This document shows, piece after piece, positions 1-40,283 of a stretch of DNA of 40,283 bases. Both the position numbers and the translations under genes were made by a program. The notes beneath the pieces are model-generated. The model was not told the DNA's origin. It worked only from the letters and a program-made list of their open reading frames with translations, and did no database searches. Source of the DNA: a virus (lineage: Duplodnaviria > Caudoviricetes); IMG/VR virus record IMGVR_UViG_3300037518_000480, positions 1 through 40,283 of that record. The stretch is one strand, 5' to 3'. Positions within the stretch are counted from its first letter, which is position 1. Each line of letters opens with the position of its first letter.

Positions 1-2
1 CT

Positions 3-125
3 GGGTCCGCGGGAAGCGGGTGAGCAACGGGTGTGTCAGGTGGGGGCTTCGACGGAAACGCGGGTTCTGCAGGAACGGCAGGAAACGACGGAACCGTTAT
101 TGAGATTCAGGTTGACAACGTGTAA
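3..125 (+). CDS. C-terminal end of the Gly-rich tail protein that begins at 38968 (wraps around the circle)
   Basis: Frame 3 reads GSAGSG*ATGVSGGGFDGNAGSAGTAGNDGTVIEIQVDNV-stop. Bases 9-27 match 40264-40282 at 18/19 and in frame; the one mismatch creates the TGA at 21-23. Confidence 0.7.
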
Positions 126-142
126 GAACTGTTCCTGAACAC

Positions 143-189
143 TTATTCACACCTACTTTGGCTTGACAAGTTATCCACTGTGCTACACT
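143..189 (+). promoter_or_regulatory. sigma70-type promoter with DnaA-box-like motifs
   Basis: TTATTCACA 143-151, TTGACA 163-168, TTATCCACT 171-179, TG-C-TACACT 181-189; ATG 6 nt later at 196. The -35/-10 spacer is short (15 nt). Confidence 0.5.
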
Positions 190-195
190 TGCATT

Positions 196-282
196 ATGTT
201 ACAAAAAGAGTACAATCTGTACTGTGAGGCGGCGGGGCTTCCCGCTGGTTCGCCTCTTTTTGGACATCACAAAACCCTGTAG
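196..282 (+). CDS. 28-aa hypothetical peptide (MLQKEYNLYCEAAGLPAGSPLFGHHKTL)
   Basis: ATG 6 nt after a -10 box; stop codon falls inside a terminator hairpin. Confidence 0.4.
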   Translation: MLQKEYNLYCEAAGLPAGSPLFGHHKTL

Positions 283-305
283 AGCTTCGGCTCTGCGGGG
301 CTTTT
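271..305 (+). terminator. intrinsic terminator, probably bidirectional
   Basis: aaaa-ccctgtagagc-TTCG-gctctgcggg-gctttt. Confidence 0.8.
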
Positions 306-540
306 GTGTTCATGACGTGGGAGTTTAATTTCGGGAGTGCGTCGTTAAAAAAGTTCCCGGAACTGTTGGTCCCTCCACCTAAAACAGGAGGGCAAACTCA
401 AGGGGCATACCCCACAATTTCTTCACTTGCTCGCTGTAAAACAGCGGGGGGAGGGGGGGAGTACGGCAACAAATCTAAGAAGCATATTGTTAAACCCAAC
501 CTAAAGTGCTAGGAAAAGCAGTCGTATAAAACAATAGAAG

Positions 541-768
541 ATGAAATGCAAATCCCCATTCTGCGGAGGGGTGTTTCAGGAAGAGCCGAAGAAACATTAT
601 CTCTACTGTTCCGACTTCTGCCGCGAGCAGACGCGGTTCGCGGTCTTTCGGGGAAACAGTGTCTACTGTACCAAGAACGACGGCGAGATTCGTGAGATTG
701 TAATTCAGCGTAAGGAGTGCGCGCGGCGGTTTTGTGAAAGAAAGAGGACGGAAACCATTGTGGTATAA
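541..768 (+). CDS. small Cys-rich putative Zn-finger protein
   Basis: CKSPFC...YCSDFC...C..C cysteine pattern. Confidence 0.55.
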   Translation: MKCKSPFCGGVFQEEPKKHYLYCSDFCREQTRFAVFRGNSVYCTKNDGEIREIVIQRKECARRFCERKRTETIVV

Positions 769-769
769 T
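761..769 (+). promoter_or_regulatory. extended -10 promoter
   Basis: TG-G-TATAAT, 8 nt before ATG 778. Confidence 0.55.
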
Positions 770-777
770 GTTTTGCA

Positions 778-2658
778 ATGGGACTTTTAGATACACTCAA
801 AAGCGTTGGCTCAAACATAGTTACTGGAGCAAAGGACATCATTGGTGGTATTACATCGGGAGCAAAGAATGTTGCCAAGGACGTTTTCATAGCAGGTGAA
901 AACTTACGAGCTGGTGCCGGTGTCGGGGGCGCTCTTGCGTCTTTCAAACAGCCGCCAACATCGGAAGATGCGCTTATTTTCAGAACAACGTCTGCAGACC
1001 TCAAGAGGGCCGAGGACGCCAGAAAAGCCAGAGGTGAAAGAGATGTGGCGTCGGGCAAGGGGCCCTTATCAAAGCCAATCACCTCTGCCCGTCCTGCATC
1101 AAGTTCAAAGAGTAAAACCACTACCACGAGCGACGGCTATACATATAGAACCACCCCGAGCGGTGAGAGAGAGCTTGTCAGTGGCCCGGGTCAGGCAGGG
1201 GGTGCGGGTATTTCATCGCAACAGTTCGGAGGTTCTTCGGGGGGTTCTTCCGTCAACTTCACGCCGTTTGCGGGGGCTCAAGGCGACGCCGGAGGCGGGC
1301 GCTCTTCTTTTACAGGACTTCTCGGGGCGGCGGGTACGGGGGCGCTCTCAATACCCGTGTCTACGGAGGATGAAGCGGAACGGTTTGAGAATATTTTGCG
1401 TACTGCCAAATCAACCCCCGCGACAGTCGAGAACACATTTTTCAACCAACTCTTTCCTTCGGAAAAAAAACCGGCACCGCAGAGCGTTCCTCCTACTGAA
1501 CGCATAGGTGATGTGGAAACGGGACCCTCGACAGATGCGACCTCGCTTGGGACACAAACGACAACCACAGGAACAACTCCCAGCCTTGCAACAATTCAGG
1601 AACAACTTGACCAGATTCGCAACCGTGCTTTGGAGTTGCGGGAGCAGGAAGAAATGGTAGACCCGACACCGCCCGAGCCGATTGTCGAGACCATCGCGCA
1701 ACTTGAGGCGCTCTCACTCGCGGCACAAGGCAACGACTTGTCGTTTCGGGAACAGTTTGATGAGATACAGAAATCAAGCGGTCTCACGGGTTTGCAGGCG
1801 GAGCGCATTGACCTATTAAAAAATGTCAACGCCGCCAACGATGCGATTATGGAGGTCTATGAGGACATCAAGACCAACCCCGACTTTCCAAAAGGTCTTG
1901 CGGCGCGTCGTCTTGCCGACGTAACGGACAAACATAAGATAGCCATTCAGTCGTTCTTGGGTCAGCTTGACGTGGTGAACCAAATGATTTCTGATGCAAA
2001 CACTTTTGTAAACCGAGAGTTGCAGATTCTTGAGGCGGATGAACAGCGACAGCGACAGGCACGACAAGACCTGCAACAGTTGTGGAAGTTCTTGGGAGAT
2101 ATGGGTGCCTTGGGTGCGCTCTCCGATAATCACATCGATATGTTCTCTGACGGCTTGGGTATCCCGAACTCTGCCTTGAAGAAGGCGGTAGCGAACGCGC
2201 AAAAGAGTAACACCACCTTTGACCTGCGTTCGGGTGTCGGCGGGTCGTTGTACCAGATTGAACGTGACGAGCGCGGACAGGTGCTCGGCATGAAACAGAT
2301 TATTGCACCGCAGGAGTCATCGGGCAGTTCGGGTCTTTCATTCTTTAATGTGGTTGGAGCAAGCGGAGAAACGATACGATACGCGCAGGACAAGGCAGGA
2401 AACATTGTGAGCCAGACAACCTTGTCGGGGACAGGTACTACCAGCTTGTCCGAGAAAACAGATAGTGTTATTCAATACATTCAGACACAGTTGCTACCGT
2501 TCCCTAATGAATATTCAAAGGACGGAGCAAGAGAGCTGGTGCAAGAATATGCCGGACTTCTGGGTGTTTCTCTTAACAAGAACATTGAGGCAGAACTTGA
2601 AAAATACAACCCAGACGTACAACAGTCAAAGCTGTGGACATGGTTAACGGGAAACTAA
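778..2658 (+). CDS. probable internal virion/DNA ejection protein
   Basis: 626 aa; Gly/Ser/Thr-rich N half, coiled-coil middle; follows the tail genes on the circle. Confidence 0.6.
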   Translation: MGLLDTLKSVGSNIVTGAKDIIGGITSGAKNVAKDVFIAGENLRAGAGVGGALASFKQPPTSEDALIFRTTSADLKRAEDARKARGERDVASGKGPLSKPITSARPASSSKSKTTTTSDGYTYRTTPSGERELVSGPGQAGGAGISSQQFGGSSGGSSVNFTPFAGAQGDAGGGRSSFTGLLGAAGTGALSIPVSTEDEAERFENILRTAKSTPATVENTFFNQLFPSEKKPAPQSVPPTERIGDVETGPSTDATSLGTQTTTTGTTPSLATIQEQLDQIRNRALELREQEEMVDPTPPEPIVETIAQLEALSLAAQGNDLSFREQFDEIQKSSGLTGLQAERIDLLKNVNAANDAIMEVYEDIKTNPDFPKGLAARRLADVTDKHKIAIQSFLGQLDVVNQMISDANTFVNRELQILEADEQRQRQARQDLQQLWKFLGDMGALGALSDNHIDMFSDGLGIPNSALKKAVANAQKSNTTFDLRSGVGGSLYQIERDERGQVLGMKQIIAPQESSGSSGLSFFNVVGASGETIRYAQDKAGNIVSQTTLSGTGTTSLSEKTDSVIQYIQTQLLPFPNEYSKDGARELVQEYAGLLGVSLNKNIEAELEKYNPDVQQSKLWTWLTGN

Positions 2659-2664
2659 ACAATC

Positions 2665-5520
2665 ATGGCTGAACCACTTTCTCCGGCAGAGTTCTTCCTA
2701 CAGAAGCATGGAGGAGGAACTACAACAGAACCACCAAAGGCGGTGCCATTTGTTCCGCGGGGTGTTTCGCCACAGACACCGACAACAGGCGAACCGCAGG
2801 TAACAGGCGGGCCTCTTTCACCAGAGGAGTTCTTTCAACAAAGACACCAAGGCGTATCGGCTCCGAGTTTTGCCATTCCATCGGAACCCCAAGGAGAGGA
2901 AAAACCGTCTCTCTTTCGGGAGATTTTCAATTCACCCATTGAACTAGGCAAAGACCTTGCCGCGTCTTTCTCGCCGGAGGCAAAGGAACTTGATGAGTCG
3001 CTTCGTGGAACTATGGCGGCGGTAGAGAAGCTCAAAAGCTCGGACATGTCCGAGCGACAGAAGCAGATTGTGGCAAACATCATGAGTGAGATTGAACCAC
3101 TCGCCGACGTATTTCCCGCAAAGAGTTATTCACAACTCGTGGGGGACGTGCTTGGCACGGCACTCTGGGTACTTCCCGTCGGTCAGCTTGCGGCGGGTGT
3201 GCGGACGGCGGAAGCGGTGGCTAAACTTGGGACGGCGGCGCGGGTGGCGCAGATAGGGGCTCGCGGTTCGTTAGTCGGAGGAGCGTTCGGAGGGGCCGCC
3301 GCGCTCACCGAGGGTGAAGACCTTGCGGGAACGATAAAGCACACGTTTATCGGTGCGGCAGTCGGCGCTCCGCTTGAGATTGGCGGCGTGTATGCGTTTA
3401 AGGGACTAAAACACACCGCGTCGTCCGCGCTTCAAGCCATAAAGAAGGGTGCAGACAAAACAGGAATCACCACAAAGATTGAGCAGTCGTCCGTTGTCGC
3501 ATACTTCCGTTCTCTGGGGTCTCGCATTTCAAAGGACTACGGGCCTCTGGGTAAAGACATCGCGGACAGAATGAACACTTCAGGGGAAAACAAACTGATG
3601 CAGGCGGGAAGAACACATGAATCACTGACGCAAAGAGGACTTTTTGACCTTGACGATAACGAGGCGTGGGCTTTGGTGGATGCGTTAGAGGGCAGGGTCT
3701 CTCCTGAATCACTTACCCCCAGAGCCAAGGGGGTCTTTGAGGTAGTGAAAAACGAAAGTAAAGCGGTGGCAGACATCACGGAGCTTCTTGGGGTGAAGGT
3801 GCGTATTGCAGGACAGGGCATGTCGTTTGAAGAGGAGGCGGCACAAAGGATTGCGGGAACACTTACTCCCGAACAGGCGCTAGCGTCTAAAAGGGGAGCC
3901 GCGGGTCTGATTAAGGAGGTTCCATTCAGGCCCCGTGAGAACTTCTTTCCTCACATGGTTCCCTCCATTGAAAAACTCACGGCAGGAACCATGCGTGAGA
4001 AAGTTATTGCAGATACCGTTCGTCGCGGGATTTTCAAAACACCCGAGGAGGCGGCGCGAGTTCTTGACGACTACCTGCTTTTTATTAACTCTGGCGGTAA
4101 GAGTGCGGGATATTGGGAGAAGTATCTCGTTGAGAGCGGACAGGCAAAAACGCTTGAACAGGCAAAGGGAATGACCAGCAGATTCTTTAAGGCATCACGC
4201 CGTCCGCGCTTCGGCAATCTTGAATCGGCTCGTGAGTTTGACTTTCCCTTTTATGACCCCGACCCGCGCAACGTACTCCCGCTCTATTTTATGAAGGCAT
4301 ACGGCACACTGAATGATATTGAGGTGTTTGGACAGGGGCTTACAAAACTTGACTCAATCATAGGACGTTTGTATAAAGATAATGTCAAGGAGCACGGCTT
4401 TGTTAAGGCGGGGAATATGAACAAAGAGATACGGCTTCTTATCAACACGGCAATGGGGGCGATTGAACATTCTTCTAAAGCCGAAGCGACCAGCGCGTTT
4501 ATGAGAATGCTACAGATACCGAAGTTGGCTTTCGCACAGTTGCTGAACGCCTCACAGTCGGTGAACACACTCCTTGTATCTGATGCCAAGGCGTTCTTTC
4601 GGTCAATTCCCTACGCATTTAGAGAAGAGGGTAGGATGCTTGCGCTTCGTTCGGGAGCGACCTTGGAACAGGTGCTTCGGCAGTCGCAGATGGCCCTTGG
4701 TGCGGAGGGCAACTTCGGAGAGTCGTTCTTGAAATGGACGGGGTTTAGCATGGTTGAGAAGTTTAACCGAGTTCTTGCGAGTAATGTTGGAGTGAACTAT
4801 GCGCGAGATGTGGCGGAGAAGCTGGTTAAGAATCCTAACAACAAAGTGTATCGCTTGAGATTGCAGGAACTGGGCGTTAATCCTGAAAACATTCTGGCTC
4901 GAGGTGGAATTGCCGAGGACGAACTCTTAAAGGCGGCGTTCAGGGTGTCTGCAATGACACAGTTTCTTTCGCGCTCAACTGACCTGCCTATTTTTGCACA
5001 GAGCCCTCTTGGGAAAGCGGTGTTTCAATTCAAGTCCTTTGGCTTTCAACAAACGACGTTCATAAAGAATCGTCTGGTGGCACAGATGCGGGCGGGTAAC
5101 TATAAGGGACTGGCGAGAGACCTGCTCGTGCTCTCGGTTGTGTTTCCCGCCACGGGCGAGGTAACGGCGGACATCCGTTCTCTCATTACGGGTACGGAAC
5201 GACCTACGGGAGCCCTTGACCGATACATTTCAGATGTCATGGCGGTTGGTGGGTTGGGTATTATGGCGGATGCCTTTATATCTGCAGGGTATGGTTCTCT
5301 TGCTGACTACTTTCTTGGTCCATCTGCGGGAACTGCCACGGAGTTGGTTGAGCGTGTCGCGGGTGATATAAAACGGGGCAAGGTATCAAAATCAGATGCG
5401 CGGTTTCTTCTTAATCAGACAGGATTCGGGCGTATTCTATCTGGTTATGTGTTTCCTAATGACAAAAAGGAGCAGGAAACATTTCTTGAAACTTTGAAGG
5501 AGTGGTCTAATGAGTTATAG
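2665..5520 (+). CDS. large internal virion/DNA ejection protein
   Basis: 951 aa; N-terminal repeated PLSP(A/E)EFF motif, Gly/Ala-rich hydrophobic segments, helical C-terminus; position typical of podovirus ejection proteins. Confidence 0.65.
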   Translation: MAEPLSPAEFFLQKHGGGTTTEPPKAVPFVPRGVSPQTPTTGEPQVTGGPLSPEEFFQQRHQGVSAPSFAIPSEPQGEEKPSLFREIFNSPIELGKDLAASFSPEAKELDESLRGTMAAVEKLKSSDMSERQKQIVANIMSEIEPLADVFPAKSYSQLVGDVLGTALWVLPVGQLAAGVRTAEAVAKLGTAARVAQIGARGSLVGGAFGGAAALTEGEDLAGTIKHTFIGAAVGAPLEIGGVYAFKGLKHTASSALQAIKKGADKTGITTKIEQSSVVAYFRSLGSRISKDYGPLGKDIADRMNTSGENKLMQAGRTHESLTQRGLFDLDDNEAWALVDALEGRVSPESLTPRAKGVFEVVKNESKAVADITELLGVKVRIAGQGMSFEEEAAQRIAGTLTPEQALASKRGAAGLIKEVPFRPRENFFPHMVPSIEKLTAGTMREKVIADTVRRGIFKTPEEAARVLDDYLLFINSGGKSAGYWEKYLVESGQAKTLEQAKGMTSRFFKASRRPRFGNLESAREFDFPFYDPDPRNVLPLYFMKAYGTLNDIEVFGQGLTKLDSIIGRLYKDNVKEHGFVKAGNMNKEIRLLINTAMGAIEHSSKAEATSAFMRMLQIPKLAFAQLLNASQSVNTLLVSDAKAFFRSIPYAFREEGRMLALRSGATLEQVLRQSQMALGAEGNFGESFLKWTGFSMVEKFNRVLASNVGVNYARDVAEKLVKNPNNKVYRLRLQELGVNPENILARGGIAEDELLKAAFRVSAMTQFLSRSTDLPIFAQSPLGKAVFQFKSFGFQQTTFIKNRLVAQMRAGNYKGLARDLLVLSVVFPATGEVTADIRSLITGTERPTGALDRYISDVMAVGGLGIMADAFISAGYGSLADYFLGPSAGTATELVERVAGDIKRGKVSKSDARFLLNQTGFGRILSGYVFPNDKKEQETFLETLKEWSNEL

Positions 5521-5528
5521 TTATTAGT

Positions 5529-6053
5529 ATGAAACCATTTCTCTATCAACCGACGTACCCGTTCATCATTACCCAGCGGTTCGGAGAGAATCCGAACCAC
5601 CCTGTCTACGGCTACGGCCCGGGCGGTCATCCGGGTATTGATTTACGGGCGAAGCCAAACACGCCAATCTACTGCGCGCTTGCGGGTAGGGTTGAGAGAG
5701 CCAATATTGACGCGCAACGCGGTTTGAATGTCGATGTTCTTTCACAAGTAGGCGACGAATTTATTGTTCATAAGTATTTTCACGGGAACGCGCTCAAGTG
5801 CAAGGAAGGAGATATTGTAAAAACAGGACAGCTCATCATGCTCTCGGGGGCGACAGGGAACACCACGGGGCCGCACCTCCACTTTGAAGTAGAGGAGGAA
5901 GACGCTTCGGGAAAACTCTTGAATGGGAACAATGGACACTTCGGACGACTTGACCCTGAACGGCTCCTGCTACCGCATCCTGCACTGAAATATAGCCTTC
6001 TGACGCAACTGGTTTCGTTGTATACGGCAGTATTGAGGAAGTTAGGCGGATAG
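5529..6053 (+). CDS. M23-family peptidase (endolysin)
   Basis: ITQRFG, HPGID (HxxxD), GATGNTTGPHLHFE (HxH), DP motifs. Confidence 0.9.
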   Translation: MKPFLYQPTYPFIITQRFGENPNHPVYGYGPGGHPGIDLRAKPNTPIYCALAGRVERANIDAQRGLNVDVLSQVGDEFIVHKYFHGNALKCKEGDIVKTGQLIMLSGATGNTTGPHLHFEVEEEDASGKLLNGNNGHFGRLDPERLLLPHPALKYSLLTQLVSLYTAVLRKLGG

Positions 6054-6145
6054 CACTCTCCGCGGAGGCCACATAATTTTTTTATGCGTCTTCCACGGAG
6101 CGGGCTAGCCCATTGGTCGCCCTAGGGTTACCGCAATAGTTCTTT

Positions 6146-6275
6146 GACAGGTTGTTGGTTGATGGGGGAATGGTCTAAATAGCGGTTTGTAAGGCAGGCA
6201 TCCGAAAGGAGTTAAAATTCCTCGCATAGCGAAAGCTATACCACTGCTTCCCCACCAGCCAACAACAGACCTGTC
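6146..6275 (+). ncRNA. putative structured RNA in a long closing stem, preceded by a boxA-like site
   Basis: gacaggttgttggttgatgggggaa pairs with ttccccaccagccaacaacagacctgtc; inner tcc-GAAA-gga and atagc-GAAA-gctat hairpins; GTTCTTTGACA at 6139. Confidence 0.55.
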
Positions 6276-6298
6276 TGTGCAGACAGAAAGGAGGTCTC

Positions 6299-6487
6299 GT
6301 GCAGATTCATTCTGCTCGGCGCGGTTTGACGATTCGCCACGAGAGGGGCGGTGTTCGGTTCTTCCCGTGGTCTGAAGAGGACGAGGCGTTCCGCTACATC
6401 AGGTCGCTCTTCATTCGGCTCGGCAAGCCACGCTACGGCGACCTTATCATTCGCCGATTGCGGAGGGTACGGCACGGGGTCAACTGA
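6299..6487 (+). CDS. small basic (Arg-rich) hypothetical protein
   Basis: GTG start with strong AAAGGAGGT Shine-Dalgarno, unusual in this genome. Confidence 0.55.
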   Translation: MQIHSARRGLTIRHERGGVRFFPWSEEDEAFRYIRSLFIRLGKPRYGDLIIRRLRRVRHGVN

Positions 6488-6594
6488 AGAGTTGGGGCGG
6501 TATCTTACGAGGTATCGCCCCAAACTGTCCTGCTTGCTACAGACAGGTCAACAGAGCCGTGGAAATACTATCCCCACTCTCTCTTGCAACACGC

Positions 6595-6625
6595 TTGACA
6601 GGAAAGAATGAGGCAATGGTATACT
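6595..6625 (+). promoter_or_regulatory. promoter upstream of the large structured RNA
   Basis: TTGACA 6595-6600, TG-G-TATACT 6617-6625 (spacer long, 19 nt). Confidence 0.55.
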
Positions 6626-6631
6626 GGTATT

Positions 6632-6882
6632 AGGTGAGGTAGACCCATCTCTGAATGTTCTGGCGAGGTTCTTTCACATCAGCAGAGAGTATCGTCATAC
6701 GACCTAGCGTTCTAGGTGCGCGATACCGCGATGTAAATAGTCTACAATGCTCGTGGGTTTTCCCTCGCGGTAATCATTAAATAAGGGGTGATGAGCATAG
6801 TCCCCACACCGGTGGCTCTGTTCGCGCTAAACCACCGGCTTGAGAACGTCCTCTGCTGATGTGAGGGAGTCGCAATTACCAG
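6632..6882 (+). ncRNA. putative ~250-nt multi-stem structured RNA, family not recognised
   Basis: No ORF; perfect 14-bp long-range helix tcacatcagcagag/ctctgctgatgtga plus gtatcg/cgatac, acctag/ctaggt, ccgcga/tcgcgg, ccggtgg/ccaccgg and crossing pairs. Confidence 0.6.
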
Positions 6883-6896
6883 ATAACATTTTGAGT

Positions 6897-7055
6897 ATGC
6901 TTTCAGGATTCAAAACATACATTGTTGGTAGTGTTGGAGTGGTTTTTGCAATCATCGGTGTATTGATGGGGTTCATTGACACGGTACAGGCGGGAGAAAT
7001 CTTTCTTGCCTCTCTCGGTCTGATGACTCTCCGTGCAGGTATTGCAAAAAGGTAG
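6897..7055 (+). CDS. holin-like two-TM protein
   Basis: MLSGFKTYIV...LGLMTLRAGIAKR; two hydrophobic helices, basic tail; lies between two lysins. Confidence 0.65.
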   Translation: MLSGFKTYIVGSVGVVFAIIGVLMGFIDTVQAGEIFLASLGLMTLRAGIAKR

Positions 7056-7202
7056 TCGCTTCGCGAGTTCTCACGCTCAATGAGTCGGTCCCGAGAACAC
7101 GACCAAATATATCGCTCGACCGATGTATAGTATTTTTGGGGCATTGAGTGGGGAACAGGTGGCACGATGGTTCTTTGAAAACCAAATCGGACAAAAATCA
7201 CA

Positions 7203-7460
7203 ATGATAAAAATTGTTATTCTTCAGCGTGGGTGGGTGTTCATTGGCAAGCTCTCACAAGAGGGGACGCTTTGCACACTCACTGACGCTTACAATATCCG
7301 TCGGTGGGGAACCACTGATGGGTTAGGTCAGCTCGCATTAGAAGGTAAGCAGGCAGAAACGAAGCTCGATAAAATTGGAACTGTTTCATTCCACGAGTTA
7401 ACGTCTGTGGCATTTTTGGATGTCAACGAAGACGTATGGAAAAACGAGTTCACAACCTAA
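7203..7460 (+). CDS. small beta-rich phage protein (resembles the DUF6948/Sm-like type)
   Basis: IVILQRGWVFIG...AYNIRRWGTTDGLGQLALEG; family recalled from motif, not searched. Confidence 0.65.
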   Translation: MIKIVILQRGWVFIGKLSQEGTLCTLTDAYNIRRWGTTDGLGQLALEGKQAETKLDKIGTVSFHELTSVAFLDVNEDVWKNEFTT

Positions 7461-7768
7461 CCATTGCCGCGGGTTGTTTTGAGGAATCTCAATCAACCTA
7501 CGGCTACGGCGACGGCGAAGGCGACGGCTACGGCTACGGCAACGGCTACGGCAACGGCGACGGCTACGGCGACGGCGAAGGCGACGGCTACGGCGACGGC
7601 AACGGCGACGGCTACGGCGACGGCTACGGCTACGGCAACGGCGACGGCGAAGGCGACGGCTACGGCGACGGCGAAGGCGACGGCTACGGCTACGGCAACG
7701 GCGACGGCGAAGGCGACGGCGAAGGCGACGGCGAAGGCGACGGCTACGGCGACGGCTACGGCCTCTGA
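7436..7768 (+). CDS. Gly-X repeat protein (GDGYG/GDGEG/GNG)
   Basis: ~21-aa leader, then strict G-[YDEN] alternation encoded by a 6-nt periodic GGC-NAN repeat at 7499-7762. Confidence 0.7.
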   Translation: MEKRVHNLTIAAGCFEESQSTYGYGDGEGDGYGYGNGYGNGDGYGDGEGDGYGDGNGDGYGDGYGYGNGDGEGDGYGDGEGDGYGYGNGDGEGDGEGDGEGDGYGDGYGL

Positions 7769-7781
7769 TTACAAGGGTTGC

Positions 7782-7825
7782 TCTGTGGAACATCTTATGA
7801 GGCAACTCTTGGGATGTTCCACAGA
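7782..7825 (+). other. long RNA hairpin with GCAA tetraloop
   Basis: tctgtggaacatct-tatgag-GCAA-ctcttg-ggatgttccacaga; no U-tract follows. Confidence 0.7.
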
Positions 7826-7900
7826 AATTAAAAATGTCCGATTTGGTTTTCAGTGAATCAACTACGAAAGAACGGATGCTTTGTCATCTAACCAAGACAT

Positions 7901-8311
7901 ATAAAACACCTCATATGGTTCGTTGTTCTTATAGCCCTGTGTGCTCCAAAAACGCTGTCTGGCGAGGGTGTTTACCCCGCGCTGGAAGATGACCTATTTA
8001 ACACACGACTCGGCACCTACAAGGCAATTTTTGCCCTACAGGATAGGTACGGGGTACGGGGGCTTATTCCGGTGCTTCGGTGTGAATCGGGACTGAAGTG
8101 GTGGGCGTACAACCCCGCCGATACTGACGGCAAGCCCCGTTACGGTATCGCACAATATGCACCCTCAACTTTTTACGGTTTTGCCGAGGAGTGGCGTAAG
8201 ATATACGGCGAACGTGAGTTTGACATTGAGAGTCCGGCAGACCAAGTAGAGGTTATGGCGTTCTCGTTCTCGCGGGAGTGGCAGTATCATTGGGGTTGTT
8301 GGAAAGAATAA
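7901..8311 (+). CDS. lytic transglycosylase (SLT/lysozyme-like) with N-terminal signal-anchor; probable ATA start
   Basis: CESG...GIAQY..STF...HWGC motifs; frame open from 7892, and ATA 7901 gives (M)KHLIWFVVLIALCAP. Confidence 0.75.
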   Translation: MKHLIWFVVLIALCAPKTLSGEGVYPALEDDLFNTRLGTYKAIFALQDRYGVRGLIPVLRCESGLKWWAYNPADTDGKPRYGIAQYAPSTFYGFAEEWRKIYGEREFDIESPADQVEVMAFSFSREWQYHWGCWKE

Positions 8312-8314
8312 GAT

Positions 8315-8515
8315 ATGAAAAAACAAAAGCAACAAAAACAATTTATTGTGCGGAAATATGTAATGGCGAGTTCTGCAATAGACGCGATTCGGAAGGAAAA
8401 AAACAAACCTGTTGATGACGTATGGCTAGACGCTGATTGGGAGAAGAAGCAAAACGCAGACAGACCATCCGCTATTGGTTTCTCGAATAGTGAAAACACT
8501 GAAGACGAAGAGTGA
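8315..8515 (+). CDS. hypothetical protein
   Basis: ATG 3 nt after previous stop; basic N-terminus, acidic C-terminus. Confidence 0.65.
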   Translation: MKKQKQQKQFIVRKYVMASSAIDAIRKEKNKPVDDVWLDADWEKKQNADRPSAIGFSNSENTEDEE

Positions 8516-8666
8516 TGCTCCGCGGGGGAACCCGACCTCGTTGTCGGGAGTCCACGCGGGGTTTTAGCCCCGATTATTAGCAGGTAACAGAATCTCGTAA
8601 CATTACGGCTAATACGCGAGCGCTTGTGTGTCAGCGTTCGCGCATTATCCGATAATCAAAAGCACT

Positions 8667-8771
8667 ATGCCTGACGAAAAGGAACCGCAGGAGGGAACAC
8701 CAGAGGAGGTTTCAGATGAAACCGTCGCGGACTCCGCAGACGACGATGCTCCCGCAGAAGACGCAGTGTAA
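8667..8771 (+). CDS. 34-aa highly acidic peptide
   Basis: MPDEKEPQEGTPEEVSDETVADSADDDAPAEDAV; followed directly by a terminator. Confidence 0.55.
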   Translation: MPDEKEPQEGTPEEVSDETVADSADDDAPAEDAV

Positions 8772-8778
8772 CAAACAG

Positions 8779-8803
8779 CCCCGCACATTGGCGGGGTATG
8801 TTT
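8779..8803 (+). terminator. intrinsic terminator
   Basis: ccccgc-acattg-gcgggg-tatgttt. Confidence 0.6.
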
Positions 8804-8917
8804 GTACTACCAGTAACCGCTCGTAGTCGCGGGTCAACATAGTTGGCAGACAGGATTGGTGGAAATAATAGCTCTGTTATCCCCACCACTAACACTTATA
8901 CCATACTGGCATATACA

Positions 8918-9214
8918 ATGCAAGGACTTTCTGTTGAAAAAAGGGCGAGCGTGGCTCTACAGAGGGGCAAAGAACTCTTCGGGTGGAGCAATAAGCTCTA
9001 TAGGGATGTCATCTGTCTTGACCTTGGTAATGGTGTTTGCTACTGCAACAACGGCGAAACAAACAGCCACCGCCCCACTCTCAAGGTGCTGTATAGCAAT
9101 GAAAAGCCGAGGGGAATCTGTCTCTTTTTGGGTTGTATGAGGAGGGTTAGACAAAAACACAAATGCTATTGTTCTCTGCATTTCAAGCACACACGACAGA
9201 ATGTCTCCTCGTAG
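8918..9214 (+). CDS. Cys/His-rich hypothetical protein
   Basis: C-terminal CLFLGC...YCSLH resembles HNH-associated Zn-binding modules; start at ATG 8918 inferred. Confidence 0.5.
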   Translation: MQGLSVEKRASVALQRGKELFGWSNKLYRDVICLDLGNGVCYCNNGETNSHRPTLKVLYSNEKPRGICLFLGCMRRVRQKHKCYCSLHFKHTRQNVSS

Positions 9215-9222
9215 TTATCCCC

Positions 9223-9250
9223 TTGACAAATACACACCTAGGAATATATT
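9223..9250 (+). promoter_or_regulatory. sigma70-type promoter
   Basis: GTTATCCCC immediately followed by TTGACA-16 nt-TATATT; ATG at 9260. Confidence 0.6.
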
Positions 9251-9259
9251 CATATCTGT

Positions 9260-9406
9260 ATGAGCGACACCATAGAGAGATTGAAATGTCTTCGGTGCGG
9301 GTATGTGTGGTTTCCACGCTCTCTCCTAAAGCCGGGGACATGTGCCTATTGTCGCTCACCTTATTGGGATAAACCCAGAAAACATGAACGTGGAACCACT
9401 CGTTGA
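9260..9406 (+). CDS. 48-aa Zn-ribbon protein (absent from the ORF track)
   Basis: MSDTIERLKCLRCGYVWFPRSLLKPGTCAYCRSPYWDKPRK: CxxC...CxxC. Confidence 0.8.
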   Translation: MSDTIERLKCLRCGYVWFPRSLLKPGTCAYCRSPYWDKPRKHERGTTR

Positions 9407-9593
9407 TAAGAGAATCTTTGTGAACCTGCAAGAGGTGTTTGAGGAGGCGCGAGCCGTTGGTGACAGAAAAACGATGGATTCCGTGCTCTTTGAGTTGCGA
9501 AACTCTGGGTATGGTATGGAGGCAGAGTATCTTGAGTCCCTCATTCCTGACCCCGATGACCACCACAATGACGATTACCAAGTAGTGAAGTGA
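9384..9593 (+). CDS. acidic hypothetical protein
   Basis: ATG 9384 overlapping the Zn-ribbon gene end. Confidence 0.6.
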   Translation: MNVEPLVDKRIFVNLQEVFEEARAVGDRKTMDSVLFELRNSGYGMEAEYLESLIPDPDDHHNDDYQVVK

Positions 9594-9595
9594 CT

Positions 9596-9733
9596 ATGAA
9601 AGCAAAGACATTCTTGGCGTGTTGTGAGGCGGGACTAGCCCTTGCGGGGTTTGAGAATGGAGAATATCTGTGGCTCGGAACGTGCAAGCAATGGAATGAC
9701 GCGGAACGTATTGAGACAGGTAATAAAACCTAA
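9596..9733 (+). CDS. 45-aa hypothetical protein
   Basis: Fills the gap between neighbours exactly (2-nt spacers). Confidence 0.6.
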   Translation: MKAKTFLACCEAGLALAGFENGEYLWLGTCKQWNDAERIETGNKT

Positions 9734-9735
9734 CC

Positions 9736-10020
9736 ATGAAAGTAACACTACGCATACCCACCGCAGAGCAGTACGCCTTCGTTGAAGTTGAAATGGAGCT
9801 TCGTGGAGTAGACGATGCAAAGGATGTCCGGGTTCTCTACGACGAATTCACTGCCCTTTTCAAGGACTCGGGCGGTCTCAACCAGATGGAGTGGGCGCGA
9901 GTCAAAGACGGGTACATATGGACGAAGACCATCACACCGGAGGACTACGAAGCGCTGTCGTCGTACCAAAAGTCGGTTATCAACGAGATTAAAAACGCAT
10001 TTAGAAATAACAACAAATAA
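9736..10020 (+). CDS. hypothetical protein
   Basis: Tight operon packing; RIPTAEQYAFVEVE N-terminus. Confidence 0.7.
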   Translation: MKVTLRIPTAEQYAFVEVEMELRGVDDAKDVRVLYDEFTALFKDSGGLNQMEWARVKDGYIWTKTITPEDYEALSSYQKSVINEIKNAFRNNNK

Positions 10021-10022
10021 CC

Positions 10023-10442
10023 ATGAAAGTACAAAAAAAGGTGAGTGTTACTGGAGATTTTGCCAAGGTAAATGAGGACATCAGGGACGGCGACATTATT
10101 ACCATTAACGACGGTGGAACGATAATTCCCGGGGAGTGGGGCGAGCGAGCGGCGTTCAAGGTTCAGACCCGCAATGGTGAGAAGGTGCTCTCATTCAACC
10201 AGACCTCAATGAACAACCTCATTGACGGATATGGAGACGAAACAGGGCAATGGGTTGGAAAGAGCGCGGGGGTGTTTGTGGTGAAGCAGATGGTGGGCGA
10301 CAAACTGCGGAACGTGTGCTACCTCGCGCCAGAGGGTTGGACAATGAACGAAGAGGGTAAGTTTGCGCCGGGGATTGGCGGTAAGAGTATTGAATATCCT
10401 GATGGTGACGGCATTAACCCCGATGACATTCCATTTAACTAA
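10023..10442 (+). CDS. probable single-stranded DNA-binding protein
   Basis: Beta-rich body with SSB-type acidic tail INPDDIPFN; next to RusA. Confidence 0.65.
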   Translation: MKVQKKVSVTGDFAKVNEDIRDGDIITINDGGTIIPGEWGERAAFKVQTRNGEKVLSFNQTSMNNLIDGYGDETGQWVGKSAGVFVVKQMVGDKLRNVCYLAPEGWTMNEEGKFAPGIGGKSIEYPDGDGINPDDIPFN

Positions 10443-10463
10443 TAACTGGGTTACTATGGAGAA

Positions 10464-10832
10464 GTGAACACACGTCTTACACTCAAAGGGGACGTTCCCA
10501 GCAAGAAAAACAGCAAGCGGGTGTTCTGTAGGGGCGGTAGACCAGTGGTATTGCCGAGTGAGGCGTATGTGGCATGGCACGAAGAGCAGTTATATGCCCT
10601 CCCAAAGACCAAAAATGCCCCGCTTGGGTGTTTTACAAGCATTGTGTGTACCTTTTACCCTAGAACGAAGAGAAAGGCGGATTTGAGCAATAAGTTTGAG
10701 AGTGTTGCCGACCTCTTGGTGGACGCTTTGATACTTGAGGATGACAACTGGTTTATTCTCGGAGAGGTGGTGTTGCGGTTTGGCGGGGTGGACACAAAGA
10801 ATCCGCGGGTTGAGATTGTTATTGAGTCGTAG
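10464..10832 (+). CDS. rusA: RusA-family Holliday junction resolvase
   Basis: PSKKN, DLSNKFESVADLL, EDD, PRVEI motifs. Confidence 0.85.
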   Translation: MNTRLTLKGDVPSKKNSKRVFCRGGRPVVLPSEAYVAWHEEQLYALPKTKNAPLGCFTSIVCTFYPRTKRKADLSNKFESVADLLVDALILEDDNWFILGEVVLRFGGVDTKNPRVEIVIES

Positions 10833-10851
10833 CGTTATGAATAGGTATCCC

Positions 10852-10880
10852 TTGACAACCTAATCACAAAGGTATATACT
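10852..10880 (+). promoter_or_regulatory. sigma70 promoter, leaderless transcript
   Basis: TTGACA-17 nt-TATACT; ATG 6 nt downstream. Confidence 0.75.
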
Positions 10881-10886
10881 TACCTT

Positions 10887-11528
10887 ATGAAAACATTAGA
10901 ACTGTTTAGTGGAACGAAGTCATTTAGTAAAGTCGCAAAGGAGTGGGGATTTGAAACCCTTACTTTTGATAACGAGGTTCACCTTGAACCTGATCGAGTG
11001 GTAGATATAATGGTCGTAAATACACTTCCGAAGTGTGATGTGTTGTGGGCCTCACCACCCTGCACTACTTTCTCGGTTGCTTCTATCTCTCATTACTGGG
11101 TTGCCGGAAAGCCAAAGAATGAGAAAACCTTACACGGTATTGCTATGCTTGAACAGACAATCAAGCTGATAAAAAAAACAAAACCGAAGTATTGGTTTAT
11201 TGAAAATCCAAGAGGAATGATGAGAAAAGTGATTGACGAGTTATTTGCAAAGCACGGCATTAAAAACTATAAGCGGAACACAGTATCATATTGTCAGTAT
11301 GGCTCAAAAATAATGAAGCCAACCGATATATGGACTAACTCCCCGTGGGTTTCAAAACCTATATGTAAGCCGGGTGCTTCTTGTCATTTACGAGCAGGTA
11401 CAGGATCGAAGTCGGGAGTGCAAGGTATCTACTCTTTGGACTGGGAAAAAGGCAGAGAAAATACGGCTACGGCTAGGGGTGTAATACCGCCATCATTATT
11501 CGTTGAGATTTTTAATCAAATTGTATGA
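10887..11528 (+). CDS. short phage-type C5 cytosine DNA methyltransferase
   Basis: LELFSG (motif I), ASPPC (IV), IENP (VI). Confidence 0.85.
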   Translation: MKTLELFSGTKSFSKVAKEWGFETLTFDNEVHLEPDRVVDIMVVNTLPKCDVLWASPPCTTFSVASISHYWVAGKPKNEKTLHGIAMLEQTIKLIKKTKPKYWFIENPRGMMRKVIDELFAKHGIKNYKRNTVSYCQYGSKIMKPTDIWTNSPWVSKPICKPGASCHLRAGTGSKSGVQGIYSLDWEKGRENTATARGVIPPSLFVEIFNQIV

Positions 11529-11788
11529 CAAAAGAAGAAACGAAAGCCGCCATTGCCTCGGCTTATGACTACTTGCGACAAGCTCAGTCAGCAAGTGGTA
11601 TCACGTCGGACAAAGTCACTAGCTTTAGAGTTGAGGAAGCGGGAAAAGATGACGATGGAACATTCAGAATCACTCTAAGTTATGAAGTGATTGGAGATTT
11701 TCCTTTTGATAGGAAAAAAGAGTTCAAGGATTTTGTACTTAGTTCCGACGGTACTACTGTAATCTCAATGAAGATACGGACGATTTAG
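11525..11788 (+). CDS. small protein of the type found upstream of PIN genes (antitoxin-like)
   Basis: RVEE...ITLSY...EFK...VISMKIR; ATGA-coupled to the MTase. Confidence 0.6.
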   Translation: MTKEETKAAIASAYDYLRQAQSASGITSDKVTSFRVEEAGKDDDGTFRITLSYEVIGDFPFDRKKEFKDFVLSSDGTTVISMKIRTI

Positions 11789-11797
11789 ACGGCTCAC

Positions 11798-12217
11798 ATG
11801 TACTCTCTTTCGGATATAGACAAGTATGTTCTTCGGTATCAGCCGAAAGGGATAATAGTAGATACGAATCCGTTAATGCTTTTGATGGTCGGCTACTTTA
11901 ACCCTGCCCGTATCCAAACCTGCAAGACCACTAGTATGTTCTGTGAGAAAGATTTTGACGTACTCAAGGACATAGTTACTCGCTTCAAGAAGATAATAGT
12001 TACCCCGTATATTCTTGCAGAACTATCTAATCATTCCATGAAATCATGGGGTCGTGAGAGCAGAGACTTGTATGCCTACTTTCAGAAAATGATTAGTTTT
12101 ATGGAATCAGCAGAGGAAAGTAACCACTCACTTAAAAATCTCTTAAACAAAGAGGTGGAAAAGCGAGGTTGCTTATCGTTCCCGACAACAAAGCAAAGAC
12201 ACACGGAGATTTTCTAA
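11798..12217 (+). CDS. PIN-domain protein, probably C-terminally truncated
   Basis: IIVDTN and TPYILAELSN motifs; later acidic motifs not evident. Confidence 0.7.
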   Translation: MYSLSDIDKYVLRYQPKGIIVDTNPLMLLMVGYFNPARIQTCKTTSMFCEKDFDVLKDIVTRFKKIIVTPYILAELSNHSMKSWGRESRDLYAYFQKMISFMESAEESNHSLKNLLNKEVEKRGCLSFPTTKQRHTEIF

Positions 12218-12656
12218 ACGAAATGATAGACCCACAAGGCACTAGATTATTGACCGACAAAACAAATCGCCTAGACAAAGTAGCGATAGGTTTCAATTTG
12301 ATTGAGGAAAAAAAATGCTCCTGTTCGCGAAGTCGGTTTTTTCGGGATGCTCCGGTGATATGCCCCCGAAGCTCTAAAATGTCCCGTGGTGAAGTTTTGT
12401 AGCAGTTTTGGTGGGTATAATCGTGTCAGGGAGCGCATAAGCTCTGAAGCGCGATTTTGGAGGTTGTGGCGCGAGTGTTGGTGTAGTCCGTGCTTCGGTC
12501 CGGTATATGTATGAATGACAAGGTGCGAGGCACTGCCCTATATGTATTATGGCGTATGGCGCGGGTGTGTCTATTGCCGATAATGGGGATAGCTATTTAC
12601 ATTATTTTATATTTATTTTATATTGTTTATTTTTGAAAGTTATTCACTCATTTCCA

Positions 12657-12685
12657 TTGACAGGCAATATACGGCTCTGTATACT
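12657..12685 (+). promoter_or_regulatory. strong sigma70 promoter heading the G-skewed island
   Basis: AT-rich tract 12595-12640, GTTATTCAC, TTGACA-17 nt-TATACT. Confidence 0.75.
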
Positions 12686-12720
12686 GGTTATATTACTAGA
12701 TAAGATAGCTAAAAAAAGCT

Positions 12721-13023
12721 ATGAAACTAACAGTACGGGACAATGGAGCGATACTAGAAGCCGTGGGACAAGAAGAGAGTAGAGCGCTGTTTGAGTTTTA
12801 TGTCAATGTTCCGAAAGGGGAGCATAGGCGCGGTAGGCACGGAGGCGAGTATATACAGCTTATCGTGAAAAAGATAGGCGAGCTAGAATCGGGCGAAAGT
12901 ATGTTTATCTCGAGAGCGGAATATCCCTTGAAGTCACATCCGTCCTCAGTGCTTGCGTACTACTACCCTCGTCAACTCAATGCAAAAAGTGTGCACGGCG
13001 GTTGGGAGATTACGAAGCAATAG
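12721..13023 (+). CDS. hypothetical, possibly DNA-binding protein
   Basis: RRGR basic patch then LESGESMF...GWEITK, resembling small phage DNA-binding proteins. Confidence 0.55.
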   Translation: MKLTVRDNGAILEAVGQEESRALFEFYVNVPKGEHRRGRHGGEYIQLIVKKIGELESGESMFISRAEYPLKSHPSSVLAYYYPRQLNAKSVHGGWEITKQ

Positions 13024-13123
13024 TTTGTGTTTGGCGAGCAGGGCAAGTGTTCCATTCATTTTCTTGCTCTGTTCGGTGGACGTAAAAAGATTATTAGTGT
13101 GTGTTATATAACACAAAAAAGAT

Positions 13124-13354
13124 ATGAGACCAGCAGAAAAGAACGGAAACATTGCGGTAACTATCGGGAGATTTGGCACAGTGCCAGAAGAAGTTATTGT
13201 GCCGAAAGATAGTACCGTGGCAGACGCGCTTGAGGAGGCGGGTGTGGAATGGGAGGGTGATGTATTCGTCAATGGTATTCGTGCAGGACGTAGAGACCTG
13301 TTAGACAACGGCGACACCATCAACATTGTAGCACGGAAAGAGGCAGGGCTATAA
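13124..13354 (+). CDS. ubiquitin-like beta-grasp protein (ThiS/MoaD superfamily)
   Basis: 76 aa; STVADAL, VFVNG, LDNGDTINIV, C-terminus KEAG-L. Confidence 0.85.
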   Translation: MRPAEKNGNIAVTIGRFGTVPEEVIVPKDSTVADALEEAGVEWEGDVFVNGIRAGRRDLLDNGDTINIVARKEAGL

Positions 13355-13359
13355 GTAAC

Positions 13360-13407
13360 AAGAATTATGGAGGGGCACACGTCCAGTCCCTCTCATAATT
13401 CTTATTT
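13360..13407 (+). terminator. hairpin/partial terminator between Ubl and E2-like genes
   Basis: aagaattatggagggg...ccctctcataattctt-attt. Confidence 0.6.
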
Positions 13408-13415
13408 GAAAAATT

Positions 13416-14321
13416 ATGATGAAAAAAAATAAATCGCGTGATGAATGGATAAAAAAGTCCGTACAGTGCTTTCAGGAGCATTTGCTATTGGACGATTTTA
13501 GTGATGCTACGCGAAAAATTTTTGGTAAAATGGTGCTAAGTAATGGTAATAGTGGTGAGTTATCGGTGGCTGGTTTTGCGGGTGTCGTAGAAAGTCCTAA
13601 TAGAGTATATATTTTGCAAGATGAAATTTGTGGTGCTGTCCCTCATTTGGTGTCTATTGAGCCGTTTATTTATTCTTACTATGTTTCCACGGGGGATTGT
13701 ATTTTGGCATCGGACCAGTTCATAGAGTCGGATGATCCTCTGGTGAAGCGCTCGGTGTTCCCCGACTTGAGATGTCAGCAATTGCGCGAAAAAGCGGAAG
13801 AGTTTAAGCGGGGTGAAGTATACAAGGAAATACAGGAGCAAATGAAGTCCTCCGTAGACAAAGACAACCCTCAAAAAAAAGTGGAGGCATTCACGGAGTA
13901 TTTGGATAGTGGTTTGAACCGTCTTGATGGTATTGACATTGTAGAAAAGACGAAAATGGAAAGAGGGATTTTGGTAGTAGACACAAAAGAGCTTTACTCG
14001 CAATTTTTGGGGCGTACTATCGGCGCATATAGATTACGGATACCGTCAATACAATTCAATCAACATTTATGCGTGTACGCAAAAAATCTCAATGCAGAGA
14101 AGCTTAATCGCTCTTTTTACGCGGCGGCTACAAAGAATGGCAAGTTATGTTTTGGTGAGTACGTGTTCGATATGGAGGCGCTTGTACACAGGGGCGACAT
14201 TTGTGGGTTGGTGCTTGCGCTCATTATTTTTTTGCAGACAGCAGGGGATAACGGTGCATACGAAAGTGGTACATATTGGAGTAAGGAGCTGGATTATCAT
14301 TACAAAGGAATATCACTATGA
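13416..14321 (+). CDS. putative prokaryotic E2/UBC-like conjugating enzyme with N-terminal extension
   Basis: C-terminal IGAYRLRI...NGKLC245FG...LALIIFLQT matches the G-x-x-C-x-G plus helix pattern of prokaryotic E2s; canonical HP motif absent; lies between Ubl and JAB. Confidence 0.6.
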   Translation: MMKKNKSRDEWIKKSVQCFQEHLLLDDFSDATRKIFGKMVLSNGNSGELSVAGFAGVVESPNRVYILQDEICGAVPHLVSIEPFIYSYYVSTGDCILASDQFIESDDPLVKRSVFPDLRCQQLREKAEEFKRGEVYKEIQEQMKSSVDKDNPQKKVEAFTEYLDSGLNRLDGIDIVEKTKMERGILVVDTKELYSQFLGRTIGAYRLRIPSIQFNQHLCVYAKNLNAEKLNRSFYAAATKNGKLCFGEYVFDMEALVHRGDICGLVLALIIFLQTAGDNGAYESGTYWSKELDYHYKGISL

Positions 14322-15142
14322 AAATAAAACTAACAAAAAACGCTACGATGAAGCTCCGTACCTATGTGAAATACGCGGACGGTGAGGTCAGTGGGCTCGG
14401 TACGGTTGATGTGGCGGGCGGGGATTTTATGGTGGATGATGTTTGTATCTTTGAGCAGACGGCAAGCGCGGTGCATACGGAGCTATCGCAGGCCGCGCTG
14501 GCGAAGTTTATGCACGAAAAAATGAAAGCGGGTGAGGATGTGTCGCGGTATATGCTGTGGTGGCATAGCCACGGCGATATGGATGTTTTTTACTCGTCTA
14601 CGGATACCGGAACGCTTGATGGGCAGGAGGGAAGTACTCCGTGGCTCTTGTCGCTTATCACAAACAAGCAGGGCGAGTATGTAGGACGGCTTGATGTATA
14701 CGAGCCAGTGCATATCTATATCGATGTATCCGTGAGCGAGGAAAAATTATACGAGGATGTACCAGCGTGCAAAATAGAGATTGAAAAGATGTTGCATCGT
14801 AGAGTAGACCAGTATGGCTCCGGCAAAGGGTACAATACGGGTAAAAGACAGCTAGGGTTATATCCGGGGATGAAGAGTAGTAGGGATTATGTGAAATACA
14901 CGTCTTTTGAAAAGCACGGGGCGTCTCTTAATGATTACCCGTCTATTCGGTGGAGCGAGGAAACGGAGGAGTGGCACGACGAAACGCTTGGAATGTCTTG
15001 CGAGAAGTATACAACGCTAGTGAGTGTTCATAAGAATCCGAAAGTGTTGGAGTGGGATAAGGAGCATCAGCTTTTTTGTCATAAGGACACGGGTGAGTGG
15101 GTATATCCTTTAGGGAAAAAATATAACTATGCTGGACACTAG
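14318..15142 (+). CDS. JAB/MPN+ metalloisopeptidase
   Basis: E23...WWH83SH85GDMDVFYS93STD96 = E-Xn-HxH-x7-S-x2-D. Confidence 0.9.
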   Translation: MKIKLTKNATMKLRTYVKYADGEVSGLGTVDVAGGDFMVDDVCIFEQTASAVHTELSQAALAKFMHEKMKAGEDVSRYMLWWHSHGDMDVFYSSTDTGTLDGQEGSTPWLLSLITNKQGEYVGRLDVYEPVHIYIDVSVSEEKLYEDVPACKIEIEKMLHRRVDQYGSGKGYNTGKRQLGLYPGMKSSRDYVKYTSFEKHGASLNDYPSIRWSEETEEWHDETLGMSCEKYTTLVSVHKNPKVLEWDKEHQLFCHKDTGEWVYPLGKKYNYAGH

Positions 15143-15761
15143 GCGACATCGGGATATTTTTGACGCGGATAGAATGCTCCCGCCCATTGTTATTATCGGG
15201 TGCGGGAGTGTAGGAAGCAATGCGGCGGTCTCCTTGGCGCGGCTCGGTTTCAAGCACTTCGTTCTCTACGATGATGACCGAGTAGAAGCACACAATATCA
15301 CCAGTCAGGCGTACAGTGCGGAGGATATAGGTGCGTATAAGGTGGACGCGCTACGGGATATACTCACGGCTATAAATGAGGACACGGGAATATACCCGAA
15401 ACGCGAGCGCGTGTCTGCCTCCAACCGTCCCGATGTCGGGCAGGGAGTAGTCATCGTTGCGGTTGATACTATGGCGGTCCGGCGAGAAATTGCCCCGCTT
15501 CTTATCGGATGTTCCGCTATTGTGGATGGCAGAACTGGTGGCGGACAAGTAGAGGTGCATACACATAAAAGTATCAAAGAATATACCGGGTCCTTGCCCG
15601 AAAAGGTATCGGATGACCCCTGTACTGCGAGATTTACTCCATACACTGCGGCAATAGCTGGAGCTCTCATAACGAATCAAGTAAAACGGCTACTGCGTGG
15701 TGAGAGTGTATATAGGGATATAGTATTCCACATTGACACACTAGAGCTCCTAAAGAACTGA
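15129..15761 (+). CDS. ThiF/MoeB/E1-family adenylyltransferase
   Basis: IIGCGSVGS, DDDRVEAHN, KVDAL, AVD..AVR, DGR, candidate catalytic Cys165 (DPCTAR); no CxxC Zn pairs. Confidence 0.92.
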   Translation: MLDTRRHRDIFDADRMLPPIVIIGCGSVGSNAAVSLARLGFKHFVLYDDDRVEAHNITSQAYSAEDIGAYKVDALRDILTAINEDTGIYPKRERVSASNRPDVGQGVVIVAVDTMAVRREIAPLLIGCSAIVDGRTGGGQVEVHTHKSIKEYTGSLPEKVSDDPCTARFTPYTAAIAGALITNQVKRLLRGESVYRDIVFHIDTLELLKN

Positions 15762-15767
15762 CAGCAC

Positions 15768-15799
15768 TTGACAAGTATACAGATAAGAATATACTTGTC
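15768..15799 (+). promoter_or_regulatory. promoter overlapped by a 10-bp inverted repeat
   Basis: TTGACA-16 nt-TATACT; gacaagtata/tatacttgtc. Confidence 0.65.
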
Positions 15800-15833
15800 G
15801 GTATAGGTACGATTATCAGCTAAAGTAGAGCGT

Positions 15834-16145
15834 ATGAGGAAATATATACTGATTACCGCCTATATAATGATTATTGCGGCGATTATAGCGGTTTTCTACA
15901 AACCGAGTCGCGGGGTTGAGACAAAACTAACGTCTGTTACCGAAGAACTTAATGCGTGTATTGAGGCTTTTGGTGATGACATTGCGCCATACGAACGAAT
16001 ACCGCTCATTGAGACTGTAGACCAAGCTGTTATGTTTTTAGAGGGATATAAGGATGCGCTCCGGAGAAAACTTGCGTGTCAAGATGCTCTTTTTGAGGGG
16101 AAGTACGTATATACAACTCTTGAGGAACTTCTGTTCACGAAATAG
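15834..16145 (+). CDS. membrane-anchored hypothetical protein
   Basis: N-terminal hydrophobic helix, helical remainder. Confidence 0.7.
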   Translation: MRKYILITAYIMIIAAIIAVFYKPSRGVETKLTSVTEELNACIEAFGDDIAPYERIPLIETVDQAVMFLEGYKDALRRKLACQDALFEGKYVYTTLEELLFTK

Positions 16146-16175
16146 AACTCTGTGTTATTAAGAACAATTATTCGT

Positions 16176-16295
16176 ATGAAGAACTTTATAGGGTGGCTAT
16201 GTATTGTCGCTGTCTTTGCTTTTTTGGCGTATGCCTTTTTGTATTGTGCGTTTTCCGGTGTGTTAGGTTATGCCGCGTGTAACGGCGCTTTTTAG
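16176..16295 (+). CDS. 39-aa membrane peptide
   Basis: MKNFIGWLCIVAVFAFLAYAFLYCAFSGVLGYAACNGAF. Confidence 0.5.
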   Translation: MKNFIGWLCIVAVFAFLAYAFLYCAFSGVLGYAACNGAF

Positions 16296-16346
16296 TGGGA
16301 CCTGCCCGACTACATTCAGGCGGGGATGTGCTAGAATGTATCTACT

Positions 16347-16817
16347 ATGGCCCAGATGCTCAAAAACCCTCCAATGGAGGATAGAGTGGATAGATTTATC
16401 AAGCTCTACCCGAAGCATAACTTTACTGTGTATCGTGCCGCTATGGAAGCAGGATACAGCGAAACATACGCACGAACTAACCCCCGGCACATAATGGAAA
16501 CCGCACTAAAGCGGATGTCTCTACGCACACAATCCGCCTCAAAGGGTGAGCTTGTGGAACAGAAAGAGGTATTGACAAGTGTCCTTGATATTGTTGGAAT
16601 GACGAGTAAAGAGGTGAAAAAATACTATCGTGGTGTGGTTGAACAGACAAAGGATCGAGCAACACAACTAAAAGCTCTCAAGCCCTTACTGCGTGAACTA
16701 GGTGTCCTCTTTGAAGAGGACATACAGCCCAAAACACCAGTGACATTCAATCTAGGCATCAGAGAAGGGACTATTGACAAACCCACTACTGTGGGTGATG
16801 ATGTTGCCGCACATTAA
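16347..16817 (+). CDS. terminase small subunit-like protein
   Basis: AAMEAGYSETYA HTH motif; upstream of TerL; TG-C-TAGAAT at 16329-16337. Confidence 0.75.
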   Translation: MAQMLKNPPMEDRVDRFIKLYPKHNFTVYRAAMEAGYSETYARTNPRHIMETALKRMSLRTQSASKGELVEQKEVLTSVLDIVGMTSKEVKKYYRGVVEQTKDRATQLKALKPLLRELGVLFEEDIQPKTPVTFNLGIREGTIDKPTTVGDDVAAH

Positions 16818-17193
16818 ATGTCTTGTCCTTTATGTCTCTTGGTTGTGTAGTGTTACGGAGGGGGGTAGGTAGCAACCATCGTTCATAGCAAGAGGTGTTG
16901 GTTATTTGACACAGACGCAAAAACCTCAAAAAGTACGCCTCTTGACAAGAAGGTAGTAGTGTTTTAGAGACAGTGAGCCATAGGCTCAAGCTCCTAGTTC
17001 GGTTTCTATTTTATTGGAGTGATGCCCGGACCTTTTATCCACTATGGTGCGTGGTCTTTATCCATTACCCCCCTCCGGGGCGATTGGAACGACGAGCTTC
17101 ATCGTCAGCCGGGTTTTGTTTGTCCCCATCATAGCACAGTTTCTGTGCTACACTTATCCACACCAGCAACAGCGCACACTTTCCCGCCTGAAC

Positions 17194-17215
17194 CCGTCCG
17201 TACCGGTACGGACGG
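17194..17215. repeat. perfect 22-bp palindrome
   Basis: ccgtccgtaccggtacggacgg is its own reverse complement. Confidence 0.9.
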
Positions 17216-17234
17216 ATGACGGGCAGGTTTCATA

Positions 17235-18764
17235 ATGACAAATTTGAGTAAAACAGAGGCGGAGGGGATTCTATGGCTCAAAGGAGAGTATGAGGTCACC
17301 CATTTCAATGATTTCGTGCTCAATGAGAAGCAGGTGCTCTTTCTTAATGAGAAGTCGCGCTTCAATCTCATATCGGGAGGCATGTCGTCGGGGAAGACGC
17401 TCGCGTTCATCGTGAAGGTGATTCTCCTTTCGCAGTGGTTTCCGGGGTGCAAAATGCTCATCGGGCGTAAAACGAAAGAAAATGCCCAAGAGACGTTCAT
17501 GAAGGACTTTATGGACATTTGCCCCAGCTCTCTCTATGAGCACCAAAAAGGGTATGGGAAGATTGTGTTCTCGAATGGAAGCGAGGCGGAGTTCTGGGGG
17601 CTTGACGCCCTGCAGTCGGGCGCGGCAACCGACATCAAGAAGGCGGAACAGAAGCTCAAGTCCCATAACTTTTCTTTCATATTTATTGACCAGCTTGAAG
17701 ATGTCGAAGAAAAGGTCTTCAGCGCTCTCAACTCCCGCATGCGCCGTCGTCAGTGCCACCATGAACGCTCCCTACAGACCGTTCATAGAAATAAAAAGGG
17801 AGAGCCGCTCTTTGAGCTCTGCTCGGTCTGCGGGAAAGCATCCTTCAGTCAGTTCAACATGACCACCAACCCCGCGAACTTCTGGGCGCTCTCCTACTTC
17901 AAAACCAATCCGAGGCCGTTCACGCACTTGATTGAGACCTCCATGCTCGACAACCGAACACATCTTTCCGACCAGTTCATAGAGTCGGAACTGGAGAAAC
18001 CGGAGAGATACGTTCGCAAATATGTCTATGGCGAGTGGTCAACTGATTCTCTGGTGGAGCGCTCGGTGTTCCCCGAAGAGTACATCAAGGCGCAGGAGTT
18101 TCATATTAAACCCCCCATTCGGGAACTTGACGGAATCAAAATATGGGAAGAGCCGTCAAAAGACCAGACGTACCAGATTGGTATTGACCCCTCGCTCGGC
18201 GCGGTAGACCCGTCGTCGATACAGGTTATCTGTATTGGAAGCGGGGTACAGGTCGCCGTCTATTCGGGCTTTGTCCCGACTGCCGCTCTTACCGAACGAG
18301 CGGTTCGTCTTGCCACTATGTACTCTTTGAAGGGGAAGCCACTTATTATCCCCGAAGCCGTTGGCGTGGGGGAGGCGCTTATTGAGTCGCTGAAGCGTGT
18401 ATACTCGCGCATCTATGAGCGAGAGGTGTTTTCGGAGCGCGAGGCGAAGACCACCAAGAAGCTGGGCTTTCATACCTCGCACGCCACGAAGTCACATTTG
18501 ATTGAACATATGGACAAGTTGTTCTCAAAGGGGTTTGTACATATACGCGACATCGACACCCTCGCCGAGATTCGGACGTTTGTCTATTCCGACGAGGTGC
18601 GCCACAGGGGGGCGGGTGCCGAGTCGGGATTTCATGATGACCGCATCATGGCGCTCATGCTTGCGTACTTCAATATATTTCCCCAAACGCACAAGGAGAA
18701 GACCCTTTTGTCGCGTCTCAAAACGGCACAAAAGAAGAATGTGGTACAATTTGAGTACGAATAG
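17235..18764 (+). CDS. terL: terminase large subunit
   Basis: Walker A GGMSSGKT, Walker B FIFIDQ, motif III TTNP, nuclease IGIDP and HDDRIMA. Confidence 0.93.
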   Translation: MTNLSKTEAEGILWLKGEYEVTHFNDFVLNEKQVLFLNEKSRFNLISGGMSSGKTLAFIVKVILLSQWFPGCKMLIGRKTKENAQETFMKDFMDICPSSLYEHQKGYGKIVFSNGSEAEFWGLDALQSGAATDIKKAEQKLKSHNFSFIFIDQLEDVEEKVFSALNSRMRRRQCHHERSLQTVHRNKKGEPLFELCSVCGKASFSQFNMTTNPANFWALSYFKTNPRPFTHLIETSMLDNRTHLSDQFIESELEKPERYVRKYVYGEWSTDSLVERSVFPEEYIKAQEFHIKPPIRELDGIKIWEEPSKDQTYQIGIDPSLGAVDPSSIQVICIGSGVQVAVYSGFVPTAALTERAVRLATMYSLKGKPLIIPEAVGVGEALIESLKRVYSRIYEREVFSEREAKTTKKLGFHTSHATKSHLIEHMDKLFSKGFVHIRDIDTLAEIRTFVYSDEVRHRGAGAESGFHDDRIMALMLAYFNIFPQTHKEKTLLSRLKTAQKKNVVQFEYE

Positions 18765-18769
18765 TGCGT

Positions 18770-20506
18770 ATGACTACCGATACTACATTGAGAAATAATG
18801 TACGGCGTTTCTACGAATACGTCGAAATGCCCGGGGGGTATTTATGGGGGCACGCCGACACCCTCAAGACGACTGACCTGTACTACAACTCGCGGTACAA
18901 GAAGGGTCAGTATGACAAGCATGGGTGGCGCAAGTTTTTCTATAACATTGTCAAGCCCGCCTGCGACATCGCCTCGAAGTTCGTTGACCTTGATACCAAG
19001 GACATTATTCTCATTCCCGAGAGTGAGTCGGACGACAACGAAACGAAGGTGTGGTTCATGCAGAGGAAACTGCGCCAGTGGCTCAAGGATAATCAGTTTG
19101 GGGTGCTTCTGAATGAAATCGGACGCGACTACCCGAAGTACGGCTCGGTGGTGATTCGTAAAAGCAAAACGGGCAAGTGGAAAGGTGTGGCGCTCGTGAA
19201 CCTGCGCTTTGACCCGTCGGTGCTCTCTCTTACCGATTCTGATTTTGTCATTGAACTCCTTGAAATGACGGGAGACGACATACGCAACAGCGGGTGGGAG
19301 TACGCCGAGAAGTTTACCGAAGACGGCTCGTTCACGATTTACATGTGCTACCACAAGCATGGCGACAAGTGGGACAGGTATATTAAGACATCGCCTTTCA
19401 ACAGGACGAAAGACGGGGGGACAATACAAACTCCGGAGTCACAGATAAACAAGGAGGACGAATACCTGCCCGCGCTTGAACTTGACTACAAGACCGACGT
19501 GCCGTTTCCGTATCGGGAACTGCATTGGGAGAAGATTCCGGGACGGTGGCTTGGTCTCGGATTCGTAGAATATCTTTTTGATAACCAGATTGCCACGAAT
19601 GAAACCGAGAACCTCGAACGGAAGGGTCTGGCGCACACCGCGCTCAAGGTCTACCAGACAAGAGACGAGATGATAGGCGGTTCAAATGTTCTCACGGGTA
19701 TTGAAAATGGGGCAATTATCAAGGTTGAGAGCGAGATTACGCCAATCCAAAACGAGGAACGGAACCTTGCGGCGTTCAACAACACGCGCAATCGGTGGGA
19801 CCAAGGCACCGAGCGGAAGACCTTTACCACCGACATTACCACGGGAGCGAATCTGCCGTCTCGCACACCGCTTGGTGTCGCCAATCTCCAAGCGCAACTC
19901 GCCACGTCATTCTTTGAACTCAAACGCGAGCAGTTCGGTCTTTTCTTAAAGGAGCTTATCTTGGCCGACATTATTCCCGACTTTAAGGAGGGCTCAATGA
20001 AGGCGCACGTCTTGACCTTCTCCGGCTCTGATGATGAACTGGAGCGTCTTGACCGGGTGATTATACGTTCACGGACTGACCGTGCGGTTGAGAAATATAT
20101 TGCCCGTACCAGTTATGCGCCGTCAAAACTACAGCGCAAAGACCTTGAAGAGCGTATCACCGAAGACATCGAGCGCTCGATGAACCGCTTTGTAAATGTT
20201 CCCGACGAGTTCTACGCCAATGCGCGGTACTTGCTTGATGTGCTGGTGACGGGAGAATCGAGAGATGTGGGGGCTATGGATTCCATTTCACAGTTCGTGC
20301 TTCAGGCGCTCATCGCAAACCCGGGTATTCTTCAAAACCGCACCTCACGAACCATTCTCTTCAAGATGATGAGCGGGCATGGCGTATCTCCCGCAGAACT
20401 AAACCTCATCTCGGAGGACGTTGACACCACGCCGGTGCAGGCGGGAGGAAGTGCGGCGCGTCCCACTCCCATGCCGCAAGGAGGACGGCAATTTAGCGCA
20501 GTATGA
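18770..20506 (+). CDS. portal protein
   Basis: ~578 aa directly after TerL; FYNIVKP, GRWLGLGFVEYL. Confidence 0.85.
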   Translation: MTTDTTLRNNVRRFYEYVEMPGGYLWGHADTLKTTDLYYNSRYKKGQYDKHGWRKFFYNIVKPACDIASKFVDLDTKDIILIPESESDDNETKVWFMQRKLRQWLKDNQFGVLLNEIGRDYPKYGSVVIRKSKTGKWKGVALVNLRFDPSVLSLTDSDFVIELLEMTGDDIRNSGWEYAEKFTEDGSFTIYMCYHKHGDKWDRYIKTSPFNRTKDGGTIQTPESQINKEDEYLPALELDYKTDVPFPYRELHWEKIPGRWLGLGFVEYLFDNQIATNETENLERKGLAHTALKVYQTRDEMIGGSNVLTGIENGAIIKVESEITPIQNEERNLAAFNNTRNRWDQGTERKTFTTDITTGANLPSRTPLGVANLQAQLATSFFELKREQFGLFLKELILADIIPDFKEGSMKAHVLTFSGSDDELERLDRVIIRSRTDRAVEKYIARTSYAPSKLQRKDLEERITEDIERSMNRFVNVPDEFYANARYLLDVLVTGESRDVGAMDSISQFVLQALIANPGILQNRTSRTILFKMMSGHGVSPAELNLISEDVDTTPVQAGGSAARPTPMPQGGRQFSAV

Positions 20507-20748
20507 GATTAACTCCCGAAGAAATACAGTTTTTCAGGAACCTCTCATCAAGCGAGGCGGGTGCTATCCTGACGAGGTATTTTAAGCGTCTACAAAGCCA
20601 TATTTCTGACATTCGCACCTTTAATGAAAAGGACACGATTGAGTCGGCAAAACGAGCGAGTGATATACTGCAAGAGTTCGTCATTGACAAGCTCTCGGGC
20701 GCTCGTAATGAGCCGAAAGAGGATGTTGGTGACGAAGGGTTTGAGTAA
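20503..20748 (+). CDS. small helical protein between portal and scaffold
   Basis: ATGA overlap; usual podovirus position. Confidence 0.7.
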   Translation: MRLTPEEIQFFRNLSSSEAGAILTRYFKRLQSHISDIRTFNEKDTIESAKRASDILQEFVIDKLSGARNEPKEDVGDEGFE

Positions 20749-20793
20749 TTATCAATAGGGCGGTTGTGTACCCGCCGTAACAAAAACAGCGAT

Positions 20794-21315
20794 ATGACAG
20801 AGGAAACTACCGCTCCAGCCGCCGAAGAGCAGGAGCCGGGCGAAGGGGGCGCCGAAACCCCTGAAGGGGATGTAACCCCCGAGTCCCAGCCAGACAAGGA
20901 CTATAAAAAAATGTTTGAAGACCAGCGCATACGCGCACAAAAAGCGGAGGACAGAGAGAAGAAGCTCCGCGAAATCTTAGAAGACAAGGACGAGGTGACG
21001 GAAAATAAACCCGAAAGTCAAGACCCTCTTGATACGGTTGCAGATGCTCTCGACGTGATTCGTGAACTGAAAGGTGACGAACTTGCAGAGCTCCGCAGGG
21101 AAGCTAAAGAACTCGGTGTCAGTCAGGCCGCGTTTATTAAGAGTCCTGCGGGCAAGGCGTATCTCAAAGAGATTCGACGCTTGAAGGAGGTCGCCGCCAC
21201 CACTCCTCCCCCATCAACCAAAGCCAAGACCGAAAAAGAAGAGGTGCCTCGGAAGTTCAAGACCTACGAGGAATACCAACAGGAGAAGAAACGGGCGACT
21301 GGGGGTAGCGAATAA
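20794..21315 (+). CDS. capsid scaffolding protein
   Basis: Acidic N-terminus, coiled coil, immediately before the capsid gene. Confidence 0.75.
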   Translation: MTEETTAPAAEEQEPGEGGAETPEGDVTPESQPDKDYKKMFEDQRIRAQKAEDREKKLREILEDKDEVTENKPESQDPLDTVADALDVIRELKGDELAELRREAKELGVSQAAFIKSPAGKAYLKEIRRLKEVAATTPPPSTKAKTEKEEVPRKFKTYEEYQQEKKRATGGSE

Positions 21316-21323
21316 CTACATAA

Positions 21324-22256
21324 ATGGCACTTACAACTGGTGAGTTTACGCCAACTGCCCTGACAGCTTATATTTCAGAATCTTGGACCCCCGAGGTTCT
21401 TGAGGAATACTTTGCTGATGCCGTAGCCGCCAACTTCTTTATGGATTTGAGTCCATACGCGGGGGGCGGTTCGGACATCTTCCACATTCCGAACGTGTTT
21501 ACCACGGCGTTTAGTGTTTCAACACAGCCAGACCCGTACGATGCGGCGGAAATTACCACGGACGCTCCGGCAACCGGCGACATCACGCTGACCATTGACA
21601 CCCACAAATATATCGCCACGATTATCGGTGACCGAGACCTTGTGCAGATTGCGAAAATCTACAATCTCAACGAAATCTACAATCGTAAGGCGATGGGCAC
21701 GCTCGTTGAGACCCTTGATGCCGCGCTCTACGCGCTTCAATCAAGTGTTTCAACGAACTCTGTGGGCGACACGGCTTCGGTCATTACCGATTCCGAGATT
21801 CGTCAGGCGATTGAGAAGTTGGCCAGCGCCGACGTACCGACTACCGAGTGCGCGTTCCACTTCCACCCTTACAGTTACTTCATTCAGGTCATTGCGATTC
21901 AGAAGTATTACGACGCGGCACAATTTGGAGCGAACGCTTCGGTTACGAAGTCAGGCACGCTCGGAGACGCTCGTGGATTGCAGAGGGCGTTCAAGGGACA
22001 ACTCTTTGGCATTGACATTCTTATGTCAAGTCAGGTGGTCAACACCTTGCTTGCCGTGAAGAACCTGCTCGCTCACAAGGATGCGTTCGCTTATGCGACA
22101 CAGCTTCCGACGGGAGGCAGGGTCAGGTTCCAAGCGGCATACCTGCTTGACCGTCTTGGCACACTTGCCGTGTGGGATTCCCATTACGGTGTTGTGGCAT
22201 CACGAGAAGCCGCGGCGACTCTGATTCAGGGTTCCAATGCGTTTATTGCCTCGTAG
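21324..22256 (+). CDS. major capsid protein (HK97 fold)
   Basis: 310 aa; YISESWT, DIFHIP, ITLTIDTHKY, GQLFGIDI, HKDAFA, HYGV. Confidence 0.88.
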   Translation: MALTTGEFTPTALTAYISESWTPEVLEEYFADAVAANFFMDLSPYAGGGSDIFHIPNVFTTAFSVSTQPDPYDAAEITTDAPATGDITLTIDTHKYIATIIGDRDLVQIAKIYNLNEIYNRKAMGTLVETLDAALYALQSSVSTNSVGDTASVITDSEIRQAIEKLASADVPTTECAFHFHPYSYFIQVIAIQKYYDAAQFGANASVTKSGTLGDARGLQRAFKGQLFGIDILMSSQVVNTLLAVKNLLAHKDAFAYATQLPTGGRVRFQAAYLLDRLGTLAVWDSHYGVVASREAAATLIQGSNAFIAS

Positions 22257-22268
22257 TCCTGAATTATC

Positions 22269-22430
22269 ATGGCTACACCGGGCTTACACGCGGCAACCGC
22301 TACACTAACGCTTCGCCCAACAGTATCGTTTTCGGCGATTGAGACGGAAGTGAAGCGGATGAACTCGCAGGACAGGGAACACTATATCAAGAAGCTCAAA
22401 GAGCATCTTCGACTGATTGTTCCAAAATAA
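22269..22430 (+). CDS. 53-aa hypothetical protein co-transcribed with capsid
   Basis: MATPGLHAAT...LIVPK between capsid stop and terminator. Confidence 0.6.
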   Translation: MATPGLHAATATLTLRPTVSFSAIETEVKRMNSQDREHYIKKLKEHLRLIVPK

Positions 22431-22445
22431 ACTGACTAACACACG

Positions 22446-22470
22446 ACCCCCGCCAAAGCGGGGGTTTTGT
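22446..22470 (+). terminator. intrinsic terminator after capsid operon
   Basis: acccccgc-caaa-gcgggggt-tttgt. Confidence 0.85.
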
Positions 22471-22484
22471 GTTATACTCTCTCT

Positions 22485-22679
22485 ATGGTTAAGGCAAAAG
22501 CCCCAGCCAAGACGGCTACCAAGCCCGACATACTAGAGGTGCTGTATGCACGAGAGCAAGGATTGACTCTGCAGAGTGACCGCTGGGAACTCCGTCAGGA
22601 GCTTCTCAAGGTGTGTGACCTGCTCGCAGAGCGTCACGCTGACAAAAAAGTGCATGAGCGACAGCCCAAAACCCTTTAG
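22485..22679 (+). CDS. hypothetical protein, leaderless first gene of the glycan island
   Basis: TG-T-TATACT 22470-22478, ATG 6 nt later. Confidence 0.6.
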   Translation: MVKAKAPAKTATKPDILEVLYAREQGLTLQSDRWELRQELLKVCDLLAERHADKKVHERQPKTL

Positions 22680-23334
22680 AGGAACCATAGGGGTACCATC
22701 GCGGGACCACTTGGTTACACCTACGGCTTTTGCCTATTCTCTTATTCGTCTTATTCGGCACTGTGACCGCATTTGGGGGTGCGGTTCGGTATGTCTTGAA
22801 ACGGTTGAGGGCTCTCTTTTGGAGGAAAACAGAACGGCGCTACTTAACAGGGCGCGCGGGGGGTGGCTTCTCATGCTTGATGACGATATGACGTTCCCCC
22901 ACGACCTTGCCGAGAAGCTGGATGGGCATATAGAGGACGGCAAGGACATTGTGACGGGGCTCTATTTCTTGGGATATAAACAGAAACCCGCACCTGCTAT
23001 TTACACAACTGACACAACAATGGGCAACCCTGCGGCGTTTTACTACAACTATCCCGAAGACCAGCTCGTAGAGGTGGGCGGGTGCGGTATGGGGGTATGT
23101 ATGATTTCACGCCGTGTTCTGAACGCATTTCTGGGCAAAGAGGCGTTTAATCGAGTGTACAAGATGGGAACGCGGGTGGGGGAGGACTTGGCGTTTTGCT
23201 ATAAGGCGAGAGAAAGGGGGTTCAGGATTTGGTGTGATACATCGGTCAAGGCGGGACATATCAGACCCTATACCTTGACAGATAATCAACCGTTTGTAAC
23301 TATGGAAACATATGGCAAATCCTTCAACGGGTAA
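22654..23334 (+). CDS. GT-A fold (GT2-like) glycosyltransferase
   Basis: LMLDDDM (DxD), GCGMG, GEDLAFC, AGH. Confidence 0.88.
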   Translation: MSDSPKPFRGTIGVPSRDHLVTPTAFAYSLIRLIRHCDRIWGCGSVCLETVEGSLLEENRTALLNRARGGWLLMLDDDMTFPHDLAEKLDGHIEDGKDIVTGLYFLGYKQKPAPAIYTTDTTMGNPAAFYYNYPEDQLVEVGGCGMGVCMISRRVLNAFLGKEAFNRVYKMGTRVGEDLAFCYKARERGFRIWCDTSVKAGHIRPYTLTDNQPFVTMETYGKSFNG

Positions 23335-23704
23335 GGTGTTCTTCTTCCTTCGCAGGAACCCCATAACGGGAGAAGTCATTGAGGACGACTACCTTGATGC
23401 CGACGAGAAAACTGCGTGGATGTATATCAAAACACCCAGATTTTTTAAGTACATTGGGTGGTCAGACGGACACTTCTTTAGGGAGGTGAAGAAGCGCGGA
23501 ACGATTGACCCCGAGACGCGCATGATGGTCGAAACGACTGAAGAGCACAGGAACGCAATCCACGAAGCGTGGAAAAAAGAGATTGAGTTCGCTAAGGAAC
23601 ATCCGCAACCTCCAAGAAACTTGAGCCGTCTTGACATTGACGGGCGCCCTCTACAAGACCCGGGCCTCGCGGGTGAGTTGAGTAGATTGAGACCCAATGG
23701 ATAA
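23312..23704 (+). CDS. hypothetical protein
   Basis: Overlap-coupled ORF. Confidence 0.65.
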   Translation: MANPSTGKVFFFLRRNPITGEVIEDDYLDADEKTAWMYIKTPRFFKYIGWSDGHFFREVKKRGTIDPETRMMVETTEEHRNAIHEAWKKEIEFAKEHPQPPRNLSRLDIDGRPLQDPGLAGELSRLRPNG

Positions 23705-24014
23705 AGAGACACAAAACTTTCTTCGGCGACAGCCACCCAAGAAGCTCATGAAGAAACTTTTCAAGAAAGAGCGTCAGATGGACGACGAGATGAAGACGCT
23801 CTCTCAAATGGCAACAGACAAGAGGTTGTCTCTCAAACAGAAAGACAAAATACGGCGCGTGCTTGAGTTCAACAAGGACAAGCTAGAGGAGCATGTTGTG
23901 GTTGACGATGAAACGGCCAAAAAGGTCGAGAAGTGGCACGAAGACCGCGTTCGGTGGGGCATACGAGAGGGAATTATCAAGCCGCCAGACCCGCGCGATA
24001 TGCCGAGAAAATGA
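23697..24014 (+). CDS. charged helical hypothetical protein
   Basis: Overlap-coupled ORF. Confidence 0.65.
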   Translation: MDKETQNFLRRQPPKKLMKKLFKKERQMDDEMKTLSQMATDKRLSLKQKDKIRRVLEFNKDKLEEHVVVDDETAKKVEKWHEDRVRWGIREGIIKPPDPRDMPRK

Positions 24015-24745
24015 AAATAGTCGGCATGCTCGTGGTCGGGGCGGGCGAAGGAGACCGATGGTTATCCGAGGTTCTTGAACAGAGAAAACAATTAGTAGAC
24101 GAACTCATTATTTGTGGCAACAAAACAGACAAAAAAACAAAAGAAGTCATCAAAAGAAGCGGTGCGTGGTACTACGAAGACGACAGAGAGTGGGGGATAC
24201 ATCAGCCAAGCATTAAGGATAATTTGCTCGAAAGAGTTGGAAAACTTAAGCCGGATTGGGTACTCCCGTCTGACGCAGATGAGATTTACGATAAGCAGTT
24301 TACCCGCGGAGAAGCAGAACGTCTTGCAGGTACAGGTGCAATCGGATATTACTTTGCGCTCATCAACCTCTGGGGAGACGGCGAGCACTATCGCCACGAC
24401 CTATCGTTTTGGAACATCAGATTCTTCCAGTATCGTCCCGACCTCGGCACCAGATACGAAAGAAAAAACGTCCACTGTGGACTAGCGCCGCCGGTATTTT
24501 ACCACTACGGGTGGCACGCCCCGTTTATGGTAAAACATTACGGACTGATGAAAGAGGAAGACAGGAAACTCAAAGTGAAGCGTTACGAGAAGTACGACCC
24601 GAAGGCGGTATTCAAAGGGCGGGATTATTACGATAAGTTATTAACTAACGATATGGTGCGTCCGTTTGATGAAGACGTTATGCACGAGAGAATAGCCCGA
24701 GACGTTGCAGAGCACTTTAAGGACGAAACCAAGAAGCATGTTTAG
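24011..24745 (+). CDS. GT-A fold glycosyltransferase
   Basis: WVLPSDADE, HCG, VKHYG. Confidence 0.82.
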   Translation: MKIVGMLVVGAGEGDRWLSEVLEQRKQLVDELIICGNKTDKKTKEVIKRSGAWYYEDDREWGIHQPSIKDNLLERVGKLKPDWVLPSDADEIYDKQFTRGEAERLAGTGAIGYYFALINLWGDGEHYRHDLSFWNIRFFQYRPDLGTRYERKNVHCGLAPPVFYHYGWHAPFMVKHYGLMKEEDRKLKVKRYEKYDPKAVFKGRDYYDKLLTNDMVRPFDEDVMHERIARDVAEHFKDETKKHV

Positions 24746-25013
24746 AAAAAATACACGATTCGTTGAATATGAAAACCTCGTATCGGGCAAGACGGACAAT
24801 ATGCCCGAGAGCGACTGGAACGACATACAGCGCAATCCGTATCGCAGGAAGGACTTTAAGTTTGTGCGGATTATTGACGTTGGCGGTCCCGCCTCAAACA
24901 CCTCGGGCGGAGAGCGCCCACCCATAGAAGAGGACCCGCTTGAATGTCCTCTGTGCGGGTACGTTGCGGAAGATGACAAAGACCTTCACACCCATAAAGA
25001 AAAGAAGCATTAG
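24738..25013 (+). CDS. C2H2 Zn-finger protein
   Basis: CPLCG...LHTHKEKKH. Confidence 0.7.
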   Translation: MFRKNTRFVEYENLVSGKTDNMPESDWNDIQRNPYRRKDFKFVRIIDVGGPASNTSGGERPPIEEDPLECPLCGYVAEDDKDLHTHKEKKH

Positions 25014-25896
25014 GATTCTCTATGTTGGCGGGTTTGGCAAGAACTCGGTTGGGGAACCCGAAATAGCAAATGCGCTTGAGTGTCTCGGACACAGCGTTAC
25101 ACGAAAGGAATCCAGTTTCACAACACCCGCGGAGATTGAGTCCTTAACGTCCGACTTTGACTTGCTTCTTTTCTCAAAGGTTAAGACACCCGTCAATCTT
25201 GAAGCACAGCGAATGATAGCTCGGCTCACGATACCTACCGTGTCGTGGGTATTTGACCTGTACTGGGGATATGAGCGACAGCAGATGTTTAATACCGAGC
25301 CGCACTTTGTCGCCGACGTTGTGTTCACCACAGACGGGGGACACGAGGAACAATTTGAGCGACGCGGTATTCGCCACCACTGTCTTCGTCAGGGTATTGC
25401 CGAAGGAATAAAACCCGCGCCACGGTGGAATGGCAAACCGATTATTTTTGTCGGTTCAGACAGGTCAAATCTTCAGCGAACCGAACTCTTAAAGTGGCTC
25501 CGAAGAACCTACCCCGATGACTTTGCCGTGTACGGCGAACGGGACGGTGTGCGACACGAGAAACTGGATAAGGTTATCGGGGGCGCAAAGATTGTTATGG
25601 GGGACTCGGTTATTTCTCCTCACTACTGGTCAAACCGAATATACGAAACCATCGGTCGAGCGGGATTTATGTTGCACCCCAAAACCGAGGGGCTCGACGA
25701 CGAGTTCCGCTACTACAAGCACTTTGTCCCCTACACCGCGGGCGACTGGAAAGGACTGAAGGAAAAGATTGACCACTACCTCACCCACGATAAAGAACGC
25801 GACGCAATACGCATGGCGGGATATGAACACTGTCATAAGGAGCACACCTATACGCACCGAGTTAAGAAAATGCTTGAAATACTCCGTCATGAGTAA
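24973..25896 (+). CDS. GT-B glycosyltransferase (CgeB/YkvP-like); start 24973 ATG or 25009 ATT
   Basis: RILYVG, IIFVGS, YWSNRIYETIG, HTYTHR. Confidence 0.85.
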   Translation: MTKTFTPIKKRSIRILYVGGFGKNSVGEPEIANALECLGHSVTRKESSFTTPAEIESLTSDFDLLLFSKVKTPVNLEAQRMIARLTIPTVSWVFDLYWGYERQQMFNTEPHFVADVVFTTDGGHEEQFERRGIRHHCLRQGIAEGIKPAPRWNGKPIIFVGSDRSNLQRTELLKWLRRTYPDDFAVYGERDGVRHEKLDKVIGGAKIVMGDSVISPHYWSNRIYETIGRAGFMLHPKTEGLDDEFRYYKHFVPYTAGDWKGLKEKIDHYLTHDKERDAIRMAGYEHCHKEHTYTHRVKKMLEILRHE

Positions 25897-26455
25897 CATA
25901 AGCGACACGGGAGTGTGGAACGACGAAACAAAAGAGGAGTTCCTCGCGCGGTATGTGTTCTTTGACCGAGAGCTTGCCGCCGCACTGTCAAAACTGTTTT
26001 GGAAGTGTGGGGTGGTTGACCTTGGGTGCGGTTCGGGAAAGTATGTACAGTCGCTCCGAAATCGCGGGATTGACTGCGACGGATATGATGGCAACGCCCG
26101 CATTGAGGAGTTTACGGGCGGCGTGTGCAAGGCGTGGGACTTGACAGTTCCGAAGACCCTTCCAAAGAAATACGACTGGGTGCTATCGCTTGAGGTTGCG
26201 GAACATATTCCCCGTGAACACGAGGCAACCTACATACAAAACCTGCACAACAACAACACGAAAGGAATTGTTTTGTCGTGGGCGGACATCGGGCAGAACG
26301 GGGACGGTCATGTAAACTGCAGGCGAGGGGAGTATGTACGGCGTGTTTTTGAGAAACTCGGATACGGGGCTGACACCAAACAAACGGAGATACTTCGGCT
26401 CTGCGCCTCACTCGGATGGTTTAAGAAGAACATAATCGTGTTTAGAAAGAAATGA
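25889..26455 (+). CDS. class I SAM-dependent methyltransferase
   Basis: VVDLGCGSG, SLEVAEHIP, GQNGDGHVN. Confidence 0.88.
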   Translation: MSNISDTGVWNDETKEEFLARYVFFDRELAAALSKLFWKCGVVDLGCGSGKYVQSLRNRGIDCDGYDGNARIEEFTGGVCKAWDLTVPKTLPKKYDWVLSLEVAEHIPREHEATYIQNLHNNNTKGIVLSWADIGQNGDGHVNCRRGEYVRRVFEKLGYGADTKQTEILRLCASLGWFKKNIIVFRKK

Positions 26456-27261
26456 GAATTGCGTATTGTAACGGAACGGAGTGGCTGAACGCCCTCGCCC
26501 TTGAACTGGAGGCGCTCGGACACACGATAACTGACGAATCGCCGGACGCAGTTATTGGCATGTCCATTTCACAGATGCCTCGTATTTGGCAGATGCACCA
26601 CACATACCCCGATGCCCTGCTCTTTAACTACTCGTGGGACATCTACTCGTGGGTGTGGACAACTCCAAGACCCGGTGAATACGACTACAAACGATATGTG
26701 GAACTTCTCAACGAGAGCACGGAGGTGTGGGTGCCGTCCGTGGCAGAGCAGAAACGCCACGACAAACTCTCCATACCCACCACGGTCATCAAGTCGTACT
26801 CGCTCTACTTCCCGCTTGAGAGAACGAACGGCGGGTATGTGTTCAATGCTATGCGTGAGATACCTGACGAAGAGTGGGGATGGGCGCGTAAGGCGTGTGA
26901 AGAGTTAGGGATTCCTTATGTGGAGAGCGACAGAAACCGAACCTTTGAAGAGTACAAAGATGTCCTCTCGGGCGCACGACTCCTTATCAGTCCAAACAAA
27001 GAAGCGTCAACGGGAGGACTGTCACTCATTGAGGGATATTACAACGGCATACCCGCTCTCGTGAATGGAGGTGGGGGAAACGGGGGAAACGAGTATGTTC
27101 CTTGCACGACCTTTCTGGGGTATGATGACTTGCGGAATAAGTTGCTTGAAAGTTTCCCTGTTCTTGATGTGGCTAAGTGTCGAAAGTGGGTCGAGCAAAA
27201 CTACTCACCGCGCATCATGGCGGAGAAAGTGAACACACGACTATGCGAGTACAAATCTTGA
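26452..27261 (+). CDS. GT-B (GT4-like) glycosyltransferase
   Basis: MRIAY..., EASTGGLSLIEG (E-x7/8-E). Confidence 0.75.
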   Translation: MRIAYCNGTEWLNALALELEALGHTITDESPDAVIGMSISQMPRIWQMHHTYPDALLFNYSWDIYSWVWTTPRPGEYDYKRYVELLNESTEVWVPSVAEQKRHDKLSIPTTVIKSYSLYFPLERTNGGYVFNAMREIPDEEWGWARKACEELGIPYVESDRNRTFEEYKDVLSGARLLISPNKEASTGGLSLIEGYYNGIPALVNGGGGNGGNEYVPCTTFLGYDDLRNKLLESFPVLDVAKCRKWVEQNYSPRIMAEKVNTRLCEYKS

Positions 27262-27809
27262 CCTCTCGACCGGTTGGAGAAGAGTGCAAGCTCTGGGTGC
27301 GAGAACGCGGCGTAGAGTTGGTGGACAGCAACCCCGATGTGCTGATTTCGGTGATGTATGACCGCGTGCTCTCGGAGTTTCCCGCGAGGTCGTTCAACTT
27401 CCACCCCGGAGTTCTCCCCCAGTATCGCGGCTCGGGCGCGTTCAGTTGGGCAATCATCAACGGAGAAGTGGAGACGGGCATCACCCTCCATGAGATTGAC
27501 GAGGACATCGACCACGGTGCAATCATCGACATCGTGAGATTTCCAGTTGACCCCAACGACACGGCGGGAACTCTCTACGAGCGGGGGATGCAATACCTGT
27601 TCTTTATGTTTCAGCGATGGTTTGACCGGATTGTCTCCGGCGACTACACGGTTATCTCCCAAGACAAGTGGCGCGGGAGAATCTACTACCGGCGCGACCT
27701 AGAGCGAGAGAAAGACCTTACCCGCTACGCCAGAGCGTTTGAGTTTGCGGACAAGGAGCGGGCGTTTTACTACAACCGCAAGGGGGAAAAGGTGGAGCTC
27801 GTCTGGTAG
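27243..27809 (+). CDS. N10-formyl-THF-dependent formyltransferase (probable sugar N-formyltransferase)
   Basis: NFHPGVLPQYRG, GITLHEIDEDIDHG; lacks the Fmt C-terminal domain. Confidence 0.88.
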   Translation: MRVQILTSRPVGEECKLWVRERGVELVDSNPDVLISVMYDRVLSEFPARSFNFHPGVLPQYRGSGAFSWAIINGEVETGITLHEIDEDIDHGAIIDIVRFPVDPNDTAGTLYERGMQYLFFMFQRWFDRIVSGDYTVISQDKWRGRIYYRRDLEREKDLTRYARAFEFADKERAFYYNRKGEKVELVW

Positions 27810-27823
27810 CTCCGCCTCTTTTT

Positions 27824-28540
27824 ATGAAGCTACACGAATACAACATAGAGTGGTACATAGACCAAATGGCGACCCCTTTTTCGTTCCCGGGGTTTTCTGA
27901 TGCAGAGTGGTTTTGTCTTATAGGCGAGCGGCACGGCAACAGAACGGGGTACGGACAGTTGCTTACTGACCAAGCAAACGACCTTCTTCTCTACACGCTC
28001 CATCAGCAGGGTCGCATGTTTCCCGCTATGCCGAAGCAAATGCTGTCTTTCCCGCAGGGGACAACGATTAAGGCATTTATCGCTTCTCATAGTCCACACG
28101 AGCTTCACTTCTACGAACGGGACATGGTAACTGACGAACTCGCGGAACGCGCGGGTCTTGCGCCACTAATCAAGAAACTACGAACCATGCAAGTTGGATT
28201 CGTCGGTAACCCTGCACTCAAGAAACTGGACGTGTTTCCCATTCATAGGTTTTATGCAACCGACCCGAACGATTTTCATTTGAACCGAAAGGGTATGCAG
28301 GGAGTGGTACGGCAGATTATGAAAGACCGTGATTGCGACATCTATCTGTTCTCGTCAGGAATATCCGCGGCGTGTATAATAGGCATGTTGCACGGAAAGC
28401 TCCGCGCGACACTCTTTGACTGCGGTAGCATATGGGATGCGTTTATAGGAATAGGTGGTCAGCGTGAGTGGAGAAGTAGATTGTATTCTGATGAAAAATT
28501 ATTAAGTAACTGGAAAGAAAAAAACAAACCTATACCATGA
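27824..28540 (+). CDS. possible GT-D-fold glycosyltransferase
   Basis: FSDAEW, LFSSG, DCGSIWD resemble GT-D motifs. Confidence 0.55.
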   Translation: MKLHEYNIEWYIDQMATPFSFPGFSDAEWFCLIGERHGNRTGYGQLLTDQANDLLLYTLHQQGRMFPAMPKQMLSFPQGTTIKAFIASHSPHELHFYERDMVTDELAERAGLAPLIKKLRTMQVGFVGNPALKKLDVFPIHRFYATDPNDFHLNRKGMQGVVRQIMKDRDCDIYLFSSGISAACIIGMLHGKLRATLFDCGSIWDAFIGIGGQREWRSRLYSDEKLLSNWKEKNKPIP

Positions 28541-28716
28541 TTACAAAGATTACAAAAAAACGACGTATGACGACCCTCGAACTAATAGAAAAACTGAAAG
28601 AGGTCGTAGAGATCGTTGGGTGTGAGTGTCACGACTATGAAAGGTGTGCATGTAACTGTCACACAATTAGAGATGTCATTAAACGACTATACAGGAGGTT
28701 AAGAAATGAAGTTTGA
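28537..28716 (+). CDS. 59-aa Cys/His-cluster protein
   Basis: CECHDYERCACNCH; overlaps both neighbours. Confidence 0.55.
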   Translation: MITKITKKRRMTTLELIEKLKEVVEIVGCECHDYERCACNCHTIRDVIKRLYRRLRNEV

Positions 28717-29371
28717 GTCAATAGAAATGGGCGGATTTACGTTTTTCTTTCCGCCTAACGAGTCAAACGTAGAGTGGTCTAATGCCAATGTTATAGATGG
28801 AGTTATTAACGGCGGGTATTATGGGGGCGATTTGGAAGGGGTGGTTGTTGATATAGGCGCAAATGTCGGCAGTTTCTCCCTGCTTGCCTCACGACAGGCA
28901 GAGAGAGTGATTGCGTACGAGCCAGACCCTCGGAACATTGAGTGTCTGCTAAAGAACATCAAAACAAACAAGGTCAAAAATATCGTTGTTCACCGACAGG
29001 CGGTTGGTACCCCCGGCACAAGAACACTCAACGTAAATCTTATCAACTGCGGTCATAGCAATCTGTACTTTGCGAACGACGAAAAAGAACAGACAGAAGT
29101 TGAGAGTGTCTCGTTGGCACAGGTGTTTGACGATAACAACCTTGACCGCATTGACGTTTTGAAGGTTGATTGCGAGGGTGCGGAGTGGGAGTTTCTCTTT
29201 GAAGGAGAGGCGTTGCTGAACAGAGTTGAGCGGATAGTGATGGAAGTACATTTCTACCATAAAGGACAAACGCTGGAAGCGATGAAAAAGTTTCTCTCAA
29301 GACGTTTCAAGATACAAGACATCGGACAAACCACCGATACGGCGTTTATCCTGCGGGCATACAAGAAGTGA
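28706..29371 (+). CDS. FkbM-family methyltransferase
   Basis: VVDIGANVG, YEP, LKVDCEGAE, MEVH. Confidence 0.92.
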   Translation: MKFESIEMGGFTFFFPPNESNVEWSNANVIDGVINGGYYGGDLEGVVVDIGANVGSFSLLASRQAERVIAYEPDPRNIECLLKNIKTNKVKNIVVHRQAVGTPGTRTLNVNLINCGHSNLYFANDEKEQTEVESVSLAQVFDDNNLDRIDVLKVDCEGAEWEFLFEGEALLNRVERIVMEVHFYHKGQTLEAMKKFLSRRFKIQDIGQTTDTAFILRAYKK

Positions 29372-29383
29372 TATACTATATTC

Positions 29384-29641
29384 ATGGCGAATGTATTAGG
29401 CACAAAACTGGCAGTTACCAGTACCGAAAACACAAAGCTGTTTGGCACAAACTATCAACTGCTTCATATTAAGAATCAGGGTTCCACCGACTGTCAGATT
29501 GACTTTGACCAAGCGGTGTCTGACGACTCGTATCTCTTGGAGGCGGGCGAGGCACTCACCATTACCAACTATGCCGTAATTCGTCTGCACTTTAAGACTG
29601 CAAGTGGAACAACCACGCTTTATACTCTCGTACTCAAATGA
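29384..29641 (+). CDS. small beta-sandwich virion (decoration/spike-base-like) protein
   Basis: LHIKNQG...LEAGEALT pattern; own leaderless promoter TG-A-TATACT 29369-29377. Confidence 0.55.
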   Translation: MANVLGTKLAVTSTENTKLFGTNYQLLHIKNQGSTDCQIDFDQAVSDDSYLLEAGEALTITNYAVIRLHFKTASGTTTLYTLVLK

Positions 29642-29726
29642 TTACTTTTCACAAAAGCGACAGGAAAACGAGGAAACTACTTCTTGGTATTTTGGTCGTT
29701 TTGATTTATAACTTCCTACTTGACGT

Positions 29727-31040
29727 ATGGGTCTTTCTCTCTCAGAGTTTCTAAGACCGAGGTCTTCTGACGACCTTTCTGATGTAACCATTACTGACCT
29801 TGGAGCAGATGAACTTCTCTTTACCCAAGACGGTTCTAATTGGATAAACCAAACCCTCGCAGAAGCGGGCATCAGCGCTGTCGGACACACCCACACCAAA
29901 ACAGACCTTACCGACATTGCCGACTTCCTTTTGGAGAGTGAAGTGGATGCGGATATAAAGACCCTCTCCCTGCCCGCTTCTACCACCATCTCCGCCTTTG
30001 GGGCTTCCTTGATTGATGATGCCGCCGCCTCTAACGCCCGCACAACTCTTGGGCTTGTTATCGGCACAGATGTCCAAGCTCACTCTGCCGTGCTCGATGC
30101 AACCACCGCTTCATTCCTAACAGCAGACGAAACGAAACTTGACGGCATAGAAGCTCTGGCGGAAGTCAATAACATATCTGATACAGACGCTACTGACCTC
30201 ACAGACGCTGGAGCCACAACCCTCCACAAGCACGACCACGGAGGAATGGATGGTCTCATTGACGACGACCACACCCAATACGCCCTCCTTGCAGGGAGAA
30301 GTGGAGGGCAGACGTTGATAGGTGGAATATCGGGAGCGCATGGGGCTTTGACGATAGGGACGGACGGGACAAGCAACGCTTCAATTTTTGCTATTACAGG
30401 AACAACCAACGCTAATAATGCAATTAACTTATCTACTTCACTTGAGTTGTCTGATGGCGCGAATAAAACCGTCACCTTATGGTCACCCATAATTCGTGCA
30501 ACAGCGGACTTTACACTACTGCGCGGCATGAACAACTTTACCCGTTTTGGCGGCAGTAGTTCTATCACGCTAAACACTTATAACTCTTCTATTGCGGGTG
30601 TCACTTTTGCAGAAGATACAGATATAAATATCACAGTCGTCCGTGCTTTCTATGCTCAAGCCGTGTTTAATATTTCTTCTGCCACCCCGACCATCGGAAC
30701 CTATTACGGCTTCTATGTGGACGACCTGACATTCGCTACTACCAACTGGGGATTCTATAACGCAGGGACAGCGAATAACTATTTAGGAACTGGAAACACA
30801 GGACTCGGAGTTACGGCATGGGGAACGAGTGCGGCACGAGTGCTTGGTATCGGCAACGGCACGGAGCCGTCCACTTCTCCGGCTGATATGATACAGCTCT
30901 ATTCGGTGGACTTGAGTGCAGGGAACGCTACGCTGGGACTCCGCACCGAGACGGCGGTCGTTACGGAATCAATTACCAGCAATAGAACATTGTCAATCCG
31001 TATTAACGGAACCACCTACAAGGTGTTGTTGAGCACATAA
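29727..31040 (+). CDS. tail fibre/spike-like protein
   Basis: HTH and HDH...DDDHTQY fibre motifs, ARTTLGLVIGTDVQA, KLDGIE, beta-rich C half. Confidence 0.75.
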   Translation: MGLSLSEFLRPRSSDDLSDVTITDLGADELLFTQDGSNWINQTLAEAGISAVGHTHTKTDLTDIADFLLESEVDADIKTLSLPASTTISAFGASLIDDAAASNARTTLGLVIGTDVQAHSAVLDATTASFLTADETKLDGIEALAEVNNISDTDATDLTDAGATTLHKHDHGGMDGLIDDDHTQYALLAGRSGGQTLIGGISGAHGALTIGTDGTSNASIFAITGTTNANNAINLSTSLELSDGANKTVTLWSPIIRATADFTLLRGMNNFTRFGGSSSITLNTYNSSIAGVTFAEDTDINITVVRAFYAQAVFNISSATPTIGTYYGFYVDDLTFATTNWGFYNAGTANNYLGTGNTGLGVTAWGTSAARVLGIGNGTEPSTSPADMIQLYSVDLSAGNATLGLRTETAVVTESITSNRTLSIRINGTTYKVLLST

Positions 31041-31041
31041 T

Positions 31042-31317
31042 ATGAGCCTTGATTCACCACACAGCGAAATAATGCATACACTCGGCAAGCTTGAAGGTAA
31101 GCTTGACGCACTTCACGCACAGGTAGTCATTCAGAACGGACGCATTGGAAAAGTGGAAAGCGGTAAGATAGACAAAGAGGATGTAATTCGCTTGAACGCA
31201 GATACTGACCACGACCAAAGAGAGTTCAACCGACGGATAAGTCGCAATGAAAAGGCAATCTGGGCTATCGGCGGAGGGGTTGCCGTGTTACAAGCATTGA
31301 CATATCTTGTAAAATAG
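31042..31317 (+). CDS. coiled-coil protein with C-terminal TM (XhlA/holin-like)
   Basis: QNGRIGKVE coiled coil plus WAIGGGVAVLQALTYLV. Confidence 0.6.
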   Translation: MSLDSPHSEIMHTLGKLEGKLDALHAQVVIQNGRIGKVESGKIDKEDVIRLNADTDHDQREFNRRISRNEKAIWAIGGGVAVLQALTYLVK

Positions 31318-31318
31318 T

Positions 31319-32335
31319 ATGAGTCCGCGTATTGGACTAATAGCGAGGTACGACAATAGTGGGCTTGGAACGCTATCGTGGGAGTTTGCCCGCCACCTCA
31401 ACCCGCATAAGATACTCCTTGTTGAAAATGGAGTTCATCAAACATTCCCCGAACGATACGCGCACTTTGATACCAGAAAGGTAAATCAAAGAATAGAAGC
31501 TGGTTTACGTCAGTGGCTTCTTGAAGACATTGACATACTGCTCTCCATTGAGACGTTTTACGACTGGTCGCTCATCAAGGACTGCCGACAGAGAGGTATC
31601 AAAACGGCTCTCTACACGATGTTTGAGGTTACGCCAGACCCCCTACCACTTCACCCCGACCTCTTTATCTGTCCCTCAAAACTCGATATGGAGTATTTCC
31701 CCGAACCAAAGGTGTTTTTACCCGTGCCTGTCGCTACAGACCGACTCAAGTGGCAAAAACGAACGTATGCGAGGACTTTTGTGCATAGTGCATCTCACGG
31801 AGGTATTGCAGGCAGAAAAGGCACACAGGCGCTTTTAGACGCTTGGAGCATGGTTCCGCATAAAGACGCGCGACTGAAGATATACACATGGAAGCCCTTT
31901 ACAACTACTGACCCCCGTATTACTGTTGAGGTAGTAAACTTCAAGAACTACTGGCAGGTATGGCGTGAAGGTGATGTTCTGGTGTATCCGCAGGGAGCGA
32001 ACGGCATTTGCCTTCCTATCATTGAGGCGTGGTCGTCAGGCCTTGCAGTTATCACCACGGACATATATCCTTTCAATGAGTACATGCCGAAGGAGTTGCT
32101 CTTCAAGCCGGAGCAAACTGTTCGCCGAAAACTTGCGTCGGGACTCAAAGAAGTAGATGATTACGTTATATCTCCAAGGAATATCGCAGACAAAATAAAT
32201 GAGTATTGTCTACAAAACATCTCCCGATTCTCTAAACTTGGCAGGATTTGGGCAGAGGAGAACTCTTGGGAAACCCTCCTCCCTAAATATACCGACGTAC
32301 TTAACAATCTCGCCTTGCCGTCTGTGCAAAAGTAA
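31319..32335 (+). CDS. GT-B (GT4-like) glycosyltransferase
   Basis: RKGT, DVLVYP..NGICLPIIEAWSSGLAVITTD. Confidence 0.85.
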   Translation: MSPRIGLIARYDNSGLGTLSWEFARHLNPHKILLVENGVHQTFPERYAHFDTRKVNQRIEAGLRQWLLEDIDILLSIETFYDWSLIKDCRQRGIKTALYTMFEVTPDPLPLHPDLFICPSKLDMEYFPEPKVFLPVPVATDRLKWQKRTYARTFVHSASHGGIAGRKGTQALLDAWSMVPHKDARLKIYTWKPFTTTDPRITVEVVNFKNYWQVWREGDVLVYPQGANGICLPIIEAWSSGLAVITTDIYPFNEYMPKELLFKPEQTVRRKLASGLKEVDDYVISPRNIADKINEYCLQNISRFSKLGRIWAEENSWETLLPKYTDVLNNLALPSVQK

Positions 32336-33431
32336 CAACCTCACGGAACTTTTTTCTCTTGGCAACCACTACGTCAATACATTTCCTAAAGAGTGGCCGT
32401 ATAACGGCACACAGTGTCCCATTACACTTATGCGCTGTAATGACTGCTCGATGATTCAGGCAAAGCACACCGCGCCGAATGACTTGCTCTATTCCAGCCA
32501 CTACTGGTTCAAGTCGGGAATGAATAAAGTTGTCGCCGATAACTTGGCGTCTATTGCAAAAGAGGCGGTGGAGTATATGGAAGCGGGTGACACGATTCTT
32601 GACATCGGTGCAAACGACGGCACGCTTCTTTCTCACGTTCCCAAAAAGTATGTTCGGGTGGGAGTGGAACCCGCCACGAACCTTGTGGAGTCGTTGCGAA
32701 AACATGCAGACATCGTGCTAAACGAGTTTTGGAAAGGATATGACGGAACCGCAAAGGTCATCACCGCCATTGGTATGTTCTATGACACCGAAGACCCTGT
32801 GGAGTTTCTCTCTCTTGCCAAAAAGTCGCTCGCCAAAGACGGCACATTTATCACCGAGATGATGACGGCAAAGCAGATGGTGGACGAGAATGACGTGGGC
32901 AATCTGTGTCATGAGCACCTGATGTTCTACACATGGAAAACCATAAAGATTCTCTTTGAGAAAGCGGGTCTTGAAATCTTCTCTATCACGCACAATCCAC
33001 AATCAGAAGACGGGAAAGGTTACAGAATACTTGCAAGACACTGGAAAAACGAACACGTTGACTTCCACGAAGACGAGCCCGACCTTGGGGCGTTTTTCAA
33101 GAACATCGAGACAATAAAGAACGAAACACTTGAATACCTTGAACATAACGATGTGTATATTTACGGCGCGTCTACCAAAGCAAACACGATTCTCCAGTAT
33201 TACGGAACAAACAAAATCATCGGTGCTATTGACAAAGACCCCGACAAGGTGGGGCGGTATCTGCTCACAGGAGTTCCCATTGTCGCGGAGTCAGAGCTCC
33301 GAAAAGCCACAAACCTGTGGTGTGTCCCATACCCATTCATAGATTTCTTTAGGGAAAAAGAGTCATTTGGGGGGAGGTGGGTTGTTACGAATCCTGACTT
33401 TAGGATTTATGATTCCGACAGAGGAGTATAA
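32199..33431 (+). CDS. NDP-sugar C-methyltransferase-like protein (start uncertain, possibly ATA 32289)
   Basis: CRLC...CNDC Zn site, LDIGANDG, CHEH, YGASTKANT. Confidence 0.88.
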   Translation: MSIVYKTSPDSLNLAGFGQRRTLGKPSSLNIPTYLTISPCRLCKSNNLTELFSLGNHYVNTFPKEWPYNGTQCPITLMRCNDCSMIQAKHTAPNDLLYSSHYWFKSGMNKVVADNLASIAKEAVEYMEAGDTILDIGANDGTLLSHVPKKYVRVGVEPATNLVESLRKHADIVLNEFWKGYDGTAKVITAIGMFYDTEDPVEFLSLAKKSLAKDGTFITEMMTAKQMVDENDVGNLCHEHLMFYTWKTIKILFEKAGLEIFSITHNPQSEDGKGYRILARHWKNEHVDFHEDEPDLGAFFKNIETIKNETLEYLEHNDVYIYGASTKANTILQYYGTNKIIGAIDKDPDKVGRYLLTGVPIVAESELRKATNLWCVPYPFIDFFREKESFGGRWVVTNPDFRIYDSDRGV

Positions 33432-33813
33432 AAAGATAGCGGAGAGCGTGCCGATTCTCTGCGTGGATGCCATTGTGGTGTATGGGGGTAAGTATCTCTT
33501 GTTAAAACGAACTAACGAGCCGCTGAAGGACGAGTGGTGGGTGCCGGGTGGACGTGTCTTAAAGGGTGAGACGCTTGGAGATGCCGTGATACGAAAGGTT
33601 CGTTCAGAAACGGGACTTGATGTTGTTGTTGTGTGGGACGTGGGATTCTATCAGGAAGAGTTTGTTGACAATGAGTTGGAGATTGAATCTATACATACAG
33701 TATCAGCAGTATTCATCGTTAGCCCGCTCCATACACACATAAAACTCGACAGCACCAGCTCGGCGTTTAAGTGGGCATCAAAACTACCCGAACGATTTAT
33801 GGAACAATTATGA
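33409..33813 (+). CDS. Nudix hydrolase, GDP-mannose mannosyl hydrolase-like
   Basis: PILCVD, KRTNEP, WWVPGGRVLKGE with degenerate Nudix box; adjacent to gmd. Confidence 0.78.
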   Translation: MIPTEEYKKIAESVPILCVDAIVVYGGKYLLLKRTNEPLKDEWWVPGGRVLKGETLGDAVIRKVRSETGLDVVVVWDVGFYQEEFVDNELEIESIHTVSAVFIVSPLHTHIKLDSTSSAFKWASKLPERFMEQL

Positions 33814-34799
33814 GAAAGCATAAAACAGCACTGATTACGGGCATTACCGGACAAGACGGTTCGTACCTTGCGGAATTACTGCTTGAAAAGGGCTATGGCG
33901 TTCATGGTCTCATACGGCGCGTTTCCATAGGGTACGGAAACTTCAGAAATATCTCTCATCTTTTGGACAAGATTACCCTTCACCGAGGAGATATGGGCGA
34001 TTCAAGCTCTATTCACAGAGTTGTTTCGGAGGTTAGACCGGACGAACTATACAATCTTGCGGCACAGGCAGATGTCGGGGACTCTTTTGATATGGGCGAA
34101 TACTCGGTGGACATCAACGGCATTGGGGTCTACAGGGTTCTTTCTGCGGTAAAGCAACACGCTCCACAGTGCAGGGTCTATCAGGCGTCAACATCAGAAT
34201 TGTTCGGAGCCGCCGAGGAAACACCGCAGAACGAACGAACACAAATGAATCCGCAGAGCCCGTATTCTATCGGGAAACTTGTCGGCTACCACGCGATACG
34301 CAAAGCACGAGACGCGGGACTCTTTGCTTGTAACGGTATTCTGTTCAACCATGAATCGGAACGACGGGGGGACGACTACCTTACCAGAAAGGTAACAAAG
34401 GCGGTTGCCCGTATTAAGCACGGACTTCAGAGCGAGCTTCGGCTTGGAAACCTTGAATCAAAACGTGATTGGGGGTACTCACCCGAATATGTTGAGGCGG
34501 CGTGGCGCATACTTCAGCAGGACATCCCTGACGATTTTGTGGTGGGGACGGGCGAGACGCACACTGTAGAGGAGTGGGTGCGTGAGGTCTTTGCGCTGGC
34601 AGGTCTTGATTGGAAACAGTATGTGGTGCAAGACGAGCACTTTTTTCGTCCAGCGGAAGTGGACATACTTCTTGCAGACGCAACCAAAACAAAGAAGGTT
34701 CTGGGTTGGGAACCGAAGGTTACTTTTACCAAACTAGCGAAAATAATGTATGAGCATGACCTTAAGCAAGAATCTCCTCAAGGAGCTGAAGCACGATAA
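33810..34799 (+). CDS. gmd: GDP-mannose 4,6-dehydratase
   Basis: ALITGITGQDGSYLAE, YQASTSELFG, SPYSIGK, GILFNHES, LGNLESKRDWG, RPAEVD. Confidence 0.96.
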   Translation: MRKHKTALITGITGQDGSYLAELLLEKGYGVHGLIRRVSIGYGNFRNISHLLDKITLHRGDMGDSSSIHRVVSEVRPDELYNLAAQADVGDSFDMGEYSVDINGIGVYRVLSAVKQHAPQCRVYQASTSELFGAAEETPQNERTQMNPQSPYSIGKLVGYHAIRKARDAGLFACNGILFNHESERRGDDYLTRKVTKAVARIKHGLQSELRLGNLESKRDWGYSPEYVEAAWRILQQDIPDDFVVGTGETHTVEEWVREVFALAGLDWKQYVVQDEHFFRPAEVDILLADATKTKKVLGWEPKVTFTKLAKIMYEHDLKQESPQGAEAR

Positions 34800-34962
34800 C
34801 CTGAAACAGCAAACGCTCATTGATGTGCGTCTCAAAATTGTTGCAGGAATGGCAATCGCCAAACCGGGCTTTGACGAAAAGGTTGCTACCAGCTTGCGCG
34901 TGCAAAAACAGGTGCTTCAGACCGAATTGGAATACATCGACAAGGAATTAGCAGAAAAATGA
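34750..34962 (+). CDS. small coiled-coil hypothetical protein
   Basis: Fills the gmd-aminotransferase gap. Confidence 0.55.
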   Translation: MSMTLSKNLLKELKHDNLKQQTLIDVRLKIVAGMAIAKPGFDEKVATSLRVQKQVLQTELEYIDKELAEK

Positions 34963-34993
34963 CCTCGCCCACTTGTGGTGAGTATACAGAACC

Positions 34994-36106
34994 ATGCTCT
35001 ACCGCGTATCACAACCACATATAGGAGTGGATGAGCGCCGTCTTGTATACGAGGCAATCAATGAAGGGATGATTTCGCATGTCGGCAAGAATGTGGAGCA
35101 TTTTGAGAACGCCATGGCGAAGGTTCACAAGATGAAATACGCCGTGTCGTGCAACTCGGGAACAAACGCCCTCCACATCGCACTTGAAGCGCTCGGTATC
35201 AAAAAGGGGGACGAGGTTATTGTTCCTGAATTTACCATGATAGCGACTGCGTATGCCGTGTCGTACGTCGGCGCTACGCCCGTTTTTGTGGACTGTGGGG
35301 AAGGCCTTAACATAGACACCTCGCTCATTGAGGAGAAAATAACCCCCCGAACAAGGGCTATTATCCCCGTCCATATCTACGGAAGGCAGTGCAATATGGA
35401 GCACATTATGGAGATTGCGAAAAAGCATAAGCTGTTTGTGGTTGAGGATTGCGCGGAGGCGCACGGTATTATTCCTCAAGGAGACATTGCCTGCTACTCG
35501 TTCTTTGCCAACAAGATAATCACCACGGGGGAGGGTGGTATGTGTCTCACCAATCGGGTTCGGTATCGGGACAGATTGGTACGGCAGGCGAATATGGCGT
35601 TTGACCCACAGCATACGTTTCTGCATACCGTCGTGGCTCACAACTACCGTATGACTAACCTGCAGGCATCCGTGGGGCTGGGTCAGACGCTTCACATTCA
35701 CGAAACACTCTACAAGCGAAAACTCATTGAGAAGTGGTACAACGATATGCTTCCGCGACGCATACAGATGCCGAAACGAGAGGTTCTGTGGATGTATGAT
35801 ATAATTTTGGACAGCGAGGAGGAGCGTGATGGACTTACGGCGTTTCTTAAGAACCAGAAAATTGAGACACGTCTCTTTTTCAAGCCGATGAGTATGCAAC
35901 CGCCCTATCGGGGAGAATATAAGCATCTCAAAGCATACGACTTCTCGCGCCGTGGCATGTATCTTCCGACATACACGGATTTAACCATAGGCGACGTAGT
36001 ATATATTTGCGATGCAGTTTTCAGATACTTCCAACCTAACAGGGATAGTAGAGGACATAGATTTTCTCTGCAAGACGAACTCAACGAGCTATCCTCTCAA
36101 GGATAA
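34994..36106 (+). CDS. DegT/DnrJ PLP aminotransferase, perosamine synthase-like
   Basis: NSGTNALH, EDCAEAHG, SFFANKIITTGEGG, NYRMTNLQA. Confidence 0.92.
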   Translation: MLYRVSQPHIGVDERRLVYEAINEGMISHVGKNVEHFENAMAKVHKMKYAVSCNSGTNALHIALEALGIKKGDEVIVPEFTMIATAYAVSYVGATPVFVDCGEGLNIDTSLIEEKITPRTRAIIPVHIYGRQCNMEHIMEIAKKHKLFVVEDCAEAHGIIPQGDIACYSFFANKIITTGEGGMCLTNRVRYRDRLVRQANMAFDPQHTFLHTVVAHNYRMTNLQASVGLGQTLHIHETLYKRKLIEKWYNDMLPRRIQMPKREVLWMYDIILDSEEERDGLTAFLKNQKIETRLFFKPMSMQPPYRGEYKHLKAYDFSRRGMYLPTYTDLTIGDVVYICDAVFRYFQPNRDSRGHRFSLQDELNELSSQG

Positions 36107-36725
36107 AGCGCGAAACGTCAATCGTTGGCAGTACAAGGCGTGGGTGGATATGATTACGTCCAACCTACGCTGGCAGGTTGATGACCAAAACAACACTGAC
36201 CTCCCTATAGTCACCACCGACCTTGTTGCGGCACAGAGCGACTACGGACTGCCGACTGACCTGTTGAGGATTCAGGCGGTGGAAGTGAAAACAGATGGCG
36301 GCGACTGGGTTCGTCTCAAACCGTTTGACCAGCGCGACGTAACAAAAATCACCGACCTCTATACCTCTGACGGACTGCCGAAGTTTTACGACATTCGAGG
36401 CAACTCTATTTTCCTTGAACCCGCTCCCGCCGCCGCTTCAGTTACCCTTACGGCGGGACTCAAACTCTACATCTCCCGCGAGGGGGACGACTTTGCCTCA
36501 ACCGACACCACGCAAGAGCCGGGGTTCCCCGAGCCGTTCCACAGGATTTGCTCGCTCGGGGGAGTGTTTGATTATCTGGTGGTGCGTGGACCGCAGGAAA
36601 CAGCAGACCGCGTGCGCGTCGAACTTGAACAACTACGCAAGGAACTGCGGGATTTCTTTAGACAGGCGGTTGAGGAAGATGTCGTTACCTCCCGACCCGC
36701 ACATCGCACAAGCGACTACGAATAA
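36012..36725 (+). CDS. head-tail adaptor protein
   Basis: DYGLPTDLLRI, GLPKFY, IFLEPAP, PGFPEPFH. Confidence 0.75.
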   Translation: MQFSDTSNLTGIVEDIDFLCKTNSTSYPLKDKARNVNRWQYKAWVDMITSNLRWQVDDQNNTDLPIVTTDLVAAQSDYGLPTDLLRIQAVEVKTDGGDWVRLKPFDQRDVTKITDLYTSDGLPKFYDIRGNSIFLEPAPAAASVTLTAGLKLYISREGDDFASTDTTQEPGFPEPFHRICSLGGVFDYLVVRGPQETADRVRVELEQLRKELRDFFRQAVEEDVVTSRPAHRTSDYE

Positions 36726-36931
36726 TGAGTACATGGACACCACAAGGAAAGAGCTCTGCAAGCTACACACCTGAAACGAAGAGTTCGGCAACATGGACAC
36801 CCGAAGCAAAAAACTCAGCAGAACTATCGGCACTTTTGATGGAGTCGGGAGACTATCTTTTACAGGAAAACGAAGATTTGATATTACTAGAATTGTCGTC
36901 GGTAGGGTGGTCGGCACAATCTAAAAACTAG
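36725..36931 (+). CDS. small virion protein with (W/Y)TP repeats
   Basis: Three x(W/Y)TPxxK repeats; LLMESGDYLLQE motif. Confidence 0.65.
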   Translation: MSTWTPQGKSSASYTPETKSSATWTPEAKNSAELSALLMESGDYLLQENEDLILLELSSVGWSAQSKN

Positions 36932-36932
36932 C

Positions 36933-37370
36933 ATGGCAGATACAAAGATAAGCGCATTAACAGAACTTGTAAGCGTAGATGATACGGCTGATGAGCTTGC
37001 TATTGTTGACGACTCAGCAGGTTCCACAAAAAGAATCACTCTTGCGACTATACTGACGTGGATTAACTCGGTCACGGCGACCTTGACAAACAAGACCCTC
37101 ACCAGCCCGAAAATAAACGAGGACGTAGCAGTTACGGCAACAGCAACAGAACTGAACCACGTTGACGGTGTGACGAGTGCTCTTCAGACGCAGTTAGATG
37201 CCAAAGCTCCAACAGCTAGCCCGACATTTTCAGGTACTGTAACACTTCCCGGTACTTGGACAATAGTAATTGAAGATGGCGACTTGGTATTCAAGCATGG
37301 TGGAACAGAGCGAATGAGACTTGAAGATACTACTGGAAACCTCTCTATTACTGGTAACTACTCACCATAA
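36933..37370 (+). CDS. short tail-fibre-like protein
   Basis: MADTKISALT, TLTNKTLTSP, DGVTSALQTQLDAKAP.ASPTFSG. Confidence 0.75.
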   Translation: MADTKISALTELVSVDDTADELAIVDDSAGSTKRITLATILTWINSVTATLTNKTLTSPKINEDVAVTATATELNHVDGVTSALQTQLDAKAPTASPTFSGTVTLPGTWTIVIEDGDLVFKHGGTERMRLEDTTGNLSITGNYSP

Positions 37371-37383
37371 CAGATTACTTACT

Positions 37384-38943
37384 ATGGCAACTAAAAGAGA
37401 ACTACTGCTTCAACGGGCTTTTTACGGAGGTATGGTGCGCGACGACAAGTCCACAGTAAGAGGTTCTGCGTCAAACATTGAGGAGATTGACATCTTCGGC
37501 AATGCCGATTTTATGCAAGCAGAGCAGATATTCACCGCAGACGCACTTCCTGCGTCAAGCGAGGCGTATGCCTACACCGCCGATAATGACGACAGCGTGT
37601 GGCTCTATGGAAAGGAAACGGCGGCAAGCAAGATTCGTCTGTTTAAAGTAACAACGGGAGGCGCGGACAATCCGGGTGCGGTTGCCACGGTCTTCACGGG
37701 AGCGGACGCAACTGACCTCGCGTACGCCGTGTCGCCGCTTCAATACTTCAGACAGGACAACGACAATCAGGACTTTCTGTACTACCTCTCTCTTGCCACG
37801 GCAACGGTCAAACTTCGCGTCTATGACATAACGGCGGGAACGGAAAGCGAGAACGACTCTGCGGCAACCGCCATGACACTCACGGGTCTTGACGGAAGTT
37901 TTGATGCGTGTTTTATGAAGGTTCTTTTCGGAGAACTCTTTGTAGGAAACGGTCAGTATATTGCAAAGGTAGACAAGGACGGCATATTTACCGAGAAAGC
38001 GTTCACCCTCCCGAATGGGTGGGAGGCGGTTGATATTATTTCCGTATCGGATGTCGCGCTCATACTCGCGCGAAACATCAACCTAAAGATAAACACCTCA
38101 ATGGGGTTCTGGTGGGACTTGACCTCAACAGCGCAGGTGGACGATTCGTTCCCGATTCCGTGGGGCGGACCGCAATGGGTCGTGAACTTTCGGGAGAAGG
38201 TTATTATGTTCCTTGCGCATAGCGGCAAAGGACGGTTCTTCGTGCTCTCCGGCGCGTTCCCCGGAGCCGTGCCGGTGGGATTTGAGAGTGTGCAGATTTC
38301 AAACGTGGGAACCGCTACCGCGCTTCAACCCATTTCCTCACCAAAGATGGTTGTCGAACGCGAGAACGTACTATATTTCGGACTCTTCAAAACAGACAAA
38401 ACGGGCGTATACGCGCTCGGACAGCTGGACGAGAACAAGCCATTTGCGCTCACGCTCTCCAAGCGATTCCATACCACGGATTACTCGGCGCACAAGCCGA
38501 CGGCACTATTCATTAACGGGCCGAACTTCTATGCGGCATTCGTTGATAACACAACCGCCTCAACGGCTCGGTGTGAGTCCAACAACTCTCCCACGCGAAG
38601 CTCAAACGCCGTCTATGAAACCATACAGTTTGACAACGGCGACCCCACTGCAAACAAAAGCGTACTGTCGGCTTTCGTTACTGTCTATCCGCTTGCCGCA
38701 AGTACCGCCGTGGCGCTTTCTATTGACCCCGATTACTCCGGCTCATATACCGCAATTACCCGAGCGGACGGTACGGCGCTCAACGACACGAACGACGTGC
38801 TTGGGGACTTCACCCCGACGGGACTTACCGATATAAAGGTATGGAAAGTAAAACTCGCGCTTACGTCAAGCACCACGGACTCGCCCAAAATCACCAGTAT
38901 CGGATTTGACATTGTTTACCAAGACAACTCCGCACCGCAGTAG
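37384..38943 (+). CDS. tail nozzle/stabilisation (tubular B-like) protein
   Basis: 519 aa all-beta composition after the adaptor. Confidence 0.65.
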   Translation: MATKRELLLQRAFYGGMVRDDKSTVRGSASNIEEIDIFGNADFMQAEQIFTADALPASSEAYAYTADNDDSVWLYGKETAASKIRLFKVTTGGADNPGAVATVFTGADATDLAYAVSPLQYFRQDNDNQDFLYYLSLATATVKLRVYDITAGTESENDSAATAMTLTGLDGSFDACFMKVLFGELFVGNGQYIAKVDKDGIFTEKAFTLPNGWEAVDIISVSDVALILARNINLKINTSMGFWWDLTSTAQVDDSFPIPWGGPQWVVNFREKVIMFLAHSGKGRFFVLSGAFPGAVPVGFESVQISNVGTATALQPISSPKMVVERENVLYFGLFKTDKTGVYALGQLDENKPFALTLSKRFHTTDYSAHKPTALFINGPNFYAAFVDNTTASTARCESNNSPTRSSNAVYETIQFDNGDPTANKSVLSAFVTVYPLAASTAVALSIDPDYSGSYTAITRADGTALNDTNDVLGDFTPTGLTDIKVWKVKLALTSSTTDSPKITSIGFDIVYQDNSAPQ

Positions 38944-38967
38944 TTCGGCGAACTCACTATAAATAAT

Positions 38968-40283
38968 ATGACCAAAGATGTCTTTGAACTTGGTGAGAAC
39001 GAAGAGTTAAATGCCCTCAAAAAGAAGGTGGGCGACCTTGAGGCGCAGTTGGCGGGACTCAACCCGCGCAACCTTGCGGGACTCAACGCAAAAGAATTGC
39101 GGGCGGCGGTACGCGCGAACATCTTCGGCGATGGAACCGACGGAGAATACACACTGAATGCCAGTCAGGCGGCAGTGTCGGGACTGTTTGGACTCTCCGG
39201 TACCACATTTACCCTGCTTCGGGACGGGTTCTTTACGAACCTTACCGTGGCATCGGGATTCACGCTAAAGCCGGGCGGATTCCGTATTTTCTGTACAAAG
39301 GATTTCATAAACAACGGAGACGTTGTGGCGAACGGAAACAATGGAACGGCGGGAACTGCCGGAGTTGATGATGGAACAGTCGGAAGTGCGGGAGGGGCGG
39401 GAGGAACCGCAATCAACACAAGTGGTTCGCTTCCGCCGGGCATTGCGGGAAGCACGGGCGGTCAGGGAGGTGATGACTCGGCCGACAACGGCTCGACGGG
39501 CGTTGTCGGCACTGATTGTGTGAAGTCGCTCGGCACGGCTGGCGCGGGCGGTGGCGGGGGTGGTGCAGGCGGAGGAACGGGAGGTAGTGGCGGAAACGGC
39601 GGAAACGGCGGCTCCCAATTAGGAACGGTCTTTAATACTCCACGCTCACCGTCTTCTGTATACACGCTTCTTGACCGACCGTCGTTTGTCGCGCACGAAA
39701 GCAAAGATGCAGGCGACACACATATTGCTGAAGGAGACGGTATGTTCTACGGATTTTGTGTACTTGCCGCGAGTGGGTCGGCAACAGTCGCTGTAGATGG
39801 AACAACGGTACAATCTATGGCGGCAGGCACCCAACAGCTTAAAAAATCATTTTCAGTTCCCGTTCGTCTCGGACAAACGTACCTGCTCACTGTTAGCGCA
39901 GAGTCAACGGCCACCGCGTTCTTCATGATAACTAATGCGTATGCGCTTACTAACTCTGCCGGTGCGGGTGGGGGAGGTGGCGGTGGCGGTCCCGAAGACG
40001 ATGTTGCGGGAACCGGCGGTGGCGGGGGTGGGGGAGGTGGAACGGGAGGATTTATTGTCATTTTTCCCAACCGCATAATCAACAACGGAAACATACAGGT
40101 TCATGGAGGTGCTGGTGGAAACGGTGGTAAGGGAGGAGACGGGTCAGGAAACAACAGAGGGGGTGGCGGTGGCGGGGGTGGTGCGGGAGGGGCGGGAGGT
40201 GTCGTTATTACCGTATTCGGAACCAAGTCGGGTTCGGGAACAATCACCTCAACGGCGGGGGCGGCGGGAAGCGGGGGAGCAAA
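38968..40283 (+). CDS. Gly-rich tail protein (runs off the window; absent from the ORF track)
   Basis: Open from ATG 38968; IFGDGTDG, GGFRIFC, poly-Gly tracts, no stop before the end. Confidence 0.8.
   Translation, partial: MTKDVFELGENEELNALKKKVGDLEAQLAGLNPRNLAGLNAKELRAAVRANIFGDGTDGEYTLNASQAAVSGLFGLSGTTFTLLRDGFFTNLTVASGFTLKPGGFRIFCTKDFINNGDVVANGNNGTAGTAGVDDGTVGSAGGAGGTAINTSGSLPPGIAGSTGGQGGDDSADNGSTGVVGTDCVKSLGTAGAGGGGGGAGGGTGGSGGNGGNGGSQLGTVFNTPRSPSSVYTLLDRPSFVAHESKDAGDTHIAEGDGMFYGFCVLAASGSATVAVDGTTVQSMAAGTQQLKKSFSVPVRLGQTYLLTVSAESTATAFFMITNAYALTNSAGAGGGGGGGGPEDDVAGTGGGGGGGGGTGGFIVIFPNRIINNGNIQVHGGAGGNGGKGGDGSGNNRGGGGGGGGAGGAGGVVITVFGTKSGSGTITSTAGAAGSGGA

What the first reader, a model, noticed from the sequence alone, without database searches (positions are those of the whole stretch)
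13124..15761. Phage-encoded ubiquitin-like conjugation operon (Ubl - E2 - JAB - E1)
Seen: four co-oriented genes, the last three overlap-coupled (14318-14321, 15129-15142). They encode a 76-aa beta-grasp protein, a protein with G-K-L-C245-F-G, an intact JAMM motif (E23/H83/H85/S93/D96) and a ThiF/E1 with GxGxxG and Cys165. Known: Ubl+E1+E2+JAB operons such as the bacterial Bil systems conjugate a Ubl to proteins and act against phages, whereas ThiS/ThiF sulfur relays need ThiG, MoaE, rhodanese or desulfurase, none of which I see here. Inference: a compact phage with no visible integrase carries its own protein-tagging cascade, possibly to disable host defence proteins, jam host E1/E2 immunity or exclude competing phages. 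The E2 call is the weakest link.
Basis: partly seen in the sequence, partly recalled or inferred. Interest (0 to 1): 0.93.

Follow-up and report, generated by a model that had tools for sequence, protein, structure and literature searches.

The report
Phage-encoded ubiquitin-style protein tagging operon
This bacterial virus carries four adjacent genes (a ubiquitin-like tag, an activating enzyme, a carrier enzyme with the predicted fold of human ubiquitin-conjugating enzymes, and a trimming protease), a set shared by many other phages that likely lets the virus attach its own tag to proteins during infection.

Summary
Confirmed. All four ORFs, overlaps and residues are as stated. The weak link, the E2, now holds. 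Residues 134-292 match the gene at the same position in related viral operons (E 1e-14). Their profile finds human UBE2L3 with Cys aligned on Cys (E 5.5e-5), and the model matches E2 structures (best Z 8.4). Cys245 is invariant in 34 of 34 aligned sequences; E1 Cys165 in 72 of 72.
All four genes occur in 33 of 80 related viral loci at strict cut-offs; the nine nearest have this exact order. No sulfur-relay gene was found among 281 viral neighbour families.
It fails membership of Bil, Bub, CBASS and PRTRC. It is not phage-only: bacterial contigs carry it too. I found no paper on it; this scan noted similar cassettes on other DNA (41 notes, at least 39 genomes).
Caveats: this E2 lacks the family's active-site His. 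Its N-terminal part holds a 56-nt in-frame copy of two pieces of the phage's own terminase gene, seen in none of 8 relatives. Conjugation and targets are inferred, not shown.

The parts
12657..12685 (+). near-consensus sigma-70 promoter-like site (TTGACA-17-TATACT) upstream of a 100-aa ORF and the cassette
   Evidence: 11 of 12 matches; a consensus match only
12721..13023 (+). 100-aa ORF of unknown function, possibly first gene of the transcript; not a conserved part of the cassette
   Evidence: no Pfam, PHROG, NCBIfam or PADLOC hit; no homologue among neighbours in 80 viral loci
13124..13354 (+). Ubl: 76-aa beta-grasp protein of SAMP2/ThiS type ending K-E-A-G75-L76; Leu76 predicted to be trimmed
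13357..13406 (+). strong RNA hairpin right after the Ubl stop; would favour excess Ubl over enzymes
   Evidence: -22.8 kcal/mol, z -5.4, 0 of 200 shuffles as good; 30 of 53 viral Ubl stops have z < -3 vs 20 of 76 control genes
13416..14321 (+). E2: private N-terminal part (aa 1-130), helical linker, UBC-fold domain (about aa 155-285) with Cys245; family His replaced (S-F-Y)
13710..13765 (+). 56-nt in-frame piece of the E2 gene (aa 99-117) copied from two parts of the phage's own terL gene
   Evidence: 22/23 and 31/33 nt identical, E 2e-4 and 9e-9
14318..15142 (+). JAB/JAMM metallopeptidase (aa 1-160; E23, H83, H85, S93, D96) with an unconserved C-terminal tail
15129..15761 (+). minimal E1 (ThiF-type adenylation domain) with invariant Cys165; only three Cys in all, so no four-Cys zinc site
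15768..15795 (+). second near-consensus promoter-like site directly after the E1 stop; marks the likely end of the unit
   Evidence: 11 of 12 matches
17967..18076 (+). donor region in terL (TerL aa 245-251 and 270-280); the 54 nt between the two pieces are absent from the E2 copy
   Evidence: a TerL homologue in G008 keeps the intervening loop

Best explanation
The phage encodes a ubiquitin-like protein, an E1, a UBC-fold E2 and a JAB peptidase in one conserved operon, which likely work as an E3-free cascade that covalently tags proteins, most likely host proteins early in infection to help take over the cell or blunt its defences. Predicted steps: the JAB removes Leu76 to expose Gly75; a homodimeric E1 adenylates Gly75 and takes it as a thioester on Cys165; the tag passes to E2 Cys245; the E2 picks the target itself, probably through its variable N-terminal part, and forms an isopeptide bond on a lysine; the JAB can also remove tags. 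Shown here: the families, the predicted fold, conserved catalytic residues and synteny. Inferred: every chemical step, E1 dimerisation, timing and target. I put conjugation chemistry at about 0.75 and a host-directed early role at about 0.6 given that.
For: E1 Cys165 in 72 of 72 distinct viral homologues, with all adenylation residues; JAB E/H/H/S/D in 70/71/71/72/72 of 72. E2 Cys is the only invariant column in 34 sequences and is kept in 43 of 46 matches from bacterial contigs. The E2 profile aligns its H-P-H...C motif on HPN...C of UBE2L3. Model pLDDT 82; 44 of 45 Foldseek rows shown are E2 entries though none reaches E 0.001; all 50 VIA rows are UBC-superfamily, best Z 8.4, rmsd 3.0 over 111 residues. 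Ubls keep a K/R-x-A/G/S-G core followed by 0 to 6 extra residues, as expected for JAB-processed precursors; BilC does this to BilA (PMC10557695, passages). All four genes in 33 of 80 viral loci at strict cut-offs and 41 of 80 at looser ones; JAB beside E1 in 79 of 80. No E3 or other fifth gene is shared across clades. Neighbours are mostly replication, recombination and nucleotide genes; here it lies after a RusA and a DNA methylase and just before the terminase, behind a strong host-type promoter.
Against: No biochemical or expression data. This E2 has no His 7-16 residues before the Cys, which 30 of 34 aligned sequences have. The Ubl is closest to SAMP2/ThiS/TtuB-type proteins, several of which are sulfur carriers. 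The E2 fold scores are moderate (Foldseek best E 0.035; Z 8.4 is near the level the tool calls common). The family also sits in bacterial contigs among housekeeping genes, which fits poorly with a purely anti-host role. Nothing here identifies a target.
Confidence: 0.5

Rival explanations
1. Same protein-tagging chemistry, but aimed at phage proteins: either virion parts of a competing phage (Bil-like exclusion) or the phage's own replication or packaging proteins.
For: Gene order equals bilA-bilB-bilC-bilD, and Bil tags a phage structural protein (PMC11601596, passages). The cassette sits inside replication modules in crAss-like and Flavobacterium phages. This E2 carries a terminase-derived piece. 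Some members are in proviruses or chromosomes.
Against: Several carriers are cultured phages without lysogeny in their annotation as seen here, where exclusion has less time to act; no BilA/BilB model matches.
Confidence: 0.22
2. A sulfur relay: the E1 adenylates the Ubl, which becomes a thiocarboxylate for cofactor, tRNA or DNA thiolation, and the E2-fold protein is an accessory.
For: Ubl profile is closest to PF1061/SAMP2, MoaD, ThiS and TtuB; E1 is closest to ThiF among models and structures. In bacterial contigs, MoeA neighbours 4, lipoyl synthase 3 and FdhD 2 of the 43 loci examined.
Against: No ThiG, MoaE, MoeA, rhodanese, desulfurase or TtuA-type hit among 281 neighbour families of 120-700 aa from 80 viral loci; families under 120 aa and two over 700 aa were not scanned, so small sulfur carriers could be missed. 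An invariant E2 Cys at the catalytic position is not needed for a sulfur relay (established pathway knowledge). E1 scores far below ThiF and MoeB cut-offs (85 vs 159 bits). Twelve distinct viral Ubls end in K-x-D/N-N-A rather than Gly.
Confidence: 0.09
3. The family is a real conjugation system, but this phage's copy is decaying or its E2 is inactive.
For: His replaced by Phe/Tyr; terL debris in the N-terminal part; no sequence relative of the whole E2 in 5.8 billion proteins and only one doubtful repeat-type hit among 1.84 billion representatives.
Against: All four frames are open and coupled; Cys245, the flanking G-x-x-C-x-G and the C-terminal F-L-x-T-A-G-D-x-x-A-Y motif are kept; promoter and hairpin are intact. 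Other prokaryotic E2 classes lack the upstream His (PMC1779556 section 14). His258 lies 13 residues after Cys245, as His151 does after Cys138 in BilB, but it is not conserved in relatives and its position was not checked.
Confidence: 0.11
4. The cascade transfers the Ubl to a non-protein acceptor such as a lipid or nucleic acid, as Atg7/Atg3 do with Atg8 and phosphatidylethanolamine (recalled).
For: Minimal single-domain E1, no E3, and E2s with long helical N-terminal arms resemble non-canonical cascades; UBA5 and UFC1 appear among hits.
Against: No positive sign; characterised bacterial cascades act on proteins.
Confidence: 0.08

Closest known systems
Bil systems, types I and II (BilA Ubl, BilB E2, BilC JAB, BilD E1; PMC10557695)
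   Same: Four separate genes in the order Ubl-E2-JAB-E1; Ubl with extra residues after the Gly; Cys-based E1 and E2; no E3.
   Different: BilD has IAD + AAD + an ~80-aa CYS domain and a four-Cys zinc; this E1 is 210 aa with three Cys. BilB has C...H (CEHH); this family has H-P-H/H-W before the Cys. Bil is host anti-phage defence; this clade is viral.
Bub systems (6E/DUF6527; PMC11601596)
   Same: Homodimer-type minimal adenylation domain with the nucleophile in the crossover region; JAB trims a precursor.
   Different: Bub uses Tyr and Ser (oxyesters), fused genes and BubE; here both nucleophiles are Cys, genes are separate and no DUF6527 neighbour was found.
PRTRC / operon type 6d (TIGR03736 ThiF; PMC1779556)
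   Same: Stand-alone Ubl, E2, JAB and E1 on mobile elements; function untested.
   Different: E1 scores 38.5 bits against a cut-off of 144.75; no other PRTRC model matches; no JAB-N domain or alpha-helical partner; E2 His lies before, not after, the Cys in the family.
Type II CBASS Cap2 (E2-E1) and Cap3 (JAB) (PMC10097602, search listing; described in passages of PMC11601596)
   Same: ThiF-type E1 with E2 and JAB; PADLOC E1-E2 and JAB models match weakly.
   Different: No E2-E1 fusion, no CD-NTase or effector; a real Ubl is present.
Archaeal SAMP2/UbaA/JAMM1 and ThiS/ThiF
   Same: Ubl profile closest to SAMP2 and ThiS; minimal E1.
   Different: Sampylation is E2-independent (recalled); here an E2 is a fixed member, and no sulfur partners are linked in viral loci.
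crAss001 gp79-gp76 and Flavobacterium phage FpV4 gp53-gp50 (GenBank: hypothetical, hypothetical, metalloprotease or hypothetical, 'thiamine biosynthesis protein')
   Same: Same four-gene order; E1 and JAB are homologous; putative precursor has K-S-G at about residue 90; second gene has H-S-H...C-x-G.
   Different: Their first two genes do not score with my Ubl and E2 profiles (E 0.075-6.6), so they are distant analogues by position and motif only.

Membership tests
E2/UBC superfamily | UBC fold (helix, four-strand meander, crossover helix) | tested here: met
   predicted model, best Z 8.4, rmsd 3.0, 111 aligned
E2/UBC superfamily | catalytic Cys at the canonical position | tested here: met
   profile alignment puts the invariant Cys on the Cys after HPN of UBE2L3; Cys245 is that column
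E2/UBC superfamily | His of the HPN-type motif before the Cys | tested here: not met
   absent in this protein; present in 30 of 34 aligned sequences
E2/UBC superfamily | forms a Ubl thioester and transfers it | not testable with these tools
   needs biochemistry
Bil (types I/II) | gene order Ubl-E2-JAB-E1 | tested here: met
Bil (types I/II) | E1 with IAD-AAD-CYS domains and four-Cys zinc | tested here: not met
   210 aa, Cys only at 25, 128, 165; BilD model matches only aa 20-123
Bil (types I/II) | BilA and BilB family models | tested here: not met
   no PADLOC hit for the Ubl or E2 at E 0.1
Bil (types I/II) | anti-phage activity by tagging a phage structural protein | not testable with these tools
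   needs infection assays
Bub | Tyr (E1) and Ser (E2) nucleophiles | tested here: not met
   invariant Cys in both
Bub | BubE/DUF6527 gene and fused genes | tested here: not met
   four separate ORFs; no DUF6527 hit in the window or 281 neighbour families
PRTRC (6d) | TIGR03736 ThiF and partner models above cut-off | tested here: not met
   38.5 vs 144.75 bits; no hit for the other three genes or for 34 E2 cores
Type II CBASS | CD-NTase, effector and E2-E1 fusion | tested here: not met
   none in the window
JAB/JAMM peptidases | E...H-x-H-x7-S-x2-D motif | tested here: met
ThiF/E1-like adenylases | Pfam ThiF above cut-off, GxGxxG and ATP-site residues | tested here: met
   75.9 vs 28.1 bits
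ThiS/ThiF sulfur relay | linked sulfur donor and acceptor genes | tested here: inconclusive
   none in the window or 281 viral neighbour families; small proteins not scanned; host could supply them; MoeA, LipA or FdhD near 9 of 43 bacterial loci

The most novel reading that the evidence does not exclude
Phages run their own ubiquitylation, and the E2's variable N-terminal part replaces an E3 by acting as bait. In this phage the bait is a captured piece of its own terminase, so a host immune receptor that recognises terminase is lured to the E2 and tagged off.
Probability: 0.06. Interest if true: 0.95.

Novelty: new variant of a known kind. Interest (0 to 1): 0.72.

Why it matters
The bacterial ubiquitin-like cascades described in the papers I read are host-encoded and, where a function was shown, anti-phage. 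A family that is common in phages would put ubiquitin-style tagging on the virus side of the conflict. It would also re-annotate many phage 'thiamine biosynthesis ThiF' genes, including that of crAss001, which are probably not metabolic genes. The system is small (four genes, 2.6 kb) with a classical Cys-Cys relay, so it is easy to rebuild and bears on how E1-E2 cascades arose. Cultured phages carry close or distant versions, so the target question is testable now.

Tried and rejected
Single-sequence searches with the E2 found only itself and one doubtful repeat-type hit. Single-sequence AlphaFold failed (pLDDT 33). Single-protein scans of viral contigs with E1 and JAB found nothing; the alignment scan did. 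No Pfam or NCBIfam family is shared by the 34 E2 cores. Complex prediction of E1 dimer with E2 core gave no answer (score 0.02); this is no evidence either way. The wide VIA search never ran because the machine was busy. BFVD gave no match at E 0.001. No RNA holder listed. A profile search for longer E2 relatives returned only 5 unnamed proteins among 7996 scored candidates, too weak to size the family. A wider terminase origin of E2 aa 1-135 was not supported once the two copied pieces were masked (score 61 vs shuffle maximum 63). Own-genome copies in E2 genes of relatives: none beyond an A-rich chance match, in 8 records of which 3 are complete. An alternative genetic code was considered because of a TGA at the contig start and rejected without a formal test: long ORFs are open under table 11 and the E2 and E1 genes end in TGA. 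The E1 tree is the quick version only; the careful search did not finish. I did not establish whether the reverse transcriptase beside the distant gut-phage clade is UG27; the UG27 papers do not mention ubiquitin, ThiF or JAB.
Full report
Observation. The window is a 40,283-base virus record (G000; linear, CheckV about 60%) with terminase, major head, adaptor and M23 peptidase genes. A Logan assembly of run X1, which may be the source of this DNA and so is not independent, gives identical letters over 12600-16400. No integrase was found in the record. The two contig ends share a 25-nt stretch (22 identical) inside a glycine-rich gene, which hints at a near-complete circle, but IMG/VR does not class it so.

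E1. Pfam ThiF scores 75.9 bits against a cut-off of 28.1. All named NCBIfam families score far below their cut-offs. In 72 distinct viral homologues Cys165, Asp113, Arg118 and Arg135 are invariant, and GxGxxG, Asp48, Asp50, Asn56 and Lys71 are in 71 of 72. The protein has only three cysteines, so it lacks the four-Cys zinc and the CYS domain of BilD (PMC10557695, passages).

JAB. It is weak against libraries but strongly similar to the gene next to E1 in related loci (best E 3e-44). The five JAMM residues are kept in 70 to 72 of 72 homologues.

Ubl. A 26-sequence profile finds PF1061 (E 2.5e-7), SAMP2, MoaD, ThiS and TtuB; the Atlas model matches a ThiS cluster at TM 0.80 and its nearest feature clusters are viral. 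Relatives end in a K/R-x-A/G/S-G core with 0 to 6 further residues, so Leu76 is probably a tail for the JAB to remove. Twelve distinct Ubls of a distant gut-phage clade end in K-x-D/N-N-A instead.

E2. Alone it has no relatives and does not fold. An HMM built from 8 genes at the same position in the nearest loci, without the window's protein, hits residues 134-292 at E 1.3e-14. In 34 aligned cores, chosen by that HMM, Cys245 is the only invariant column; 43 of 46 matches in bacterial contigs also keep it. The profile finds human UBE2L3 over profile positions 22-152 at E 5.5e-5 with the Cys aligned. The AlphaFold model has pLDDT 82. Foldseek gives no match at E 0.001, but 44 of the 45 rows shown are E2 entries, and all 50 VIA rows are UBC-superfamily with best Z 8.4. 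Against full activity: 30 of 34 sequences have a His 7-16 residues before the Cys and this one does not.

Distribution. An E1 alignment found 375 relatives in IMG/VR, of which 80 were kept. All four genes were detected in 33 of the 80 at strict cut-offs and 41 at looser ones, 28 of them as a lone Ubl-E2-JAB-E1 block. The window's E1 groups with nine viral loci (support 99, quick tree), all with this order. Eight of those records were fetched; they share little else with this phage (terminase, portal-like or SSB-like matches in four), so the cassette moves between phages. In GTDB genomes, 141 stretches matched and 80 were kept: 17 hold all four genes and 17 hold E2-E1-Ubl without JAB, from Methylomirabilota, CPR lineages, Myxococcota and Chloroflexota. 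Among annotated phage records 86 have an E1 match. Xanthomonas phage PhiXhv-12 has a clear member of the E2 family (E 1e-14) beside its E1, without an adjacent JAB. crAss001, DAC15, cr106_1 and Flavobacterium phage FpV4 have the same four-gene layout, with homologous JAB and E1, but their first two genes match by motif only.

Context. Neighbours of the 80 viral loci fell into 620 clusters; 281 of the 283 representatives of 120 aa or more were scanned and none was a thiamine, molybdopterin, rhodanese, desulfurase or thiouridylase protein. Hits were mostly helicases, nucleases, SSBs, RNA repair and similar genes; three were radical SAM proteins. No fifth gene is shared across clades. For 43 bacterial loci I scanned 42 hand-picked neighbours; MoeA, lipoyl synthase and FdhD recur in 4, 3 and 2 loci, a weak point for the sulfur rival. 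Promoter-like sites with 11 of 12 consensus bases lie before the unit and right after it. A strong hairpin follows the Ubl stop, and such hairpins follow 30 of 53 viral Ubl genes against 20 of 76 control genes and 10 of 45 E1 genes (loci are not independent).

A private oddity. Bases 13710-13765 of the E2 gene are two adjacent in-frame pieces of this phage's terL gene, 22 of 23 and 31 of 33 bases identical, with the 54 bases between them left out. It is the only duplication in the genome outside a tandem repeat and the glycine-rich tail gene. A homologous terminase keeps the missing loop, so terL is the donor. None of 8 related records shows the like. A neutral recombination relic is the more likely reading; a terminase-mimic bait is the bold one. 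That some host receptors sense terminase is recalled, not from a call.

Mechanism. The anatomy fits a Cys-to-Cys relay: JAB trimming, adenylation and thioester on E1, transfer to E2, then E3-free transfer to a lysine, as shown for Bil. All of this is inferred for this system. Position among early genes behind a host-type promoter favours an early, host-directed use; phage targets, a sulfur relay, a non-protein acceptor and a decayed copy remain open.

Literature. Ten searches of the held library found no description of this family or of phage-borne Ubl-E2-JAB-E1 operons. I saw passages of PMC11601596, PMC10557695, PMC7824862, PMC9226505, PMC12880540 and two 2026 preprints, passages and section 14 of PMC1779556, a term search with no hits in PMC7886860, and only the listing of PMC10097602. 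No supplements were read; annotation tables of crAss-like phage papers and subscription papers could already name these genes. This scan's own notes list 41 similar findings in at least 39 genomes; they are unchecked and are not counted as support.

Verdict. A real, conserved and probably functional ubiquitin-like cascade, of a kind known from bacterial defence but in a distinct, largely virus-borne family that fails membership of Bil, Bub, CBASS and PRTRC. New variant of a known kind; interest 0.72.

Noticed in passing
L037, L039-L042, L044-L046 and others (31 of 80 viral loci; e.g. L057:6083-7450): The distant gut-phage clade, whose Ubl ends K-x-D-N-A without glycine, has a reverse transcriptase gene (RVT_1) recurring just downstream of the E1. 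Possibly a linked module; RT group not determined.
   Followed up: partly
window 22576-36106: About 13 kb of glycosyltransferases, methyltransferases, a formyltransferase, GDP-mannose dehydratase and DegT aminotransferase between the capsid and tail genes; looks like virion or host-surface glycosylation.
   Followed up: no
window 7436-7768: 110-aa ORF made of G-D-G-(Y/E)-G repeats on a tandem DNA repeat at 7498-7762.
   Followed up: no
window 1-27 and 40257-40282: Both contig ends lie in a glycine-rich frame and share 22 of 25 bases; the genome may be a near-complete circle although rated 60% complete. No helicase, primase or polymerase was recognised in the window.
   Followed up: partly
L087-L106, L127 (Methylomirabilota and related contigs): A chromosomal clade of 17 E1s, mostly in E2-E1-Ubl operons without JAB, among housekeeping genes such as moeA, lipA and fdhD.
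   Followed up: partly
L113, L114, L116, L117, L120 (record OZ223209.1): One Myxococcota chromosome holds five close copies of this E1 type, none with Ubl, E2 or JAB detected within 6 kb.
   Followed up: no
L123, L136, L138, L153 (CPR contigs); L016, L028, L034 (viral): AAA ATPase genes recur near the cassette; could act on tagged proteins.
   Followed up: no
L009, L023, L025, L014, L123, L160: Some loci carry several E2 or Ubl paralogues, some without the Cys or the terminal Gly, and others carry tandem two-domain Ubls (L016, L033, L036, L058, L085).
   Followed up: no
window 11525-12217: Two ORFs (87 and 139 aa) of lower G+C just upstream; the second starts with a V-D-T-N motif like PIN domains (recalled), no library hit.
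   Followed up: no
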